Below, one piece after another: positions 1-64,000 of a stretch of 64,000 nucleotides of DNA. The stretch lies in assembly GCA_022843855.1 (NCBI GenBank), contig JALHMV010000001.1, positions 2,780 through 66,779 on the forward strand, written 5' to 3'. This DNA comes from Patescibacteria group bacterium. Its GTDB lineage: Bacteria > Patescibacteriota > UBA1384 > 2-12-FULL-50-11. Under the pieces are notes generated by a model. It did not search any database. It saw only the letters and a program-made list of their open reading frames with translations, and was not told the DNA's origin. Position numbers and translations under genes: made by a program. Position 1 is the first letter of the stretch, and every line of letters starts with the position of its first letter.

Positions 1-625
1 TGACGACAAAAAAGCCGAAAAGGCAGATGCTGATAATCGCCCACCCCATCAGAATAGTTGGCAGTCGTCGGCCGAGAACCGCCAGAATCGTTCCTGATAG
101 ATAGGTTAAGATAATTAGTACAAGAGTTACTATATTGGGACCGGTACCCGGAAGCGGCTCCGTTACTGCTGCTTGAAAGCCAGACGATCCAACAGAAGCA
201 AATGATAGTACGCCGCCGAGAACGGTGAGCATTATAGCCAGCGCTGCTCGGGTGCGCGGCGCGACGAGCGTTGGCATCCCCTGAGCGCCCGCCCATTTAT
301 AGAACAAGGCCAACTGCCCCCGAGGATAGAAGACACCGTGACAGTCGGGACAGGACCAGACCTTGAGTCCGGTCGGGCCGGCTTCGTGGTCTGCCTGCTC
401 TAACAGCGTTTGATCAACTGGGCAGGAGAGTGCCATATGACGTAAGGAATAATTCGGTTGCGGAATATCCAGGTCGGCGACTGCCTCCGGCGACAAGCCT
501 TCATCACCGCGGGCGTCAAACCAGAAGCCGCTGCATTGCGAACACCGCCGCGCGTGGCGCGGCGAACCCTCTGCCATTCGAATCGTGACTGACTCGAAGC
601 CCCCCTCACACAACGGACAGAACAT
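1..625 (-). CDS. membrane protein with two N-terminal TFIIB-type zinc-ribbon modules (partial, runs off window start)
   Basis: Minus-strand frame is open from the ATG at 623-625 to the window edge. N-terminus reads MFCPLCEGGF...RRCSQCSGFWFD, and a second module reads CPVDQ...WSCPDCHGVFYP (CxxC..CxxC-like ribbons), followed by hydrophobic TM stretches. Start lies 3 nt after the miaA stop. The ORF track does not list it because there is no stop inside the window. Confidence 0.5.
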   Translation of the reverse strand, partial: MFCPLCEGGFESVTIRMAEGSPRHARRCSQCSGFWFDARGDEGLSPEAVADLDIPQPNYSLRHMALSCPVDQTLLEQADHEAGPTGLKVWSCPDCHGVFYPRGQLALFYKWAGAQGMPTLVAPRTRAALAIMLTVLGGVLSFASVGSSGFQAAVTEPLPGTGPNIVTLVLIILTYLSGTILAVLGRRLPTILMGWAIISICLFGFFVV

Positions 626-628
626 TAG

Positions 629-1405
629 CTAAACCGTATCAAATTCTGCCCCAGAGATAAAATTAGTAACACGATCGACCGCGTCAGCCGTACCCGTGAC
701 AAGTCGAGGAGAGTTGTGGTGACGCCACCATGTCAGCTGGCGACGAATATACTGTCGACTCGATTGCTGAAACTGAGTGATCGCCAGCTCACGATTCATC
801 TGCCGCGTTAGGTAGTAACTAGCAAACCGGTAATCCAGGCCGATCGATTGAAGCCACTTGTGAGTCACTCCAGCTTCCACCAAATGACTGACCTCCTTAA
901 TCAGCTCGTCGAATATCCGCTCAAAACGATCATCAGACCGTTGGTACAGTACCGTGCGATCAACGTCTGGCATAAGCACCAACGAGCGAAACCGAGCCAA
1001 CTCGGTCGTCTTGGCGTAACGACCGCCGCCTGGTTGGTAACCATCAAGTAAGGCGGTAGCGTATAACCCCGTGCCACCAGTAACGATCGGCAGGTGGCCG
1101 TGCGACCAGACCAACTCAAGCGCCTCTCGGGCCGTTTGTAACCAGTCGTACAGAGTGAAACGCTGCCCCGGCTCGGCGATATCAATAAGCAGCTGAGGCA
1201 CCCCATCGATTATCCGCGCCGGCTGGCCGTGCCATCGGGCGACAGCCCCTTCTTTATTGGTACCCACGTCCAGTCCCCGGTAGACTTGACGCGAGTCCGC
1301 CGAGAGAATGACGCCATTAAAGCGTCGACCTAGACTGCTTGCTAATGCAGTTTTTCCTGATCCAGTCGGGCCGACGATCGCGACGAGTAGATTATTCGGT
1401 ATCAT
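629..1405 (-). CDS. miaA: tRNA dimethylallyltransferase
   Basis: 258 aa with P-loop GPTGSGKT and the MiaA-typical ADSRQVYRGLDVGT / LPIVTGGTGLY blocks. Confidence 0.85.
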   Translation of the reverse strand: MIPNNLLVAIVGPTGSGKTALASSLGRRFNGVILSADSRQVYRGLDVGTNKEGAVARWHGQPARIIDGVPQLLIDIAEPGQRFTLYDWLQTAREALELVWSHGHLPIVTGGTGLYATALLDGYQPGGGRYAKTTELARFRSLVLMPDVDRTVLYQRSDDRFERIFDELIKEVSHLVEAGVTHKWLQSIGLDYRFASYYLTRQMNRELAITQFQQSSRQYIRRQLTWWRHHNSPRLVTGTADAVDRVTNFISGAEFDTV

Positions 1406-1424
1406 TTTGCTATTTTGAGCTCCG

Positions 1425-2150
1425 ATGCTAACCCTAAAGCGAGTTGCAAAGAAATTCTACCAGACCAGAGGCGACGTACCCGTCGTGCAAAACCTCTCAC
1501 TCAGCCTGAAGAAAGGAGAAGTCTACGGTTTCCTCGGACCAAACGGCGCCGGAAAAACAACGACAGTTAAGATGGTTGCTGGCCTTCTTTTCGCCGATGA
1601 GGGCAAGATTACGATCGGTAAGTACGCAGCCGGCTCGGTTGAGGCTCAAGCAGTAATCGGCTTTATGCCCGAGAACCCTCAGTTCTATCGTCACCTCAAG
1701 GCCGTGGAAGTTCTTCACTTTGTCGGGGAACTGTTCGGGCTCGATGCCCCAACAATTACACAACGTTCCGAGGAGCTTTTGCGGCAAGTCGGGCTCGAGA
1801 AAAGCGCCAATGAACCTGTTCGAACGTTCTCTAAAGGCATGCACCAACGGCTTGGATTTGCCGTGGCTCTGATGAACAATCCGGCTATCTTAGTACTCGA
1901 CGAACCGCTCGACGGCCTCGATCCGATCGGTCGTCTTGATTTCAAAAAACTTATCCTCAAAGCAAAAAGAGAAGGCCGGACGGTCTTCTTCAGCTCACAT
2001 ATTTTAAGCGATGTCGAAGAGCTCTGTGACCGAGTCGGTATTATTATTGCCGGACGTTTAGTGGCCGAAGATGCCCCAAAGAAGCTGGTCCGCGGACAGG
2101 CCAAAACATTGGAAGAATACTTCGTTAAACTGGCAAAACAACATGCGTGA
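1425..2150 (+). CDS. ABC transporter ATP-binding protein (ABC-2 type)
   Basis: Walker A GPNGAGKTT, signature-like FSKGMHQRL and Walker B LVLDEP; 241 aa. Confidence 0.85.
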   Translation: MLTLKRVAKKFYQTRGDVPVVQNLSLSLKKGEVYGFLGPNGAGKTTTVKMVAGLLFADEGKITIGKYAAGSVEAQAVIGFMPENPQFYRHLKAVEVLHFVGELFGLDAPTITQRSEELLRQVGLEKSANEPVRTFSKGMHQRLGFAVALMNNPAILVLDEPLDGLDPIGRLDFKKLILKAKREGRTVFFSSHILSDVEELCDRVGIIIAGRLVAEDAPKKLVRGQAKTLEEYFVKLAKQHA

Positions 2151-2907
2151 TACAGTCTTCGCGATCGCCCGAAACACATTTAAAGAAACGATCCGCGATC
2201 GAATTCTCTACTCACTTCTCGCGTTTGCTGTTCTTGCGATTGCCGGAAGCTGGCTCGCTGGATCTGTCTCACTCGGCCAGGAAACTCGCGTTATTCAAAA
2301 CTTTGGGCTCACAGCGATGCTCGTTTTTCTTCTCGTTATCACCATCTTTATCGGCACACAGCTGGTTTACCGAGAAGTTGAGCGCAAGACTATTTATATG
2401 GTTCTGACTAAACCAGTTAGCCGCGACGCCTTCTACTTAGGTAAGTTCCTCGGACTCGCACTCACTTTGACAGTCGTAACGGCTGTGATGGGAGCCGCGT
2501 TTCTTGGTCTCGTTGCCCTCAAGACCAACACAGTCAGTGCCATCCAGGTGGTTGCGATCGGTTTAATGCTGTTTGAGGCTTGGCTTCTCACGGCAGTCGG
2601 TATGCTCTTTAGCAGTTTTACCGCGCCGCTCTCCAGCGCGATCTACACTTTTTGCTTAGCGCTCATCGGTCACGCTAGCACAGTGCTGCTGGCTATCTCC
2701 GAAAAGAGCGCGCCGATCGTTGGGTCGATTATTCAGTTTGTGTATTACGTTTTTCCGAACCTGGAAAAGTTTAACCTCCGGAACGAAGTGGTTTTTGGCG
2801 CGCCGGTTGACTGGGTGTTTGTTGGATGGGGAGCGGCCTACGCCGTCGTATACACCGGCGCGTTGCTCCTCTTCGGCATCGCAATTATCCGTCGCCATGA
2901 GTTCTAG
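2143..2907 (+). CDS. ABC-2 family transporter permease
   Basis: ATG at 2143 overlaps the ABC ATPase stop (ATGCGTGA). About six hydrophobic helices. The listed ORF from 2071 is an upstream extension running through the ATPase gene. Confidence 0.7.
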   Translation: MRDTVFAIARNTFKETIRDRILYSLLAFAVLAIAGSWLAGSVSLGQETRVIQNFGLTAMLVFLLVITIFIGTQLVYREVERKTIYMVLTKPVSRDAFYLGKFLGLALTLTVVTAVMGAAFLGLVALKTNTVSAIQVVAIGLMLFEAWLLTAVGMLFSSFTAPLSSAIYTFCLALIGHASTVLLAISEKSAPIVGSIIQFVYYVFPNLEKFNLRNEVVFGAPVDWVFVGWGAAYAVVYTGALLLFGIAIIRRHEF

Positions 2908-3757
2908 GCCGTTCTTTCGTTCGCCAGGATACCTCGCGCTCATCGCTCTCGTGCTTGCATATGTTGTCCAAATCAACCTGGATGCACAACGTTTTTATTC
3001 GTCCTCCACTGCAAAAGTTGAGGTGTCGCTGAACTACTTCATCGAACCGCAGCCGCCTTCTCCAACCAACGCTCGACTGACAAGCTTTGGCGCGACGGAA
3101 TTCATGGCTGACTGGTATTGGCTCAAAATCATCCAGTACTACGGCGGCGGTGATCCGGGCGGTCAATATCGGAAGTTAGCTGAGATGTTTCACCTTGTCA
3201 CCGAACTTTCCCCGCGTTTTACCGCCGCCTATCAGACTGGTCTTCTCATTCTCCCGGGTGAAGGTTTTGTCGACGAAGCAATCGCATTGGGTAAAAAAGG
3301 ACAGGATCGCCTCCCGGAGCGCTGGGAGATGCCGTACTACACCGGGCTCGTGTATCATATCAGCAAGAAAGACTACGCCGCCGCTGCCGCTGAGTTTGAG
3401 CGGGCCGCTACCAAACAAGGCGCTCCCGCCATCACCAAGCTCTTTGCGGCAATCTACTACAAAGAAGCTAATTCGAGGCAGACCGCCTACCAGCTCTTTA
3501 AAACAATTTATGAGACCGGCGAAACCGAATTCGCCCGAGAGCGGGCGGCGAAGTATGTCGAGCACCTCAATATCTATTTCATGCTCGAGGACGCGACCAG
3601 GCGCTTTTACAGCGAGATCGGACGGTACCCGAAAAACGCGGACGAATTGCTCAGCGCTCGTTACGTTGAGTCAATTCCCCCTAGCCCGCTCAACCAAACC
3701 TTTCTCATCGACCCAGTGACCGGGACGATTAGCGAGACGAAGACCGGTTCAAGCTAA
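2897..3757 (+). CDS. hypothetical membrane-anchored protein with helical-repeat (TPR-like) region
   Basis: ATG at 2897 (MSSRPFF...) overlaps the permease stop. Has one N-terminal hydrophobic helix and repeated amphipathic helices (YYKEANSRQTAYQLF...). The listed ORF start at 2720 lies inside the permease gene. Confidence 0.45.
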   Translation: MSSRPFFRSPGYLALIALVLAYVVQINLDAQRFYSSSTAKVEVSLNYFIEPQPPSPTNARLTSFGATEFMADWYWLKIIQYYGGGDPGGQYRKLAEMFHLVTELSPRFTAAYQTGLLILPGEGFVDEAIALGKKGQDRLPERWEMPYYTGLVYHISKKDYAAAAAEFERAATKQGAPAITKLFAAIYYKEANSRQTAYQLFKTIYETGETEFARERAAKYVEHLNIYFMLEDATRRFYSEIGRYPKNADELLSARYVESIPPSPLNQTFLIDPVTGTISETKTGSS

Positions 3758-4706
3758 GGCCGAGCCCCTCGGCAACCTCAGCCAAGGCGGCTCCAAGTTT
3801 GATCGAATCGTGGTAGAGCGGCTTGGACTCGTTGACTAGGTCGTAGAGATAGACTTTCATTCCGCTGATCGCCGGTTGATCGGTCGTGATATTGCGAACC
3901 GAGCCTAGTTTCCCCTCATTTTTGGCAACGGTGAGAATTCTTTCGTTGACTAGAACCCCATCAAAACGTGTACCGTTGACGTATTGCCTGAGCGTTTCGA
4001 TGTGATCTTCGACGGAAAAACCCTCGGTCTCACCGCGTTCTGTTGAGGCGTTACAGATATATATCTTACGCGCTGACGACTCCTCAAATGCCGAACGAAT
4101 ATCGGGGATGAGGAAGCTGGGTACGACGCTGGTGTAAAAACTACCGGGTCCAACCAGGACGAGATCCGCCTCGCGAATGGCCGCGACCGCTGCCGGGTGG
4201 CCGGTGGCGTCGGGTGGTAAGAGGTTAACGCGCCGGATTTTGTAGCGATGCCCAAGGACCGAGATGTCCACCTGACCGAGCGCTGTCTGGCCGTTGCCCA
4301 GCTCAGCGGTCAGGTGGACGTTATCGAGCGTGGCGGGTATAACGCGCCCCTTGACGGCCAAAATCTTACTGCTGGCTTCGACTGCTGATTCAAAGTCCCC
4401 GGTAATATCCGAAAGAGCGAGGAGGAGCAGATTGCCGAGACTGTGACCGCTCAAGCCCCGCCCCTGCTTAAACCGGTACTGGAATAACCGTGTTGCCAGC
4501 TCTTCGTCTTTAGCGAGAGCGGTCAAACAGTTACGGATATCGCCGGGCGGGAGGATGCCGGTTTCACGGCGCAAACGGCCGGTTGACGCGCCGTTATCCG
4601 TCATCGTAACCACCGCAGTCAGCTCAGCGCGGTATTTCTTTAGGCCACGCAGAAGCATCGCGAGGCCGCTCCCTCCCCCGATGGCGACTATCTTTGGTGG
4701 CGTCAT
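3729..4706 (-). CDS. YvcK/CofD-like gluconeogenesis factor (UPF0052)
   Basis: IVAIGGGSGLAMLLRGLK...VVTMTDNGASTGRLRRE...PPGDIRNCL matches the YvcK family signature. Confidence 0.8.
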   Translation of the reverse strand: MTPPKIVAIGGGSGLAMLLRGLKKYRAELTAVVTMTDNGASTGRLRRETGILPPGDIRNCLTALAKDEELATRLFQYRFKQGRGLSGHSLGNLLLLALSDITGDFESAVEASSKILAVKGRVIPATLDNVHLTAELGNGQTALGQVDISVLGHRYKIRRVNLLPPDATGHPAAVAAIREADLVLVGPGSFYTSVVPSFLIPDIRSAFEESSARKIYICNASTERGETEGFSVEDHIETLRQYVNGTRFDGVLVNERILTVAKNEGKLGSVRNITTDQPAISGMKVYLYDLVNESKPLYHDSIKLGAALAEVAEGLGLSLNRSSSR

Positions 4707-5200
4707 GGGATGATCGGGTGCCGCGCTTCCTCCATCGGTTCAGCTGAACTCCAGGTCTGAACTGTAAAACTGCGTCGGCTGGCCGCATACTGATCGCCGG
4801 CGCCGGCTTTGACCAGGACAATCGGCGAACCAACCAGTTCAAAGTCGTTGATGAGAAAACGCCATCGGTAGACGCCAAGCTCGTCGGCCTCGGCCTGCCG
4901 CGTGAGATGAGTATCAAACTCTCCGGTCGGGCGTTGTAGCGCAAGATCAAGTTCGGCGAACGGCGCTGTTCGAATAGTGACAACCTGATACTGTCCGAGC
5001 AGAACGGTGTCTCGAGAGAGTTCGGTCTCGAGCTGTAAGGTGCCAGTCGTCTGCTCCCGGCCGCTGAATTCCGCCAGAACTGACTGACCGATCGCCACCG
5101 GGGTTTGTTGTCGAGCGACCTCCTCGTTCCAGGAAACACCGAAACCGGTGAGCGCCAGCAGTGCTGCGGTGAATACTGTGTTGCGAATCGACTTCGACAT
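4703..5200 (-). CDS. hypothetical secreted protein
   Basis: Probable start at internal Met MSKSIRNTVFTAALLALTGFGVS, which looks like a signal peptide. No recognisable family. Its stop overlaps the yvcK start. Confidence 0.4.
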   Translation of the reverse strand: MSKSIRNTVFTAALLALTGFGVSWNEEVARQQTPVAIGQSVLAEFSGREQTTGTLQLETELSRDTVLLGQYQVVTIRTAPFAELDLALQRPTGEFDTHLTRQAEADELGVYRWRFLINDFELVGSPIVLVKAGAGDQYAASRRSFTVQTWSSAEPMEEARHPIIP

Positions 5201-5285
5201 CTTTGTGTATTGTAGCAAAGCGTATCCGAGTGCCAATGCGTCCCGACTCTTTTCGCTGCCAAGATTTTGTGGTTATGCTGGTGAG

Positions 5286-6233
5286 ATGATGCAACCCGAC
5301 GTTCTTGTTATTGGCTCTGGCATGGCCGGTCTGAGCGCTGCTGTATATGCGGCGCGGTATAACCTCAAAACTTTGGTCATTGGTCATGAGTTTGGCGGCG
5401 CTACCTCAACCGCCTGGACGATCGAAAACTACCCCGGCTACTTGGCGATAGACGGTTACGATCTGATGGTTAAGGTTAAGGAACAGGCTGAAAAGATCGG
5501 CGCTGAGATCGTAACCGATAAAGTTGTGAGTCTTGAGAGGAACGGTGATTTCTTTTTAGCCCGAACGGAGGAAGGCCGGGAGATTGAGACAAAGGCGATT
5601 GTGCTGGCCTGTGGCGCCGCTCGAAAACTGCTCGACCTTCCTCGCGAGAAAGAATTCGCCGAAGGGAAAGGCGTCCACTATTGCACGACCTGCGATGGTC
5701 CGCTCTACAAAGAGAAGATCGTTGCCGTTGTCGGTGCCGGTGACTCGGCCGTCAAGGGTCTGAACCTTGCCATCCAGTACGCTCAAAAAATTTACTGGCT
5801 CATTCGCAGTGACAAGATTAAAGCCGAGCCGTTTAACTACGAGAAAATCAAGAAGTATTTCGGCAATAAGATCGAAATCCAGTACAATACGTCAATTAAA
5901 GAGCTTCGTGGCCAGCAACGTCTCGAATCGCTACTACTAAACGACGGTCGGGAGTTGGCGGTCGACGGCCTCTTTGTCGAGATCGGTTCGATACCTGAGG
6001 TCGGGCTGGCCCACGACGTTGGCGTCGAGCTCGACGAGCTCGGGTTCATTAAGGTTAATGCGATGATGGAGACCAACGTTCCCGGCATCTATGCTGCCGG
6101 CGACGTCACCAATTTCTTCGGCCACTTTAAGCAAGATATCACTGCCGCGGCGATGGGATCGGTTGCGGCTACAAGCGCTTTCAAGCACATTCAACATCGT
6201 CGGGAAGAATCACCAACCGCCGAATCGATATAG
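5286..6233 (+). CDS. trxB: thioredoxin-disulfide reductase
   Basis: FAD motif VLVIGSGMAGLSAAVYAAR, redox-active CTTCDG, NAD(P) motif VVGAGDSAVKG and C-terminal AAGDV. True start is likely MMQPD at 5286 rather than the listed 5148. Confidence 0.8.
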   Translation: MMQPDVLVIGSGMAGLSAAVYAARYNLKTLVIGHEFGGATSTAWTIENYPGYLAIDGYDLMVKVKEQAEKIGAEIVTDKVVSLERNGDFFLARTEEGREIETKAIVLACGAARKLLDLPREKEFAEGKGVHYCTTCDGPLYKEKIVAVVGAGDSAVKGLNLAIQYAQKIYWLIRSDKIKAEPFNYEKIKKYFGNKIEIQYNTSIKELRGQQRLESLLLNDGRELAVDGLFVEIGSIPEVGLAHDVGVELDELGFIKVNAMMETNVPGIYAAGDVTNFFGHFKQDITAAAMGSVAATSAFKHIQHRREESPTAESI

Positions 6234-6237
6234 ATAA

Positions 6238-6254
6238 GTGAGCCGAGTGGGGAT
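6238..6254. repeat. 17 bp direct repeat of the tRNA-Lys 3' end (gtgagccgagtggggat); second copy at 6376-6392
   Basis: The two copies are exactly identical, 139 bp apart, on the 3' side of the minus-strand tRNA-Lys. Confidence 0.8.
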
Positions 6255-6376
6255 TTACGTCGCTAAAGCGACTCCACTTCTCGCAAATTCCATTTGCTCG
6301 CAGTCGAACCCGCTCATTTCATTCGCTGTTCGCTCCCAGGACACGAAAAAGCACAGGCAGAACCTGTACTTTCTCG

Positions 6377-6448
6377 TGAGCCGAGTGGGGATCGAACCCA
6401 CGACACAGAGCTTAAAAGGCTCCTGCTCTACCACTGAGCTACCGGCCC
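6377..6448 (-). tRNA. tRNA-Lys (anticodon UUU)
   Basis: Reverse complement GGGCCGGTAGCTCAGTGGTAGAGCAGGAGCCTTTTAAGCTCTGTGTCGTGGGTTCGATCCCCACTCGGCTCA folds as a cloverleaf. D-stem GCTC/GAGC, anticodon loop CTTTTAA and T-loop GTGGGTTCGATCCCCAC are present. Confidence 0.8.
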
Positions 6449-6471
6449 ATGACTACTCAGAACTACTGGCT

Positions 6472-6501
6472 ATTTTACCCGAAAATCCGATCAGTACTCA
6501 A
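6472..6501 (-). promoter_or_regulatory. candidate sigma70-type promoter for tRNA-Lys
   Basis: On the minus strand: TTGAGT, an 18 nt spacer, then TAAAAT about 22 nt upstream of the tRNA 5' end. Confidence 0.3.
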
Positions 6502-6504
6502 TCA

Positions 6505-6780
6505 TCCCGATAGAAAAGACTTGATCGGTCAGTGAGGTCTTGGTACCATTAACGGGCTGCTGACGCCTGTGTCGGCAGAGGTATCGTATGCCACGGAGAC
6601 TCAGCGACTTCTTCGTCGATCCGGCCGCTCGGCCGTCTGTCACCGCTCAGACGGGAGGCTTGCGCCAACCGCCGCCGCGCACGACTCCGCGCAGAGGGAG
6701 GAAGCGCGTCAGAGCCGTTAACAACGGCAAGGTCTAGCTCTCATCCCCGGCCCGACGCAACATAACGCGTCGGGCCTTCA
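6505..6780 (+). ncRNA. candidate structured non-coding RNA (unclassified)
   Basis: A 280 nt interval with no ORF of 60 aa or more. It is locally GC-rich and carries many strong local hairpins (CTGCTGAC-N6-GTCGGCAG, CCGTCTG-N9-CAGACGG, GCCGTT-AAC-AACGGC). It ends with a terminal hairpin oriented for a plus-strand transcript. Confidence 0.2.
6749..6776. terminator. perfect 10 bp stem-loop GGCCCGACGC-aacataac-GCGTCGGGCC
   Basis: Followed on the plus strand by TTCACTTTAATT. It lies 10 nt downstream of the minus-strand cvpA-like stop, so it may act bidirectionally. Confidence 0.45.
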
Positions 6781-6786
6781 CTTTAA

Positions 6787-7317
6787 TTAGTAGTCGCTTC
6801 GGCTCTTGCCGATACCGCCGGTCGCGACCAACGCAATGAGCGGCGCAATAAACCACCAAGCCTCTTTGTCGATGAAGACGCGGGCGATCTTGGATGTCGT
6901 TGCAAATTGTTGCTGAGCGGCGGGGTCCATAAACGAGAAAATCGCCGTCAGGATCAGCGCTGAATTCAAAAAGCTAAAAATCGCTAACTCAAACGCCGAT
7001 AACGCACCTTTGCCGCTCGAGCCCTTCCCCATTCCGGAGCGCACCGAGACTAAAACGGTCGTCAGTAAGAATATTCCGGCTGAGACCGTAAAGGGTGAGG
7101 CATTCGCTTTAATAAATAACTGATCGCCGACCGCCTTGTCTCCCTGAAAAAACTGCTGCAGCGGTGCGCCCAAGACTTGCGCCATCACGATACCGGCGTA
7201 GATCGCCAAAAGCGTCACCACCACCTTATCGCGCTGTAAAACAAAGCTATACCCAATCGAGACGATGAAAAAAATCGCTAGAAAGAGGTCCCAACTTGGC
7301 ACGGCTTGTACTTGCAT
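6787..7317 (-). CDS. CvpA-like small membrane protein
   Basis: 176 aa with four predicted TM helices. Size and topology match the colicin V production protein family, but there is no diagnostic motif. Confidence 0.4.
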   Translation of the reverse strand: MQVQAVPSWDLFLAIFFIVSIGYSFVLQRDKVVVTLLAIYAGIVMAQVLGAPLQQFFQGDKAVGDQLFIKANASPFTVSAGIFLLTTVLVSVRSGMGKGSSGKGALSAFELAIFSFLNSALILTAIFSFMDPAAQQQFATTSKIARVFIDKEAWWFIAPLIALVATGGIGKSRSDY

Positions 7318-7361
7318 CCCCTCTTCAATACTTTGACCCCTGCCAGGTTGAGTGTCAAATC

Positions 7362-7967
7362 TTAGCCGAGCTTTTTCAGCCGTTCGTACAGCTCACGTTG
7401 CTCGCGAGAAAGACGCTTCGGGATCTCGATATGTAGGACGACGGTTAGGTCGCCACGCCCACGGCGCGTCTGTTGACCTTTGCCGCGGAAGCGAAAGGCG
7501 AGACCTTCCTGAGCGCCGGCTGGGATCTTCAGTTCGATCTCGTCACCAAAGTTAGTTTTAAACCTGACGGTATCACCAAGTACGGCTTGGGGGATGGAGA
7601 TAGAAAGTTGCACCTGGATTTGAGCAAAGGCCGATTCGAATAAGTCTTCAAAGATGGAGCCGAATCCACCGCCGCCAGATCCACCGAAGTTGACGTTAAA
7701 GCCACCAAAATCAAAACCACCGGCGCCAGCCCCTGGTTGAGCACCGCCAAAGCCGCCGCGCGCACCGGCGTGACCAAACTGGTCGTACTGGGCCCGCTTT
7801 TGCGGGTCGCTTAAAACTTGGTACGCCTCGTTGACTTCCTGAAACTTGGCCTTGTCACCGCCTTTGTCGGGATGCAGTTGATGAGCCTTCTCGCGGAAAG
7901 CTTTCTTAATGTCTCCTTCGCTGGCACCCTTGGAGACTCCCAGAATATCGTAGTAATCGCGTGGCAT
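7362..7967 (-). CDS. J-domain co-chaperone, short DnaJ/CbpA-like, lacking the zinc-finger domain
   Basis: J domain DYYDILGV...HPDK, a Gly/Phe-rich linker and a DnaJ C-terminal segment ([26 protein letters not shown]). There is no CxxCxGxG repeat. Only 201 aa. Confidence 0.75.
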
Positions 7968-8025
7968 ATCGAAAGATATTTTACCCGAAAAATGTCAAGT
8001 TTGCTTTACGTGCTACAATGTTTTT

Positions 8026-8256
8026 ATGAACGAAGTACGAGAAGTAAATATAAATGTTCCAAAGAAAGCGATTGTTATTAATAAGTATGCCGAAAACGGC
8101 GGCGGCTGGATTTGGTGCTTAGGTTTTATCGGCGCAATTATTTATTACTGGCAGACCGCCAGCGGTTTTGGCGAATACTTTTTTGGATTTCTAAAAGCAC
8201 TCGTCTGGCCAGCCTATATGGTATACGACCTGTTTAAGTTTCTGGGCGTTAACTAA
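8026..8256 (+). CDS. small hypothetical membrane protein (76 aa)
   Basis: Two hydrophobic helices. AT-rich. The -10-like TACAAT sits just upstream of the ATG. Confidence 0.35.
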   Translation: MNEVREVNINVPKKAIVINKYAENGGGWIWCLGFIGAIIYYWQTASGFGEYFFGFLKALVWPAYMVYDLFKFLGVN

Positions 8257-8903
8257 TCTTCTTTATCTTTGAAGACGCCGCTGCAAATATCTGGGTAATC
8301 TTTTTTGAATTGGCTATCGGCGGGGACACTATCCCAAATCGCCTCAATTCGTCGCCTGGATTCGGCGTCAAAGTAGCCCATTGGGCATAATCTATCGATC
8401 AACAGCGACGCCGAGGCGAGCTCCCAGTGGATTTGTCCCGAACCATCCTCTTTGGTTGGGCGCCCTTCAATAATCTTGTCGCGACCGGTATAGCCAAGTA
8501 GTTGGCCTTTTCTAACTTTCGCAAATCGCTTAATTTCTGGCTCGATTGTGTTGAGTTCTTTGTACTCGATTTTATAAAAGCCCGAGTATGTAGTGACATC
8601 AATCGACCCCGCCTCAGTTTTACCTGCCATAAAGACCCAACCGTCGGCCGAAGCGATTATGGGCGTCACACCCATAAACCCAAAATCGATACCAGGGTGA
8701 CCGTCCGGGTTACCGTTGGCTTCGTTATGTTCTATTTTTTCGCCCATAGGAATTAGGCTAACCCGCGAGTCGTATTCGGGGGCAAACGGTAGTGAAATTT
8801 CGATATGTTTGTGCGGTAAATACGCCCACGGCTGGAATAGGAAAAGTGCCAGTAAGAGGATGATTGTTCCAACTACAATTCCGAGCCACTTTAATACTTT
8901 CAT
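8253..8903 (-). CDS. membrane-anchored LytM/M23-like domain protein (probably catalytically degenerate)
   Basis: N-terminal TM (MKVLKWLGIVVGTIILLLALFLF). M23 first motif GHPGIDF is present. The second motif is GYTG...IHWE, where HW replaces the canonical HxH. AT-rich. Confidence 0.55.
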   Translation of the reverse strand: MKVLKWLGIVVGTIILLLALFLFQPWAYLPHKHIEISLPFAPEYDSRVSLIPMGEKIEHNEANGNPDGHPGIDFGFMGVTPIIASADGWVFMAGKTEAGSIDVTTYSGFYKIEYKELNTIEPEIKRFAKVRKGQLLGYTGRDKIIEGRPTKEDGSGQIHWELASASLLIDRLCPMGYFDAESRRRIEAIWDSVPADSQFKKDYPDICSGVFKDKED

Positions 8904-8963
8904 TCTTGAATCAGCATGACAGTAAAACAAATAAACGCGAAGGGGTACCTTCGCGTTGAGCGG

Positions 8964-9176
8964 TTAGCGGTGAGTGGCGTCGTAGGCTTGTCGCTTCTCC
9001 TCTGACGCCGGGCAGGGCTTTACCAAATTGCCGTAGAAGTATTTTCTTCCGAAAAACAACAACGGGTTATCGGTAGCGCCACAGAGAACGCAAACTTCGT
9101 CGTAGAGCGATGAGTCGGAGTAGCGAGTTCGGTGCGTCGGGTGGCACTGGTCTTGGTATTCGTTAGTGATGTCCAA
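8964..9176 (-). CDS. small Cys/His-rich hypothetical protein (70 aa)
   Basis: CHPTH...CVLCG...CP residues could ligate a metal. Weak support, ORF only. Confidence 0.25.
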   Translation of the reverse strand: MDITNEYQDQCHPTHRTRYSDSSLYDEVCVLCGATDNPLLFFGRKYFYGNLVKPCPASEEKRQAYDATHR

Positions 9177-9278
9177 ACTGGGTAATTGTTGCAGAGTTCC
9201 CAGGTAGCGTCTAGTCGATTATGGATAAAGAAAAGCCGCCGAGAAAGGTGATACTTCTCGGCGGCGCTGAACGGGCTG

Positions 9279-10142
9279 TCATTCGAGCGAGGGCGGCCCA
9301 CCGAGTTGAATCATCGACGGGGTTGGCAAGTGGGTCAAGGCTCCCGGTATCCTCGAGGCCGGGAGCTGGCGATAGGCACCGCCACTGCCCTCACCGCTGA
9401 GACCGAACCTGTAGCCAACCTCACCGATAAACGCTTCCGCCAAGAGGTCGCGAGCTCGACATTCGAACAGCGTTGCGAGCTCAGGGCGGTAGCTGGGGGC
9501 TACCGGATTGCCGTATGTCTGGCAGAACAGCCAGGTGGCGCGACCGGCCACCGTAGCACGGTGCGAGGAGTAGGCGAGGTTGTCGCTGCCTAGTATTCTC
9601 GTGGTCAACGGCGCCTCAGTGATGTCGCTGACGGCGACGATAGCGTTCCGAACCAGTTCGGTCGCTTCCTTGCCTTCTCGGTCTCGGGATTCCTCCATCT
9701 CATCGTCGCCATAGCCGACTCGATTGGTTCTCTCGGCAAGCCAGTCGGAGGTGATGTCGGCAAGGCCGCTCGGCAGGCCCTCTCTGGCTTCGTAATAAGC
9801 CATCAACGTCCTGACCGTTGCGCAGACATCGAAGAGCTGGTGGCAACCGAGACGAAACGAGAGAACGTACGGTTGCTCCTCGTCCCCCGCAGTTACCAGG
9901 CACTGAACCCGGAACGGAATTCGATCCCCTTCGTCAGCCTGTCGAATCATCTCCACCATCGAGCGGTGCGCTGGCCTCGGCTGATCGCTCGCCGATCCCT
10001 GTACAAGGAGGAGCGGTCGAAGCTCTTCGGCGCTCAGAACGGGTACCCCCGAAGCGCCTGGGCTGTTGAGGCGGTCTGCTCGATGGCCGAGGCCGGTGAC
10101 AAGTGCGGTGACGGACGGTGGCCATTCTTTTGTGTGTGGCAT
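9279..10142 (-). CDS. hypothetical protein (287 aa) in a GC-rich patch
   Basis: Longest ORF in a roughly 60% GC block. Balanced acidic/basic composition, whereas the alternative frames give Arg/Pro/Gly-rich junk. No family recognised. Confidence 0.4.
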   Translation of the reverse strand: MPHTKEWPPSVTALVTGLGHRADRLNSPGASGVPVLSAEELRPLLLVQGSASDQPRPAHRSMVEMIRQADEGDRIPFRVQCLVTAGDEEQPYVLSFRLGCHQLFDVCATVRTLMAYYEAREGLPSGLADITSDWLAERTNRVGYGDDEMEESRDREGKEATELVRNAIVAVSDITEAPLTTRILGSDNLAYSSHRATVAGRATWLFCQTYGNPVAPSYRPELATLFECRARDLLAEAFIGEVGYRFGLSGEGSGGAYRQLPASRIPGALTHLPTPSMIQLGGPPSLE

Positions 10143-10328
10143 ACGTGCTCCTTGGATGCTGGGTGCGAAGACGCGTCACATTGTGTCACTCCTGACCTGC
10201 GGAGTCAATGATGTAGCTATGGGTTTAACGGGTAGAAGAGGACGGCTCTACGCCATGGATATTCATTTACTGTTTTACAACAGGCTCAGATTACGTTTTA
10301 CGAACTAAATATATTAAGAGAACCGCCC

Positions 10329-10811
10329 CTAGTCTATTTTGGGATCAATCAGTCCAGTTATATCCTTGCGCAAATCTACCGCTCCTTTAATAAATGAGAT
10401 CATCTCATCAAACTGCTCATGGATCATCAGATAAAAACTTGAGTTAATATTCACTCTGGTGAGGTACCTAAAACCCCCCCTGTCATGCCCGAACTGATTA
10501 ATCGACTTGACCCAATGCCTTTGGTCAAAGTCAAAACCTTCGGTTCGGAAGTTTTGTGTATTTATCTGAGGGCAATTTTTCTCACACACATCAAACAAGG
10601 AGATCAGGTCATGTCCAGGCTTTTGCATATCCAGGTTCAATAAGAAAGCTTTCAGATACAGCTCAATAGACCAATGGAGCAAGAAAGCTGGCACGCGGAG
10701 CTCGCTAAATTTATTTCCCGATATCTTTTGGAACATAAGGGATCGCGAATCGTTGAAAGCAGTATCAGCAAGTGCCAACCAACTATCTAGTCTGACCCGA
10801 TCTACGCCCAT
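10329..10811 (-). CDS. hypothetical protein with HEPN-like Rx6H motif (160 aa)
   Basis: AT-rich (about 38% GC). Motif ELRVPAFLLHWSIELYLKAF (R-x6-H) in a predicted helical protein. Directly downstream of dnaK. Confidence 0.4.
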   Translation of the reverse strand: MGVDRVRLDSWLALADTAFNDSRSLMFQKISGNKFSELRVPAFLLHWSIELYLKAFLLNLDMQKPGHDLISLFDVCEKNCPQINTQNFRTEGFDFDQRHWVKSINQFGHDRGGFRYLTRVNINSSFYLMIHEQFDEMISFIKGAVDLRKDITGLIDPKID

Positions 10812-10855
10812 CTTATAGAGAAAGAGGCCGTTAGGCCTCTTTCATGTTTGTTCCT

Positions 10856-12757
<1,902 letters not shown>

Positions 12758-12794
12758 AGCTTACAGCCTCCTATAAAGTTTTGTTCTAAGAAAA

Positions 12795-12822
12795 ATTGTA
12801 AAGTTTCCTTTACATTTGTCAA
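12795..12822 (-). promoter_or_regulatory. candidate sigma70 promoter for dnaK
   Basis: On the minus strand: TTGACA, a 16 nt spacer, then TACAAT. RBS TAGGAGG upstream of the dnaK ATG. No CIRCE inverted repeat was seen. Confidence 0.4.
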
Positions 12823-12830
12823 TGGCTAGC

Positions 12831-13364
12831 TTAGCCCTTGGAGACGCGAACTTTGGCGGGCTTGAGAACGGTGTCGTTCAAGAGCCAGCCGCCTTCAACT
12901 TCGTCGATGATTGTTTCAGCCGGTAAGTCGCTTGGCTCATAGGAGATCGCTTCGTGCAAATTGGCGTCAAAATGCTCGCCCTTAGTTTTAATGCGTGTCA
13001 GGCCGGCCTGGGCTAACGTTTCTTCAAGCTGCTTTTCAATCTGTTTGAGGCCGACGAAGTATCTGTGAATTCTGCCAAGCTCGTCTTCGTCCAAGACGCC
13101 ATCGGCTGAGATCGTTGGAGCGTGCGTCGCGGCACGGTAGAAGTTGTCCATAATCGGAAACAGTTTGGCGAGCCACTGAGCGCCGGCGCGTTGGCTGATC
13201 TCGGCTTTTTCTTGCTCGATCCGACGCTCGAGATTGGCGTAGTCACTGGCCAAACGAGTGCGAGATTCTTCACTAATTTCGAGCGCGTGACGGAGTTGGG
13301 CCAACTCTTTCTCAAGTTGATCTTTGGTCGGTTGACGATGCTGGGGCTTCTTTTTGGCAGACAT
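12831..13364 (-). CDS. grpE: nucleotide exchange factor GrpE
   Basis: 177 aa with a coiled-coil N-terminus and the GrpE C-terminal block (FDPNLHEAI-like FDANLHEAISYEP). Confidence 0.85.
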   Translation of the reverse strand: MSAKKKPQHRQPTKDQLEKELAQLRHALEISEESRTRLASDYANLERRIEQEKAEISQRAGAQWLAKLFPIMDNFYRAATHAPTISADGVLDEDELGRIHRYFVGLKQIEKQLEETLAQAGLTRIKTKGEHFDANLHEAISYEPSDLPAETIIDEVEGGWLLNDTVLKPAKVRVSKG

Positions 13365-13423
13365 AACGGAACAAGTGTAGGAGATTTGTAGTCATTTTTC
13401 TAGTTTCGGCGTATCAATACTAT

Positions 13424-14626
13424 ATGCGGTACGCGCCGAGTGACTCGCAGAAGTTTGTCTTGTTTTGGGTCTCGATCGTCGTCGGTACAGTGATCGGTTC
13501 GCACATCAGCGTGCCAACCACGATATTGCTGTGGGTTGGGGCGCTCTGGCTCGTTTTATTACTCAGCGGACAAGATGAACGGATCGAAACGGTCAGCGTG
13601 GGTGCGCTTGGCATCAGTGGCGGACTAGTGTTGTGGCAAGTAACGGGCGGGGAAACATGGTTTCCGTTAGAAGCGCTCTCCGGGTTGGTTGGCTGGTTGG
13701 AACGACTGCGAACGGCGATTATTGATCAGATATTTTTGGCGCTACCCGAGCCGCATGGCTCGCTCTTGACCGGAATCTTAATCGGCAATCGGGCAAAGCT
13801 TGACCCTGAGTTGCTCGATACGTTTCGAACCGTTGGACTCACTCATTTAATCGCCGTTTCGGGCTACAACTTAAGCGTTTTGACAAGTAACGTGCGGTCG
13901 CTGCTCTGGCCGCTGATCGGCCGACGTGCTCTTTTTGTAGCAGCGGCGGTCATCGTCGCCTTCGTCGTTCTCTCGGGCGCTCCGCCGTCAATCCTCCGCG
14001 CAGCAGTTATGGCAGGTAGCTTATTGCTCGCACAATTCGTTGGTCGACCGAGCCGGTCGGTTAATATTCTTATCTTTGCCGCAGGGATACTAACTGTTTT
14101 TGAACCGAAGATAGTTTTCGAGATCGGCTTTCAGTTATCAGTTGTCGCTACCTACGGCCTCGTTCGGCTTGGGCCGATCGTCGTCGATTGGCTATCCCGC
14201 TTTCAACGGCTGCCCGAAAGCTTACGATTAATCATTGGGGAGACGCTCGCGGCCACCATCGCAACCGCTCCGTTACTCGTCTTATACTTTGATCGGCTCT
14301 CGCTCATCTCTCCTATCAGTAACATTCTCGTGCTGCCGATCATGCCGCTCCTAATGGGGCTGGGGATCGTTGGCTGCCTGTTCTTGTGGATTATTCCTAG
14401 CGTCGGAGAGTACCTCATTCATATCTGCTGGCCCCTGTTGGAATGGATCGTCTTTAGTTCGACTAAGCTCGCCGCACTTCCTCACGCAACGCTCACAACC
14501 GCCATTGCCGATTGGGTGGTGATCGGCGCCGCAGCGAGCATGATCGTAGCGATTGAAGTCGGATTCTTTTATTGGCGCCGCCTCTCGCGAGATTCGGACA
14601 AATTTTTACAAATGGTTCGGGCATGA
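13424..14626 (+). CDS. comEC: ComEC/Rec2 competence membrane channel domain
   Basis: Polytopic membrane protein with the ComEC signature GLTHLIAVSGYNLSVL. Confidence 0.8.
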   Translation: MRYAPSDSQKFVLFWVSIVVGTVIGSHISVPTTILLWVGALWLVLLLSGQDERIETVSVGALGISGGLVLWQVTGGETWFPLEALSGLVGWLERLRTAIIDQIFLALPEPHGSLLTGILIGNRAKLDPELLDTFRTVGLTHLIAVSGYNLSVLTSNVRSLLWPLIGRRALFVAAAVIVAFVVLSGAPPSILRAAVMAGSLLLAQFVGRPSRSVNILIFAAGILTVFEPKIVFEIGFQLSVVATYGLVRLGPIVVDWLSRFQRLPESLRLIIGETLAATIATAPLLVLYFDRLSLISPISNILVLPIMPLLMGLGIVGCLFLWIIPSVGEYLIHICWPLLEWIVFSSTKLAALPHATLTTAIADWVVIGAAASMIVAIEVGFFYWRRLSRDSDKFLQMVRA

Positions 14627-15480
14627 AAAACCTACTGCAACTTGCGGCAATTATTGCCCTCCTTTCGCTGGTCGTATTTGGCAAGGGGGAGTTTGATGCC
14701 AATAGCGATCACAATGATCTGCGGGTGTGGTTTTTTGACGTCGGTCAAGGCGACGCGATCCTACTGGACACCCCGAGCGACCAACAAGTCCTCATCGACG
14801 GCGGTCCCAACGGATCGATATTATCCGAACTCTCCCGAGCACTCCCGTTTGGTGATAAAGACCTTGATCTAGTTATTGTGAGCCATAATCACGCCGATCA
14901 CATCGGCGGTCTTGTCGAAGTACTACGCCATTACACCGTCCGGGAGATTTGGATCTCGGGAGCGCTTCACACAACGGACGGCTACCAAAAACTCTTGGAA
15001 CTCATCAGGCAAAAAAATATTACCGCCACCGTCGTAGCGGCCGGAGCTGGCATCAACCTTGGCGAGCTCAACGGCATCGCCCTTTTTCCGTTAGATGAAA
15101 AAACCGGTCAGCTCCCGGACAATCAGCACGACGCCAACATCGTCACCTACTGGACGTACGGAACGCAGTCGATTTTGCTGACCGGTGATGCCGAAGCCGA
15201 ACACGAAGCGGCAATGTTGGCACGCGATATCGTCAAACCCGCAACAATTCTCAAAGTCGGTCACCACGGTTCGCGCACCAGCACAAGCGCGCCATTCCTA
15301 AACGCTGTCAAGCCGCAGTTTGCGGTTATCCAGGTAGGTCAGAACAACCGTTACGGACATCCGACAACCGAAGTAATCGAACGGTTGAGTGCGATCGGCG
15401 CCCAGATCCTGCGAACCGACCAGGAGGGGACGATTCTTTTTGGTATGACGTCCACGTTTACCGCCCAGCTAAGCCCTTAA
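14623..15480 (+). CDS. MBL-fold metallo-hydrolase (ComEC C-terminal beta-lactamase-like domain as a separate ORF)
   Basis: DVGQGDAILL...VIVSHNHADHIGG...VGHHGS. ATG overlaps the comEC stop (ATGA). The frame is open from 14572, in -1 frame relative to comEC. Confidence 0.75.
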   Translation: MKNLLQLAAIIALLSLVVFGKGEFDANSDHNDLRVWFFDVGQGDAILLDTPSDQQVLIDGGPNGSILSELSRALPFGDKDLDLVIVSHNHADHIGGLVEVLRHYTVREIWISGALHTTDGYQKLLELIRQKNITATVVAAGAGINLGELNGIALFPLDEKTGQLPDNQHDANIVTYWTYGTQSILLTGDAEAEHEAAMLARDIVKPATILKVGHHGSRTSTSAPFLNAVKPQFAVIQVGQNNRYGHPTTEVIERLSAIGAQILRTDQEGTILFGMTSTFTAQLSP

Positions 15481-15514
15481 GATTTTGCCTTTTCTCCGGT
15501 AAGATCGACCCAAC

Positions 15515-16246
15515 ATGGCTGGTCACTCCAAGTGGGCACAAATTAAACGACAGAAAGGCGTCGCCGATCAACGACGAGGCGCGGCGTTTAGTAAATTAAC
15601 CAATGCGATTACGATCGCGGCCAAAAACGGGTCTGACCCAGAGATGAACTTTCAGCTACGCATCGCCATCGACAAAGCCAAGGCGGCCAACATGCCAAAA
15701 GACAATATTCAGCGAGCGATCGACAAAGCGACCGGCGCGGGCGGACAAGCTCAGTTGGAAGAAGTTGTTTACGAGGCATACGGCCCCGGCGGCACAGCAT
15801 TCATGATCGAAACCGCCAGCGATAATCGGAACCGAACAGTCGGCGAGATTAGAGCGACACTCAATAAGCTTGATGGCAAGTTAGCCGAGACAGGTTCGGT
15901 TGGCTATCTGTTTAAAAAACGAGGGGTCATTACCGTTGAGACAACAGACATTGAACAAGCCGAGCTCGCTGCCATCGACGCCGGCGCCGAAGATTTTGAG
16001 CCGACCGAAACCGGCCTCATCGTTTACACTGATCCGAAGGAAATCGAGAATGTTCGCCGAGCACTGAGCACTAACGGCCTGGAGGCAACCGAAGTAGCGC
16101 TAGAGTTTCATCCGACTTCCATCGTCCAAGTGAGCGACCCCGGAGTTGCCAAAAAAAATATTACGCTTTCAGAAACCCTCGACGAGCTCGATGACGTTGT
16201 GACCGTATCAAGCAACTTCGACGTCGACGAAAACCTGCTACAGTAA
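15515..16246 (+). CDS. yebC: YebC/PmpR family transcriptional regulator
   Basis: MAGHSKWAQIKRQKG...; 243 aa. Confidence 0.9.
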   Translation: MAGHSKWAQIKRQKGVADQRRGAAFSKLTNAITIAAKNGSDPEMNFQLRIAIDKAKAANMPKDNIQRAIDKATGAGGQAQLEEVVYEAYGPGGTAFMIETASDNRNRTVGEIRATLNKLDGKLAETGSVGYLFKKRGVITVETTDIEQAELAAIDAGAEDFEPTETGLIVYTDPKEIENVRRALSTNGLEATEVALEFHPTSIVQVSDPGVAKKNITLSETLDELDDVVTVSSNFDVDENLLQ

Positions 16247-16253
16247 GCTACGC

Positions 16254-16739
16254 ATGGAGGGGAAACGCATTTTGGGGGTTGACCCTGGTTCAGGCCGCCT
16301 CGGCCTAGGACTAATCGAGATTGTAAACAACAAACCCCATCTAATTCATTACGACTGCATCACCACGACGCCAAACGCGCCGGAGACGCAAAAGCTTAAA
16401 CACATCTATGAAGAACTCGTCCACCGACTGAGCGAAATTAAACCCGACGTGCTAACGATCGAGACTCTCTTTTTCACCCGCAACGTCACGAGCGCCTTCT
16501 CGGTCGGTCAGGCGCGGGGCGTTGTCCTACTTGCTGCCGCACAAGCCAACATAGAAGTTACCGAGATCGCACCACTACGCTTAAAGAAGGTGCTACTCGG
16601 CAACGGCACGGCCAAGAAAAAAGATATTCAAAATTTTATCCGCCACTACTTTGATATCGACGACAAAAAGAAGCTCGGCGACGACGCCGCCGACGCTGTT
16701 GCGATCGCTTTAAGCCAGGTTCTTCAGCCCGAAACCTGA
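16254..16739 (+). CDS. ruvC: crossover junction endodeoxyribonuclease RuvC
   Basis: ILGVDPGSGRLGLGLIE with catalytic Asp; 161 aa, downstream of yebC. Confidence 0.85.
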   Translation: MEGKRILGVDPGSGRLGLGLIEIVNNKPHLIHYDCITTTPNAPETQKLKHIYEELVHRLSEIKPDVLTIETLFFTRNVTSAFSVGQARGVVLLAAAQANIEVTEIAPLRLKKVLLGNGTAKKKDIQNFIRHYFDIDDKKKLGDDAADAVAIALSQVLQPET

Positions 16740-17860
16740 GGGGGGTTAGGCTCTCCCCAAATTCCCGTGCCGTTAAGGGCGTCAACAAGAACCGCCTTTA
16801 TTCGTTCGATCGCAAAATCTGCTCGTTCGTGTACCGCCGGATCCTCGCTCGACTTCTTTAGCTGCGTCCAGTAGTTCAGCTCACCAATGCCCCTGTTGCA
16901 GAGCATATTTGCTCGAAAGCAAATCGGGAAGTCTTCGTTATTGCGAGCTGCGGCCGAGCGATACAATTGCTCCTGAAGCTCAGGACTATGAAAGAGGTCA
17001 ATGAATAAAAAGGCGTAATCAGACGAAGGGTCGTTAACCCGATTGAGCCGTTCCCAGTCAAAAAAACCGATCTTGCCGTTTTCTTGCTTAATAATATTTG
17101 TCGGGTTAATGTCACCGGCGACTAACTTGGTTGGTGTTCGATCAAAGACTTCCTTCGACTGCTCCAGGAAATCTGCTGCCTGTTGATAAGCCTTCTGGCC
17201 AAGGTGTTCGGCAAGCGCTGACGACCAACTATTGAACTTCTTCTTAAAGTGATCGTAAGCAGAGCGTGTTTCCACATCAAGATCAGTCACCGATCTCTCA
17301 TTGAGATTGGCGTATTTTCCAAAAGTATCGATAAACTCAACGATCGTCTCCATATCTTCCGGTGTAATTAAATCCGGTGATGCTTCGTGAATAGTACCGA
17401 GCAACTTCCCTTTGAACATATTCTCAACAAGATATGTAGGTCGATCAGGCTCGGTACACGACTGGCTGATCGTAGGGAAATCCGCTTTTTCTTGGAGATC
17501 AGGCGGAAACTGTTGGTAAACATCAGGGGCGATATCTCTCAGGAAAACTATCTCGTTAAGTCCATTGACATAACTTCCATCACCTGGTTCCGGACCAAGC
17601 TTGTAGATCGAGGAATGCTCGTTAGAGCTTTCGCCGATATCAACTACCTCCGCAACCGTAAATGGACGTTCGGCTTCGGAAAAGATTCGACCGTTATAAA
17701 AGTCTCGATCGATCTCGTACGCTCTTCCGCCCTGGATAATTTGGTACGGAAAAACTCCCAGCTCCTTAAGATCGGCCTGGACCAGCTCGAGCCGGGAGAT
17801 TGGCTCTCCTTCGGGCTTTTCGTCCATCGCATCCGGCTGGTAGCCCAACGATTCAGGCAT
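16724..17860 (-). CDS. APH/choline-kinase-fold phosphotransferase (putative sugar or small-molecule kinase)
   Basis: Kinase-fold catalytic block LVAGDINPTNIIKQ...FFDWERL (HGD/DxxxxN ... D[FW]E pattern). Last gene of a GT4 operon. Confidence 0.6.
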   Translation of the reverse strand: MPESLGYQPDAMDEKPEGEPISRLELVQADLKELGVFPYQIIQGGRAYEIDRDFYNGRIFSEAERPFTVAEVVDIGESSNEHSSIYKLGPEPGDGSYVNGLNEIVFLRDIAPDVYQQFPPDLQEKADFPTISQSCTEPDRPTYLVENMFKGKLLGTIHEASPDLITPEDMETIVEFIDTFGKYANLNERSVTDLDVETRSAYDHFKKKFNSWSSALAEHLGQKAYQQAADFLEQSKEVFDRTPTKLVAGDINPTNIIKQENGKIGFFDWERLNRVNDPSSDYAFLFIDLFHSPELQEQLYRSAAARNNEDFPICFRANMLCNRGIGELNYWTQLKKSSEDPAVHERADFAIERIKAVLVDALNGTGIWGEPNPPQVSG

Positions 17861-17861
17861 C

Positions 17862-18947
17862 TCAACTCTTCGTCGCTACCTCTTTGAGAACTTTTTCGAA
17901 TGTTGTGAGATACTCGGCGACAACCCGATCACTGGAAAAACGCTGTTCGGCAACTCTACGACAATGTTCGCGACTAATCGAGTCAATCTTTTCCATCGCC
18001 GCTTTGATCTCATCCACGCTATCCGCCAAGAAGCCGGTTTCGCCATCATTAACAACTTCGGGCATCGCGCCGTTTGACGAAGCAATAACCGGTGTCCCGG
18101 CAGCGAGCGCTTCGATCGCGACTAAGCCAAAAGCCTCGCTCATCTGAGTCGGAAAGATAAAGCCTTTCGCATCAGCGTAAATGGGCGGCAGTTCACTGTG
18201 TGGCTTCGCGCCTAGATAGCGAATCTTTTCACCGTCGACATACGGCTTAATCTCACTATCAAAGTAATCCTGGTCGTTGGGGTAGACCGGTCCGATAATA
18301 TCCAAAGGCTGTCCGAGCTGGTGGGCCGCCTGGACAGCGAGGTGCGCCCCTTTCGATCGTAAAATCCGCGAAACAAACAGCCACCGTTCGCCCGCCTCTT
18401 TTTTCCACGGATAACTTTCGATTTCGAGCCCGTGGTAAATGGTTGCCGCCCACCGAGCATCCGGTAGCGGCTCTTTTTGTTTTTCTGAAATCGCGATAAA
18501 GAAAATATTCTTCAAGTCACGATGCGCATCGTGATTAGCGTGGATATTTTCGACATCAAGCGGGTTATGAAGGGTGAAGACAACCGGGGTATCCGGCATT
18601 ACGCGAGCAAACGGTAAGGCCAGTAAGAAGCTATCAAGGTGAATGACGTCGAATTCTTTGGCGCGCGCTGCGATATGCGACAGAAAAACAGCATCGCCCC
18701 AAATCGTCATTTCTTGCTTCATCCCCGGGGGGACGGTCTCCCACCGCGGATCTTCGTTGACGGCGACAAAGTTACAGTCCACAAGTGTGGCTGGAGTTTT
18801 GGTGCCTTTGGGCGCGAACCAGGTCACCTCGTGCCCCTGAGCGAGAAAGCCGCGGGTCAGCTGATCCGCCACATCGTAGGGAGCAAAAACCTTACCCGCT
18901 GGGTAGGGGAAGGCGTACTTCGAAGTAACAAATTTAGCGATCTTCAT
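17862..18947 (-). CDS. glycosyltransferase family 4 (GT-B fold)
   Basis: E-x7-E type motif EAFGLVAIEALAAGTPVIASSNGAMPEVV..GETGFL. Confidence 0.8.
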   Translation of the reverse strand: MKIAKFVTSKYAFPYPAGKVFAPYDVADQLTRGFLAQGHEVTWFAPKGTKTPATLVDCNFVAVNEDPRWETVPPGMKQEMTIWGDAVFLSHIAARAKEFDVIHLDSFLLALPFARVMPDTPVVFTLHNPLDVENIHANHDAHRDLKNIFFIAISEKQKEPLPDARWAATIYHGLEIESYPWKKEAGERWLFVSRILRSKGAHLAVQAAHQLGQPLDIIGPVYPNDQDYFDSEIKPYVDGEKIRYLGAKPHSELPPIYADAKGFIFPTQMSEAFGLVAIEALAAGTPVIASSNGAMPEVVNDGETGFLADSVDEIKAAMEKIDSISREHCRRVAEQRFSSDRVVAEYLTTFEKVLKEVATKS

Positions 18948-20007
18948 TTTTGAGAAGAACGCTTTGGTAGGCAGCGAGGTAGCTCTTCGTCATTGCTTCG
19001 ACGGAGAACTTTTCCTCTGCGCGACGTCGGCAGGCCGAACGATTGAGTGAGGCAACCTTACCGATCGCCTCGACAAAAGCCGTTTCGTCGTCGGGCTTGA
19101 TCAGGAAACCGGTTCGACCGTCTTCGATGAGTTCGGCCATCGCCCCACGGTTGTAGGTAATAACTGGTGTGCCGCAGGCCATTGATTCGGCCACTACTAG
19201 TCCGAATGGTTCGTCCCACTGAATGGGGTTGACCAGCGCTAAGGCATCGCCGTATAGCTTGTTTTTTTCGTCGTGACCGACTTCGCCAACCCATTCGGCA
19301 ACGCCGGGTTTAAGTCGGGGCTTAACCTCCGCTTCAAAGTATTCCAAGTCTGCCGGCGCCTGCTGATCCAGCTTGGCCGCCATCAACAACTTCATACCGA
19401 CACGCGCAGCAAATTCGATCGCCAAATGTGGCGCTTTCGTCTTAGTGAATCTACCAACCCACAGTAAGTAATCGGCTTTTGGCGAGTCGTTGAAAGTAAA
19501 CGATCCAACGTTAATCCCGTTGTAGGCTGTTGCCACCCAATTGAGGAATTGAGCGTTGACACGCTGGTAGTCGCTAATCGAGATAAAGGATTGATTCTTA
19601 TAGCGCTCGAACGTTCGAATCCGATCTTCCGGAATTTCTTTGGCGTTCAGTGTACCGTGAATCGTGTTGACGAACGGGACTTTTGAGAGCGACATCATCG
19701 CCAGCGAGCGATGGGATTGGTGGTTGTGGATAATATCCGCGCCGATCTCTTCGGCGTAACGAATCGCTTCTGCAACGTGGAGCAGCGTATCGTACATCGA
19801 CGTCCACGGTACTCCGTCGCGATAAAGCGCCCGAGGATAGGTCGAAACCAGCTTAGCACTCGTCTGCGAGTCACCGGTCGCAAACAGTGTTACTTCATGC
19901 CCCTCCTTTACTAACTCTTCGGTCAGATTTGAAACTACCAGCTCGAGACCACCGTATTTGGGCGGTGGCGTCGTTTCCCACAGCGACGAAATTTGAACGA
20001 TTTTCAT
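18934..20007 (-). CDS. glycosyltransferase family 4
   Basis: EPFGLVVAESMACGTPVITYNRGAMAELIEDGRTGFL. Start placed at MKIVQISS, the usual GT4 N-terminus, rather than the listed 20043. Confidence 0.8.
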   Translation of the reverse strand: MKIVQISSLWETTPPPKYGGLELVVSNLTEELVKEGHEVTLFATGDSQTSAKLVSTYPRALYRDGVPWTSMYDTLLHVAEAIRYAEEIGADIIHNHQSHRSLAMMSLSKVPFVNTIHGTLNAKEIPEDRIRTFERYKNQSFISISDYQRVNAQFLNWVATAYNGINVGSFTFNDSPKADYLLWVGRFTKTKAPHLAIEFAARVGMKLLMAAKLDQQAPADLEYFEAEVKPRLKPGVAEWVGEVGHDEKNKLYGDALALVNPIQWDEPFGLVVAESMACGTPVITYNRGAMAELIEDGRTGFLIKPDDETAFVEAIGKVASLNRSACRRRAEEKFSVEAMTKSYLAAYQSVLLKNEDR

Positions 20008-20073
20008 TGGTTTCACGTTCTCAGATTTGGGCCGTACAGACAACAGGCGGATATGCGTTAGAATGGAATCACT

Positions 20074-21150
20074 ATGAGAATCGCTCTTGTCGCGCCACCA
20101 TTTTTGTCGATCCCACCTAAGAAACAGGGTGGGACCGAGGCTGTCTTAACAGTCAAAATCAACGAACTTGTCCGGCTCGGCCACGACGTCACGCTCTTCT
20201 GTGCAGGCGATGCAGCCTTTGAAGGGATCAAGACCATAAGCATCTACCCGACTCCGATCAACGATCTTCCGGCCGATCTCCAAAGCCAGGAGTCGTCACG
20301 AAAACTACGCCTAGAGATGACGTACTTTGCAGCCGTCGCGACCGAGCTTATAAAGAGCGATGGCGATTTCGACATAATCTTTAATCACACTCGGGGTGAA
20401 GTTTCGTTTGCACCCCTAACCAACTTCCTAAGAACACCCGTTATTTCGATCTTTCATCTGCCGCTCCTAGAAGAAAACGTCGCCGTTCTCGAACAAAACC
20501 CGAAAGCATTTGCTATCTCAATCAGCGACAACCAACGCGGTCGGTTTGCTTCACTGAAGAACTTTGTCGCCACCGTTTATAACGGCGTCGATCTGGAAGT
20601 CTACAAGCCAGCCGAATCACCGAAACGGGATTTTGTTTTTTGGATCGGCACCGTTGGCGAGCACAAAAACACGTTGGACGCGATATCTGCCGCCAAACTG
20701 GCTGGTCAGAAGATCGTGTTGGCTGGCAAAATTCGTGACCAGCAATATCATCACGAGAAAATTGAACCACTTATCGACAATTCATCGGTTCGCTATCTTG
20801 GCGAGATCGACTTAGGGGAGAAGATTCCGCTCCTGCAAAACGCCAAAGCGGTACTCTTCCCAACGAAATGGGCTGAACCATTTGGTTTGGTGATGATCGA
20901 GGCGCTCGCCTGCGGTACGCCGGTCATTGCCTACCCCAACGGTGCCGTACCGGAAGTAATTACCGACAAAATTGGGGCAATCGTGACAAGCGTCGACGAA
21001 ATGGCAAAGGCAATCAGGGTGATTGATCAGATTGACCCAGCCCAGTGTCGAGCGCGGGTAGAAGAAAAATTTAGCGCCAGCGTCATGACACAGAATTACG
21101 TCCAGGCGGCAGAACGGGTTTTTCATGGCGACATTCCTTCGAATAACTGA
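20074..21150 (+). CDS. glycosyltransferase family 4
   Basis: MRIALVAPPF... and EPFGLVMIEALACGTPVIAYPNGAVPEVI. Confidence 0.8.
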   Translation: MRIALVAPPFLSIPPKKQGGTEAVLTVKINELVRLGHDVTLFCAGDAAFEGIKTISIYPTPINDLPADLQSQESSRKLRLEMTYFAAVATELIKSDGDFDIIFNHTRGEVSFAPLTNFLRTPVISIFHLPLLEENVAVLEQNPKAFAISISDNQRGRFASLKNFVATVYNGVDLEVYKPAESPKRDFVFWIGTVGEHKNTLDAISAAKLAGQKIVLAGKIRDQQYHHEKIEPLIDNSSVRYLGEIDLGEKIPLLQNAKAVLFPTKWAEPFGLVMIEALACGTPVIAYPNGAVPEVITDKIGAIVTSVDEMAKAIRVIDQIDPAQCRARVEEKFSASVMTQNYVQAAERVFHGDIPSNN

Positions 21151-21187
21151 TACAATTCGTACGGCAAAAACGAACGGATAGCCCACT

Positions 21188-22468
21188 ATGAAAATACTTC
21201 AACTTCTAGTGTTTCCGCTCTGGGGAAGCGGCAGCGGTACGTACGCTCGCAAGCTTTCTGAGAGCCTCGTCAAACTCGGCCATGACGTCGCGATGATTGC
21301 TCCCGAACACCGGGAGCTGGAGGGCGTCAAAATTTACCCGATCGAGCTACCGGTTAAGGCCGCCTTCACGATGCACCCGGAGTGGCCTAACTCAAAGCGT
21401 TTCTCGGATCTGACCGATCATCAGATCTCTGAGTACTATATGGTTTGGCTCAAGAAGATCGTTCAGGTCGTCGAGGAGTACAAGCCTGACGTCATCCACG
21501 TGCATCACGCCTCGATGCTCTCGTGGATCGCTTCGTATATAAAAAGTATCTACGGGATTAACTACGTCGTCTCGGTCCACGGCACATGCATTATGAACGC
21601 GAGTATCGACCTGCGCTACGTATCACAGACAAAGCTGGCGCTTGACCGAGCAGAGTTTATCGTGCCAGTGTCTGGCGACACTCGCAGCTGGATGCTAAAA
21701 GTCCTCGGCCGAACACTCAATCGGAGAAGTCGAGTTATTACCGGTGGCATCGACTTAAAGGTCTTCCCCAAGAAACTTGATATCAGAACTATCGATGACA
21801 AATTCAACATGAAGGGTAAGCGCGTCGTGCTATTCAGCGGGAAGCTAACCAAAATCAAAGGCGTTGACTACCTCATTAAGGCAGCGTCAAAGATCAGCGC
21901 CGAGATCTACATTGCTGGTGACGGTGAAGAGCGGAAGAACCTTGAGAAGCTTGCCGATAAGCTTGATGCCAAAAATGTCACTTTCCTCGGCTATTTTGAT
22001 AAATCAGACGCCGAAACACTTCGTCAGCTCTACGCACGAGCCGACGTGGCAGTCTTCCCGTCTGTTTGGGACGAACCGTTGGGCCTAGTGATTCTCGAAT
22101 CGATGGCTGCTTCAACACCCGTCGTCGCCAGTCGCAAAGGCGGTATCCCGCTCGCGGTTAAGCACGGTGTTAACGGGTACTTGGTCCGCGCTCGTTCGTC
22201 GAAAGAGATTGCTGACGCAGTTAACAAGATTCTCAATAACCCGTCTCTGCAAAAAACAATGGGTGAAAACGCCCGGCGGATCGCCGAGGAAAAGTTCTCC
22301 TGGACACTCATTGCCAAGAACTTCGTCAAGCTGTACGACGTCGCCGTTGATCGAGCCGAGTCGTCTCGAACGACCCGCCGACTCCGCAGGCAGCAGCAAA
22401 AGCGTGAACTCAACCGCATCGAGCAAGAAAAGAGTCACCTACACACCCACAACGTCGAGCTCAGCTAG
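21188..22468 (+). CDS. glycosyltransferase family 4 with basic C-terminal tail
   Basis: MKILQLLVFPLWGSGSGT... and DEPLGLVILESMAASTPVVASRKGGIPLAV. Confidence 0.8.
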   Translation: MKILQLLVFPLWGSGSGTYARKLSESLVKLGHDVAMIAPEHRELEGVKIYPIELPVKAAFTMHPEWPNSKRFSDLTDHQISEYYMVWLKKIVQVVEEYKPDVIHVHHASMLSWIASYIKSIYGINYVVSVHGTCIMNASIDLRYVSQTKLALDRAEFIVPVSGDTRSWMLKVLGRTLNRRSRVITGGIDLKVFPKKLDIRTIDDKFNMKGKRVVLFSGKLTKIKGVDYLIKAASKISAEIYIAGDGEERKNLEKLADKLDAKNVTFLGYFDKSDAETLRQLYARADVAVFPSVWDEPLGLVILESMAASTPVVASRKGGIPLAVKHGVNGYLVRARSSKEIADAVNKILNNPSLQKTMGENARRIAEEKFSWTLIAKNFVKLYDVAVDRAESSRTTRRLRRQQQKRELNRIEQEKSHLHTHNVELS

Positions 22469-23489
22469 TTTTACGTGTTATCTGACTCTGCCGCAGATAC
22501 TTGGCTGCTTCTTCGGGACTCATTACATCAACAACAACTCCAGAGCCAAGCTCATAGCCGCCGTAGGTACCCAAGCGCGGAGCTATCTCGATATGCCAGC
22601 GGAAGAACTCACTATTCTTGACTGAATCTGGTAAGTCGTGAAGGAAAAAATTTAGCGCTGGCTGTTTTAGTACACGCGCGTAGCGACTCATAACGTCTTT
22701 CATTATTTGCCCTAGAGAGTGGATAAACGTTTCCGAAGTATCTTCAAAATGGGCTGACGGCTCTTTCGGCAACACCCAAACCTCAAAGGGAAATCGAGCG
22801 GCGTAAAAGGTAAAGGCAATAAACTCGTCGTTTTCGGCGATAATTCGATCCTTCTCTTTCTTCTCGTGAAAAATCAAATCTTCAAATACATTCTTGCCGT
22901 TATTAATAAAGTACTGCTCAGCGCCGTTCATCTCCCGAACTATTTGATTCGGGATAATATTAGCTGCAAAAATTTGAGCGTGCGGATGGGCGATCGAGGC
23001 TCCTGCTTTCGGACCGTGATTATAAATGAGCATTGTGTGCTCGGCGTTACAATCTTTACGCCAGTATTTGAAACGACGTTTTGAAACCGAGAAAAGCTCG
23101 TACCATTGTTGGGTCGAGAAAGAATAAATTGTATCTTCAGCCTGTTTAACGATCAGAACATCGTGACCGCCAGTCGATGGTCGGGCAGCGTAGAAGTTGC
23201 TCTCCAGTCGATAAGTTCTCGGAGAACACGAGGCAGGATCCTCAAGAAACACCGGATACTTATTTGGAATAACGTAGATATGCTTCGTCTCGTAATCTTT
23301 GAGACGCTGTCTTTGATACTGGTCACCATCCAGCGAGAACGGATCGTTTTCCCCGGATTCTGGTTTGATTGTTTCAGCGCTCACAAAATCCGAAGGGCGT
23401 TTCGAGCGTTCCGGCGCGATCACTACCCACTCGCCGGTAATAATATTCTGCCGCAACTGAGGCATGGGCTTATTGTGCCATAGAGTCAA
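22461..23489 (-). CDS. GalT-like HIT-family nucleotidyltransferase (hexose-1-phosphate uridylyltransferase-like)
   Basis: ITGEWVVIAPERSKRP, NKYPVF and HxHxQ motif IAHPHAQIF; 342 aa. Confidence 0.7.
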   Translation of the reverse strand: MTLWHNKPMPQLRQNIITGEWVVIAPERSKRPSDFVSAETIKPESGENDPFSLDGDQYQRQRLKDYETKHIYVIPNKYPVFLEDPASCSPRTYRLESNFYAARPSTGGHDVLIVKQAEDTIYSFSTQQWYELFSVSKRRFKYWRKDCNAEHTMLIYNHGPKAGASIAHPHAQIFAANIIPNQIVREMNGAEQYFINNGKNVFEDLIFHEKKEKDRIIAENDEFIAFTFYAARFPFEVWVLPKEPSAHFEDTSETFIHSLGQIMKDVMSRYARVLKQPALNFFLHDLPDSVKNSEFFRWHIEIAPRLGTYGGYELGSGVVVDVMSPEEAAKYLRQSQITRKTS

Positions 23490-23534
23490 AATTGTGACGA
23501 GTTAACGGATTTCGACTACGATACAGAAGAGGGG

Positions 23535-25742
23535 ATGAAATATCAGTACGGCGAGTTTTCAGCTCAGGGCGATCAGTTTTTTGTTCAGCGCGTTGACACG
23601 CCGCAGCCTTGGCACAATCAGCTCAGCAGCAACGATGTCTATAGTCGCATTTCTCAGGTAGGCCAAGGCGAGTTACGTTTTCTCAACCAGCACGCAACCC
23701 CCATTACAAGACGACTCATCTTTGTTCGCGATAACGATAGCAGCGAGTCCTGGAACGCTACCGGCAACGACCAGACTGCGTTCGATCACTTTCAAGCCGT
23801 TCACGCACAATGGCACACCAGAATCGAGACGGTCCATCAGGCTATCAGCTCTTCAACGACGTTCTTTTTACCCGAGGACGAACCGCTCGAAGTCTGGCGG
23901 GTGAAGGTCAGTAATCAATCAAGGACGAAAAGACGACTAACGCTTTTTGCGGGAGTGTTGTGGGGGAACAAAGCAAGTGAGACGTTTGAAACACGGCACA
24001 GCCACGGCATTCTTTTTGGCGACGATCGTTCGATTGAAGATGGGGCGACGCTCTTCGTAACCGCTACACGAACAATTGACAGCTTCGAAACACAGGCATC
24101 CGCGTTCATCGGACGACGCGGCACGCTCGAAGCACCCGAAGCCGTCGCCGAAGGCAAGCTCTCGCGAAGCGCCGGCGCCGGCGACCAGGCGTTAGGCGTC
24201 ACACAAATAAATCTCACCCTCGGCGCCGGTGACGAGACTGAGATTATCCTGCTTGTCGGCGCAGTAACCGGAAAAGGCTCAACCGCTGCAAAGCGGCGAG
24301 CCGACGCTGACCGACGAATAAAAGCGATTCGACAACGTTATCAAGAAGCAGGCAGAGTTGGTGAAGCGATGATTCGTTGCGAACAGTCCTACTCAACGTT
24401 AACCCAACGCATCTTAGTAAAAAGTAGCGACTCAGTTTTTGACGCATTCTTCAACTATTGGAAGAAGCATCAAGCGATTGCGGCGCTACGAGCTAGCCAA
24501 TCAGAACTTGAGAAGCTTACGATAGCTGCCAGCCTGACCGCTCTCGACCCGGAACAAACCCGACGCACCTTAGTTGATGCCCTCCAAAGACAACATCGAG
24601 ACGGATCGGTCGTTTTTGATGATAATCCCGATGGTCACTTATCGTTATTAACGACTGCGGTAGCGTATTTAACCGAAACCGCTAACCTAGCATTTCTTGG
24701 CGAGAAACGCGGATACGCCGATGCGAGCGAAGCCTCCGTTCTCCACCACCTTACTCGAGCCGTCGATCGATCGCTTAAAAGCCTGTCGTCACGCGGCCTT
24801 CCCGCTCAACAGACTATTGCCGTGATAAGCAACCCCGTAGTTCGTGAGCGATTCGAGACGGCCTGCCTTCTTTACTCGGCATTGCGCGGGCTACTACCGA
24901 TTCTCGACGCTGTCGGCGAGCACGAGCTCGTTCACCGCTACGACCGGGCAGCCGAGAAACTTCGTACTTCAATCAACGCCCACTTCTGGCAAAACTCGTG
25001 GTATGCGTCCGAGCTAGAGAACGGTCGGGCAACCCTCGGTCGCAGAGGCGCCGAGGCGTATCGGATCGGCCTCCGGGAACAGGCAATCGCCGTATTGAGC
25101 GGGGTTAGCACTCGTGATCACGGCCACAAAGCGCTTAGCGAAGCGGAGCGGTCGCTAGCAACTAAGGTTGGAGCGCTCAACTTCGCCCCTGCATTCGCGA
25201 CACCAACAAGTACGCCGGCGTCGATGGCAGCCCCTGGCTGCGGAACTAACAGCACAGTCGTCAATCGTGACGTCGCGCTCGCCGTGGCAGCATTGGCAAA
25301 GCTTGGGGAGGGGGACGAGGCCTTTCGCGTCTGGCAACGCAGCTGCCCGGCATCTCTCGGTGCGCACCCCGACCAATACCGAGCAGAGCCGTTCGCCTTT
25401 TCAGCTGGATTGGCCGGTCCAAGTCAGTCTGCTTTTGGCTGGGGGAGCGGTGCTTCGACCGACCCCGCACCGGCGCTCTTTTGGCAAGCCATGCTTGAAA
25501 ATGTCATCGGCTTACAGCCGACGCTTGGCGGCCTCAAAATTGATCCCTGCCTCCCACGTGATTGGCGAAAAGTCGAAGTAACACGCACGTTTCGCGGTGC
25601 CGAATATCACATTAGAATCGTTAACTCACTGCGATCCAACCGAGGCGTTGACCGAATACTTGTTGACGGAGTACGTATCACTGGCAGCGTTGTCCCACCG
25701 CAAGGAACCGGCGTTCACTTCGTAGAAGCTGTACTCGGCTAA
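23535..25742 (+). CDS. GH94-like glycoside phosphorylase (cellobiose/chitobiose phosphorylase family)
   Basis: The N-terminal block DTPQPWHNQLSSNDVYSRISQVGQGELRF...IFVRDNDSSESWNA...LTLFAGVLW aligns with the cellobiose phosphorylase N-terminal beta-sandwich pattern; 735 aa. Confidence 0.55.
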   Translation: MKYQYGEFSAQGDQFFVQRVDTPQPWHNQLSSNDVYSRISQVGQGELRFLNQHATPITRRLIFVRDNDSSESWNATGNDQTAFDHFQAVHAQWHTRIETVHQAISSSTTFFLPEDEPLEVWRVKVSNQSRTKRRLTLFAGVLWGNKASETFETRHSHGILFGDDRSIEDGATLFVTATRTIDSFETQASAFIGRRGTLEAPEAVAEGKLSRSAGAGDQALGVTQINLTLGAGDETEIILLVGAVTGKGSTAAKRRADADRRIKAIRQRYQEAGRVGEAMIRCEQSYSTLTQRILVKSSDSVFDAFFNYWKKHQAIAALRASQSELEKLTIAASLTALDPEQTRRTLVDALQRQHRDGSVVFDDNPDGHLSLLTTAVAYLTETANLAFLGEKRGYADASEASVLHHLTRAVDRSLKSLSSRGLPAQQTIAVISNPVVRERFETACLLYSALRGLLPILDAVGEHELVHRYDRAAEKLRTSINAHFWQNSWYASELENGRATLGRRGAEAYRIGLREQAIAVLSGVSTRDHGHKALSEAERSLATKVGALNFAPAFATPTSTPASMAAPGCGTNSTVVNRDVALAVAALAKLGEGDEAFRVWQRSCPASLGAHPDQYRAEPFAFSAGLAGPSQSAFGWGSGASTDPAPALFWQAMLENVIGLQPTLGGLKIDPCLPRDWRKVEVTRTFRGAEYHIRIVNSLRSNRGVDRILVDGVRITGSVVPPQGTGVHFVEAVLG

Positions 25743-25929
25743 AATAATCCCTGCTCGACGGGTAGGCGAATCGGTTGGAGAAACTCTTCCGCTGACTGTC
25801 GGCTACTCTGGTATTGGACCAGAAGAGAAAACGCGCTAACCGCAAGAACGCAGAAAAAAATTAGCATATACCAAATGAGTGGGGGACTTTCCTTGTGGTG
25901 ATGCTTCATTAAAACTAGACTACACCAAA

Positions 25930-27939
25930 ATGGCCGAGCAGATTACTCTCTCTACCCCGCTGGACCAGCTGGCCGGCGTTGGTCCCGAAACAGCTAAACG
26001 GCTTTACCGACTCGGACTAATAACAGTTAAAAATTTGATTGAATTTCTGCCCCGGCGGATTGAAGATCGTAGCCGTCTCTGCCACATTCAGAAGCTTGTC
26101 GTTGGCGAGGCCATGGTGATTAGGGGGCAGATCGAGCGGGTTTCAGGGCGATACAGTCAGCGCGGTGTTTTTATTGTTACGGCTAGAATGTGCGATTCAA
26201 GCGGTGCAATCAACGCCGTTTGGTTCAACCAACGGTACCTCCTTCGCTCGTTGAAGGCAGGTCAGCACATCACCCTGTTCGGCGAGAAGCGTCTGGTCAA
26301 AACGATGGGTAATCCTTTTTTTGTCAAAAAAATTATCGAACAACCGGAGATCGTTCCGATCTATCCATTGACCGGCGGACTAACTCAAAATACCCTCGCC
26401 CATCTTCTAGGCAAGGTAGAGCCACTTGTAGCACGCATACCCAACGTCATCCCGCCCTCAATTCAAGCCGAGCGACAGCTGAGCAACCGCGCCGAGTGCT
26501 TGATGCGCGTCCACTACAACCCGAGCGCTGAGGCGCTGGAGGAAGCTATCGCGCTACTCGGTTTTGAGGAGCTACTGATCACGTGTCTGCTGGCGCTGGA
26601 AGCAAAGGAAGAACGTCGACGACAAATCGGCGCCACCCGGCCGATTAGCCGTGACCAGCTCGACGCTGCTTTGCTGAGATTTGATTTTCAGCCGACCGCC
26701 GGTCAGCGTCTAGCCTGTCGTGAAATTGCTGACGATCTTAGTCGATCGTATCCGATGAATCGCTTGCTCTACGGCGAGGTGGGCAGCGGCAAAACAGCCG
26801 TTGGGCTCGCAGCAGCGCTCAGCGTCGCGTCGACTGGTCAGCGCGTCCTGTGGCTCTCTCCAACCGTAACACTCGCTGAGCAACAGGCCCGTATCACCAG
26901 CGAATACGCTCGACAATTTGACCAACAAACAACGCTCATCACCAGACACACCTCAAAGGATATCGGTACCGCTCGACTTGTTATCGGCACCCATGCGGTT
27001 CTACGCGATACATACGACTTCGGTGACGTGGGCCTCATAGTTATCGACGAACAGCAACGCTTTGGCGTCGAACAACGCAACACACTCTTAAAAAGATACC
27101 CGAGCGCCCACCTTCTCATGATGAGCGCCACACCGATCCCTCGCACTCTCGCTCACACACTTTTTGGCCATCTCGACATTACCTATCTTCGCGACAAGCC
27201 TCGGCATCAGGTAGAGATAGCAACCAGGGTCTTTCGCGATGCCAGTCGCGAAAAAGTTGAACAACACCTCGCCGAGCGGCTCTCGGCCGGGCAACCCGGG
27301 TACGTCATTTGCCCGCTTATCACCGACCCCGAAAACGACGCCACCTTGTTTGCCGACGAACGAAAAGCGGTTCAGTCAGAGTTTCGCCGTCTCCACACGA
27401 TCTTCCCACAAGCTCGAATCGGCTTCATCCACGGCCAGCTTAAGAATGACCAGAAGGAAAAAGTAATGGAGGAGTTTCGACTCGGCCGATTAGATATCTT
27501 AGTTGCTACAAGCATTATCGAGGTCGGCATCGATAATCAAGCCGCCACGTGGATCGTCATCGAAGAGGCCGACCGCTTTGGCCTCTCGCAGCTTCACCAG
27601 TTGCGCGGTCGGGTCGGTCGCGGTTCCCAGCTCTCTGTCTGCTTCCTTCACAATTCGCTCTCCACTGACAACGCCACTGAACGTCTAAGTGCTCTGGCGA
27701 AAGCGCGTGATGGCCTGGAGATTGCCGAGCTTGACCTCAAGCTGCGCGGTCCCGGCAATATCGCGGGCAACGAACAAAGTGGCTTGCCCAACGTTCGCTA
27801 CGCCGACTTGAGCAACCTTGAGACGATTAAGGCTGCCTACGCGGCCGCTGAAAAAATTGGCATCAGCAACCTCGCGCAGTATCCTGATTTAGAACGAGAA
27901 CTAAAAAGCTGGCAAAACAATGAACGTGCCTCAACTTGA
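25930..27939 (+). CDS. recG: ATP-dependent DNA helicase RecG
   Basis: Wedge/OB N-terminus, Walker A GEVGSGKT, DEQQRFG, and the C-terminal RGRVGRG. Confidence 0.9.
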   Translation: MAEQITLSTPLDQLAGVGPETAKRLYRLGLITVKNLIEFLPRRIEDRSRLCHIQKLVVGEAMVIRGQIERVSGRYSQRGVFIVTARMCDSSGAINAVWFNQRYLLRSLKAGQHITLFGEKRLVKTMGNPFFVKKIIEQPEIVPIYPLTGGLTQNTLAHLLGKVEPLVARIPNVIPPSIQAERQLSNRAECLMRVHYNPSAEALEEAIALLGFEELLITCLLALEAKEERRRQIGATRPISRDQLDAALLRFDFQPTAGQRLACREIADDLSRSYPMNRLLYGEVGSGKTAVGLAAALSVASTGQRVLWLSPTVTLAEQQARITSEYARQFDQQTTLITRHTSKDIGTARLVIGTHAVLRDTYDFGDVGLIVIDEQQRFGVEQRNTLLKRYPSAHLLMMSATPIPRTLAHTLFGHLDITYLRDKPRHQVEIATRVFRDASREKVEQHLAERLSAGQPGYVICPLITDPENDATLFADERKAVQSEFRRLHTIFPQARIGFIHGQLKNDQKEKVMEEFRLGRLDILVATSIIEVGIDNQAATWIVIEEADRFGLSQLHQLRGRVGRGSQLSVCFLHNSLSTDNATERLSALAKARDGLEIAELDLKLRGPGNIAGNEQSGLPNVRYADLSNLETIKAAYAAAEKIGISNLAQYPDLERELKSWQNNERAST

Positions 27940-28348
27940 ACAAGAGCTAACGAGCCGTTTTGGCTGGGTAGCAACAATTCTCTTGGTCGCTGGTTCGGCG
28001 TTTCTAATCGGCAACACGTACCAGCCGCGGGATACCGTCACCGAGGAAGACGGCGTTACACCGAGCAATACGACGATTTCACCGGTGATCGAACAAATCC
28101 AACAGACGCTCGCTAACGATCAAGCGGAGGTTGGGGAGTTACCTGAGAACGTAACCGGAGTGGTGAGCATCAACTCAGGCACGCTCGCCGAACTCGACAC
28201 CTTGCCGGGTATCGGGCCGGCCAAAGCGCAAGCGATCATCGACTACCGAACGCAGAACGGCCCGTTTGTCCGGATTGATGATCTTCTCAACGTCAGCGGC
28301 ATCGGCCCAAAGACTTTAGAGCAACTGCGTAGTCAAATCTCACTCTGA
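27920..28348 (+). CDS. comEA: competence protein ComEA (HhH DNA-binding)
   Basis: N-terminal TM, then LDTLPGIGPAKAQAIIDYR...LLNVSGIGPKTLEQL helix-hairpin-helix repeats. Confidence 0.75.
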   Translation: MNVPQLEQELTSRFGWVATILLVAGSAFLIGNTYQPRDTVTEEDGVTPSNTTISPVIEQIQQTLANDQAEVGELPENVTGVVSINSGTLAELDTLPGIGPAKAQAIIDYRTQNGPFVRIDDLLNVSGIGPKTLEQLRSQISL

Positions 28349-28354
28349 GACCTG

Positions 28355-28381
28355 TTGCTAGCCAAGAAGTACTGATAAAAT
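28355..28381 (+). promoter_or_regulatory. candidate promoter for tRNA-Leu
   Basis: TTGCTA, a 15 nt spacer, then TAAAAT. Confidence 0.25.
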
Positions 28382-28396
28382 TTATGTCAGTCACAT

Positions 28397-28447
28397 CGGC
28401 CGGAGTGGCGAAATACTCCTAACGTCATTTCGCCCACGTCCGGACTC
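28397..28447 (+). repeat. imperfect hairpin built from a 16 nt duplicate of the tRNA-Leu 5' end
   Basis: gccggagtggcgaaat (28399-28414) is identical to tRNA positions 28454-28469. Its near-complement atttcgcccacgtccggac follows after a 12 nt loop. Confidence 0.7.
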
Positions 28448-28453
28448 TACATT

Positions 28454-28536
28454 GCCGGAGTGGCGAAATGGCAGACGCACCAGCTTTAGGAGCTGGCGCC
28501 CGCAAGGGTGTGGAGGTTCAAGTCCTCTCTCCGGCA
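28454..28536 (+). tRNA. tRNA-Leu (anticodon UAG)
   Basis: GCCGGAGTGGCGAAATGGCAGACGCACCAGCTTTAGGAGCTGG + long variable arm + GGAGGTTCAAGTCCTCTCTCCGGCA. Class II tRNA, anticodon loop TTTAGGA. Confidence 0.85.
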
Positions 28537-28580
28537 CAGACAAAAGCTGTCACGAAAGTGGCAGTTTTTGTCTGTAATTA
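28537..28580 (+). terminator. long hairpin immediately after tRNA-Leu
   Basis: CAGACAAAA...GAAA...TTTTGTCTG with a T-run inside the 3' arm. Confidence 0.35.
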
Positions 28581-28793
28581 AGTGCGGGCTTCCTCGCGAG
28601 CTGTCAAAAACGGCGAAGATTTCCTCTCTCCGGTACTCGAATCGGATTCATTCCCAGCTGGCTGAAGTCTCACACCCTATCTTGATCTCTGGACCAAAAA
28701 TGTCCATTCACGAACAGGCTCGTTGGCTGTTCGGTTTCGGGAGGTACACAAGAAGTTTGGCGGTCGGCAACCTGTCGGGTACACTAGTCTCAA

Positions 28794-29514
28794 GATGTCG
28801 CGGTCGATGAAATGGTGGATCTGGTCCTCTGTGCTTATTTTGGGCAGCGGTCTACTTTTTTATATCCTTGGTCCGGTCCTATTTGCGAGCGTTGCCTACC
28901 CGCTCAAGTACGAGGCCTCACTCTGTAAGTGGAGCAAGGAGTACGGCGTCGACGTCCATCTCGAAGCGGCAAAGATTATGGCTGAAAGTACTTGGAATCC
29001 CAACGCTCGTTCGTACGCTGGAGCGGTCGGGTTGACCCAGTTCATGCCAGCGACCGGGAAGCGGGTTTATACGACGCTCTACGGCGCCGAAGCGGGAGCA
29101 AGATTCAACGCCAATCAACTACTCGGCAACCCCGACTTGGCGATTCAAATGGGCACATTCCACCTCAAGGAGCTGAGCGACCGCTACGGCGGTAATCTAA
29201 CCAAAGTGCTAATCGCTTACAACGGTGGCGGCGGTGCGGTCCGTCTTTACGAAGCCGGAACTCCAATTACGAGTACCGTTGGCTATGCCAAGAAGATACT
29301 GGCGATGCGCGACGCTTATATAAAGATCTACGGCGACTTCTGTGCTCGGTTGGCGTCCAGACAGTTCGATGTCGAGCCGAGGCGCGATCTATCGGCAATT
29401 GGCAGCATTCCGCTGACTGAATTTTGGCGCAACTTTCTCTTTGTCCAGCGCGCTGATACGACCGACGAGCCGATCCCTCCGATACAAGATTTGTGGCAGA
29501 ACTTACTCCGTTAG
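28794..29514 (+). CDS. lytic transglycosylase (SLT domain) with N-terminal membrane anchor
   Basis: ESTWNPNARSYAGAVGLTQFMPATG (SLT catalytic Glu block), then YNGG. Confidence 0.7.
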
Positions 29515-29522
29515 GCCGTACA

Positions 29523-31208
29523 ATGCACATCGCCCTCCTCCGTCAGAAATTCTTAGAGTTCTTTGCGGCGAGTAACTATAAAGTTCTGCCGGCTGCTTCG
29601 CTTTTGCCGCAGAACGACCCCTCAGTTCTCTTCACTACTGCTGGCATGCAGCAGTTCAAGCCGTTTTACGCCGAGCCCTCAAGCGCACCCTCCCCACAGG
29701 TTGCGACCGTCCAGCCAGTTATTCGAACCTCTGATATTGCCGAAGTCGGCGACGATACTCATCTGACAAGTTTCGAGATGCTCGGCAATTTTCGTTTCGG
29801 CCAAAAGAGCTCGCTGACAATGAAGCGTGAGGCGATCGCCGAGGCGTGGCGTTTCATGACCGAGATTCTTCAGATCGAAGAAGACCGTATGTATGTCACC
29901 GTTTTTGGCGGCGACAAGACGACACCTGCCGACACCGAGTCCGAGGGGGTGTGGCGCTCGTTGGGGGTGAGCGATATCCGCCAGGAAGGGCGGGCGGACA
30001 ATTTTTGGGGGCCGACGGGTGACGAAGGTCCGTGCGGACCGAATACCGAGATTTACGTCGACGGCGTCGAGGTGTGGAATCTAGTTTTCAACCAGTATTT
30101 CCGCGACCGCGACGGTAATTTTACTCCGCTCGAAAACGCCGGACTCGATACAGGGTCTGGGCTTGAGCGTCTTGCGGCTACTCTTGCTGGTAAAAATTCG
30201 GTGTGGGAGATCGAACCATTTGCGGGGTGGGTGTCGCACACCGATCCGAGTAAGGTTCGCGAAAGCCGAATAATTATCGACCACCTTCGCGCTATAATTT
30301 TCCTCATTGCTTCGGGGGTCCTACCGGGTAATAAGGGGAGAGAATATATTTTGCGTCGTCTTATTCGAAAAGCCGTCTTTTTAGCCAGTCAACTGAACCG
30401 AGGATTCGATTGGGACATCGCTGTTTTTCATATTCACGCGTTTTACAGCCCTGTGTACGAATTGACGAACAAGGACGATATCCTCGAAGTAATATTGGCC
30501 GAAAAACAGCAATTCGACCGCAACCTCAATCGCGCCCGACTGTATCTTGAGAAATGGCTGAAGAACCACAGCGACGTCGATGAAAAGGCGATTACCGAAC
30601 TGGCATTTTATATGTATGAGTCGTTCGGCTTTCCAAAAGAGTTAGTGATCGAGTATTTAGCCGGCTTGGGTTGGAAGATAAATAACGATCATTTCAACGA
30701 ACTGTTTACGAAGCACCAGGCGGTTTCCCGGTCAGGCCTTGAACGACAGTTCAAAGGCGGTCTCGCCGATCACGAACCCCAGACAATACGGCACCATACC
30801 GCTCACCACCTCCTTTTAGCCGCGTTGCAGGAAGTGCTTGGCAAGGACGTTGTTCAGAAAGGTTCAAACGTAACGAGCGAGCGCCTACGTATCGATTTTA
30901 ACTTTGACCGAAAATTAACCGAACACGAACTCGAAAAGATCGAAACAATCGTTAACCAAAAGATTGCTGAGGATCTACCGGTGCTAGGTGAAGAGATGGG
31001 CCGTGATGAGGCGCTCAAGAGCGGTGCTCAAGCCGAGTTTGGCGCAAAGTACGGTAGTAAAGTAACCGTTTACACGATCGGGGATTTTTCAAAAGAGTTG
31101 TGCGGCGGTCCGCACGTTCAGCGAACTGGAGAATTAGGAAAATTCAAAATCCTCAAAGAAGAAGCCTCGAGCCAGGGAGTCCGGCGGATTAAGGCACGGC
31201 TAAACTAA
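29523..31208 (+). CDS. alaS: alanine--tRNA ligase, short form (about 561 aa)
   Basis: FLEFF...LFTTAGMQQFK and DTGSGLER. The tRNA-binding IIIDHLRAIIFLIASGV...REYILRRLIRKAV and the editing HxxxH...CGGPH are present. The protein ends GVRRIKARLN at the end of the editing domain, with no C-Ala domain. Confidence 0.85.
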   Translation: MHIALLRQKFLEFFAASNYKVLPAASLLPQNDPSVLFTTAGMQQFKPFYAEPSSAPSPQVATVQPVIRTSDIAEVGDDTHLTSFEMLGNFRFGQKSSLTMKREAIAEAWRFMTEILQIEEDRMYVTVFGGDKTTPADTESEGVWRSLGVSDIRQEGRADNFWGPTGDEGPCGPNTEIYVDGVEVWNLVFNQYFRDRDGNFTPLENAGLDTGSGLERLAATLAGKNSVWEIEPFAGWVSHTDPSKVRESRIIIDHLRAIIFLIASGVLPGNKGREYILRRLIRKAVFLASQLNRGFDWDIAVFHIHAFYSPVYELTNKDDILEVILAEKQQFDRNLNRARLYLEKWLKNHSDVDEKAITELAFYMYESFGFPKELVIEYLAGLGWKINNDHFNELFTKHQAVSRSGLERQFKGGLADHEPQTIRHHTAHHLLLAALQEVLGKDVVQKGSNVTSERLRIDFNFDRKLTEHELEKIETIVNQKIAEDLPVLGEEMGRDEALKSGAQAEFGAKYGSKVTVYTIGDFSKELCGGPHVQRTGELGKFKILKEEASSQGVRRIKARLN

Positions 31209-31594
31209 GCCTTCGGTTGTCGAGCAAGCGCGGCCTCGTACTCGGCCTTTTTGTCATCAGCCATCTCAACAATCTGACTGAATTGCTCACCGGCTTGATA
31301 CGCGGTGTCTCCGAGCTCTTGCATATCTTCGATAGCGGCTTCGATAAAACCGCCCTTAAATTTCAAAACAGCAGAATCATACGCGAGAAGAAAGCGAGCG
31401 GTGTCGCCGTCTGCTTCTTTGTCGGCTAAGTGCGCTCCAAGTTCCTGGAAGTAGCCAAGTAACTTAGGGGTTAGCGGATTGCCTGCCTCTATGTCTGACT
31501 CAATCGCCGCCATTTGGCTACGAATGTTCTCGGTCTCAACGTTGTCCGGCGTCTCGCTAGTTTCTGGTGCGGGTTGGGGTTCATTCTCGTTCAT
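31205..31594 (-). CDS. small acidic hypothetical protein
   Basis: Start placed at MNENEPQ with the AAAGGAAAA region upstream. The listed 238 aa ORF extends upstream into the divergent ftsA region and is probably over-called. Confidence 0.4.
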   Translation of the reverse strand: MNENEPQPAPETSETPDNVETENIRSQMAAIESDIEAGNPLTPKLLGYFQELGAHLADKEADGDTARFLLAYDSAVLKFKGGFIEAAIEDMQELGDTAYQAGEQFSQIVEMADDKKAEYEAALARQPKA

Positions 31595-31745
31595 ATCGCC
31601 ACTATACACTTTTCCTTTGCGCAATCTGGTTGGGCTTGGTAAGCTGAACCTACCAAATGGGGATCTTCGGAGGGAAGAAAAAACGGGGCTCAAACTGGGC
31701 TGTATCGCTCGATATCGACCTACGGTCGTATCTAACAAAACAACG

Positions 31746-32990
31746 ATGAGTATTTTTCGCAGTAAGAAAAAACAAAACAATTGGGCTGTTTCGTTAGATA
31801 TCGGAACGGAATTCGTGAAGGCTCTCGTTTTTGAGGTGGTTGACGGTAAGGGCCACGTCCGCGGTGCTGCTAGAGAACGGCAACGACTCTCGGATATGCA
31901 CGGCGGTGGTGTAACCGACATTCACGGCGTTGCCCAAAACTGCGAGAAAGCGATTGAAGCCGCCGCCAACCAAGTCGGTACCCTACCGAGTCAGGCTGTC
32001 GTCGGGATTGCCGGTGAGCTCGTAAAAGGAACGACCACGAGCGTCAAAGTCACCCGGGCGAATCCAGCAACTCAAATTCAAATGAGCGAGCTCCAGGATA
32101 TTGTGAACCAGGTTCAGGCCGAGGCCTTCCGGCGAGCGCGAGCGGAGCTTGCTACTGAGACCGGCCAAGAAGAGATCGATGTTCAGCTTGTTAACGCTGC
32201 GATCGTCTCGGTTGTTATCGACGGCTATAAAGTCTCGAACCCGATGAGCTACCAGGGAAAAGAGCTGTCGGTCGGTGTCTACAACTCCTTCGCGCCGATC
32301 GTTCAACTCGGGGCGCTGGAGACAATCGTCAGGGAGTTGGGTATGGATCTACTCGCGGTAGCAGCAGAACCGTACGCGGTGGCCCGCTGTCTCGATGAGG
32401 AGTCGGCTGATTTTGCGGCCATATTTGTCGATATCGGAGGCGGTACAACCGACATCGCTGTCGTTCGGAACGGCGGAGTTGAGGGAACGAAGATGTTTGC
32501 CATCGGTGGCCGGTCGTTTACGAAGCGCGTCGCTGCGGTTTTGGGCGAAGGCTTTCCCGAGGGTGAGGCCTCCAAGATTAAGTATTCGAACAATGAGCTG
32601 GAGCCAGAGAAAGCCGAGCTTGTGCGCCACGCCCTTCAAAACGATATTCGAGTGTGGATCTCGGCGCTGCAATTGTCTCTGGAGGAGTTTGGCGAGACCG
32701 ACCTTTTACCGTCAAAGATTCTTCTGTGCGGCGGGGGGAGCAATTTGCCGGAAATTCGGAGCGCCCTTCTTGAGAAGGGCTGGATCAAGGGCTTGCCGTT
32801 CGCCCGGCAACCTGACGTTCAATTTTTGAAACCGAGCGACGTTGTTACAATGGTTGATGAGACGAAAATGCTTTCTGATCCGGCAGATGTTACGCCGTTA
32901 GCATTAGGTAACGTTGGCTTAGATCTTGTCGGAGAAGGGACCGTTCTTGAGAGCATGATGCGACGAGCACTAAGCGGAATGAAACAATAA
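31746..32990 (+). CDS. ftsA: cell division protein FtsA (actin-like ATPase)
   Basis: VSLDIGTEFVKALVFE, AAEPYAVARCL and FVDIGGGTTDIAVV. Start at MSIFRSKKK rather than the listed 31479. Confidence 0.8.
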   Translation: MSIFRSKKKQNNWAVSLDIGTEFVKALVFEVVDGKGHVRGAARERQRLSDMHGGGVTDIHGVAQNCEKAIEAAANQVGTLPSQAVVGIAGELVKGTTTSVKVTRANPATQIQMSELQDIVNQVQAEAFRRARAELATETGQEEIDVQLVNAAIVSVVIDGYKVSNPMSYQGKELSVGVYNSFAPIVQLGALETIVRELGMDLLAVAAEPYAVARCLDEESADFAAIFVDIGGGTTDIAVVRNGGVEGTKMFAIGGRSFTKRVAAVLGEGFPEGEASKIKYSNNELEPEKAELVRHALQNDIRVWISALQLSLEEFGETDLLPSKILLCGGGSNLPEIRSALLEKGWIKGLPFARQPDVQFLKPSDVVTMVDETKMLSDPADVTPLALGNVGLDLVGEGTVLESMMRRALSGMKQ

Positions 32991-32991
32991 G

Positions 32992-34770
32992 ATGGAACAA
33001 ATTTTTCTCGAACCAAACGAAGAAATAACCTCGGTTATCGATAAGCTCTCGAGCGCATCAAGCGGGAAAGTTGCCGTTGTTGTTCCGAAGAACAGTACGA
33101 TGTTCCAAAGCCTTGTTAATCTGAAGCTTCTTGCAAAACAGGCCAAGGAACTGAACCGCGAAGTTGTGCTCATTACTACGAATAAAGTTGGTCAGCGACT
33201 AGCTGCTCAGGTTGGTATCGAAACGTATGCCACTGTTGGAACGGTACGTCCAGCACCTCAGACTCCTGCTACCGCCGCTCCTCAGGCATCGGCGGCACCC
33301 GCACCTGAACCAGAAACGTTACCGGATGGCACGCCTGTCCGTCGCTACGTGCCACCGATCCCTGGTGGTACGCCGCCGCCCGTAGCGACCACGAGTGAAG
33401 CTGAAGAGGTCGCGGAGAAACCAGACGCCGACCCGATTATAAATGTGGCGCAGCCGAACGACTTACCTACAGAAGCGGTAACAGTTGAAGCACGTCAGTC
33501 ACCCGATCCCCCGGTCGAAGCGGTGTCAAAACCTGAACCGGCCGCTGAACGATCAAACGACCTCCCGCCAATTATTAGCCGTGGCGTTGCGACTCGTCAG
33601 GAATTTCACTTCCAGCTGCCGTGGAAATCGCTACTGGCAGCGGCCGTTCTACTGCTTATTACTTTCACTCTTGTATATATTATGGTGCCAAAAGCAACTG
33701 TGACCGTTACCCTGCCTGCCAAAGCTGTCAGTGAAACGATTGATGTAGCTGTCCGCACGGTCGCTGACCAGTCCGACAACTCTATTACCGGCAACCTCCT
33801 AACCGTCGAGAAGTCCTTGACGAAGCCAGTAGCGGCAACGGGTAAAAAAGATATTGGGACGAAGGCGACCGGCACACTCGCTTTCCGCAACTGCGAGGAC
33901 ACAAGCACTCACCCGGTAGTGGCGGGGAGTAAGGTGACTTCTGCTGGAAAGACTTTCCTGACGAACGCCGCGGTAACGATACCGGCGGGAAGTTTTAGCG
34001 GCGGCGGCAGCGTTTGTAACTCGGCAAGCGTCAATGTCGCTGTTTCGGCGGAAGTCGCCGGTGAGGCGCACAATATTGCCAACGGAACATTTGCCATTAC
34101 TGGACTCTCGACGCGCATTAGCGGGACGGGTACGACAACCGGCGGAACGACTAAACAGGTGACGATTCTTACGCAGGCTGATATCGATCAGGGACTGGCC
34201 GCTCTTGAGAAGCAGGCGACTGACGAATCGACAGCCGAACTCAATGCAAAGGCCGAAGGGCAAACGATTTTGGCGGAAGCGATCACCCAAACGATCAAAA
34301 CGCGAACGAGCGACAAGAAGGTTGATGAGCAAGTAGAGGCCGCGACCGTTACGCTGGTGACAACCGTTGCAACAATCGCCTACGACAAAGCGGCTCTTGA
34401 GGCGAAGCATCGAGAAGCGCTGATGAAAAAAATCGATCAAGGTCAGAAGTTGGAGATTCCGGCAGACAGGGCACCGATTACAGTTTTTAAGAGCTACAGC
34501 GAAGACAAATCCGTTCTTACCCTGACGCTTTCCGGGGACGGATTTGGAGTCCCTGACATTAGCAAGCAAGATCTCGCCGGCGCAGTTCGGCATACAACCA
34601 AGATGGGGGCCGAGTCAAAGCTGAAGGAAGCGTACGGCGCCACTGAGGTAAAGATTGAGATGAGCCCGGCGTGGTGGCTCGATCGCCTTCCGATTCTATC
34701 TGGGGCAATCACGGTCGAGTACGGTTTTAGCGAAGTGATGCCGACTGTAGAATCGGTGCCCGAAGAATGA
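32992..34770 (+). CDS. bitopic membrane protein of unknown function immediately downstream of ftsA
   Basis: ATG 1 nt after the ftsA stop. About 85 aa N-terminal globular part, a Pro/Ala/Glu-rich linker, a single TM (LLAAAVLLLITFTLVYIMV), and about 350 aa extracytoplasmic region rich in T/A/G/V. Confidence 0.5.
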   Translation: MEQIFLEPNEEITSVIDKLSSASSGKVAVVVPKNSTMFQSLVNLKLLAKQAKELNREVVLITTNKVGQRLAAQVGIETYATVGTVRPAPQTPATAAPQASAAPAPEPETLPDGTPVRRYVPPIPGGTPPPVATTSEAEEVAEKPDADPIINVAQPNDLPTEAVTVEARQSPDPPVEAVSKPEPAAERSNDLPPIISRGVATRQEFHFQLPWKSLLAAAVLLLITFTLVYIMVPKATVTVTLPAKAVSETIDVAVRTVADQSDNSITGNLLTVEKSLTKPVAATGKKDIGTKATGTLAFRNCEDTSTHPVVAGSKVTSAGKTFLTNAAVTIPAGSFSGGGSVCNSASVNVAVSAEVAGEAHNIANGTFAITGLSTRISGTGTTTGGTTKQVTILTQADIDQGLAALEKQATDESTAELNAKAEGQTILAEAITQTIKTRTSDKKVDEQVEAATVTLVTTVATIAYDKAALEAKHREALMKKIDQGQKLEIPADRAPITVFKSYSEDKSVLTLTLSGDGFGVPDISKQDLAGAVRHTTKMGAESKLKEAYGATEVKIEMSPAWWLDRLPILSGAITVEYGFSEVMPTVESVPEE

Positions 34771-35201
34771 AGTACCTTGGTCTGGACGTCGGGCAGCGAA
34801 AGATCGGAGTAGCGGTCGGTGAGGTGCTCGCTACCGAACTGCTGACGCTGCGCTGCAATCAACACGAATCTTTCTACGCTAATCCGGCGCGCTCACGTGC
34901 CTACGACGAAATAGAAACAATCATGAACGAAGAAGGAGCGGCTGGGATAGTGGTCGGACTTCCGGTTAAGGAAGACGGTACTGCCAGCGAAGAGTCGGCG
35001 AAGATAGCTGAGTTCTGTGACGGTCTTTCTACCGCATTGGACGTAACCGTTCATACCGTTGACGAGACTCTCACTTCATTTATGGCCCGAGACATTTTGG
35101 AAAGCCAGGGGATCATCGGAGCGGAGCTGGAGAATCGCCTCGATCAAGCGAGCGCAGCGTTGATACTGCAGCAGTACCTGGAGGAGCATGCGACGATTTA
35201 A
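34767..35201 (+). CDS. ruvX: Holliday-junction-resolvase-like putative pre-16S rRNA nuclease YqgF/RuvX
   Basis: YLGLDVGQRKIGVAV; 144 aa. Confidence 0.8.
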   Translation: MKYLGLDVGQRKIGVAVGEVLATELLTLRCNQHESFYANPARSRAYDEIETIMNEEGAAGIVVGLPVKEDGTASEESAKIAEFCDGLSTALDVTVHTVDETLTSFMARDILESQGIIGAELENRLDQASAALILQQYLEEHATI

Positions 35202-36102
35202 ATTGATTGCCCTCGGACTCTTCGTATTTGTCTTGCTGTTAGCTGGTTTATTTATTAATAACCTCGGACCCGTCAACGGTGAGAGTAACGAAACAGAAGA
35301 GTTCGTTGTCGCCGCCGGAACTAGTACGGCCGCTATCGCCCGACAGTTAGAAGAGAAGGGACTGATTAAGAATAGCTTCTCGCTCTACGTGTATTTAAAA
35401 ATGATTGGCGGCAAGATCCTGCCTGGAACGTACGACATTTCCCGGTCTCAATCGGCCACGGCCATCGGTTGGATGCTCGGATCCGGTAAATATAAGACGG
35501 AGCGACTCACGATCATTGAGGGCTGGCGGGTGACCCAAATCGATCAGTACATTCGAACGGAAAAAAAGCTGAAGAATGTGGACGATTTTCTGTCCAAAGC
35601 TCAGCCGCTCGAGGGCTACCTTTTTCCCGACACGTATGACGTGCGGATTGATATTACCAGCGACGCCTTGATTAAGCTGATGCGCGATACTTTCGAAAAG
35701 AAGACCGCTCAACTCAGGCTGACCCCCGAGACGGTTATTTTGGCATCGATCGTGGAGCGAGAGGCGCAGAGTCAGAGCGACCGGGCGCCGATTGCTGGCG
35801 TCTATAGTAACCGGATGAAGATTGGCATGAAACTCGACGCTGATCCGACCGTTCAGTATGCTAAAGGCTCCTGGAAGACTATTACCCGGGACGACTACCG
35901 TTCAACGATCTCACCGTACAATACCTACCTTAACGCTGGACTGCCGCCAGGGCCGATTTGCAGTCCCGGGCTTGCCGCACTCGAAGCGGCCGCCGCTCCG
36001 GCCGAGCACGACTACCTTTTTTTCTTCCACGCTCAAGGTAAAACGCATTTCTCTAAAACACTCGCCGAACATAGCGCGAAAGTTGCGCAATATCTTCGAT
36101 GA
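35188..36102 (+). CDS. mltG: endolytic murein transglycosylase MltG (YceG family)
   Basis: N-terminal TM, LTIIEGW, ASIVEREA, DPTVQYA and SPYNTYLNAGLPPGPICSPG. Confidence 0.85.
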   Translation: MRRFKLIALGLFVFVLLLAGLFINNLGPVNGESNETEEFVVAAGTSTAAIARQLEEKGLIKNSFSLYVYLKMIGGKILPGTYDISRSQSATAIGWMLGSGKYKTERLTIIEGWRVTQIDQYIRTEKKLKNVDDFLSKAQPLEGYLFPDTYDVRIDITSDALIKLMRDTFEKKTAQLRLTPETVILASIVEREAQSQSDRAPIAGVYSNRMKIGMKLDADPTVQYAKGSWKTITRDDYRSTISPYNTYLNAGLPPGPICSPGLAALEAAAAPAEHDYLFFFHAQGKTHFSKTLAEHSAKVAQYLR

Positions 36103-36737
36103 CGACGCTCGGTGTCGCGTTGCTGTTCATCCCGACTGTGCTTGCGGCGACGGGAGCGTATCTGCGCCCCGATCTTCGTCGACCGATGCTCTGGGGCGGG
36201 CTACTTGCCGTTCCGATCCTTCTTGTCTTCCCACTCACCTTCCACTTCTTACATTTCCCGTTTGGCCTTCTCCGTCTGGTCACGTTGTTTATGTTTGGAG
36301 CTGTTGCTGCGGCGGCGTATGAAGTGCTGTTTAGTAAGCATTTCAAGCTGCATAGCCGATCAAGACAGCCGCTCCTCTGGCTCCTGGTTGGGCCGATTAT
36401 CTTCTTAGTTGGCGTGATGTCCACAGCCGAAACGGTTAGTCCGTTAATCTGTGCGCTGTTAGTCGAGGTCGGTATTGTTGTTGCGTTCCGACGAGATTTG
36501 GTTTGGGACGTACTCTTCTCCGGAGCGGCGATGGCACTCTTTTACGTCAGCTCAACATTCTTGCTGGTCAGGATACTTGGCGTTCCTTCTAATCTCGGTG
36601 TTTTAGCTGAAACAACGTTCTCCGGATTTACTCTACTTGGTATACCGGTTGAAGAGATTGTTGCGGTGGCGTTGTTCGGAGCGTTGTGGGGCCCGATGTA
36701 CCCAGCCTTCAAGGATCTGAAGTTAAAGAAGCGCTGA
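36099..36737 (+). CDS. hypothetical polytopic membrane protein
   Basis: 212 aa, about 6 TM helices, no diagnostic motif. Confidence 0.45.
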   Translation: MTTLGVALLFIPTVLAATGAYLRPDLRRPMLWGGLLAVPILLVFPLTFHFLHFPFGLLRLVTLFMFGAVAAAAYEVLFSKHFKLHSRSRQPLLWLLVGPIIFLVGVMSTAETVSPLICALLVEVGIVVAFRRDLVWDVLFSGAAMALFYVSSTFLLVRILGVPSNLGVLAETTFSGFTLLGIPVEEIVAVALFGALWGPMYPAFKDLKLKKR

Positions 36738-38602
36738 TGCGTCGCCATCATCCGAAAATTCTTGTTGGCTTGATCGTACTCGGTTTCACTGCGCTAGTGA
36801 CTCTTATATATATCGCTGGTCGATACGCGCCGATTCAAACAATCGTGAGCGGCCTGGCCAGTGATAACCGGGTCGGGTTACAGGAGGCTGTGACTGTTCG
36901 TTTTTCGTTACCTGTCAATCGACGGCTGATTGTGCCCAAGATCGTACCAACGATCGAGGGAAGCTGGCGGTGGAGCGATGGGAGATTTGCCCGGGAGCTG
37001 ACCTTTCAACCCGAGACCGTCTGGCTACCAGAACAGCAGTACACCATCAGTGTTGATGGGGTTGGGCCGATTCTTTCTTCAGCTGGCTCTGTCGTACAGT
37101 TTGCGGTCAATGTACGCGAATTACCAACGATAGTGGCGGCATCCGTTTCTGAGAACGCGACTGATGTTGAGCCAGACGGTACGATTCAACTATCCCTTGA
37201 TCAGTCCCTCAGCAATGTGGTCGACTTTTCTTTTCGGCTGGAACCCGCAGCCGATGTTGTGATCGAAGCTGACCCAGTTAACAGTCAATATAGAATTCGG
37301 CCGGTTCGTCCGTTGATTGCAGGGCAGTCATATCGGCTCATCGCCGAGCGTGAGCTGGTTCATATCGCCGCAGCCAGTCAGACTGCGGTTAAGCGCGAGC
37401 CGAAAGAAAAGATCTTCGAACGATCATTTACCGTCACGACCCCACCAGCGGTTATACGATTTGATCCTTCGGGGGAGGCAGTAGCGCCAACAAATCGAAC
37501 GATAGTTCTAGAATTCTCAGCGGCAATGGATCAAGCGTCGGTTGACGCGGTTCTGGAACTGACTCCGCGCTTAGCCGGTTCCTGGCGATGGGAGAACGCG
37601 AAAGTACTGGTGTTTGAAGCCCAGGGAGAGCTCCCATTCGATACCGACTTTTCAGTCACCATTCCTGCCGGCGTCAAGGATCTGACAGGTACGCCAACGA
37701 CCGAAGCGATTAAGGTTGGATTCCGCACTGTTGGTGCGCTTCGGGTCGTGGGGGCAACCCCGAATAAAAAGAGCGGCATTAGCCGTACCTCGCCGGTAAC
37801 CGTGACGTTTGACCAACAGCCAGATCAGGCAAGCGTTACCGACGCGCTTTCCGTGCAACCGCCAACGGCGTATGCGGTGTCGTGGCAAGAAAAGAGCTTG
37901 AAAATTCAGCCAACGAACGGCTGGGCCTACAACACTAAGTACACAATTGCACTGCGGCGCGGAGCGTTGGGTCAGTACGGCGTGCCGAGTCGATCTGAGA
38001 CAATCGTTACTTTTACGACTGAGGAGAAGGTTGTACTGCTAAATATTGCGTGGGATCGACAGGATCGGGCCTTATCGTGCGAGGCAGCGGCGCTCAAGAT
38101 GGCCTTGGCTGGTAAAGGTGTACGAGTGAGCGAAGACGACATTATGGCCCGAGTCGGCTACGATCCCACGCCGCGAACACCGGGAGGGTGGGGGGATCCG
38201 GACGTTGCGTTTGTCGGAGAAATAAACGGTGCGCAGAACACCACTGGATACGGCGTACATTGGGATCCGATTGCGCGTGCTGCTTCGGCGTGGCGGCCAG
38301 CACGAGTTGTCAGCGGGATCTCTCTCCAGGAGGCAGCACGTCAATTAGAGGCGGGAAACCCGATTGTAATATGGGGGGTACAGGGGGCCGCTTACGCCGA
38401 TCCCTGGGTCACACCCGCCGGCCGAACAATCAATGCCTGGAAGGGCGAGCACGCCCGTACTCTCATCGGCTTCCGCGGCAGCGTCGACAACCCAACGAGC
38501 TTTATTATTAACGATCCGATCGCAGGACGACTAACCTGGTCGGCAGCAAAGCTACGAAGCGATTGGTCGAAGTTTGGTTTTCATGGGGTTGTTGTCGAGT
38601 GA
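36737..38602 (+). CDS. membrane-anchored protein with repeated Ig-like beta domains and a C-terminal Peptidase_C39_2-like domain
   Basis: N-terminal TM. Internal repeats of the kind GSWRWSDGRFARELTFQPE / GSWRWENAKVLVFEAQGE. The C-terminus has ALSCEAAALKMALAGKG...NPIVIWGV...AHARTLIGFRG...IINDP (Cys/His papain-like pattern). Confidence 0.55.
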   Translation: MRRHHPKILVGLIVLGFTALVTLIYIAGRYAPIQTIVSGLASDNRVGLQEAVTVRFSLPVNRRLIVPKIVPTIEGSWRWSDGRFARELTFQPETVWLPEQQYTISVDGVGPILSSAGSVVQFAVNVRELPTIVAASVSENATDVEPDGTIQLSLDQSLSNVVDFSFRLEPAADVVIEADPVNSQYRIRPVRPLIAGQSYRLIAERELVHIAAASQTAVKREPKEKIFERSFTVTTPPAVIRFDPSGEAVAPTNRTIVLEFSAAMDQASVDAVLELTPRLAGSWRWENAKVLVFEAQGELPFDTDFSVTIPAGVKDLTGTPTTEAIKVGFRTVGALRVVGATPNKKSGISRTSPVTVTFDQQPDQASVTDALSVQPPTAYAVSWQEKSLKIQPTNGWAYNTKYTIALRRGALGQYGVPSRSETIVTFTTEEKVVLLNIAWDRQDRALSCEAAALKMALAGKGVRVSEDDIMARVGYDPTPRTPGGWGDPDVAFVGEINGAQNTTGYGVHWDPIARAASAWRPARVVSGISLQEAARQLEAGNPIVIWGVQGAAYADPWVTPAGRTINAWKGEHARTLIGFRGSVDNPTSFIINDPIAGRLTWSAAKLRSDWSKFGFHGVVVE

Positions 38603-39351
38603 TGGGCAAGCCGACTCGCTCCCAGCGACGTCTGGTAATTTGGGTGAGCCTGATCGTCTACGCCGTACTGATCAGTTGGTTATTTCGAGAGCGTTACAGC
38701 GTGGTACGCGTCGAAGAAGCGCCGCCTAACCCCGTAGTAGTTTCGCAGCCAGAGCCGCAAAGGACCCCTGTCGCACCAACGGTACCGGCATCGGCGCTGC
38801 TTGAAGTCCCGTTCATGGTTCAGGCACCATTTGGAGTGTGGGATGCTCTCCACCAGGAAACATGCGAGGAGGCGAGTTTAATGATGGTTCACGCCTTTCG
38901 AACTGAAAGGTCGCTCGGCACGCTCCAGACGATCGACGACGAGCTAAAAGCTCTGGTTGCGTGGCAGACCGCCAGAGGGTATGAGTACGATGTGACGTTG
39001 GCAGAGTTATCGCGTATCGCTCGGGATTACTACAGTATGAACACAGGACGGATTATTACCAATCCCACCGTTACGGATATTCAATCCGAAATTGCCGCCG
39101 GCCGCCCGGTTATTGTCCCGGCCGCTGGGCGACTACTTGAAAATCCAAACTTTACGCGCGGCGGCCCGCCGTATCATATGTTGGTTGTGCGAGGTTACGA
39201 CGCCAACGGATTTATCACCAACGATCCGGGGACCCGACGTGGAGAGAAGTTTCGATACTCGTACAAGAATCTCATGGATTCGATCCGCGACTGGACCGGC
39301 AGTAAGGCAACGATCTTGTCGGGAGCGAAAGCGGTTCTTGTCTTTGACTAA
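38602..39351 (+). CDS. Peptidase_C39_2-like domain protein
   Basis: TGATG overlap with the previous gene. N-terminal TM, then VPFMVQAPFGVWDALHQETCEEASLMMV...YHMLVVRGYD...ITNDP. Confidence 0.55.
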   Translation: MGKPTRSQRRLVIWVSLIVYAVLISWLFRERYSVVRVEEAPPNPVVVSQPEPQRTPVAPTVPASALLEVPFMVQAPFGVWDALHQETCEEASLMMVHAFRTERSLGTLQTIDDELKALVAWQTARGYEYDVTLAELSRIARDYYSMNTGRIITNPTVTDIQSEIAAGRPVIVPAAGRLLENPNFTRGGPPYHMLVVRGYDANGFITNDPGTRRGEKFRYSYKNLMDSIRDWTGSKATILSGAKAVLVFD

Positions 39352-39381
39352 CGGGCACGCCTTGTTTAGACTGCCATCAAT

Positions 39382-40422
39382 ATGCTGAACCGGCTTTTCG
39401 GTGCGTTTTCTCAAGATGTGGGGATTGACCTTGGAACGGCCAATACCCTGGTTTACGTTCGCGGGAAGGGCATCGTTATTAACGAGCCTTCGGTTGTCGC
39501 CTTAAACCAAAAGACGAAACAGATTCTAGCGATCGGTCACGAAGCGCAGGTAATGGTGGGTAAAACACCGAGCCATATCGTTGCGACGCGACCGCTTGTC
39601 GACGGTGTTGTCTCCGACTTCGAAGTAACCGAGCAGATGCTCAAGTACTTTATCGACCGTGTTCACAAGGAAGGCTTCTCACTTCTGCCGAGACCGCGCG
39701 TTGTGATTGGTATCCCATACGGCGTGACAGAAGTGGAGCGTCGCGCCGTTGAAGAGGCTGCGATGAACGCCGGCGCGAGACAGGCTTTCCTGATCGAAGA
39801 ACCAGTTGCGGCGGCTATCGGAGCGCGCTTACCGATTCAAGAGGCGGTGGGAAGTATGATCGTTGATATCGGCGGCGGTACGACTGAAGTAGCCGTTATC
39901 TCGATGGGCGGGATCGTCGCGTCTCGTTCGGTTCGCACAGCGGGAGACGAGATGAACCAAGACATTATTAATTTCGCTCGAGACAACTTCAACCTACTGC
40001 TCGGAGAGCGTACTGCCGAGAGTATCAAGATTGAAATCGGCTCAGCTTTCCCTTTGCGTGAAAAGTTGGAGAAGCCGATGCGCGGCCGTGATTTGGTGAC
40101 TGGATTGCCGCGCGAAGTCGTTATTAACGACGAACAGGTGCGCCGGGCGCTTTCGAAGTCGATTACGACTGTTGTCGAAGCGGTAAAAGTGACGATCGAA
40201 GAGACCCCCCCGGAATTGCTCGCCGATATTATGGAGCGTGGGATAGTTCTAGCTGGTGGCGGCGCCTTGCTTCGCGAGCTAGACACCCTTATCTCCCAAG
40301 CCACCCAAACAAAAGTTTTTATCGCCGACGACCCGCTGACGTGTGTTGCTCGAGGGACCGGTGTGGTGCTGGAGGATCTCGAAACGCTTGAGTCGGTCTT
40401 GCTCTCAAGCGCCCTCAAGTGA
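39382..40422 (+). CDS. mreB: rod shape-determining protein MreB
   Basis: IGIDLGTANTLVYV, DIGGGTTEVAVIS and VLAGGGALL; 346 aa. Confidence 0.95.
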   Translation: MLNRLFGAFSQDVGIDLGTANTLVYVRGKGIVINEPSVVALNQKTKQILAIGHEAQVMVGKTPSHIVATRPLVDGVVSDFEVTEQMLKYFIDRVHKEGFSLLPRPRVVIGIPYGVTEVERRAVEEAAMNAGARQAFLIEEPVAAAIGARLPIQEAVGSMIVDIGGGTTEVAVISMGGIVASRSVRTAGDEMNQDIINFARDNFNLLLGERTAESIKIEIGSAFPLREKLEKPMRGRDLVTGLPREVVINDEQVRRALSKSITTVVEAVKVTIEETPPELLADIMERGIVLAGGGALLRELDTLISQATQTKVFIADDPLTCVARGTGVVLEDLETLESVLLSSALK

Positions 40423-41228
40423 TGAGAGAGGTAAGCCGTTTACGGAAGTGGCTCGGACGACGAAGTACCCTTGTCGGCATCGTGATTGCGCTCATCCTCC
40501 TTGGGCAGTTTAGTTTTTTTCAACCAGTTCGCGATTTGCTTCGCACCTCGATTAGCGGCCCCGCCTCGATCGTCAGTAACTTGGGTGATCGGATGAAGTC
40601 AGCGTTCTCCGTTCTATTTACCGTCAACGATCTAGCCCGTGAGAATACCCAGCTCAAAGAACACATAATTGCTCGCGATGCTGAGATTGCTCAACTCCTC
40701 TTTGCTCGCGGAGAGAACGAGCGTCTAAAGCTCGACCTCCAGTTTCAACAAGCTCGCAGCGATCTGCAGACTATTGCCGCGTCAGTCGTCAACTTTTCTC
40801 CAACAGCAATTTTCCAAACCCTCACGATCAACCGCGGTGCACGAGACGGTATTGCGCGCGGTCAGGCGGTGGTTTCGGGCGGATTCTTGATCGGCAAGAT
40901 CGATGCGGTTTCGGAATCGACCGCTCAAGTCTGGTTGCTGAGTAATCGCAACTTAGTTACGCCAGTTATGTTGGCGGACAGTCAAACTATTGGCCTCCTC
41001 AAGGGAAGTATCCGAGGGCTAGTGGTTGAAAACATCCCGCTCGATACACGAGTCGAAAAGGGTAGCTCGGTCGTCACATCGGCCCTCGAGGGTTTGTACC
41101 CAGCAGGAATCGCTGTCGGATCTGTTGAAGAGATCATATCTTCAAAAGAAGAAATCTTCCTTACACTTCGAATAAGTTCACCGATTAACTCGAGCAACTT
41201 AACGAGCGTTCTGGTCGTAAAGCAGTAA
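40419..41228 (+). CDS. mreC: rod shape-determining protein MreC
   Basis: N-terminal TM, coiled coil and C-terminal beta domain (VVTSALEGLYPAGIAVG). Confidence 0.8.
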   Translation: MMREVSRLRKWLGRRSTLVGIVIALILLGQFSFFQPVRDLLRTSISGPASIVSNLGDRMKSAFSVLFTVNDLARENTQLKEHIIARDAEIAQLLFARGENERLKLDLQFQQARSDLQTIAASVVNFSPTAIFQTLTINRGARDGIARGQAVVSGGFLIGKIDAVSESTAQVWLLSNRNLVTPVMLADSQTIGLLKGSIRGLVVENIPLDTRVEKGSSVVTSALEGLYPAGIAVGSVEEIISSKEEIFLTLRISSPINSSNLTSVLVVKQ

Positions 41229-41704
41229 TGGCTCTATTGCAGCTTAGTCTCATTGTCCTCGTGGCGGTCATTGACTTCGGGTTGCTGGGCCGACAAAGTA
41301 ACGATTTTTTCAGTGCGACGGTGGGATTGATTGTTGTTTGGGCTTTCACCTGGTTTGGGTCGCCGCATGAGGCGTTGCGCCTAACCCTGCTCCTCGGTGG
41401 TACATACGCACTGATCGGCTTTCTACCGCTATTGGCTTGGCCGATTATCTTTGTTGGTGCGTACGGGATAACCTATTTTCTCAAGCAACGCTTCTTCGAA
41501 CTCTCATCTTTTCCGTTAGCGCTCCTCACGCTGGCAATCGTTTCCGTATGGTTGGGGGTGATACTCAGTGTCTTTTCTCAGTCGTTCACGATTGGCTTAA
41601 TTGTCGGTGGAGCAATTGCTAATGTGATGTACGGAGCCGTTATCTACTATGCTCTTGGGGCACGGTTTAAATTTCTCCAACGGTGGGCGGGGCGAAGATT
41701 ATGA
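41228..41704 (+). CDS. mreD: rod shape-determining protein MreD (membrane)
   Basis: Small polytopic membrane protein in the canonical position between mreC and pbp2. Confidence 0.55.
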   Translation: MALLQLSLIVLVAVIDFGLLGRQSNDFFSATVGLIVVWAFTWFGSPHEALRLTLLLGGTYALIGFLPLLAWPIIFVGAYGITYFLKQRFFELSSFPLALLTLAIVSVWLGVILSVFSQSFTIGLIVGGAIANVMYGAVIYYALGARFKFLQRWAGRRL

Positions 41705-43734
41705 TGTTAAGAAAATTGCTAACTTTTTTAATGGTCAAGCGGTCGCTCGTTCGACCGAGCGACCGCGGAATCTTTGATCCCTTTTTGCCTATCACGTCTC
41801 TGAAGCGAATTGAAAACGAGTTTCAGGCAGACTACGAACTGGCTGATCAGAAGAACGACTATCGCAATACCGGTACTGGAACGGTTGACAGTCTCAGTTA
41901 CGAAGAGCGTATCGAGTCGCCGCCGGCCTTCCTAGGCTTTCGGCTCGTAAGCGTTGTCATTGCCCTCATTCTTGGTTGGCGTCTAGTCGGCTTACAGATA
42001 ACAAAAGGGGCAGAGAACTTCTCCCGAGCAGAGGGTAATCGGCTCGAGACACAGCCGACACTCGCTCCTCGAGGGCTCTTGTATGACCGCAAAGGTGTGC
42101 CGCTCGTTCAAAACCGACCGAGTTTCTCTGTGGTGTTTCGTCCAGCTGAATACCCTCGAACCGAAGCTGATCGAGCTACTTTTATTAACCGTCTTGCGAC
42201 GGTACTCGATCGGTCGTCGGACGAAGTGCGGCAGAGGATCGAGTCCTCGCTCCGACGTGATCAGGTGACGCTTGAAGAGGGCATCGATCGCAATCGAGCG
42301 CTCTCTCTTGAACTTCGCCTAACCGAACTAACCGGCGTGACTCTCGAAAAAGCCCCGAGTCGTTATTACGGTGATGTGCCGGGACTCGGTCACCTGGTCG
42401 GCTATATCAGCAAGGTCACGGCCGAAGATCTGAAGAAGCGTCCCGACCTTCTCCCGACCGCCTTTCTTGGAAAGAGCGGGGTTGAAGCGAGCTATGATGA
42501 ATATCTTCAGGGAATTGCCGGGGCTGAGACGCTTGAGATCGATGCGCTCGGTCGAGCAATCAGGCCGATCGGTTCCAAGCCGCCCACCGCCGGTAAGTCG
42601 CTCGTTCTTGGTCTTGATAGCGATCTTCAACGCGTTACCGCCCAAGCGCTTGGGGAGGCGATCCAAAAGAATAACGCCACCAGCGGTGCGGCTGTGGTTC
42701 TCGATGTTAGAACTGGTGATGTCCTCAGTATGGTTAGCTTCCCGATGTTTGATAACAATCTCTTCTCGCCGGCAGTGAGTTCGTCTGATCGTCAACGTAT
42801 CCTGACCGATCCCGGCGCCCCACTGATTAACCGCGCCATTGCCGGCCAGTACCCGTCCGGGTCTACTATCAAGCCATTTGTTGCTGCTGCAGCGTTAGCC
42901 GAAAAGACCATCTCTGATTCGACTGTCCTTGATACGTCAGAAGGAAAAATCGTCGTAGGTCAGACAACGTTTTCTGACTGGAAGACCCATGGTCGAACCG
43001 CCGTCCGCCAGGCGATCGCAGAGAGTAATAACATATTCTTTTTTGCGCTCGGTGGCGGCTACAAACAAATTCCCGGACTCGGTATCGATCGACTTAAGAG
43101 TTACCTGGAGCGCTTCGGTTTCGGCAGCGCGACCGGTATCGATCTGGGTTCGGGATCCGAAACAAAAGGCCTTGTTCCGAACCCAGATTGGAAAAAAAGA
43201 ATCAAAAAAGAGAGTTGGTTTCTTGGCGATACCTATAACACCTCAATTGGACAAGGAAATCTGCTCGTTACCCCGCTTCAACTTACCCGAGCAACCGCGG
43301 CTATTGCTAACGGGGGCACGCTGTACCGGCCGCGGGTGGTCAAAACGATTCTTGGAACAGGGGGCGATGCTGGCCAGGATCTAGTACCGGTCATTGACCG
43401 ATCGTCGGTTGTCGATGGTTCTGTACTGACCGTTGTTCGTGAAGGCATGCGTCAAACTGTTGTTAGCGGCTCTGCCCGCCCCTTCAATGTATTGCCAGTT
43501 GAGGTGGCGGCCAAGACGGGTACTGCCCAAACATCAAAGTCCAAGGATAAAACTCATTCGTGGTTCACGGCCTTCGCTCCGTACGCTGTACCAGAGATTG
43601 CCATTTCCGTTATTGTTGAGGGTGGCGGTGAGGGTTCGGCAGTCGCTGCACCGGTTGCGCGTAATATTATCGAGCGCTATTTTAATCTCCCTCTCACACC
43701 CATTGTTCCAGCTCCCCCCAGCACACCAGAGTAA
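41701..43734 (+). CDS. mrdA: penicillin-binding protein 2 (peptidoglycan D,D-transpeptidase)
   Basis: SxxK motif GSTIKPF, SxN motif and KTGTAQ; TM near the N-terminus. Confidence 0.85.
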   Translation: MMLRKLLTFLMVKRSLVRPSDRGIFDPFLPITSLKRIENEFQADYELADQKNDYRNTGTGTVDSLSYEERIESPPAFLGFRLVSVVIALILGWRLVGLQITKGAENFSRAEGNRLETQPTLAPRGLLYDRKGVPLVQNRPSFSVVFRPAEYPRTEADRATFINRLATVLDRSSDEVRQRIESSLRRDQVTLEEGIDRNRALSLELRLTELTGVTLEKAPSRYYGDVPGLGHLVGYISKVTAEDLKKRPDLLPTAFLGKSGVEASYDEYLQGIAGAETLEIDALGRAIRPIGSKPPTAGKSLVLGLDSDLQRVTAQALGEAIQKNNATSGAAVVLDVRTGDVLSMVSFPMFDNNLFSPAVSSSDRQRILTDPGAPLINRAIAGQYPSGSTIKPFVAAAALAEKTISDSTVLDTSEGKIVVGQTTFSDWKTHGRTAVRQAIAESNNIFFFALGGGYKQIPGLGIDRLKSYLERFGFGSATGIDLGSGSETKGLVPNPDWKKRIKKESWFLGDTYNTSIGQGNLLVTPLQLTRATAAIANGGTLYRPRVVKTILGTGGDAGQDLVPVIDRSSVVDGSVLTVVREGMRQTVVSGSARPFNVLPVEVAAKTGTAQTSKSKDKTHSWFTAFAPYAVPEIAISVIVEGGGEGSAVAAPVARNIIERYFNLPLTPIVPAPPSTPE

Positions 43735-43735
43735 G

Positions 43736-43820
43736 TTGTACGAAGTTACATAAATATATACTATTTCTAATGATGTAATAGGTTTATCGTATTATTGTAA
43801 TGGTTACTTTTGTACGAAGT
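43736..43820. promoter_or_regulatory. AT-rich region with 11 bp direct repeat TTGTACGAAGT (copies at 43736 and 43810) upstream of the cdaR-like gene
   Basis: Two copies 74 bp apart bracket TGTAAT-containing -10-like elements. Candidate operator/promoter. Confidence 0.35.
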
Positions 43821-43839
43821 CATAGTTATAGGGAGGAAT

Positions 43840-44997
43840 ATGTCGCCATACTTACTGACACGATTGTTTGAGAATCTTAAACAGATTGTTAATCGACCGA
43901 TTGCCGTTACCGACAGGAGCGGTCGGATTAATTCAGAGGCCAACGATCTAACCAAGAAGAAGTCGTATGTTTTTGCCGAAGCGGTAACACCTGACTCGGA
44001 CACTGTTCTTATCGATGGAGAGAAAGAGCTTGTTGGTATCCCAATCTATGTCGACGCTCGTTTCTATGCAGTGGTCGTTGTTGCCGCCGAACCACACGAT
44101 GAGATTATCTCTATCATTCGGAGTCTGAGTGATTTGGTCATCCACCAGTTTCTCGTCTCGTTTCGACCGCGTCCTGATGCGGTTGATTTGTTGATGACAC
44201 GAGTAGCGTATAAGCCGCTTACTATTGATGGCACTGAGTTCGAGGAACAGCTGACAGCCCTTGGCTACCAGGCCGACCTTCCGCGCGCTGCTCTGGTTCT
44301 TGAGCTCAGAGGATTTTGGGATAATTATCTACAGACAGCCGGTGCGCCTCTTGGGGACAGAAGCGATCTTATTGCCGCAAAAAAACGTGACATTGAGCAT
44401 ACTCTCAACAGCTTCTTCAGTAAAAGCACTGATAATCTTGTTGGCTACCTTGGTAGGGATAACTTTTTGGTCTTAAAAGACCTACGAGACACCGACTACG
44501 ATGGTTTCTGTGCGCTTCTTCAGAAACATTTTCAAGCGATAACTCAGCCGCTAACCAACGTGTACATCAAGGAGGTTACAATTGGTATCGGTACGCCAGC
44601 GAGTTCGGCGGCGAGTTTGCTTGGATCCGTCCAAGAGGCCCTCCAGATTCTCAGGATCGGCCGACGGATGGTTGGGCCAAGTCAAGCTCATCAATTTGAA
44701 GGTCTCGGAGTACTCCCCCTCCTTCTCTCTGGCACCGATGAACAAAAATCGACATATGCCCTACATCTCTTTGATGCCCTCAACGACCCAGAACTATCAG
44801 AAACCCTCGAGGTTTTCCTGGCCGAGAGTCTAAATTTGACCAAAACAGCGGAGACTTTGAATGTGCACCGAAATACGGTGATTTACCGATTAGATAAAAT
44901 CACAGACTTGCTCGGTCGTGACCCTCGACGCTTCACTGATGCCGTCGAGCTTTACATCGGTAATTTATTTCGAAAAGTCTTCCGTCAAGAGAATTAG
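43840..44997 (+). CDS. CdaR/PucR family transcriptional regulator
   Basis: C-terminal PucR-type HTH LNLTKTAETLNVHRNTVIYRLDKI. RBS GGGAGG before the ATG at 43840. The listed ORF starts at a TTG at 43810. Confidence 0.7.
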   Translation: MSPYLLTRLFENLKQIVNRPIAVTDRSGRINSEANDLTKKKSYVFAEAVTPDSDTVLIDGEKELVGIPIYVDARFYAVVVVAAEPHDEIISIIRSLSDLVIHQFLVSFRPRPDAVDLLMTRVAYKPLTIDGTEFEEQLTALGYQADLPRAALVLELRGFWDNYLQTAGAPLGDRSDLIAAKKRDIEHTLNSFFSKSTDNLVGYLGRDNFLVLKDLRDTDYDGFCALLQKHFQAITQPLTNVYIKEVTIGIGTPASSAASLLGSVQEALQILRIGRRMVGPSQAHQFEGLGVLPLLLSGTDEQKSTYALHLFDALNDPELSETLEVFLAESLNLTKTAETLNVHRNTVIYRLDKITDLLGRDPRRFTDAVELYIGNLFRKVFRQEN

Positions 44998-45398
44998 CTT
45001 GCGAGCTGCCGGTGAATAATCTCGACCATCTCGTCAGGAGTGTGGTAGGACTTGACGAGGTAATCGACGGCCCCCAGAGATATGGCGAGCTGCTTATCTT
45101 TGTCCGACTGCTCACTGCCGAGATTGGTCAGAACGATGACCGGGATGTCGCGAGTGTCGACGTTTGCCTTCAGACGACGGAGAACCTCAAACCCATTCAT
45201 GCCGGGCAGGAGAATATCCAGCAAGATGAGGTCGATTGGGTTGCGCGAACAGGCGAGCAGAGCCTCTTCTCCGGTCTCCGCGGTTCTAACATTGAAGTCC
45301 TCCTCCGCAAAACGCTCTTCGTAGAGATCGATGAGGAGCGGCTCATCTTCCACTAATAACACTGTCTTACGTTCGTCCCTCGTCCTCTGCTTAGTCAT
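44994..45398 (-). CDS. stand-alone response regulator receiver domain (CheY-like)
   Basis: VLLVEDEPLL...LILLDILLPGMNG...PVIVLT..., 134 aa, no output domain. Confidence 0.8.
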   Translation of the reverse strand: MTKQRTRDERKTVLLVEDEPLLIDLYEERFAEEDFNVRTAETGEEALLACSRNPIDLILLDILLPGMNGFEVLRRLKANVDTRDIPVIVLTNLGSEQSDKDKQLAISLGAVDYLVKSYHTPDEMVEIIHRQLAS

Positions 45399-47022
45399 TA
45401 ACTAACTCCTCACTGCTATTTAATCGAACACTAAACGTTGTTCCCTTGCCTATTCTACTCGATAGCGTGATCTTTCCACCGAGTTTTTCTACAAATGACT
45501 TAACGATAAATAGTCCGAGTCCGCTGCCTGACTCCCGGATTTCAACAGTATTGTGAGTCCTGCGGAACTTCTCAAATATTGATGCGTAGTTTTTGGAGCT
45601 TATTCCAATACCGCTGTCTCGAACATGGGTAATAATAAACGTTTGATCCTGACTCCTCGATCTCTCAAACCAAACATCAATAGCACCGCGCGGTGTGTAC
45701 TTGATCGCGTTGTCGATAAGGTTTTCAAATATTTGCTGTACTTTCTCTTCATCACCAACAACCCAGGTAACAAAGTTTGGGGAGGTGTAGTTCAGTAGCA
45801 GGTCCTTTGCGAGCGCTTTTGGGGTGAGATCGCGAACGACTTTACTAACCACGACTGCTAGGTTGATCGGTCTCAGGTTGAGACGCAAGCGATCTTCTTC
45901 GACTTGCACCGACAGCAGCAGATCCTCGGCGAGCTTGATGAGCCGATTGTTGGCAGCCGTTGCTCGCTCCAGATATCCTTTGTGCTTATCACTGAGCGAT
46001 GAGGCGTCTCGCTCCATCAAGCTGAGATAGCCTTTGATCGCAGTGATCGGTGTACGCAGCTCATGAGTGGCAATCGAGATAAACTCGTTTTTACGCTCTT
46101 CGAGTAATTTATGTTCGGTTACGTCACGAGCGAGAAGAATATACTGGTGAACTTGCTGATTGTGGTCACGAATAGCTGACCCAGCCAGTTCAACCCATCT
46201 CTGCACCCGACTCTTCGAGAGTAGTCCAATCTCCTGTCGGAACAGGTTCTCTCTCGGCTGTTCCGTGAGCTGGCTGAGAGCTGATCGAAGTGTATCGCCA
46301 TTATCGGCTGGTGTCAGGATAGAAAAGATCGATTGTCCAACGGCCGCGGCAGGGGACCACCCAGTCAGTCGCTGCATCGGCCTATTCCAGTACTTGATGA
46401 CGAACTGGTCGTCAAGGATCGCCATGCCTTCACTGAGCTGACGGGTGAGGGAGGCGACGCTCTCAGCTTCCCGGCGAATTTGTTCGGCGAGATCCTGATT
46501 CTGTAAACCGAGTCCGATCAGACGGCTGACTAAGCGCAGATACGCAAGCCGTTCTTCTGAAAACGGGCTTCGCAAGAGGAGGACTAATCGATAACCAGTT
46601 TTCGCCTCGCCGAGGCTCATCGCAAAAATGCATCGACACCGCTCGTTGAGCCAGGGGTCGGCCGCTGTTATCTTCTCTTGGACCGTTCGTCGAGAGTTAA
46701 TCAGCCGTTGCAGTATCGGTAATTCGATCAGTGCCTGTGAACGTTTTCTACTGATGGTCGTTGCCAGCACTTCTTGGGAGCGTTTCGTGTCGTGGATAAC
46801 GATGGCGCTATGAATATCTTCTAATCGGGTGAGGCTGAGGACAAGTCTCCCGAGGATAGTCCGGCGGTCGCCTTTGCCGTCGGTGACGAGCGTAAGGATC
46901 GCCGCCTCTTGTCTGGACGGCAACTCCAATGGTTCGCCGCGTTGCAACCGATGGAGTAACTGTTCCCAACCAGGAAGACGAGGTGTGTGTGGCGAGATTC
47001 TCATCGACGCTGAGTATACCAA
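45391..47022 (-). CDS. sensor histidine kinase with PAS domain
   Basis: H-box ATHELRTPITAIKGY, HATPase N/G boxes (IDNAIKYT, DSGIGI, GSGLGL), and a PAS-like ILDDQFVIKYWNRPMQRLTGW. Confidence 0.85.
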   Translation of the reverse strand: MVYSASMRISPHTPRLPGWEQLLHRLQRGEPLELPSRQEAAILTLVTDGKGDRRTILGRLVLSLTRLEDIHSAIVIHDTKRSQEVLATTISRKRSQALIELPILQRLINSRRTVQEKITAADPWLNERCRCIFAMSLGEAKTGYRLVLLLRSPFSEERLAYLRLVSRLIGLGLQNQDLAEQIRREAESVASLTRQLSEGMAILDDQFVIKYWNRPMQRLTGWSPAAAVGQSIFSILTPADNGDTLRSALSQLTEQPRENLFRQEIGLLSKSRVQRWVELAGSAIRDHNQQVHQYILLARDVTEHKLLEERKNEFISIATHELRTPITAIKGYLSLMERDASSLSDKHKGYLERATAANNRLIKLAEDLLLSVQVEEDRLRLNLRPINLAVVVSKVVRDLTPKALAKDLLLNYTSPNFVTWVVGDEEKVQQIFENLIDNAIKYTPRGAIDVWFERSRSQDQTFIITHVRDSGIGISSKNYASIFEKFRRTHNTVEIRESGSGLGLFIVKSFVEKLGGKITLSSRIGKGTTFSVRLNSSEELVND

Positions 47023-47097
47023 CTAAGAAAGCGTATCCAATAGATAACCTTGAAGTTGTCTCAGCAATTGGATGTCTCGCCAAGGGGGGTTTACACC

Positions 47098-47127
47098 TTG
47101 ACACGCTAAAATACCTATTGCTAAAAT
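47098..47127 (+). promoter_or_regulatory. candidate sigma70 promoter for greA
   Basis: TTGACA, an 18 nt spacer, then TAAAAT. Confidence 0.35.
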
Positions 47128-47228
47128 CTCTCTGATACAGCGATTGTAGCTTCTTTATGGACGGGGCCATTTTCGACCATATTTGTTAGGCTCGTAACGA
47201 TGGTTATTGATTAAGAAAGGCAATAAGA

Positions 47229-47696
47229 ATGAAAAGAGAGATACTTATTACTCAGGAAGGCTTAGAGAAGCTTGAATCAGAGCTCAGAGAACTCGTCGAA
47301 GAGCGGCGTCCAGATGTCATATCTCGCATAAAATCAGCCAAAGAGCTGGGCGACCTCAGTGAGAACGCTGAGTATTCCTCAGCCAAAGATGAGCAATCGT
47401 TCATTGAAGGTCGTATTCAGGAGCTTGAGGACGTTATTAAGCACGCCAAGGTGGTGGCCGATAGCGCCCGCTCAAACGATAAGACTATCCGTGTTGGCTC
47501 AAAAGTAACCGTTAAAGTAGAAGGCGATACTGATCAATACGAACTCGTTGGCCCCGCCGAGTCTGATCCTGCCAAGGGCAAAATCTCGACCGACTCACCC
47601 GTTGGAAAAGCACTTCTTGGTCACAAAGAGAAGGACGTCGTTAAGGTTAAGACGCCAGACGGTGAAGTTGCGTATACGGTTGTCGGCGTTGCCTAA
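47229..47696 (+). CDS. greA: transcription elongation factor GreA
   Basis: N-terminal coiled coil with acidic tip (ELGDLSENAEY) and a C-terminal FKBP-like domain. Confidence 0.9.
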   Translation: MKREILITQEGLEKLESELRELVEERRPDVISRIKSAKELGDLSENAEYSSAKDEQSFIEGRIQELEDVIKHAKVVADSARSNDKTIRVGSKVTVKVEGDTDQYELVGPAESDPAKGKISTDSPVGKALLGHKEKDVVKVKTPDGEVAYTVVGVA

Positions 47697-47740
47697 CTTT
47701 TCTTGGTTCTCTCGAAGCCGTCTGCTACACTACGGGGGCA

Positions 47741-48943
47741 ATGCTTGACCTCGACATTATCCGTAATCAACCCGACCTCGTTCGCCAATCAATCTCCAAG
47801 CGCGGCGGCAATACCGATCTAGTTGACGGGATTCTCGAACTCGATAAGCAGTGGCGCATTATTGTTGGGCAAGCTGAAGCCCTTCGACAGCAACGCAATA
47901 CCCTTACCCAGACCAAAGAGTCAGCTGAACAAAACGCGGCTTTGCTCAAGGAAATTAAGGAAAAGCTGAAAGTCGTCGAGGAAGAAGAGCGATCAATCGC
48001 GGCTCGCAGACTTGAAGCGTGGTCACTTGTTCCTCAGATCGTCGCCGATGACGTTCCTGTTGGCGCTGGCGAATCGGCCAACACCAGTATCAAGACCGTT
48101 GGGATGATTAGGCATAAACAAGGAGAGGCCCACGAAGAGCTGATGACTCGTCTTGATTGGCTGGATACCGAGACGGCAGCCTACGCGAGCGGCGCCAGGT
48201 TTCGCTATCTTAAGGGACCAGCCGCTCTCGCTCATATGAAGCTGATGCATCGTGCACTTGAGTTTGCGATCGAACGAGGCTTTCAGCCCGTTGTCCCACC
48301 GGTAATGGCCCGGGAAGAGATCTTTACTCACAGCGGCTACTTCCCGTTTGGTCGGGAAGACACTTTTGCCGTTGAGGACCGATTCTTGGTTGGTACTTCT
48401 GAGCCAATGCTCCTAGCGCTGGGTCACAACCGTACTTTTAGCGAGAGTGATCTGCCCCTACGTCTAGTCGGTTTTTCTTCCTGCTTTCGTCGCGAAGCAG
48501 GTTCGTACGGAAAAGATACTCGCGGTATGTTCCGGCAGCACCAGTTCGACAAAGTTGAGGTCGTATCGATCACCACACCAGAACGCTCCGAAGAAGAGCA
48601 CCAGTTTCTCCTTAGTCTCCAGGAAGAATTTACCGCCCAATTTGACGTGCCCTACCAAGTAGTTCTCATCGGAAGCGGTGATCTCGGAGCTCCGGCGAGG
48701 AAGAAATATGATATCGAGGCTTGGTACCCCAGCCAAGAAAAGTATCGAGAGACTCATTCAACGAGCAACTGCGGTGACTTTCAGGCTCGCGGGTTCAATA
48801 TAAAGTATCGTGGCAGTAACGGTCAGGAGCAGTACGCGCACAGCCTCAACGGAACGGTCGCCACCGAGCGCCTCCTCCTAGCGATTATAGAAAATAACCA
48901 AAAACCAGACGGATCGATCGAACTGCCGTCGCAACTCCGGTAG
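47741..48943 (+). CDS. serS: serine--tRNA ligase
   Basis: N-terminal coiled-coil arm, class II motif 2 FRREAGSYGKDTRGMFRQHQFDKVE and motif 3. Confidence 0.9.
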   Translation: MLDLDIIRNQPDLVRQSISKRGGNTDLVDGILELDKQWRIIVGQAEALRQQRNTLTQTKESAEQNAALLKEIKEKLKVVEEEERSIAARRLEAWSLVPQIVADDVPVGAGESANTSIKTVGMIRHKQGEAHEELMTRLDWLDTETAAYASGARFRYLKGPAALAHMKLMHRALEFAIERGFQPVVPPVMAREEIFTHSGYFPFGREDTFAVEDRFLVGTSEPMLLALGHNRTFSESDLPLRLVGFSSCFRREAGSYGKDTRGMFRQHQFDKVEVVSITTPERSEEEHQFLLSLQEEFTAQFDVPYQVVLIGSGDLGAPARKKYDIEAWYPSQEKYRETHSTSNCGDFQARGFNIKYRGSNGQEQYAHSLNGTVATERLLLAIIENNQKPDGSIELPSQLR

Positions 48944-48947
48944 AACG

Positions 48948-51536
48948 ATGTCGTTTTTGTCTCGTTTTCTTGGTGATCCAAATCAGCGTGAAGTTAGTAA
49001 ATATACTGCCATCGTGACGGCTGTCGCTGCTCACGAGCCAACGCTTGAGCAGAAAACGGACGCTCAACTGCGTCAACGATCATTAGAACTCAAAGCCGAG
49101 ATCAGTGCATCGGCTCGCGAGATTTGGGATGCGGCCCGACTTATCGAGGATCGACCCGAACGGAATAAAACGATTAAACGGGCGATTAACGAACTCCTTG
49201 AAGATTATCAACCTGAAGCGTTTGCGCTTGTTCGCGAAGCTTCGAAACGGACAATTGGCCTCCGTCATTACGACGTTCAGGTTATCGGTGGGGCAGTGTT
49301 GCACCAAGGTCAGATCGCCGAAATGAAAACCGGCGAAGGCAAGACCCTTGTTGCGAGTCTCGCCCTCTACCTCAACGCCCTGACGGGACTAGGAGCCCAT
49401 CTCGTCACCGTCAACGACTATCTAGCTCGTCGTGATGCAGGATGGATGGCACCGATCTTCGATTTCCTCGGCCTATCAGTTGGGGTAATTGGCCCGCAGT
49501 TCGCATATGTCTTTGACCATGAATTTGAGAATAAAGATGAAAACGACGATCGCCTCAAGCGTCTCCGGCCGGTTGTGAAGAAAGAGGCGTATCAGGCGGA
49601 TATTACCTACGGTACCAACAATGAGTTCGGCTTTGACTACCTACGCGACAACATGACGCAAGATGTCGCTCCGCTTGCTCAAAGAGAATTAGCATATGCT
49701 ATCGTCGATGAAGTTGACTCAATTCTGATCGACGAAGCCAGGACCCCGTTAATTATTTCGGCCGCATCTAACGAATCTGCCGAGCTGTACGCGCAGTTTG
49801 CAGCGTATGTGAAAAAGCTGAATCCCGATACTGACTACACAGTTGATGAAAAAGCGCGGACGGCCTCGCTGACTAGTGCTGGGATACAAAAGCTAGAGCG
49901 TCTTGCCGGCGTTGCAAATCTGTACGATCCGCAGAACGTTACGTTAGTTCACCATGCCGATGTCGCAGTTCGTGCCCGCGCCCTTTTCCAAAAGAACCGG
50001 GATTACGTCGTTAAGAACGGCGAGGTGATTATTGTTGACGAATTTACCGGTCGTATGTTGCCTGGTCGGCGGTACTCGGCTGGCTTACATCAGGCCATCG
50101 AGGCAAAGGAACAAGTTGCTGTTAAGGAAGAGTCAGTTACGTTGGCTACTGTTACATTTCAAAATCTCTTTCGTCTTTACTCCAAGCTCTCTGGCATGAC
50201 AGGAACGGCTACGACCGAGGCCGAGGAATTTTCAAAGATCTACGGCCTTGAGGTTGTGACTATCCCAACGAACCGACCGAACCAGCGTATCGATCGAGAA
50301 GACGCGATCTATAAGACAGAGGACGCTAAGTTCCGAGCGGTAGCGGCGCAGGTCAAAGAGCTGACAAAGACTGGGCAGCCGGTCCTGATTGGAACGGTAT
50401 CAGTTGCGAAGTCGGAGCGATTATCAAAGTTTCTCAAGAATCTTAGCGTCGAACACACGGTCTTAAACGCAAAATACCATCAGAAGGAAGGCGAGATCGT
50501 CGCGCAAGCCGGCCGACCTGGAGCCGTGACGGTTGCGACGAACATGGCTGGTCGAGGGGTTGATATCATTCTCGGCGGACAACCGCCGGCAAAAGCGGCG
50601 GGCGCTAAGGACGTAAAAGCGTGGGAGAAGGATCACCAGCGCGTTATTGAGCTGGGTGGTCTGTTTGTGATCGGTACCGAACGTCACGAGTCTCGTCGTA
50701 TCGACAATCAGTTGCGTGGCCGTGCTGCCCGTCAGGGCGATCCCGGTGTTAGCCAGTTCTACCTCTCAATGGAAGACGATCTTATGCGTATCTTCGGTGG
50801 CGAGAAGATGAAGAGCTTAATGGAGCGCCTAAATATCCCGGACGATATGGCGATTCATAACAAGCTGATGAGTCGAGCCGTGGAGCAAGCCCAAACCAAG
50901 GTTGAAGGGCACAACTTTGAAATTCGTAAACATCTTGTTGAGTACGACGACGTTATGAATAAACATCGCGAAGCGATCTATCGCAATCGCGAACGAGTTC
51001 TGCGAGCTAATAGCCCCGAACAGGCTGATGAGCTCCATAGCTCAATCGTTATGAGTATGACCGAAGAAGAACGATCCTCCTACGATAGCAAGGCTAACGA
51101 CTGGTCAGCAGAGCTTCGTTTTAGCGTCGAAAGAGCGGTTACGTTGCGGGCAATCGATGTGTTATGGGTTGAGCATCTTCGATCAATGGAAGAACTTCGC
51201 GACAGTATCGGTCTTCGCGCTCACGGGCAGCGGGACCCGTTGGTTGAGTATAAGCAGGAGGCCTACCGCCTGTTTGGTCTGTTGCAGGAAAATATTAATC
51301 GACAAATTCGTGAGATGCTGCTCCATGTGCAGATTGAGAACTCGCCACCGCCGCCGCCAGCTCCCACGGCAACGAAACTCTCAGCCAGCGATTCAGGCGA
51401 GTCAGCGGCTCCGGTAAATAAAACAAAGATCGGTCGCAACGACCCGTGCCCGTGCGGTGCCGTTAATCCCGAGACTCAGAAACCGTATAAATACAAGAAC
51501 TGTGGTTTAATCAACGCCGCTCATCATCGGGGCTGA
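48948..51536 (+). CDS. secA: preprotein translocase ATPase SecA
   Basis: MKTGEGKTLVA, DEVDSILIDEARTPLIIS, and the C-terminal zinc tail CPCGAVNPETQKPYKYKNC. Confidence 0.95.
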   Translation: MSFLSRFLGDPNQREVSKYTAIVTAVAAHEPTLEQKTDAQLRQRSLELKAEISASAREIWDAARLIEDRPERNKTIKRAINELLEDYQPEAFALVREASKRTIGLRHYDVQVIGGAVLHQGQIAEMKTGEGKTLVASLALYLNALTGLGAHLVTVNDYLARRDAGWMAPIFDFLGLSVGVIGPQFAYVFDHEFENKDENDDRLKRLRPVVKKEAYQADITYGTNNEFGFDYLRDNMTQDVAPLAQRELAYAIVDEVDSILIDEARTPLIISAASNESAELYAQFAAYVKKLNPDTDYTVDEKARTASLTSAGIQKLERLAGVANLYDPQNVTLVHHADVAVRARALFQKNRDYVVKNGEVIIVDEFTGRMLPGRRYSAGLHQAIEAKEQVAVKEESVTLATVTFQNLFRLYSKLSGMTGTATTEAEEFSKIYGLEVVTIPTNRPNQRIDREDAIYKTEDAKFRAVAAQVKELTKTGQPVLIGTVSVAKSERLSKFLKNLSVEHTVLNAKYHQKEGEIVAQAGRPGAVTVATNMAGRGVDIILGGQPPAKAAGAKDVKAWEKDHQRVIELGGLFVIGTERHESRRIDNQLRGRAARQGDPGVSQFYLSMEDDLMRIFGGEKMKSLMERLNIPDDMAIHNKLMSRAVEQAQTKVEGHNFEIRKHLVEYDDVMNKHREAIYRNRERVLRANSPEQADELHSSIVMSMTEEERSSYDSKANDWSAELRFSVERAVTLRAIDVLWVEHLRSMEELRDSIGLRAHGQRDPLVEYKQEAYRLFGLLQENINRQIREMLLHVQIENSPPPPPAPTATKLSASDSGESAAPVNKTKIGRNDPCPCGAVNPETQKPYKYKNCGLINAAHHRG

Positions 51537-52342
51537 TGTCGAATATCGATCTCAAGGGGGCGTTTGATCGGGCGAAGCGTTTCCATTACGGTGGAAAAAT
51601 CGCCGAAGCGCTACCGCTGTATCAAGATATCGCTGCATTGTCTCAAGAAGAGGGGGATGTATCCCGGGCAGCGGCTGCGCTCCATATGGCTGGAGACGCT
51701 GTTCGCTTGACGATCAAACGATCAGAAGAGTCGAAGTTTCGTGTTGCCAGCGCCTACTTCGGTAAGGCATATGCGATGTATGGTTCGATTGATAGAAAAG
51801 ACCGTCAAGGTGCTGTCTTAAGAGACATCGCAATCACCGCTGACCGAGTCGGCTGGTCAGCGGTAGCGCTTGAATCGTTCCAGCGTAGCATTCAGTTTCT
51901 CGGGGAAGTTGAAGATACTGCCGAGCAAGCAGCCACTTACGATAAGCTTGGGCTGCATTTTACGCTTCATCGGCAGCCCGATACGGGACTGATGTACATG
52001 GATAAAGCACTCGAGCTTCTGCGGCAGACACCAACCCAAGGTTGGTATCGAGCCTCAACGCTCTTAGACCGGGCCGTCACGCACTTGGCTCTCAAGAACG
52101 TCGACCGATCGTTCGAGGACGCGGAGGAGGCGCTTGGGTGGTTTGCGGCAGATCACGACGATCTCACCTATGTTGTCTGTCAGGCGCAATGCACGGGTTT
52201 GATGGCATATGTGAGCGAAAGACGAAACGATAGCGACAACGTTCAAAAGTACACTAGAGAGTTGAAACGCTTGCTTCAGCAACCTGACGCTGAAGTCGCG
52301 GCCCATGTCGAGGCTGACTTAGAGCAGTGGGCTAGCCTCTGA
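51536..52342 (+). CDS. hypothetical TPR-like helical-repeat protein
   Basis: ATG overlaps the secA stop. Repeated helix-turn-helix segments with A/Y/L patterning. No family assigned. Confidence 0.4.
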   Translation: MSNIDLKGAFDRAKRFHYGGKIAEALPLYQDIAALSQEEGDVSRAAAALHMAGDAVRLTIKRSEESKFRVASAYFGKAYAMYGSIDRKDRQGAVLRDIAITADRVGWSAVALESFQRSIQFLGEVEDTAEQAATYDKLGLHFTLHRQPDTGLMYMDKALELLRQTPTQGWYRASTLLDRAVTHLALKNVDRSFEDAEEALGWFAADHDDLTYVVCQAQCTGLMAYVSERRNDSDNVQKYTRELKRLLQQPDAEVAAHVEADLEQWASL

Positions 52343-52391
52343 GCTGACGCTTTTTCTTCGGGGCGAGGCTTGATATGCTCGAACCACTGTC

Positions 52392-53144
52392 ATGACAGAT
52401 ATTTTGAATATCGGCTCGACGCTCCCAGCCGCTCCAACAGTCGTTGAGGCGCCTGATAAGGTGCCGTTAATCGAATTGCGACACGTTACGAAGCAATATA
52501 CCGCTAACGCCGCTCTGAAGGACGTCTCTATTTCTATAAGTGAGGGTGAGTTCGTTTGTTTGGTGGGCCAGAGCGGGGTAGGTAAGACAACGCTTATCAA
52601 ACTACTCACTCGCCAGGAGGCGCCGACGAGCGGTCAGATCTTCGTCGCCGGGCGCAACCTCGCCGATTTGCGTAACAGCGAAGTACCGTTCTATCGCCGC
52701 AAGATTGGGGTTATCTTTCAAGATTTCAAACTACTACCGCAAAAGACGGTGTGGGAAAATGTTGCCTTTGCGCTCGAAGTTTGTGGGGTGCCAGACGCGG
52801 AAATTAAGCGCCGCTGCGACAAGGTTATTGATTTAGTCGGCTTGGGCAGGAAGAAGAAGAGCTACCCCCACGAGCTGTCCGGCGGCGAACGCCAGCGTAC
52901 CGCGATCGCCCGAGCACTGGTTCACTCACCAAAAATCCTGATCGCCGACGAGCCAACTGGCAACCTTGACCCAATTAACACCTGGGAGATTGTCGAGCTG
53001 CTCTTTCGCATCAACTCACGCGGCACGACGGTTATTTTGGCCACTCACAACCGCCAAGTCGTTGATCGAATGCAGCGTCGGGTGATCTTGATGAAGTCGG
53101 GTAAGCTGATCTCTGATCAGAAGTCAGGAAAGTACGTAATTTAA
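52392..53144 (+). CDS. ftsE: cell division ATP-binding protein FtsE
   Basis: Walker A GQSGVGKTT, signature LSGGERQR and Walker B LIADEPTGNLD. Has an N-terminal extension of about 24 aa relative to typical FtsE, so the start is uncertain. Confidence 0.85.
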   Translation: MTDILNIGSTLPAAPTVVEAPDKVPLIELRHVTKQYTANAALKDVSISISEGEFVCLVGQSGVGKTTLIKLLTRQEAPTSGQIFVAGRNLADLRNSEVPFYRRKIGVIFQDFKLLPQKTVWENVAFALEVCGVPDAEIKRRCDKVIDLVGLGRKKKSYPHELSGGERQRTAIARALVHSPKILIADEPTGNLDPINTWEIVELLFRINSRGTTVILATHNRQVVDRMQRRVILMKSGKLISDQKSGKYVI

Positions 53145-54083
53145 ATGGAAACATTTATCCGCATTATCCGGCTTGGGTACAACAACTTCTGGCGCAACCG
53201 CTGGTTAACGCTCGGCGCGACCCTACTTATGGCTTTGACGCTAACGATGATTAGCGTTTCGTTGATTATCTCGTTCATCATTCGTGACACCGCCGACGCC
53301 GTTCGCTCGTCGATCAATCTTTCGGTTTACTTTCGCGACGACGCGATTACTCTTGAGAGTATCAAGGCCCTTCAGAACCGTATTGATTTGATACCCAATG
53401 TTGTCGCCACTGACTACATTGATAAGGAGGAAGCGCTTCAGATTTTTCAGCGCTTGCCCCTCAATAAAAATGTCAAGGAACCGATTACGAGCGAGTTTAA
53501 TCCGCTGCCGCGTAGTCTCGAGATTGAAACAAAGGACGTTGAACAGTTGGAGGCGACGGTTGCTGCCATTAGCCAAGCAGACTCTGACAAGATTATCTGT
53601 GACGAGTGCCTGTCGTATACAAAGAACAAAGAAATCGTCGATCGCTTAATTGCTAGTACTCGTACGGCTCAACAGGCAGGTTGGCTGTTGAGCATCTTCT
53701 TCGGCTTAATCGCAATCTTCAACGTCTATAATATTATCCGCCTGACCATCACTGCCCGATCTGACGAGATTGAAATTATGCGCTATGTCGGTGCGTCCAA
53801 CGCGTTCATACGAGGACCGTTTATCGTTGAAGGTATCTTTTACGGCTTACTTGGGACAGCGGCAACCACGCTGCTCGTTCCGCTCTTAGCGGCGATTATC
53901 TCGCAGTATCAGGGGGCGAGTGGTCTGACAACTTTGGGTAGTGCGGCCGGTGTGCTAAACACAAGCTTCTTCAATTATGTCATCGATCATCTCGGCAGTT
54001 TAGTGCTCACGCAGCTCGTTATTGGTGTGGTTCTTGGTGTATTGGTCAGTGCCATCTCGATCCGTCGGTACCTGCGTGCCTAA
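53145..54083 (+). CDS. ftsX: cell division permease-like protein FtsX
   Basis: Four TM helices with a large first periplasmic loop. Immediately after ftsE. Confidence 0.8.
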   Translation: METFIRIIRLGYNNFWRNRWLTLGATLLMALTLTMISVSLIISFIIRDTADAVRSSINLSVYFRDDAITLESIKALQNRIDLIPNVVATDYIDKEEALQIFQRLPLNKNVKEPITSEFNPLPRSLEIETKDVEQLEATVAAISQADSDKIICDECLSYTKNKEIVDRLIASTRTAQQAGWLLSIFFGLIAIFNVYNIIRLTITARSDEIEIMRYVGASNAFIRGPFIVEGIFYGLLGTAATTLLVPLLAAIISQYQGASGLTTLGSAAGVLNTSFFNYVIDHLGSLVLTQLVIGVVLGVLVSAISIRRYLRA

Positions 54084-54120
54084 TTCTTGTACGTTTTGTG
54101 TTTGACTAAAAGGTAAACCG

Positions 54121-55287
54121 TTGTTAGCGTTAGATGGCATGCTAAGCGGAGGGAGAGTCGTTCTACGAGCCCTATTAACTGTCGTCGCTATTGCGGCGCT
54201 CCTTGCTCCGTCGGCCGTCCAGGCGGAAACCCTTAGCGAACTTCTTGAGCAGCAGCGACGTCTTCAAGAAGAGCTCAAGCGAAAAGAGCAGCAGCTTAAG
54301 CAAAAACGAAACGAACAGACAAGTCTCCGAGGCGATATCGACGAGCTGGAGGCTGGCATTGAGCTAACTCTTTCGCGTATCAGCTCAACCGAAGAGCAGA
54401 TCGCCGTCGCTTCAGCTGTCATCGGTCAGCTATCGGAGGAAGTCACGGCCGAGCAACAGCAGCTCGATCTACTCAATTCCCGTCTCCGGAGCGCGTACGT
54501 TAGTCTCTATGAGCTCTCGCGAACCAGTAGCGCGGAGCGACTGGCGCAGGGGGACTCGGTCACCGACGTTGTCTCGCACGCCATGTATGTTCAGGCAATC
54601 CAGGATCAGCTTCAGTCAGACATCGCCAAATCAAGCGATGTGCTCACTGATCTAAGTAACAAGAAGGCTGAGAGCGAAAAGCAGAAGGCTGATCTTGATG
54701 CGCTCAAAACGCGCTTGGCGAGCGATAAAAGGTACCTTGACCGACAGCGCGGACAGAAGGAAACGTATCTGGCAGCTACTCGGCGAGACGAAGCAAAGCT
54801 TCAGGAGGATCTGAAGAAACTCGAGCAACAACGCGAGCAGCTCTCGGCTGATATATATGAAGCACGGCGTCGTATGGGCGGCGGTTCGACCGGTGGTACT
54901 GGTGGCTATCCCTACACTGGCTCGTGCGGCGGTGTTGATCCCTGGCTCTTTTACAAGTGCCAGTGTACGTCGTACGCAGCCTGGGCGTTTCTACGGGAGA
55001 CAGGCTTGGTTTTCTATAATACCCGGCCGGGCCAAGGGAGCGCCTGGAACTGGCCAGCGCTTGCACAGGACCAAGGCTATACCGTGTCAAGCTCGCCGCG
55101 TGTTGGGGATATTGTTTCGTGGCCGAAAGGAACCAATATGCCGTACGGACATGTTGCCATGGTGCGTGCAGTTCGGGGCAATCTAATCGATGTCGAAGAA
55201 TACAACTGGATTGCTCCCGAAGCGTACTCCTATCGACAGAACATCAACCCATTCGCCTACGGAACGCCGCGCTACATTCGACCGTAG
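54121..55287 (+). CDS. PcsB-like secreted coiled-coil protein with C-terminal CHAP amidase/peptidase domain
   Basis: Signal peptide. About 230 aa coiled coil (Q/E/L/K-rich). CHAP Cys (CQCTSYAAWAF) and His (YGHVAMV). Confidence 0.7.
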   Translation: MLALDGMLSGGRVVLRALLTVVAIAALLAPSAVQAETLSELLEQQRRLQEELKRKEQQLKQKRNEQTSLRGDIDELEAGIELTLSRISSTEEQIAVASAVIGQLSEEVTAEQQQLDLLNSRLRSAYVSLYELSRTSSAERLAQGDSVTDVVSHAMYVQAIQDQLQSDIAKSSDVLTDLSNKKAESEKQKADLDALKTRLASDKRYLDRQRGQKETYLAATRRDEAKLQEDLKKLEQQREQLSADIYEARRRMGGGSTGGTGGYPYTGSCGGVDPWLFYKCQCTSYAAWAFLRETGLVFYNTRPGQGSAWNWPALAQDQGYTVSSSPRVGDIVSWPKGTNMPYGHVAMVRAVRGNLIDVEEYNWIAPEAYSYRQNINPFAYGTPRYIRP

Positions 55288-55327
55288 TCTTCCGCTGACA
55301 ACTGTTACGATCTACAATTAACCGGCA

Positions 55328-55525
55328 ATGGACTTTGATCGACTCGTACTCTTCGGCTATGCAATCTTTTTGGCGGTCATGTTGGCGATTAACCTACTCT
55401 ACTTCTTTCAGATTTACCGATATCGCTTACCGGGCGATGCGTCGATCGGCATTCTGGTAATTCACATTATCCTCCTTCTCACGGTCATTGCTGGGACGAC
55501 GGTGTATATCGGAGCTATCAACTAA
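55328..55525 (+). CDS. small hypothetical membrane protein (65 aa)
   Basis: Two hydrophobic helices. Stop overlaps the start of the next gene. Confidence 0.3.
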   Translation: MDFDRLVLFGYAIFLAVMLAINLLYFFQIYRYRLPGDASIGILVIHIILLLTVIAGTTVYIGAIN

Positions 55526-56127
55526 TGCCGCATTTGATTGAGCAGAACATCGACACCAACGACGACGCCTTTTTATATCTCAATCTCCACGCTGACGAGA
55601 AGATTCATTATATTGTGCGACATCACTGGGCGGGCTTTTTAGGAACGTTAGGGTTGGTGCTCGGCATGGCTCTGGTACCGATTGTTTTGCTCTTTATTTC
55701 CGGGGCCCTGCTTGACGGCAGCCTTGAGGGTGCTGGGCCGATTGTCTTTCTCTTTATCTCTGGCTTCTTCGTCTTCTTATTGACGTTCCTGTTCGGCTCG
55801 TGGATCAACTACTACTACGACATCGTCTTTATTACCAATAAGCGCATTCTCAACGTCGACCAAAAAGGTCTGCTCTCGCGCGGCACCTCGGAATTGCCGA
55901 TGAAGCAGGTCCAAAACGTTAGCGCCCAAGTCGAAGGCTTTCTCCAGACGACGTTTAACTACGGAACGTTGGTAATCGAGACAGCCGGTGCTGGCACCAG
56001 CGACGACCCTAACCGACCCGGTCTCCAGGGCTACTTCACGATTCATGACTTGCCCGATCCCAATCGTTTAGCTCGAATCATTATCGAATTCCATCACCAG
56101 GCAGAAGCCGAGGATGATCCGAGCTAG
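55525..56127 (+). CDS. membrane protein with bacterial PH-like (bPH_2/YdbS-like) domain
   Basis: Two TM helices followed by a roughly 90 aa beta-rich domain (ILNVDQKGLLSRGTSELPMKQVQNV...GTLVIETAG). Confidence 0.5.
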   Translation: MPHLIEQNIDTNDDAFLYLNLHADEKIHYIVRHHWAGFLGTLGLVLGMALVPIVLLFISGALLDGSLEGAGPIVFLFISGFFVFLLTFLFGSWINYYYDIVFITNKRILNVDQKGLLSRGTSELPMKQVQNVSAQVEGFLQTTFNYGTLVIETAGAGTSDDPNRPGLQGYFTIHDLPDPNRLARIIIEFHHQAEAEDDPS

Positions 56128-58225
56128 GTGGCTACTTGCTTTCGGTCTTCTCTTTTTACCGACCCTTGCTCACGCTGACAATTTTCACGTACTGAATAAT
56201 CAAACAGTTTTTCAGAGTCGGGACCACGCCTATCGCGTCCGGAGCGTTACCAAACCGCTTCAGCGCGCCGAGCAAAGCGGGCTTGCTGGACCGTCGATAC
56301 AGATTGACCAGACCGTCTTTAGTTTTTTCGACGGTCAGCTTTTCAGGACGACTGATGGGCTACGCTACGACCCGATCGGTATCGGAGTCATCAGCCAGGC
56401 GACATTTACCAAGCGAGCGGAGAGTTACTTCTTAACCGGAATCCGTAACGGTCAGGTGGAGATTCGAATATTTATTGGGGGCACGTGGCACCTGCTCAGC
56501 GGTCCAGCTCTTCCATCCGCTTTTAGCGACGGCCAGCTTGGCAGTACTAATGGGAAGCTGACTCTGATCGTCTGGGAATCCGGGGAGCTAAAAGGATACC
56601 AGCTCGTAGGAACAGAGTGGCAGTTACGGTCAGCGGCACCGTGCACGGCCGCTACCACTTTTGTTGCAGAGCCGATTGTGGCTGCGTTTTGTACTGACAC
56701 GATAAGTTACCGTTTTGACGGCAATACATTTACCTCCCTTCTACCGGAGGCGTCGTCGTTGCGCTCTCACGGTTCACGACTATTGGTAGCCGGATCACCA
56801 ACTCAACCAAACCGGATCTTTCTCGTCACCACGCATGAGATAGATACGATCGAACTCGTTGCGCCGGAGCCGGTGAGCGCTTGGTATGTCGTGGGACTGC
56901 GGGTGCTGGCTGCTTTCCCAACAGCTGGTCTGTATGAATTACGTTGGCAGGTTGCCGACCCGACACTGATTCTGGTGACGCATCGCTTTACCGCTGTTGT
57001 TCCGATCAGTGGGATCGATGACGCTGTTGCAATCTCGGCGCATCCAGCCGGCTATTATTCAGAAGTCGTTGGCGCTTGGAACGTTGTCGCAACTGTCGGT
57101 GAGTTCAATCATGGACAACGAGTGTCGGGCGGTGTGTGGGTGTGGCAGACTAATCAGGCGCTGACAACGGGCGGCCTAGCTCAATTTCTCCCAACAGGTG
57201 CCGCGACGTTCGTAAAAGTTAACCCGTGGTCGTCAACAACGTCACCGGTTCAGAAGACGCATCTTGGCCAGCTGCCTGCGTATGTAAGCGTCATCACTAG
57301 CTCTGGTGCCGGTAACGTCAACCTCTATAGAAGCAACGACTATGTAACTTGGAGCCGTTTAACGCTGCCAACTGTCCCGACGTTTGTGCGTTCGATCGGT
57401 GAAGTGCGAACCTTGCCAGCCAGTAGTCTCGTTGAAACAAGCGGTACCGTTTCGGTGCCGGCGGGCATCGTCGGCGGTGATGTTCTTTACATCCAAGACG
57501 ACTCTGGTGGTATCCAAGTTTTCCTTTCGGCGAGTAAGGGGACTATGACTTGGGTGCCGCCGACGCACCTGCGCATCACCGGGGAAGTGAGCAGCAGCGC
57601 AACGAGTCGGATCGTTCTTGATGCCGCGGATGACGGGACGGCTCTGGGCACGGTCGATCCGGTTGTGCCGCGTCGGGTGGGGGTGGCTGAACTCGATCCT
57701 TTCCGCGGTCAGCTCGTCTCGATCGAGGACCGTGTCGTTGAGCTCGAGACGGACCGCCTATTACTTGGTGTTGATACGAAGGCGCATTTCGACCTCCTGG
57801 GCCAGAACATAAAGAATCTTTTTAGACTGGGCGACCGGATCGGGTTTTCGGCGATTGCGGACTGGAATACTAGTACAGACACAGTCGAGCTGTGGTACGC
57901 CGGGTTGGGTTATCAGGTTACAGACCGAGCACCGATTGCTGCGAAGACAACATCAAAAGCGACCGCCCAGAAGAAAACTTCATCCACAAAAACATCGTCA
58001 GCCGCCCCTGGGAAATCGGCCAGTGTTGCCGCGTCAATGAATGTCTCGCCCGCCAGAAAGGCGACGGTTCAACCGCTCGTCTTGGGGGCAGGGGAGCGGA
58101 GCGCACCGATCCAGTCACCTCCCCAAACAAGCCAGAGGTCCTCTTCGCTCGTTCTCGTTTTTCTCGGAGCAATTACGGGAATGTTGGCCGTTCAAGGGCG
58201 GCGTTTTCGACCCCTAACCAGATGA
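56114..58225 (+). CDS. large secreted/cell-surface protein (703 aa) with Ser/Thr/Ala-rich stalk and C-terminal hydrophobic-RR tail
   Basis: Signal peptide MIRARWLLAFGLLFLPTLAHA. Beta-rich body. The C-terminus reads ...KTSSTKTSSAAPGKS...SSLVLVFLGAITGMLAVQGRRFRPLTR. Confidence 0.45.
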   Translation: MIRARWLLAFGLLFLPTLAHADNFHVLNNQTVFQSRDHAYRVRSVTKPLQRAEQSGLAGPSIQIDQTVFSFFDGQLFRTTDGLRYDPIGIGVISQATFTKRAESYFLTGIRNGQVEIRIFIGGTWHLLSGPALPSAFSDGQLGSTNGKLTLIVWESGELKGYQLVGTEWQLRSAAPCTAATTFVAEPIVAAFCTDTISYRFDGNTFTSLLPEASSLRSHGSRLLVAGSPTQPNRIFLVTTHEIDTIELVAPEPVSAWYVVGLRVLAAFPTAGLYELRWQVADPTLILVTHRFTAVVPISGIDDAVAISAHPAGYYSEVVGAWNVVATVGEFNHGQRVSGGVWVWQTNQALTTGGLAQFLPTGAATFVKVNPWSSTTSPVQKTHLGQLPAYVSVITSSGAGNVNLYRSNDYVTWSRLTLPTVPTFVRSIGEVRTLPASSLVETSGTVSVPAGIVGGDVLYIQDDSGGIQVFLSASKGTMTWVPPTHLRITGEVSSSATSRIVLDAADDGTALGTVDPVVPRRVGVAELDPFRGQLVSIEDRVVELETDRLLLGVDTKAHFDLLGQNIKNLFRLGDRIGFSAIADWNTSTDTVELWYAGLGYQVTDRAPIAAKTTSKATAQKKTSSTKTSSAAPGKSASVAASMNVSPARKATVQPLVLGAGERSAPIQSPPQTSQRSSSLVLVFLGAITGMLAVQGRRFRPLTR

Positions 58226-59133
58226 AGCGATCTCAGCTTTTTAGCTCTCGACCACTCTGGTGGGAAGAAGGCGGGGTAAGCGATCCGACCGTAATCAACT
58301 TTTCCGGCAAGACTCACATGCTTTACCAGGCTGTTGGCAGCGATGGTTTGTCGCGCCTGGGGTTGGCGGTGGCTTCAGACGGAGAACACTTCGAACGACT
58401 AGACCTACCGATCCTTGAGGGCGACGAGCGAAGTACTCTCGAGCGACTTGGCTTGGTAACGCCGCGGATTACCCAGCTTGGCCGGGATTTTTACATAGCA
58501 TATGCTGCTCTTTCTGTTCATAGAGCAGAAAGCGTCAAGGCGCCTGACTTAGCCGTACCGTGGCGCAGTCGTATCTCGCTCCTTAAAACCCGCGATTTGC
58601 GCCGATTCGAACGCCTGGGCGCTGTCATGGCCGACTTGGACTCGCACGACCCCGTTTTGTTTCCTGTCCCGTTTCAACGTAACTACTGGCTGCTGCACCG
58701 GCTGGATAAAGGAATGCACGTCTCAATCTCGTCTAACCTCCGTAGTTGGGGCGGCGGTTACCAATTGCTTGAGCCAGAGGTTGGCTGGGAAGATGGCGGC
58801 ATCGCTGCTGCCTGCGCACCTGTCGAAGTCGCCCGCGGCTGGCTCCTCTTTTACAACGCACAGGACGCGAAAGGCGTCAGTCGGATCGGCGCCGTTCTTC
58901 TTGATCGACACAACCCCGCTTTTGTTATCGGTCGGACGACAGCACCGCTTTTTGAGGCGCAGGAAGACTGGGAGAAGCGAGGTAGTAGGTATCGCGGCGT
59001 CCGGCTGGGCGGCGCCGTTGTGGCCGGTGACGAGCTGCTGATGTACTACGGGGCTGGTGGAACCATTATCGGTCTTGGTACACTTTCAGTTGATGCGGTA
59101 TTTCAATCTCTCGGCCTTTCGGCAGCTCCGTGA
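58222..59133 (+). CDS. GH130-like (DUF377) beta-propeller glycoside hydrolase/phosphorylase
   Basis: ATGA overlap with the previous gene. DPTVINFSGKTHMLYQAVGSDGLSRLGLAVASDGEHFERL matches the GH130 N-terminal blade pattern. Confidence 0.6.
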   Translation: MKRSQLFSSRPLWWEEGGVSDPTVINFSGKTHMLYQAVGSDGLSRLGLAVASDGEHFERLDLPILEGDERSTLERLGLVTPRITQLGRDFYIAYAALSVHRAESVKAPDLAVPWRSRISLLKTRDLRRFERLGAVMADLDSHDPVLFPVPFQRNYWLLHRLDKGMHVSISSNLRSWGGGYQLLEPEVGWEDGGIAAACAPVEVARGWLLFYNAQDAKGVSRIGAVLLDRHNPAFVIGRTTAPLFEAQEDWEKRGSRYRGVRLGGAVVAGDELLMYYGAGGTIIGLGTLSVDAVFQSLGLSAAP

Positions 59134-59416
59134 GTACTGGCTGGAGTTTTCACTGAGTCGCCAAATCACCATCACCTGGATCGGTGTTTCGCTCTTCATT
59201 TCTGTTATCTTCTTCATCTCGCAGCTCGTTATGCCCGAGAACCCAACCGTTTTTCGTTACTTTCTGTCGCTCTACGCAATTAACTCGATTGTTCTGTTTG
59301 TGGTTATACGCGAGAACGCCACAGTCTCTTGGTTGATGCTGGCGTTCCTCTTCGCGCTCATACTCATCGTCGCTGCGTACTACGGACTGAACTATCTAAG
59401 CCTCGGGATCGGATGA
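59057..59416 (+). CDS. small hypothetical membrane protein
   Basis: Three hydrophobic helices. Its stop overlaps the ATG of the GT2 gene (ATGA). The start is uncertain: GTG at 59057 or ATG at 59093, either of which overlaps the end of the GH130 gene. Confidence 0.3.
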   Translation: MEPLSVLVHFQLMRYFNLSAFRQLREYWLEFSLSRQITITWIGVSLFISVIFFISQLVMPENPTVFRYFLSLYAINSIVLFVVIRENATVSWLMLAFLFALILIVAAYYGLNYLSLGIG

Positions 59417-60942
59417 AAAAATCGTTTCGTGTCCGGCTTTGGGAGATCATTCCGGGCGCCTTGACTTGGTCAACGATCATTCTCTTGCTTATCTTTTCGT
59501 TTCGAGCGCCGTACGTTGTGGCAACGATTGTGATGATCTATTCGATCTACTGGTTGATCAGGATCTTCATCATGACCAGCTTCCTCATCCGCGGCTACCT
59601 ACGGTATCGCAAAGAGATAGCGATCGACTGGCAGGCGCGGATGGAGCACGATTTTCCCGAGGCTTGGCGGGATCTGTATCACCTCTCGATTATCCCCTCG
59701 TACAAAGAAGATATCTCGATTCTGCGCCACACGCTCGATTCGATTCGTACAAGCAAGTACCCGCACGATCGAATGTTTGTGGTGGTGGCGTTCGAGGAGC
59801 GAGATAAGGAATTGGCGCCGCAGTACGCCCCGATCCTCATGAAAGAGTACGAGCACCAATTTGCTAAGTTTATGGTGACGTTTCATCCAGCTGATATACC
59901 GGGAGAGGTTCGCGGTAAGGGCCCCAACATCACCTGGGCGGCTCGGCGATTTCAGGAATGGTTGGATCAAAAGAAGATCAACTATAAAAATGTCATTACA
60001 ACGACCCTCGATGCTGATAACCGGGTCGATCCGCAATACTTTGCCAACGTGTCCTGGGCATTTCTAAACGATCCGGACCCTCATCATAAAAGTTTCCAGC
60101 CGTTGCCGATGTTTTTCAATAATATCTGGCAGGTGCCGTTGCCGGTTAAGATTACCGCGCTCAGCTCAACCTTCTGGCAGATGATTCAGGCGCTACGGCC
60201 GCACCATGCGCGTAATTTCTCGGCTCACGCCCAAAGTTTTTATGCGCTTGTTGAGACGGATTTTTGGTCGGTGACGACCGTGGTTGAGGACGGTCACCAG
60301 TTTTGGCGCTCGTACTTTCGGTTTGACGGGAACCACCAAGTTGTGCCGATCTTTGTGCCGGTGTATCAAGATGCGGTTCAGGGCGAGAGTATGTACGACA
60401 CGTTTCGGGAGCAGTACCTCCAGCGGCGGCGTTGGTATTGGGGCGCGTCCGATATTCCGATTGTGTTTGATCACTCGTATCAAAACAATAGAATTCCGTT
60501 TTTCCACAAGTGGTTGCAGTTTTTCCGACTGGCGGAGGCGCATTATAGCTTGGCGACTCAGTCGTTTATTTTACTCATCGGTTGGCTGCCGTTCTTCGTC
60601 GTCAGCGAGTTTCGCGATACGGTGATTGGTTACAACTTTCCAGCTGTCTACCGGATTGTTCTGAGCGCCGCCTGGATCGGTATGATCGCCAATATGACGA
60701 TTGCCTCGATTTTGGTGCCGCAGCGCCCCGGCAAGAAGTCAACCCATTGGCTGTTTGTGGCGCGTGAGTGGTTGTTCGCGCCGTTTGTGATGCCGATCTC
60801 TGGGATATTTTTCTCAGCGATTCCGGCGATCGATTCGCAAACGCGGATGCTTTTCAATAGACCGTTCACCGTCTTTAACGTCACGAAAAAAGCCGCCATA
60901 CCCAGTGGCATTCTCATTAAGCATTCACCCACTCAACAGTGA
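59413..60942 (+). CDS. processive family-2 glycosyltransferase (membrane polysaccharide synthase, CesA/HAS-like)
   Basis: N-terminal TMs, DAD motif TTLDADNRVD, QxxRW motif LQRRRWYWG, and C-terminal TMs. Confidence 0.65.
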   Translation: MKKSFRVRLWEIIPGALTWSTIILLLIFSFRAPYVVATIVMIYSIYWLIRIFIMTSFLIRGYLRYRKEIAIDWQARMEHDFPEAWRDLYHLSIIPSYKEDISILRHTLDSIRTSKYPHDRMFVVVAFEERDKELAPQYAPILMKEYEHQFAKFMVTFHPADIPGEVRGKGPNITWAARRFQEWLDQKKINYKNVITTTLDADNRVDPQYFANVSWAFLNDPDPHHKSFQPLPMFFNNIWQVPLPVKITALSSTFWQMIQALRPHHARNFSAHAQSFYALVETDFWSVTTVVEDGHQFWRSYFRFDGNHQVVPIFVPVYQDAVQGESMYDTFREQYLQRRRWYWGASDIPIVFDHSYQNNRIPFFHKWLQFFRLAEAHYSLATQSFILLIGWLPFFVVSEFRDTVIGYNFPAVYRIVLSAAWIGMIANMTIASILVPQRPGKKSTHWLFVAREWLFAPFVMPISGIFFSAIPAIDSQTRMLFNRPFTVFNVTKKAAIPSGILIKHSPTQQ

Positions 60943-60949
60943 GCGCGAA

Positions 60950-61696
60950 TTAGCGGTCTTTATTGCTGAGGAGGTAGTTGATGTGGCAGCCGGGGGCGGT
61001 CGGGTCACCGGTCATAGCCCGTGAACAGTAGAAGTAGACGTACCGGGTGTAGGGATCTCCACCCCGAGAACCCGATTCGCCTGCAGTGGGCAGGTTGATA
61101 AGTGCTCGCGAAGTATTATAGTCTTGCAGGGCCGTTCTAATTGTACTGAGGTTCGGACTGACGTTATTGCGTCGCTCCATCTTTGCCATCAAGTAGTAAC
61201 CGTTGAGCGGTTGAGTGCGCGAATCAAGTCTTGCAGTCATGAGCGGGACATAGTGGTACTGATAGGCGCCGGGCGGACGCGGTCCTTCTAATTGGCAGAC
61301 GCTCTGCCCTCCGCTCAATCTCGATTTGTTTTGCGGATCTTCGGGAACCGAGGTCATGTAATTTGGTGCTAGATAGGTACCATCAGTGTCAAACGGATCC
61401 TGACATCTCCCTTCCTTAAGGTTCTTGGGGAATTGTTCGAGTTGAAATTTGGCGACATGGGGAATACTGTCGGTATGGTCAATGAGATTGTATTTATAGT
61501 TCGGGTACGTCCGCTTATCAAGGTAGTACTGTTCGAGTGAGTTTTGGATTGATTTGAGGTCGGTCAGACGTTGCGAATCGCGCGAGCGTTTGAGCGAGCT
61601 GTTGTAGGTGTACGTTGTCAGCGTCGTCAGAATGCCGATAATAGCGATAACGGTTAGAACCTCAACTAAAGTGAAACCGCGCTGTCCGCTCCTCAT
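60950..61696 (-). CDS. type IV pilin-like protein (prepilin N-terminal methylation motif)
   Basis: MRSGQRG|FTLVEVLTVIAIIGIL: short basic leader, Gly-Phe cleavage site, Glu at +5. Confidence 0.6.
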   Translation of the reverse strand: MRSGQRGFTLVEVLTVIAIIGILTTLTTYTYNSSLKRSRDSQRLTDLKSIQNSLEQYYLDKRTYPNYKYNLIDHTDSIPHVAKFQLEQFPKNLKEGRCQDPFDTDGTYLAPNYMTSVPEDPQNKSRLSGGQSVCQLEGPRPPGAYQYHYVPLMTARLDSRTQPLNGYYLMAKMERRNNVSPNLSTIRTALQDYNTSRALINLPTAGESGSRGGDPYTRYVYFYCSRAMTGDPTAPGCHINYLLSNKDR

Positions 61697-61741
61697 AGAG
61701 CTAGTGTGCCGTATTTGCCGCACATTTCAAAGAGCCTTGCT

Positions 61742-62236
61742 ATGATGGGGGTAATGAGCGAACTTATTTGGCTAATCGTCGCCGTTGTCTTGATGATCCC
61801 CGGTTTTGTTGGACTCTTTATCCCAATCTTTCCCGGTATCCCGTTCATGTTCTTAGTGGCGCTGACTTTTGCGGCCGTGACGGGCTTTGACCGGCTTGTC
61901 GGTAACGAGCTGTCAATTCTAGCAATTATCGCGCTTGCCTCAATCGCCGTTGATTATCTCAGTGGGGTGCTCGGCGCAAAATTTTCGGGCGCATCGGGTC
62001 GGGCGCTAGGGGCTGGCTTTTTAGGAATGCTTGTTGGGTTGGTGATTCTGCCGCCGTTTGGCGGACTGATCGGCTTGTTTGTTGGTGTGCTAGCGGTTGA
62101 GCTCCGGTCGCGAACCGAAAAAGAAGCGCTCCGGGCAGCCACCGGCAGCCTGCTTGGCGCGCTCTCAGGCATTCTCGTCAACTGCCTCCTCGCGATCCTT
62201 TTTATCGTTCTCTTTATTGTGTTCGCCTTACGATAA
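61742..62236 (+). CDS. DUF456-like small polytopic membrane protein
   Basis: Gly-rich hydrophobic helices. The start is uncertain (61706, 61742 or 61757). Confidence 0.4.
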   Translation: MMGVMSELIWLIVAVVLMIPGFVGLFIPIFPGIPFMFLVALTFAAVTGFDRLVGNELSILAIIALASIAVDYLSGVLGAKFSGASGRALGAGFLGMLVGLVILPPFGGLIGLFVGVLAVELRSRTEKEALRAATGSLLGALSGILVNCLLAILFIVLFIVFALR

Positions 62237-62239
62237 GGC

Positions 62240-63058
62240 TTGCTTGACAGGGTTAAGCGGCTAACGGATTATGTCTTTATGAGACGGAAATCGATGCGGT
62301 TGTCGTTAACGACTCGAAATTTTGTTATATCCGCCATTTTCTTTATCGCTAGTGCCGTTATTGTAACGCAGTCTTCGGGTATTCCGCCGCAAAATGCCCG
62401 TGCTCAATCCGGTGATTACGTCGCTAATTGGCAGGCAACCCACCTAATCGTTGCTCGGTTAATGCAGTCAGATTTGAGTAATCAACAGAATTGCGAGAAT
62501 CCCAACAGCGTCATCGTTCCCTTCGGTGATCCAGTGAGTTCTGAAGTTGCGATCGGTCCGGCTCGCTGGGAAGTAAAGGGTTCCGTTGATGCCACCACAA
62601 AGTTTAAAGAGACTTGGAGTACATCAACTCTCCCAAACGCTTTTACGTTTGCCAGCGGCCGGTGGGAGCGTTATTTCAACGGTCCTTGGTTTTGCAACCA
62701 GCCCGGGCTCCGTTTGACAGGCAACTTTCCCGCCGGGGATTGGGTAAGCGGCTACGCTCATAACTCTGACCTATTCGCGTATGGATACACGGCAGTCCAG
62801 TTCCGTAGCATTCCCGTGGCGCAGTTAACAACAAGTATCAGCAATGTTGATCCCGGCCGTGTATCTAATATCGGTCGGGGTACCTCGTGTCAGAAAACTA
62901 ACCGCTGCCTCTATACGACTGGTCCGTACGCGTGGGAGACGTTTCACGAGTGGGACGAGGCTGGTAACGGCAAGCACTATAACGCCGGAATGTTAATGCC
63001 GGTTCGGTGGAACGTTACCGGTCTTATCTGTAACGTCGGAGATACAAGGTGTGACTAA
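62240..63058 (+). CDS. secreted hypothetical protein; paralog of the partial gene at 63642
   Basis: Signal-anchor, then AQSGDYVANWQATHLIVARL...SEVAIGPARWEVKGS...KETWSTSTLPNAFTF, which aligns with the 63642 ORF. Confidence 0.45.
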   Translation: MLDRVKRLTDYVFMRRKSMRLSLTTRNFVISAIFFIASAVIVTQSSGIPPQNARAQSGDYVANWQATHLIVARLMQSDLSNQQNCENPNSVIVPFGDPVSSEVAIGPARWEVKGSVDATTKFKETWSTSTLPNAFTFASGRWERYFNGPWFCNQPGLRLTGNFPAGDWVSGYAHNSDLFAYGYTAVQFRSIPVAQLTTSISNVDPGRVSNIGRGTSCQKTNRCLYTTGPYAWETFHEWDEAGNGKHYNAGMLMPVRWNVTGLICNVGDTRCD

Positions 63059-63338
63059 CCGATTGAGTGCCCAGACTATATCGACAGCAATTCTAACGAT
63101 CAGCGGCCTATTTTTCTTGGCTGTGTGTGTTGATCGATTAAGCACTGGCGATAGTGGGACAGCCCAACCTCGGTCTGGTTCTATCGTCGAGCGTCAGGCC
63201 GGTATCGAGCGTGCTCGTCAAGCCAACGGTGAGTACTCATTTACCACTAGTTTCATCCCCGGTATTGATCAGGCCGCTTCCCCCGACCGATTAAAGCAAG
63301 ACTTCATTAAAAACAATCCAGGAGCAGTTACCGACTAA
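63051..63338 (+). CDS. small membrane-anchored hypothetical protein (95 aa)
   Basis: One N-terminal TM helix. Overlaps the previous stop. ORF-level evidence only. Confidence 0.3.
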   Translation: MTNRLSAQTISTAILTISGLFFLAVCVDRLSTGDSGTAQPRSGSIVERQAGIERARQANGEYSFTTSFIPGIDQAASPDRLKQDFIKNNPGAVTD

Positions 63339-63393
63339 TTTTCCCTCTTTCCTGCAACATAAAGAGTCTGGTCAAGGGTTTGGATATTTAGTG

Positions 63394-63467
63394 CGGTCCC
63401 AACGGGAGTCGAACCCGTGATTTCCTGGATGAAAACCAGGCGTCCTAGGCCACTAGACGATGGGACC
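63394..63467 (-). tRNA. tRNA-Glu (anticodon UUC)
   Basis: Reverse complement GGTCCCATCGTCTAGTGGCCTAGGACGCCTGGTTTTCATCCAGGAAATCACGGGTTCGACTCCCGTTGGGACCG. Close to the canonical bacterial tRNA-Glu. Confidence 0.85.
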
Positions 63468-63641
63468 TCGTGCTTCGAGTCTAGCCTCCGAGGCTAGACA
63501 GTGTCCAGCATCAATGAGGGCAGGAGTATAGCTGCAATAAAACCTCTGCAACGGATTAATTCTAGCGACAATCAGTTGGGTAATCAATGCTGCTTATCAC
63601 GGTTGACAGCGCTTAAAAACTCCGTGAAAGTGAGGGAGAGC

Positions 63642-64000
63642 ATGAATAAGTTTCGATTGTTGATTGGGGTGTCTGTCGTATCGCTGACGTTTGTTTTTGT
63701 TACCGGCCCGACGCCCGCTTCGGCGCAAAGCGCTGATTACACTACATCTTGGGAGGCTACTGACTTAATCGTTGCCAGACTCAAGCTTCCTACTCAGAAC
63801 AACCAGGCTTCCTGCCTCAACGCCATCCTTGGTAACTACGGAACGCCAGCGAACTCTGAAGTCGCGATCGGAGTTGCTAGGTGGACAGTCAGGGGACAGA
63901 TGAGCGGCTCGACCAGATATAAAGAGCTTTGGTCAACCTCGACCGTTCCACAAGCTTTTACATACGGTGGGACGTGGAACGGGAGTTGTCAGAATTTCTT
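63642..64000 (+). CDS. secreted hypothetical protein, paralog of 62240..63058 (partial, runs off window end)
   Basis: RBS GAGGGAGAG. MNKFRLLIGVSVVSLTFVFVTGPTPASAQSADYTTSWEATDLIVARL...SEVAIGVARWTVRGQ...KELWSTSTVPQAFTY. Confidence 0.45.
   Translation, partial: MNKFRLLIGVSVVSLTFVFVTGPTPASAQSADYTTSWEATDLIVARLKLPTQNNQASCLNAILGNYGTPANSEVAIGVARWTVRGQMSGSTRYKELWSTSTVPQAFTYGGTWNGSCQNF

Follow-up and report, generated by a model that had tools for sequence, protein, structure and literature searches.

A mosaic accessory-gene slot 3' of dnaK in a patescibacterial genome: a probable recombination hotspot

The interval immediately 3' of dnaK in this patescibacterial genome is probably (at roughly 70%) an accessory-gene recombination hotspot, filled here by three independently acquired modules, A, B and C. 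The hotspot would be that of a Saccharimonadia-like clade, with dnaJ bounding its other side where that gene is still nearby, and each module would have come from a donor of different base composition. The DNA probably entered by natural transformation and may have been patched in via homologous recombination anchored in the chaperone genes or in shared segments of the slot; no integrase, transposase or flanking att repeats would take part. Competence and recombination have been discussed as gene-transfer routes in Patescibacteria (PMC12455944), and in this genome a ComEC-like competence gene pair adjoins grpE (13424-15480).

The window, the whole 64-kb stretch of DNA that was analysed, contains the interval between the start of a dnaJ-like gene (7967) and the stop of dnaK (10856). 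This interval measures 2,888 bp, in agreement with the ∼2.9-kb gap of the earlier note, and contains the five ORFs described there. The assumption that dnaK and dnaJ are normally contiguous is only roughly true for this lineage: more distant relatives have one conserved gene of 215-247 aa between the two. The features of the locus are as follows.

7362-7967, minus strand: dnaJ-like gene for a short co-chaperone of 201 aa, core-gene flank (Pfam DnaJ 85.9 bits, DnaJ_C 46.9 bits)
7976-9193: module C (small76, M23-like gene and CysHis70), from nucleotide identity to L003/L004
7977-7991: exact 15-nt repeat TATTTTACCCGAAAA, a promoter-like -10 region at the left edge of module C; second copy at 6471-6485, upstream of tRNA-Lys
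8026-8256, plus strand: small76, 76 aa, aromatic/hydrophobic (ORF, homologues)
8253-8903, minus strand: M23-like gene, membrane-anchored product of 216 aa from the ATG at 8903, the probable true start, with the ORF open to a TTG at 8930 (Pfam Peptidase_M23)
8934-8957, minus strand: terminator-like hairpin and T-run 3' of CysHis70 (sequence feature)
8964-9176, minus strand: CysHis70, 70 aa (Cys/His motif, homologues)
9235-9265, minus strand: strong intrinsic-terminator-like site 3' of u287, 12-pair stem and T-run
9279-10142, minus strand: u287, 287 aa, 62% GC (codon-position GC, homologues)
9572-10223: segment of module B with 97% identity to L097, a short unrelated contig
10180-10208, minus strand: promoter-like site TTGACT-17-CACAAT, TG-extended, inside the transferred u287 unit
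10329-10811, minus strand: HEPN160 (module A), stand-alone HEPN-domain protein of 160 aa, 42% GC
10820-10843: perfect 10-bp hairpin between the dnaK stop and the HEPN160 start, with a T-poor tail on the coding (minus) strand
10856-12757, minus strand: dnaK, core-gene flank (Pfam HSP70 849 bits)

Mean GC across the 64 kb is 52.7%, and 500-bp windows have a standard deviation of 3.4% (1st percentile 43.5%, 99th percentile 60.9%); GC heterogeneity similar in size to that of the gap is also seen elsewhere in the stretch, at a few points. Sliding GC and tetranucleotide checks bore out the sharp composition swings reported across the gap. Measured values are 41.1% for small76 and 46.9% for the M23-like gene (both earlier put at 35-42%), 53.1% for CysHis70 and 62.0% for u287 (both ∼60%), and 42.4% for HEPN160 (∼38%), so that the direction of the swings stands while individual figures were somewhat off. 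CysHis70, previously assigned to a ∼60% GC block with u287, is at 53% and travels with the M23 block. When tetranucleotide deviation was computed in 800-bp windows across the whole 64 kb, every window with z>2.4 fell inside 7501-10900, with three peaks (z of 3.6 at 7901-8700, 3.4 at 9301-10100 and 2.7 at 10101-10900). Positions 7968-10855 are the most compositionally deviant part of the 64 kb.

Synteny was assessed in eight patescibacterial loci, all from metagenome-derived assemblies of differing quality. Blastn alignments with the two closest relatives, L001 and L002, end at 10858 and 10865, within 10 bp of the dnaK stop, and those with L003-L006 end ∼90-190 bp inside the variable 3' end of dnaK. 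Beyond this point the cargo differs between relatives, in five different sets.

L001: EEP nuclease, GmrSD/HEC-05, RadC, type I MTase, SoFic
L005: EcoRI-type MTase, type II REase, second MTase, DndB/DpdB-like protein
L002: TPR-like protein, HEPN_AbiU2, Mrr_cat, Bro-N
L003/L004/L006: other unknowns, HTH protein, DUF6159, metallophosphoesterase

Recognised defence genes thus occupy the slot of L001, L005 and L002: PADLOC identified the GmrSD-like HEC-05, the type I methyltransferase, SoFic and the type II REase/MTase pair, and Pfam identified HEPN_AbiU2 and Mrr_cat. In relatives, the locus collects defence genes. Because homology ends near the dnaK stop and the cargo varies, the data support a foreign accessory or defence hotspot for the locus, as the earlier note had proposed; the relatives' cargo and the foreign mosaic uphold that part of the proposal. 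None of the five proteins in the slot of this genome, however, matched a PADLOC model at E<=1, and a defence role for its own cargo, mainly HEPN160, is therefore something we infer.

The gene order MBL-ComEC-grpE-dnaK ... dnaJ-TM176-tRNA-Lys is the same in L003, and module C lies at the same relative position in L003 and L004, which are two independent assemblies. None of the 80 related loci contains u287 or HEPN160. Neither integrase or transposase domains nor phage structural genes were found among the five proteins, and no repeats bracket 7968-10855. A repeat of the tRNA-Lys 3' end (6238/6376) is located beyond the island, over a span of only 121 bp.

The clearest case for transfer comes from module C. 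Its nucleotide identity is 92-95% to L003 and 94% to L004, while that of the flanking dnaK and dnaJ is 71-77% (the short dnaJ is 71% identical to that of L003, and 79.5% at the amino acid level), which argues for recent lateral exchange. The protein identities follow suit: 94-99% for module C, as against 83% for DnaK, 55% for GrpE and 44% for ComEC. Third-codon-position identity is 90.5% for the M23-like gene and 87.3% for CysHis70, compared with 47.8% for dnaK, and such a difference (90% against 48%) within a single pair of genomes makes vertical descent of the module impossible. Its genes also have the GC values of the same genes in L003, where the locus is 46% GC. By the test set in the earlier note, close relatives that share the genes and their location, with genome-typical composition, would speak against an island; L003 literally presents this for module C, but with an identity so extreme that it points to transfer. 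These comparisons indicate that module C was recently exchanged with a BroJett034-like lineage, the dnaK genes of the two lineages being ∼75% identical.

Module C would encode a membrane-anchored M23-like envelope protein, a small hydrophobic protein and a phage-type zinc-binding mini-protein. The second of these, small76 (98.7% identical in L003), has homologues of 49% identity elsewhere in L002 and L006, where the L006 copy adjoins a topoisomerase-IB-like gene; it had no match in Pfam, PHROG or PADLOC and, earlier described as a membrane protein, scores too low in hydropathy to pass a simple cut-off for a membrane helix. The N-terminal anchor reported for the M23-like protein was confirmed (Kyte-Doolittle hydropathy 2.48 in a 19-residue window), and its Pfam Peptidase_M23 score is 32.7 bits against a cut-off of 28.7. 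Alignment of the family (A4) reveals an invariant zinc-ligand motif, H69-x3-D73, together with invariant E116 and Q157-x-H159. In LytM, the His of 'YxHL' and the first His of H-x-H are the catalytic histidines. Both are replaced throughout the M23-like family, the first by Glu (E116, where 'YKEL' aligns to 'YAHL' of TagE) and the second by Gln (Q-x-H for H-x-H), so the protein lacks the catalytic histidines of peptidase M23. It resembles LytM/lysostaphin M23 proteins and dLytM in its Pfam M23 match, its H-x3-D, its final His and its N-terminal membrane anchor, which many cell-wall M23 enzymes also have, and differs from LytM/lysostaphin M23 at these two histidines and from classical M23 in a conserved C-terminal two-Cys extension (RLCPxGY...YPDICxG). 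Homologues of 48-61% identity come from metagenome contigs; the surroundings of two of them were read, and both sit among ordinary genes of a chromosome, e.g. MetRS and P-type ATPase. Of the suggestion that this gene is toxin-like, the M23 domain survives, but a conserved patescibacterial family in housekeeping contexts is no obvious toxin. Since the M23-like and small76 families are found elsewhere among ordinary chromosomal genes, part of the island would be ordinary envelope biology carried on a recombination tract.

CysHis70 is 90-94% identical in L003/L004. Its motif, C-H-P-T-H-x-T-R-Y-S-D-S-S-L-Y-D-E-V-C-x2-C-G...C-P, is shared with small ORFs of the IMG/VR viral contigs L087-L090 and with Mesorhizobium, Rhizobium and Rhodobacter phage proteins, and CysHis70 is a probable zinc-binding protein with a phage-associated domain.

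The 287-aa ORF of module B is a real gene: GC at its three codon positions is 0.66/0.51/0.68, the normal GC1>GC2<GC3 coding pattern, shuffling the region yields an open run of this length in 0.1% of cases, and homologues exist. An exhaustive HMMER search over 1.84 billion representatives returned only P0005 (109 aa, 92% identical across the first 87 residues), P0006 (39%), P0007 (42%) and P0009 (27%), together with one spurious match to a repeat protein; a profile search added P0010 (37%). The family is very rare and uncharacterized, with about five known members, and u287 matched nothing in Pfam, PDB, PADLOC or PHROG. The homologues are solitary genes with different neighbours in four other contexts. 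In L097, which carries a copy of 97.2% identity, homology begins 81 bp upstream of the u287 start codon, and the flank upstream of that (bases 1-159) has no match to the window. The u287 unit, with its own promoter-like site and strong terminator, is a self-contained cassette of promoter, gene and terminator, and the L097 copy speaks for its mobility.

Module A consists of HEPN160, which scores 22.9 bits against Pfam HEPN (PF05168; cut-off 22), a marginal match limited to residues 42-85; its homologue P0003 also has a precomputed PF05168 match. HEPN160 has the four-helix up-down bundle of the HEPN fold, with an extra region (residues 85-118) modelled at low confidence. The HEPN domain proposed in the earlier note therefore holds on the Pfam match, but the R-x6-H cited there (R39...H46) is not the catalytic motif, because it lies in helix 2 and R39 is not conserved (Ser in P0004). 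Invariant in the family are R115, before the last helix, and H67, between helices 2 and 3; the canonical Rx4-6H is missing, with no His 4-6 residues past R115 in any of the three members. AF0298-like HEPN-T proteins and AbiV keep the basic residue of the motif, lack its His and have an alternative His, and both stand-alone versions and clustering with restriction-modification genes have been reported for this family (PMC3710099). The R115 and H67 of HEPN160 form exactly the variant pattern of AF0298-type HEPN-T (PF05168; PDB 2hsb) and AbiV, although identity to solved HEPN-T proteins is only 10-16% and no match to AbiV or another Abi was found in Pfam, nor any to PADLOC at E<=1. HEPN160 may work alone as an abortive-infection or toxin effector, either as a HEPN-type RNase or by binding RNA; having neither Rx4-6H nor a neutralizing partner gene, it could alternatively bind RNA or regulate without being toxic. 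Its transcription probably comes from dnaK read-through, since the 44 bp between the two genes contain only a weak hairpin and no promoter. Its only homologues lie on contigs of 28-37% GC beside other neighbours.

The position of HEPN160 and u287, adjacent on the same strand directly after dnaK, raises the question of whether these two rare orphans form a toxin-antitoxin or defence system like HEPN-MNT, with u287 as a novel neutralizing or sensing partner, the more so as HEPN toxins normally require a partner (PMC3710099, PMC7641770). We consider this quite unlikely. The genes differ by 20 GC points, 186 bp separate them, and u287 has its own promoter-like site and terminator; the 97% identical L097 copy has an unlike upstream flank, no u287 homologue has a HEPN neighbour in the four other contexts, and no u287 accompanies the HEPN160 homologues, a trend that already points to no linkage. 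Nor does HEPN160 resemble the type VII HEPN-MNT (HepT-MntA) toxin, since it has neither RxxxxH nor the Tyr two residues after the motif His. The MNT-HEPN antitoxin gene lies upstream of the toxin gene (PMC3710099), whereas HEPN160 follows dnaK and u287, without a nucleotidyltransferase signature or match, lies downstream; no MNT nucleotidyltransferase adjoins HEPN160 or occurs in the contexts of its homologues. A phage origin, in which module C or the whole patch is a decayed prophage lysis remnant with the M23-like protein as endolysin, small76 as holin and CysHis70 as a phage accessory, has somewhat more in its favour but is still improbable. The M23-like protein does match PHROG endolysin families, weakly or locally (phrog_6700, E=5e-8; phrog_3084, E=0.006), the other occurrences of the CysHis domain are in phage genomes and viral contigs, and the short, hydrophobic small76 adjoins the M23-like gene convergently. 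Nevertheless, further phage genes, an integrase and att sites were not found, none of 2.9 million viral contigs has a relative of the M23-like protein, whose catalytic histidines are replaced family-wide, and both its own homologues and those of small76 have the chromosomal settings described above.

The remaining two alternatives deny that transfer built the mosaic. Vertical inheritance of these genes, with amino-acid or codon bias or relaxed selection accounting for the odd composition, would fit the shared place of module C in L003 and L004 and the comparable GC heterogeneity elsewhere in the 64 kb. It is extremely unlikely, being largely refuted by the third-position identities; the absence of u287 and HEPN160 from the 80 related loci and the presence of their only relatives on contigs that share no neighbours and mostly differ in GC also speak against it. 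Highly unlikely, too, is an assembly artefact in which the contig was stitched from pieces of several Patescibacteria that occur together. The sequence does come from a metagenome-type contig of 109 kb, composition changes abruptly at intergenic joins, and near-identical fragments occur in other samples (L097, L003, L004); but the flanking gene order is that of L003, two independent assemblies place module C alike, and the joins lie in intergenic DNA with terminators and promoters intact and no truncated gene.

An accessory-gene hotspot that receives modules by recombination thus remains our preferred reading. Like core-gene-flanked defence islands, the slot is a fixed site between core genes with content that varies among related genomes, foreign composition and, in relatives, enrichment in restriction-modification and abortive-infection genes; it differs from them in having no integrase, tRNA attachment site or mobile-element backbone, and in a cargo of three single-gene or three-gene cassettes, none of them recognized by PADLOC. 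Genomic islands have been reported in Patescibacteria, with transfer mostly among Patescibacteria (PMC12455944), as seen here. In a limited literature check we found no description of the dnaK/dnaJ flank pair, and dnaK is absent from the text of that paper. A bolder proposal makes the slot a dedicated Saccharimonadia immune locus whose cargo in this genome has undescribed phage-conflict functions. We regard it as unlikely; were it true, HEPN160 would be a single-gene AbiV-like RNase whose expression is tied to the heat-shock operon by dnaK read-through and which would fire when a phage causes proteotoxic stress. The u287 family would then supply a new protein that acts alone in defence or counter-defence, and the phage-type CysHis zinc domain would have been captured from a phage as a regulator or decoy.

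Core-flanked hotspots are already well known, and the slot is an instructive example with rare, uncharacterized genes rather than a surprise. Patescibacteria, with their tiny genomes, mostly do without CRISPR and are believed to depend on a small number of non-specific defences. Knowing the sites at which these genes are stored and exchanged helps in the search for new systems and in tracing gene flow among episymbionts, and the first genes after dnaK, with five cargo sets in five related genomes, offer a concrete and easily searchable anchor. Three unannotated small families, the AF0298/AbiV-like solo HEPN, the u287 family and the phage-borne H/C3 zinc mini-domain, are candidates for experiment.

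The interval between dnaK and the dnaJ-like gene, put at about 2.9 kb in an earlier note, measures 2,888 bp; the window as a whole has a GC content of 52.7%, and its nearest relatives by DnaK identity (82–87%) are metagenome-assembled Patescibacteria and Saccharimonadales genomes. Rfam and tRNA scans gave no match inside the island. The genes are arranged as follows.

12831–13364, minus strand: grpE
10856–12757, minus strand: dnaK
10329–10811, minus strand: 160-aa ORF (HEPN160)
9279–10142, minus strand: 287-aa ORF (u287)
8964–9176, minus strand: 70-aa Cys/His ORF (CysHis70)
8253–8903/8930, minus strand: M23-like ORF
8026–8256, plus strand: 76-aa ORF (small76)
7362–7967: 201-aa DnaJ-like gene, followed by a 176-aa membrane protein and then tRNA-Lys

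Composition is unusual across the island by both GC and tetranucleotide scans, as the earlier note had claimed, although the percentages quoted there were a few points off. GC content is 53–55% in dnaK, dnaJ and grpE, and 41.1% in small76, 46.9% in the M23-like gene, 53.1% in the Cys/His gene, 62.0% in u287 and 42.4% in HEPN160. In 500-bp windows the 1st and 99th GC percentiles are 43.5% and 60.9%, and the island reaches both tails no more than 1.5 kb apart. When tetranucleotide usage was scanned in 800-bp windows, all windows of the 64 kb with z > 2.4 fell in 7501–10900, in three separate peaks. Weaker outliers, of low GC at about 17000–17500, 22600–23300, 43600–44200 and 45300–45900 and of high GC at about 4100–4600 and 24800–25600, might be further imported genes.

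The island divides into three modules, each of which has its own history.

10224/10329–10855: module A, HEPN160
about 9194–10223: module B, u287
7976–9193: module C, small76, the M23-like gene and CysHis70

Module C is 92–95% identical in nucleotide sequence to the corresponding DNA of L003 (Patescibacteria bacterium BroJett034) and 94% identical to that of L004, another close relative, whereas the dnaK and dnaJ genes of these two loci are only 71–77% identical to those of the window. At third codon positions identity is 90.5% for the M23-like gene and 87.3% for CysHis70, as compared with 47.8% for dnaK; even between L003 and L004, dnaK third positions are only 75.6% identical. Module C proteins are 94–99% identical, as against 83% for DnaK, 55% for GrpE and 44% for ComEC. 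Judged from these sequences, an excess of identity so far above that of the flanking genes would be impossible under vertical descent and points to recent lateral exchange. The GC content of each module C gene matches that of the same gene in L003, whose locus has a GC content of 46%, which suggests a lower-GC relative as the source of the DNA. L003 also carries an extra 1.2 kb between CysHis70 and the M23-like gene, encoding a DUF6159 membrane protein and an HTH regulator, and a metallophosphoesterase gene before dnaJ, so that even the shared module is undergoing remodelling.

The M23-like protein has a membrane anchor and a Pfam M23 match; when all five island proteins were searched against PADLOC, NCBIfam and PHROGs, M23 was again the only useful result. 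Its family is conserved, with members 48–61% identical on metagenome contigs of 38–44% GC, and in the two cases where the gene neighbourhood was read, the neighbours are ordinary chromosomal genes. The family invariantly retains H-x3-D and the last His, has Glu in place of the ‘YxHL’ His and Gln in place of the first His of H-x-H, and bears an additional Cys-containing C-terminal extension; the protein resembles an envelope protein more than a toxin. Homologues of small76, 49% identical, occur at other places in the related loci L002 and L006.

The earlier note had assigned the Cys/His gene to the GC-rich block; its history instead links CysHis70 to the M23 block. The protein contains a ∼45-residue H/C3 domain with the pattern C-H-P-[ST]-H-x-T-R-x-S-D-x-S-x-[YF]-D-x2-C-x2-C-G...C-P; beyond L003 and L004, the searches recovered it only from viral contigs and from phages of Mesorhizobium, Rhizobium and Rhodobacter. 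This zinc-type domain is strikingly conserved across unrelated Alphaproteobacteria phages and uncultured viruses, as a mini-protein or embedded in proteins of 151 and 358 aa, all annotated as hypothetical (L087, 3–131; L088, 3749–3952; L089, 5950–6138; L103, 893–1036; L104, 2501–2629). Scans of viral contigs with the M23-like protein, HEPN160 and u287 found no relatives.

The u287 ORF has normal coding periodicity, and an equally long open run arose in 0.1% of shuffles. It has a promoter-like site of its own (10208–10180, TTGACT-17-CACAAT) and a strong terminator (9265–9235). L097, a short contig from another sample, is 97.2% identical to the window starting exactly 81 bp before the u287 start codon; farther upstream the two do not match. 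Taken together, these features mark the u287 unit as a self-contained cassette, for which two different upstream flanks are known. Its relatives are few: four real ones in an exhaustive HMMER search of 1.84 billion representatives and one from a profile search, a further match, to a 1409-aa repeat protein (P0008), being discarded as spurious. The homologues are solitary genes in differing patescibacteria-like contexts (one flanked by an M48 peptidase gene and LemA, one following SecA and a TPR gene, one near Ddl); their GC content is near that of the contig in two of three cases, and the gene for the homologue P0007 has 50% GC in a 45% GC locus.

u287 matched no family, PDB, PADLOC or PHROG entry, exact-sequence look-ups of u287 and HEPN160 returned no record, and PDB sequence searches with both profiles gave only chance-level matches (InhA/M6, E 0.7; SENP7). 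A weak Pfam match of u287 to Peptidase_M6 (E = 0.06) was rejected because it occurs in no other family member and HExxH is absent; a role as an MNT-like partner was also considered and rejected. The single-sequence AlphaFold model of u287 (pLDDT 33) was unusable.

Among 5.8 billion protein clusters, HEPN160 has only two homologues, P0003 (55% identical) and P0004 (38%), both with other neighbours on contigs of 28–37% GC, consistent with the AT-rich gene in the window. The HEPN-like assignment made earlier is correct (Pfam PF05168, barely over threshold), but the R39-x6-H46 on which attention had fallen lies in helix 2, its Arg is unconserved and it is not catalytic. A three-sequence AlphaFold model of the protein is usable (pLDDT 76.8, pTM 0.78). 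Residues invariant in the family are H46, E50 and K54 (helix 2), G66-H67-D68 (between helices 2 and 3) and G112-G113-x-R115-Y116 (immediately before the last helix). No His lies 4–6 residues past R115, so that the canonical Rx4–6H motif is missing. Anantharaman et al. (PMC3710099) describe exactly this variant in AF0298-like HEPN-T and AbiV proteins, which retain the basic residue but not the motif His and in which the segment between helices 2 and 3 supplies another, strongly conserved His; they also report stand-alone members and clustering with restriction-modification operons. Unlike HEPN-MNT systems, HEPN160 has no adjacent MNT gene. From fold, residues and context, our best guess is that HEPN160 acts alone as a HEPN-type effector of the Abi or toxin class, either an RNase or an RNA-binding protein. 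The 44 bp that separate HEPN160 from dnaK contain a perfect 10-bp hairpin, whose tail is poor in T, and nothing resembling a promoter, from which we infer that HEPN160 would be transcribed by read-through from dnaK.

In blastn comparisons with the window, the L001 and L002 alignments end no more than 10 bp from the dnaK stop codon, and those of L003–L006 end about 90–190 bp inside the variable dnaK 3′ end. The cargo that follows is different in every relative.

L001: EEP nuclease; GmrSD-like (PADLOC HEC-05, E = 3e-50); RadC; type I methyltransferase (E = 7e-182); SoFic (E = 1e-106)
L005: 240-aa RNKAIH protein; EcoRI-type methyltransferase and type II restriction enzyme (E = 5e-144); second methyltransferase; DndB/DpdB-like protein
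L002: TPR-like protein overlapping HEPN_AbiU2 (35.2 bits, cut-off 26.8); Mrr-type endonuclease; Bro-N protein
L003, L004 and L006: other unknowns

Alignments that end at dnaK, followed by differing and defence-rich cargo, indicate that the locus is an accessory slot of variable content, with many defence genes, anchored on conserved chaperone genes. The more distant relatives L007 and L008 (DnaK 67–70%) have a compact dnaK-X-dnaJ arrangement, in which X is one conserved, membrane or lipoprotein-like gene of 215–247 aa (L007, 9989–10732; L008, 3498–4145); the window lacks this gene, which may have been the original one in the slot. HEPN-like genes stand first after dnaK in two close relatives as well: the TPR-like/HEPN_AbiU2 pair of L002 (2599–3859) and the 240-aa protein of L005 (9977–10699), with its weak RiboL-PSP-HEPN match (E = 0.012). 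HEPN160 has no direct sequence similarity to either; the repeated presence of HEPN genes at this site is convergence of function class, not orthology.

The flanks have features of their own. DnaJ in this clade is only ∼200 aa long: besides its J domain and a Gly/Phe-rich region it has just the final portion of the C-terminal domain, and it lacks the zinc-finger region (window, 7362–7967; L003, 14034–14636; L006, 6561–7163; L007, 10757–11359), and its score of 171 bits falls well short of the 377 bits set as the NCBIfam DnaJ equivalog cut-off. A topoisomerase-IB-like gene adjoins dnaJ in L003 (14637–15692) and the small76 homologue in L006 (9067–10149), but the window has no such gene between dnaJ and the gene for the 176-aa membrane protein, so that the locus is rearranged on its dnaJ side as well. 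Beyond it, outside the island, 17 nt of the tRNA-Lys(ttt) 3′ end recur exactly, as a direct repeat, 121 bp farther downstream (6238–6254 and 6376–6392), which resembles an att-type scar of an integrated element since lost. Between grpE and dnaK, 35 bp (12791–12825) are 100% identical in L004 and 94% in L005, where adjoining coding DNA is 67–77% identical; they include a near-consensus TTGACA-16-TACAAT and presumably represent a conserved promoter or regulatory site of dnaK. Two overlapping ORFs encode the ComEC-like competence channel, a membrane part (13424–14626) and a metallo-beta-lactamase part (14572–15480), a split also seen in L001, L003 and L005.

Neither an integrase or transposase nor att-type, inverted or other bracketing repeats were found at the island. 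The most economical route into the slot would be uptake of DNA by the cell, with the imported DNA joined by homologous recombination. ComEC-like genes adjoin grpE, and competence and recombination have been discussed as transfer routes in Patescibacteria (PMC12455944).

The suspected foreign, mosaic patch between dnaK and dnaJ is borne out. The defence or accessory hotspot proposed with it is right in part: the site is a genuine hotspot of the defence type, but the island contains no recognised defence gene, and one of its modules is for the most part envelope biology, brought in by recombination. Variable islands flanked by core genes are a well-known kind of feature; this instance, with its dnaK and dnaJ flanks and three orphan families, appears to be undescribed.

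Follow-up and report, generated by a model that had tools for sequence, protein, structure and literature searches.

Several described systems come close to the cluster analysed here. The GNB/LNB operon lnpABCD of Bifidobacterium combines a GH112 phosphorylase with the APH-fold N-acetylhexosamine 1-kinase NahK, a class II GalT and GalE. In Thermosynechococcus elongatus, tll1590-tll1591 encode a sucrose-phosphate synthase (SPS; tll1590 is TeSPS according to the TeGSS paper) and the glucosylsucrose synthase TeGSS (PDB 6KIH, 7FG9), i.e. a cyanobacterial UDP-Glc alpha-1,2-glucosyltransferase. Single enzymes with a bearing on the cluster are At5g18200 (1Z84), whose identity as the Arabidopsis ADP-glucose phosphorylase we confirmed, and the GH94 phosphorylases VpChBP (1V7V, chitobiose phosphorylase) and CtCBP (3QDE, cellobiose phosphorylase). 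Finally, the classical Leloir pathway is encoded by galK-galT-galE and pgm.

The window, i.e. the whole 64-kb stretch of DNA that was analysed, holds a seven-gene cluster between ruvC and recG that encodes four GT4 glycosyltransferases, one protein-kinase-like small-molecule kinase (Kin), one GalT-branch HIT enzyme with an HPHAQ motif and one GH94 homolog. By comparing it with related loci (numbered with the prefix L), we arrive at the view that the cluster most likely leads from sugar phosphates via nucleotide sugars to an alpha-linked glucoside inside the cell.

Gene content of the cluster

The seven open reading frames lie exactly at the boundaries, and on the strands, given in a preliminary description of this DNA, and the family assignments made there were borne out by Pfam domains and matches to solved structures. 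As orthologues that are 40-81% identical occur in other genomes, the frames represent genes and not chance ORFs. The features are as follows.

15515..16739, plus strand: yebC-ruvC, conserved left anchor of the island (Pfam TACO1/YebC, RuvC)
16724..17860, minus strand: Kin, protein-kinase-like (APH/choline-kinase fold) small-molecule kinase (catalytic residues; Pfam APH below cutoff)
17862..18947, minus strand: GT4_2, fast-evolving paralog of the TeGSS family (Pfam GT4 domains)
18934..20043, minus strand: GT4_1, close TeGSS homolog (7FG9/8X3Q match; likely start 20007)
20074..21150, plus strand: GT4_3, paralog of the TeGSS family in which donor and acceptor residues differ (Pfam GT4 domains)
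21188..22468, plus strand: GT4_4, conserved core GT4 of 426 aa (Glycos_transf_1)
22461..23489, minus strand: GalT-branch HIT hexose-1-phosphate nucleotidyltransferase, ADP-glucose-phosphorylase-like (GalP_UDP_transf and GalP_UDP_tr_C; likely start 23465)
23535..25742, plus strand: GH94-derived pseudo-phosphorylase (Pfam GH94 supersandwich and catalytic domains)
25879..28348, plus strand: recG-comEA, right boundary in the lineage of the window (Pfam RecG wedge, DEAD, HHH_3)

The two corrected starts follow from ortholog alignments and correspond to M13 in GT4_1 and M9 in the GalT-like protein. None of the seven cluster proteins has a transmembrane segment.

All four glycosyltransferases carry the Pfam domains Glycos_transf_1 and Glyco_transf_4 (E 1e-21 to 1e-41), but the earlier characterization as four paralogs holds for three of them: GT4_1, GT4_2 and GT4_3 belong to the TeGSS family and are 35-36% identical to each other, whereas GT4_4 is a distinct, longer GT4. 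GT4_1 matches the solved structures 7FG9/8X3Q over its full length (E 2e-88, 300 bits), is 46% identical to TeGSS, likewise full length, and conserves the equivalents of TeGSS Trp10, Tyr18, Arg179 and Lys184. GT4_2 is 35% identical to TeGSS and has the E-x7-E motif; its orthologs in L004 and L005 are only 44-46% identical (dN 0.39 for L004 versus L005). GT4_3 (36% identical to TeGSS) keeps E-x7-E, has Gln and Thr at the positions equivalent to Tyr18 and Arg179, as does the L004 ortholog, and has orthologs that are 73-77% identical.

GT4_4 (Glycos_transf_1 E 1.4e-41) is strongly conserved, with 79-81% identity in L004 and L005 and a dN of 0.026, and a GT4_4-like gene directly follows the GalT-like gene in many loci, including L029, L031, L034, L037, L040-43, L057 and L084. 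Its best NCBIfam matches, glgA_Coryne (145 bits; a model that we take to be that of the GlgM family) and BshA (140 bits), are both under cutoff, and it stays below every curated NCBIfam cutoff. The best solved structures are BshA (2JJM), the Tll1590 protein (6KIH) and alpha-maltose-1-P synthase (6TVP). The enzymes that it matches best (the GlgM family, BshA, MshA, TeSPS) all use small soluble acceptors; with GT4_4 under the curated cutoffs, a small soluble acceptor for GT4_4 itself is a guess.

The GalT-like protein contains both GalT half-domains, with HPHAQ at residues 168-172 and Ser165 at position -3, and in this respect it is the GalT-branch HIT enzyme that it had been taken for. The name uridylyltransferase that went with it fits less well, in that the protein is closer to At5g18200, its best match among solved structures (E 7.7e-43, 150 bits; 28% identical, full length), than to E. 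coli GalT (1.6e-18, 70 bits) and falls under both NCBIfam GalT cutoffs. In addition, DPFS stands in place of the CxxC zinc pair. Homologs of the GalT-like gene in other bacteria (L063, L067) are followed by UDP-galactopyranose mutase, which points to UDP-Gal chemistry rather than to ADP-Glc phosphorolysis.

Variation of the island and the pathway it may encode

The neighbours yebC-ruvC are common to L003-L005, L017-L020 and most metagenomic loci, and the order yebC-ruvC-GalT-like is constant in about 45 metagenomic loci. After it come exchangeable cassettes that encode soluble enzymes (GT4s, GT5+GH57, GH130, APH-like kinases), often with a phosphoglucomutase (PGM) gene before ruvA; no PGM gene was found in the 64-kb window. 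On the right, recG-comEA also forms the boundary in L004, L017-L020, L025, L030 and L088, and ruvA/ruvB does so in the more distant relatives L052, L084 and L090. Of 31 informative loci, 27 encode a glycosyltransferase, which in 22 of them is directly adjacent; the same 31 loci hold APH-like/Kin kinases (9), PGM (7), GH94 (8) and GH130 (3). In the closest relatives (L004, L005, L018) the six genes other than the kinase are conserved together, yet across loci the set of seven is not fixed, and the proposal of a self-contained unit could not be upheld. The constant part is limited to the GalT-like gene, as a rule accompanied by a GT4_4-type gene. In relatives with the same flanks the other glycosyltransferases (replaced in L017, L019 and L020), the kinase and GH94 are exchanged or missing, or give way to GH130 or glycogen-type GT5+GH57 cassettes; the GT5+GH57 cassettes fill this slot in L019, L021 and L044.

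The reading that we prefer, with slightly more confidence than doubt, is that of a variable cytoplasmic carbohydrate island that makes a soluble alpha-glucoside from hexose phosphate via NDP-hexose and has retained a dead GH94. The island would have been inserted after yebC-ruvC in Saccharibacteria-type (CPR) bacteria, the window representing one version of it. Its constant element, the HIT enzyme, would interconvert hexose-1-phosphate and NDP-hexose, either by uridylyl exchange or in the manner of the nearest characterised enzyme, which phosphorolyses the nucleotide sugar reversibly (NDP-Glc + Pi <-> Glc-1-P + NDP). The NDP-hexose would be consumed by the core glycosyltransferase GT4_4, the product of which may be extended by the TeGSS-type alpha-glucosyltransferases GT4_1, GT4_2 and GT4_3. 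A soluble oligomeric alpha-glucoside would result, comparable to glucosylsucrose and serving as a compatible solute or as a storage glycan. Kin would phosphorylate a free sugar that feeds the pathway, directly at C1, or at C6 and then via PGM, which is island-encoded in relatives. The Leloir-like logic proposed before is coherent: a kinase and a hexose-1-phosphate nucleotidyltransferase, joined by PGM in relatives, would supply the glycosyltransferases.

Alternatively, the island could make a cell-surface glycopolymer or glycolipid (of the wall-polysaccharide, teichoic-acid or S-layer glycan type), with export and lipid-carrier steps encoded elsewhere in the genome and with cassette variability reflecting the diversifying selection that hosts or phages exert on the surface of an epibiont. 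We regard this as possible but rather unlikely. Surface-glycan loci contain GT4 more often than any other family, the glycosyltransferase content differs wholly between L017, L018, L019 and L020 despite identical flanks, and other islands hold GT2, polysaccharide pyruvyl transferase, NAD-dependent epimerase and GFO-type oxidoreductase genes; surface-polysaccharide loci, too, typically have a hypervariable set of glycosyltransferases as well as genes for GT2, pyruvyl transferase and epimerase. One island (L043) encodes a 6-TM protein, which would fit a surface product. However, about 20 related islands yielded no polyprenyl-phosphate glycosyltransferase, flippase, polymerase or ABC exporter, and membrane proteins are all but missing from them. 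Moreover, glycogen-type GT5+GH57, cytoplasmic phosphorylases, sugar kinases and PGM occupy the same slot, and GT4_1 closely resembles an enzyme that elongates a soluble sugar.

The kinase and the GH94 homolog

Kin scores 22.0 bits against Pfam APH (cutoff 23.2) and belongs to a rare family, with 76 representatives at E<=1e-3 among 1.84 billion proteins; among 38 family members the protein-kinase-like catalytic residues K87, E103, N255 and D268 are invariant and D250 is nearly so. A profile search of solved structures gave weak APH and LicA matches only. The structure comparison proposed for predicting its substrate was carried out on a poor AlphaFold model (pLDDT 57), for which Foldseek returned generic matches (YtaA, APH(9) and LicA at TM about 0.35). 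Family members occur at the end of glycosyltransferase islands (L003, L052, L083, L084/85, L088/89, L090/91), and in six of eight independent contexts members that are 22-61% identical adjoin glycosyltransferase genes, three of them directly before PGM (in the order glycosyltransferases, kinase, PGM-ruvA in L052, L084 and L090).

That Kin acts outside the sugar pathway, as a choline/ethanolamine-type, antibiotic or protein kinase that is a chance neighbour in a compact genome, appears improbable. Its best sequence matches are indeed the choline kinase LicA and a generic APH protein, Pfam Choline_kinase is touched by four of the 38 family members, the clusters of the closest relatives L004 and L005 are without the kinase, and the two members without neighbouring glycosyltransferase genes (L001/2, L087) lie beside dnaK/dnaJ or a nucleoside hydrolase. 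Nevertheless, relatives at 22-33% identity are found directly after glycosyltransferase genes, before PGM, in the independent islands L052, L083, L084, L088 and L090, and further APH-like kinases recur in the same islands. Beyond the common fold Kin has no specific similarity to resistance kinases, and it does not group with them.

The GH94 homolog contains both Pfam GH94 domains (E 2e-36 and 4e-35) and has 1V7V as its best solved structure (E 1.4e-54). Deletions have removed the G(Y/F)RD segment (near residue 320) and ADWND with the catalytic Asp (residues 425-431 read QQTIAVI), the phosphate-binding His is replaced (V576-N577-R578) and TG(S/T)xxW is replaced by D643-PAPA-L648. All four motifs are absent from the window, L004, L005 and L017-L023, and present in L024/25, L030, L006, L015 and the canonical GH94s. 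An intact GH94 is encoded at the equivalent island position in the sister lineages L025 and L030; against 3QDE the intact L025 orthologue scores 484 bits and the window protein 171. In the gene tree of the GalT-like protein, loci whose GH94 is dead group together in a single clade. The dead protein evolves 8-14 times faster than its neighbours, with a dN of 0.355 versus 0.045 for the GalT-like protein and 0.026 for GT4_4 (0.026-0.12 for the well-conserved neighbours GT4_4, GalT-like, GT4_1 and GT4_3), whereas in the intact pair L025/L030 the dN of GH94 (0.068) is lower than that of GalT-like (0.119). As dS is saturated, purifying selection on the dead GH94 is deduced solely from two observations: pN (0.28) is much lower than pS (0.77), and the ORF is intact in at least 9 genomes. 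Judged by its motifs, the window protein is a retained pseudo-phosphorylase and not a recycling enzyme, a member of GH94 by fold and sequence only.

GT4 enzymes make alpha-linkages and GH94 enzymes are inverting and beta-specific, and therefore the GT4 products would not be cleavable by GH94. The preliminary description had envisaged a self-contained synthesis-and-turnover module, in which an active GH94 recycles a beta-linked disaccharide to sugar-1-phosphate, the kinase and a GalT uridylyltransferase provide Leloir-like salvage and all four GT4s build the same glycan, and although the GH94 domains (E 1e-36 in Pfam, 1e-54 for solved structures), the fit of kinase, GalT-like enzyme and relatives' PGM to a Leloir enzyme set, and the intact sister-lineage enzymes speak for it, the loss of all four catalytic and phosphate-binding motifs from the window protein and its whole clade, the accelerated evolution of the protein, the mismatch in linkage and the unfixed gene set (no kinase in L004/L005, other glycosyltransferases in L017/L019/L020, GH94 in just 8 of 31 loci) make it very unlikely. 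Within the soluble-glucoside reading, the GH94 ancestor would have been a cellobiose/chitobiose-type phosphorylase that once supplied sugar-1-phosphate, as the enzyme of the sister lineages may still do, and the dead protein would be preserved, less constrained than before, for some role other than catalysis.

Comparison with known systems

In contrast to lnpABCD, the phosphorylase homolog of the window belongs to GH94 and is predicted from its motifs to be catalytically dead, the HIT enzyme is class-I/ADP-Glc-phosphorylase-like and not class II, GalE is absent from the cluster, four biosynthetic GT4s are attached, and Kin has no detectable specific similarity to NahK. The island shares with the Leloir genes the combination, in relatives, of a kinase, a GalT-branch enzyme and PGM, but Kin has a protein-kinase-like and not a GHMP fold, the window lacks GalE and GalM, the HIT enzyme scores below the GalT cutoffs of NCBIfam, and the enzymes are wired to glycosyltransferases and not to catabolism.

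Like VpChBP and CtCBP, the GH94 homolog has an N-terminal supersandwich, an (alpha/alpha)6 domain and a highly conserved C-terminal domain, and it descends from an intact enzyme that persists in sister lineages; it differs in missing the catalytic Asp/Trp of ADWND, the sugar-binding pair of G(Y/F)RD, the phosphate-binding His and TG(S/T)xxW, in its length (735 aa, not 770-820) and in its much faster evolution. The GalT-like protein keeps the HxHxQ motif and the two HIT half-domains of At5g18200, but its identity to that enzyme is low, the zinc Cys pair is gone (DPFS, not CPFC) and related bacterial homologs adjoin UDP-galactopyranose mutase; its nucleotide and acceptor specificity are putative.

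With respect to tll1590-tll1591, the cluster has three TeGSS-type paralogs rather than one, of which GT4_3 lacks the Tyr18 and Arg179 equivalents; a sucrose-phosphate phosphatase was not seen in it, and GT4_4 resembles SPS no more than it does BshA or GlgM and stays under all curated cutoffs. The likeness lies in GT4_1 with its retained catalytic residues, in the common family membership of GT4_2 and GT4_3, and in the presence nearby of a second, longer GT4 with a weak SPS match, namely GT4_4.

The gene block and its flanks

The seven open reading frames described earlier from the sequence were recovered with exactly the same boundaries and strands, and Pfam bore out the family assignments made for the four glycosyltransferases of family GT4, the GalT-like protein and the GH94 homolog.

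Genes of the block (coordinates in the window, strand, assignment)
16724-17860, minus: kinase (Kin), sub-threshold Pfam APH match
17862-18947, minus: glycosyltransferase GT4_2, Pfam GT4 domains
18934-20043, minus: glycosyltransferase GT4_1, Pfam GT4 domains; similar to TeGSS, the Thermosynechococcus glucosylsucrose synthase
20074-21150, plus: glycosyltransferase GT4_3, Pfam GT4 domains
21188-22468, plus: glycosyltransferase GT4_4, Pfam GT4 domains; 426 aa
22461-23489, minus: GalT-like HIT enzyme, both GalT half-domains and the HIT domain (Pfam)
23535-25742, plus: GH94 homolog, both GH94 domains (Pfam)

Alignment with orthologs yields shorter starts for two of these genes and suggests that translation truly begins at M9 (23465) in the GalT-like gene and at M13 (20007) in GT4_1, i.e. 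the GT4 gene at 18934. The block is bounded by housekeeping genes, namely dnaK, grpE, comEC, an MBL-fold gene, yebC and ruvC on one side and recG, comEA, a tRNA-Leu and an SLT gene on the other. The convergent pairs overlap at their 3' ends (kinase and ruvC by 16 bp, 16724-16739; GT4_4 and the GalT-like gene by 8 bp, 22461-22468), which leaves no space for terminators between them, and scans for promoters and terminators performed no better on the window than on shuffled sequence. A GC-rich hairpin followed by a T-run lies on the minus strand (16693-16675) within the 3' end of ruvC, just downstream of the stop codon of the kinase. A search of the window against Rfam returned tRNAs only, and hence no riboswitch. 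A role in anti-phage defence, an idea prompted by Pfam matches to 'GT4-conflict' and TCAD9, was ruled out by the absence of any PADLOC match among the seven block proteins.

Several genes further along the window are of separate interest. An alanyl-tRNA-synthetase-like ORF (29493-31208; tRNA-synt_2c and tRNA_SAD) has only 571 aa and apparently misses the usual C-terminal region. Three large ORFs of 592, 703 and 537 aa (32992-34770, 56114-58225 and 59329-60942) have no Pfam match at E<=1e-6; near them are found an FtsA/PilM-like ORF (31479-32990) and a protein with Big_5 and Peptidase_C39-like domains (36686-38602).

A variable carbohydrate island behind yebC and ruvC

A metagenome scan with the GalT-like protein retrieved 66 loci. 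The order yebC, ruvC, GalT-like gene recurs in about 45 of them, with the GalT-like proteins at 44-60% identity, and is then followed by different sets of soluble enzymes. One type of cassette combines GT4_4-like and TeGSS-like GT4s, with or without a GT2. A second type holds a GT5 of the starch-synthase type, a GH57 and an APH-like kinase (L019, L021, L044); at L019 (11091-16296) this glycogen-type cassette stands in place of the GT4s and encodes two GT5 starch-synthase-like proteins, a GH57 and an APH-like kinase of 286 aa. A third type (L017, L020, L025, L030, L035) consists of a GT4, an (alpha/alpha)6-like protein and an APH-like kinase, joined by either a GH130 or a GFO-type oxidoreductase. 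The (alpha/alpha)6-like protein is an unannotated protein of about 350 aa with weak GH88/C5-epimerase-like matches (L017 10993-15279, L025 11046-15222, also L020 and L030); the GH130 is a homolog of beta-mannoside phosphorylase, and the oxidoreductase belongs to the GFO/IDH/MocA type. The island is often closed by PGM and then ruvA.

Among the 31 loci with enough sequence, a glycosyltransferase is present in 27 and adjoins the GalT-like gene in 22; an APH-like or Kin kinase occurs in 9, PGM in 7, GH94 in 8 and GH130 in 3, all of these counts being lower bounds because the contigs are incomplete. Neither PGM nor ruvA was found in the 64-kb window. At L052, L084/L085 and L090/L091 the order reads yebC-ruvC, then the GalT-like gene, glycosyltransferases, an APH-like kinase, Kin and PGM, then ruvA-ruvB, so that the island lies between ruvC and ruvA-ruvB; in the lineage of the window, where yebC-ruvC occupy 15515-16739, the island is followed by recG-comEA instead.

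The closest relatives of the block are L004, L005 and L018. In L005, a Candidatus Saccharibacteria MAG and the closest locus from a named genome, the gene order is that of the window, and identities are 90% for RuvC, 80-88% for YebC and 81% for GT4_4; the window itself therefore most likely belongs to a Saccharibacteria genome (CPR/Patescibacteria). The island of L018 is syntenic except for an additional ORF (about 13370-14315; about 251 aa) that matches nothing in the reference set and is located between the orthologs of GT4_3 and GT4_1. The seven genes had been proposed to form one self-contained unit, which this comparison does not support: the six non-kinase genes occur together in L004, L005 and L018 only, and the kinase is absent from L004 and L005. 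Since these three loci share the housekeeping flanks as well, their synteny by itself says little about functional coupling. The Saccharibacteria, like other CPR bacteria, live as obligate epibionts and have very small genomes; their carbohydrate metabolism is almost wholly inferred, and a slot with a constant first gene and swapped glycan cassettes gives a testable handle on the way they activate sugars and on the glycans they make.

The enzymes encoded in the block

The GalT-like protein carries the features of the GalT branch of HIT enzymes, i.e. matches to both PF01087 and PF02744, the HPHAQ motif noticed earlier (residues 168-172) and Ser165 three residues upstream of it. The more specific name of uridylyltransferase did not stand. 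The protein scores below both NCBIfam cutoffs for GalT (TIGR00209, 98.7 vs 102.1 bits; NF008724, 123 vs 448 bits), and its best solved relative is At5g18200 of Arabidopsis (E 7.7e-43, 150 bits, full length, 28% identity), which is an ADP-glucose phosphorylase, whereas E. coli GalT reaches 70 bits (E 1.6e-18). The Cys-x-x-Cys pair of the structural zinc site is missing: 'NDPFSL' aligns with 'SCPFCI' of At5g18200, both cysteines being replaced, also in L004 and L005. On sequence, phosphorolysis and nucleotidyl exchange are both candidate activities. More distant GalT-like homologs outside the group have mostly housekeeping genes as neighbours, except in two loci. At these loci (L063 1488-2600 and L067 11020-12132), the homologs are 30-34% identical to the window protein and 34-36% to At5g18200, and a gene of 370 aa follows, which in L067 is a UDP-galactopyranose mutase according to Pfam (a match seen for the L067 copy only). 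The presence of this mutase behind more distant bacterial homologs keeps UDP-Gal chemistry among the candidate activities.

The kinase belongs to a rare family. In an exhaustive HMMER search of 1.84 billion proteins, only 76 representatives had E<=1e-3. The catalytic set of protein-kinase-like enzymes is conserved across 38 homologs: K87, E103, D250-x4-N255 ('GDINPTN') and D268 ('DWE'). The Pfam APH score (22.0) is just under the cutoff of 23.2, and sequence and profile searches against solved structures gave weak generic matches to an APH-family protein and the choline kinase LicA. AlphaFold models were poor (pLDDT 43 from three sequences; 57 from five, with the N-lobe still poor), and Foldseek with the latter, low-confidence model retrieved generic APH, ChoK and YtaA folds at TM about 0.35. 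The model is compatible with a generic APH/ChoK fold, at which level a fold search cannot tell an anomeric sugar kinase from other kinases. NahK and maltokinase were absent from the solved-structure matches and from the best 50 Foldseek matches of this low-confidence model (pLDDT 57). Kin does not group with the antibiotic resistance kinases, a grouping that would have spoken against the module of the preliminary description. Genomic context is more informative for Kin than any of these matches, and links this rare family to sugar metabolism.

Genomic context of Kin relatives (22-61% identical to the Kin of the window)
L003: after two GT4s, before ruvC
L052, L084/85, L090/91: after glycosyltransferases and a second APH-like kinase, directly before PGM-ruvA(-ruvB)
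L088/89: after a GT2, a pyruvyl transferase, two GT4s, an epimerase and a GT5; before recG
L083: after a GT4 and a PRTase
L001/2, L087: without adjoining glycosyltransferase genes

All four GT4s combine a Glyco_transf_4 N-domain with a Glycos_transf_1 C-domain (the latter at E 1e-21 to 1e-41 in Pfam) and contain the E-x7-E motif. The basic pair that contacts the donor diphosphate (R/K...K) is kept in GT4_1, GT4_2 and GT4_4; in GT4_3 its first residue is Thr. GT4_1 aligns over its full length with the crystal structure of TeGSS (tll1591, PDB 7FG9; E 2e-88, 300 bits, 46% identity), and the TeGSS residues Trp10, Tyr18, Arg179 and Lys184 are all aligned and conserved. TeGSS is a UDP-Glc alpha-1,2-glucosyltransferase that acts on sucrose or glucosylsucrose. 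Its mutants Y18F and R179A have very low activity (TeGSS paper). GT4_2 and GT4_3 share 35-36% identity with TeGSS as well as with one another and lack some of the four residues; GT4_3, like its ortholog in L004, has Gln at the position of Tyr18 and Thr at that of Arg179. GT4_1, GT4_2 and GT4_3 are accordingly annotated here as predicted TeGSS-type alpha-glucosyltransferases. The nearest characterised relatives of GT4_4 are the GlgM family (glgA_Coryne), BshA, MshA and TeSPS, all of which act on small soluble acceptors, and every match lies below the curated cutoffs. GT4_4 as a sucrose-phosphate synthase was ruled out, there being no SPS match among its best 25 NCBIfam families; nor did NCBIfam identify a sucrose-phosphate synthase or phosphatase in the cluster. 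GT4_4 also has a strongly basic C-terminal tail of about 35 residues (about 390-426; RTTRRLRRQQQKRELNRIEQEK...), which begins where the alignments with all its best solved structures stop (near residue 390) and might bind membranes or polyanions.

The GH94 homolog is a member of its family by homology in both the N-terminal supersandwich and the (alpha/alpha)6 catalytic domain (PF06165, E 4e-35; PF17167, E 2.2e-36; best solved structure 1V7V, E 1.4e-54). Aligned with canonical GH94s and with genomic and metagenomic relatives, the window protein shows the loss or replacement of four hallmark segments: the G(Y/F)RD sugar-binding pair, ADWND, the phosphate-binding His and the TG(S/T)xxW phosphate loop. 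ADWND, which holds the general-acid Asp (ChBP Asp492) together with a Trp, is deleted; the window protein reads 'GLPAQQTIAVISN', with no Asp across about 40 residues. Near residue 320 a deletion has removed the RD segment of G(Y/F)RD; R578 stands in place of the His of the (F/Y)xH motif, and D643-PAPA-L648 in place of TG(S/T)xxW. The same losses are seen in L004, L005, L017, L018, L019, L020 and L021/23. The motifs are intact in L024/25, L030, a Nanoarchaeia sequence (L006), a Chloroflexota sequence (L015) and ordinary GH94s; L024/25 and L030 share the yebC-ruvC and recG flanks and are presumably Saccharibacteria too. Against the cellobiose phosphorylase of Clostridium thermocellum, the intact protein of L025 scores 484 bits and the window protein 171.

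Because dS was saturated in every pair, dN/dS could not be computed and comparisons of dN and of pN/pS were used. Between L004 and L005, dN is 0.355 for the dead GH94, 0.045 for the GalT-like gene, which is among the most conserved of the block, and 0.026 for GT4_4, the most conserved of all (79-81% identity to its orthologs); in the intact pair L025/L030, dN of GH94 (0.068) is lower than that of the GalT-like gene (0.119). The motif losses, a pN (0.28) far below pS (0.77), a full-length ORF in at least nine genomes and a near-invariant C-terminal segment (GGLKIDPCLPRDWRxVEVTRxFRGAxYHIRI) mark the GH94 homolog, as judged from its sequence, as a retained pseudoenzyme and not a decaying pseudogene. 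In a neighbour-joining tree of the adjacent GalT-like gene (without bootstrap), the dead-GH94 loci all fall in one clade, with the intact-GH94 clade as its sister, in keeping with the active site having been lost once. The intact GH94 genes (L025 15362-17680 and L030 6914-9241) are 90% identical to one another and 46-48% identical to those of the Nanoarchaeia MAG (L006) and the Chloroflexota MAG (L015), a pattern that hints at lateral GH94 transfer among small-genome or uncultured lineages.

As retaining transferases, GT4 enzymes form alpha-linkages; GH94 enzymes are inverting and cleave beta-linkages. Independently of the motif loss, a GH94 could therefore never turn over the GT4 products, so that the proposed recycling of a beta-linked disaccharide, and with it the turnover half of the module, has to be given up on both grounds. 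Automated 'cellobiose/chitobiose phosphorylase' annotations would over-predict the use of beta-glucan or chitin in this clade. At the same time, the clade offers a clean natural case of a glycoside phosphorylase that became a retained pseudoenzyme, with intact sister orthologs as controls.

A proposed pathway and its relation to known systems

The reading that we favour, by a modest degree of confidence, is a cytoplasmic route from sugar activation to an alpha-glucoside. Kin would phosphorylate a free hexose, either at C1 or at C6, in the latter case with PGM as the next step; the HIT enzyme would convert the hexose-1-P into an NDP-hexose by exchange or reverse phosphorolysis; GT4_4 would glycosylate a small primer; and GT4_1, GT4_2 and GT4_3 would add alpha-glucosyl residues, giving a soluble oligomer that might serve as a reserve or as a compatible solute. 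An active GH94 would have provided Glc-1-P (or GlcNAc-1-P) from an imported beta-disaccharide in the ancestor, and would do so to this day in L025 and L030; the clade of the window would have lost this input while retaining the protein for something else. The elements on which this route builds are supported individually, i.e. the enzyme families, the constant HIT enzyme that heads the island, the recurrent association with kinase and PGM, the TeGSS-type glycosyltransferases, the cytoplasmic setting and the dead GH94.

The main rival, in which the island makes a surface glycan and the genes for its export are located elsewhere, seems to us clearly less probable. The variability of the cassettes speaks for it, as do the GT2, pyruvyl-transferase and epimerase genes of some islands; on the other side, none of the seven block proteins has a transmembrane segment and almost none was found in about 20 related islands, where, as in the block of the window, no flippase, polymerase, ABC exporter or polyprenyl-phosphate transferase was seen. 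A bolder variant of the cytoplasmic route, which we hold to be rather improbable, would make the HIT enzyme the main or only source of NDP-glucose in these CPR bacteria with reduced genomes, through ADP-/UDP-glucose phosphorolysis run backwards (Glc-1-P + NDP -> NDP-Glc + Pi), a reaction that costs neither NTP nor pyrophosphate. The dead GH94, whose gene invariably stands head-to-head with that of the HIT enzyme in this clade, would have become its sugar-binding regulatory or scaffolding partner. If true, this variant would explain why a hypervariable cytoplasmic glycan island in the yebC-ruvC/ruvAB operon always starts with the HIT gene.

In its logic the cytoplasmic route resembles the bifidobacterial GNB/LNB operon, with its phosphorylase, APH-fold anomeric kinase and GalT, as well as the Leloir pathway and the cyanobacterial SPS/TeGSS pair. 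The block belongs to none of these: its GH94 active site and the Cys pair of the zinc site are missing, the GalT-like protein stays below the GalT cutoffs, and neither NahK nor maltokinase was among the solved-structure matches or the best 50 Foldseek matches of the kinase. Our search of the literature brought up neither an account of the island nor one of degenerate GH94s from Saccharibacteria, and for this group nothing relevant on GH94, GalT or ruvC-linked glycosyltransferases. As a kind of cluster, the combination of nucleotide-sugar supply with glycosyltransferases is already known; what is unusual is the hypervariable island anchored by a HIT enzyme in the yebC-ruvC/ruvAB region, together with its linked rare kinase family and its conserved pseudo-phosphorylase.
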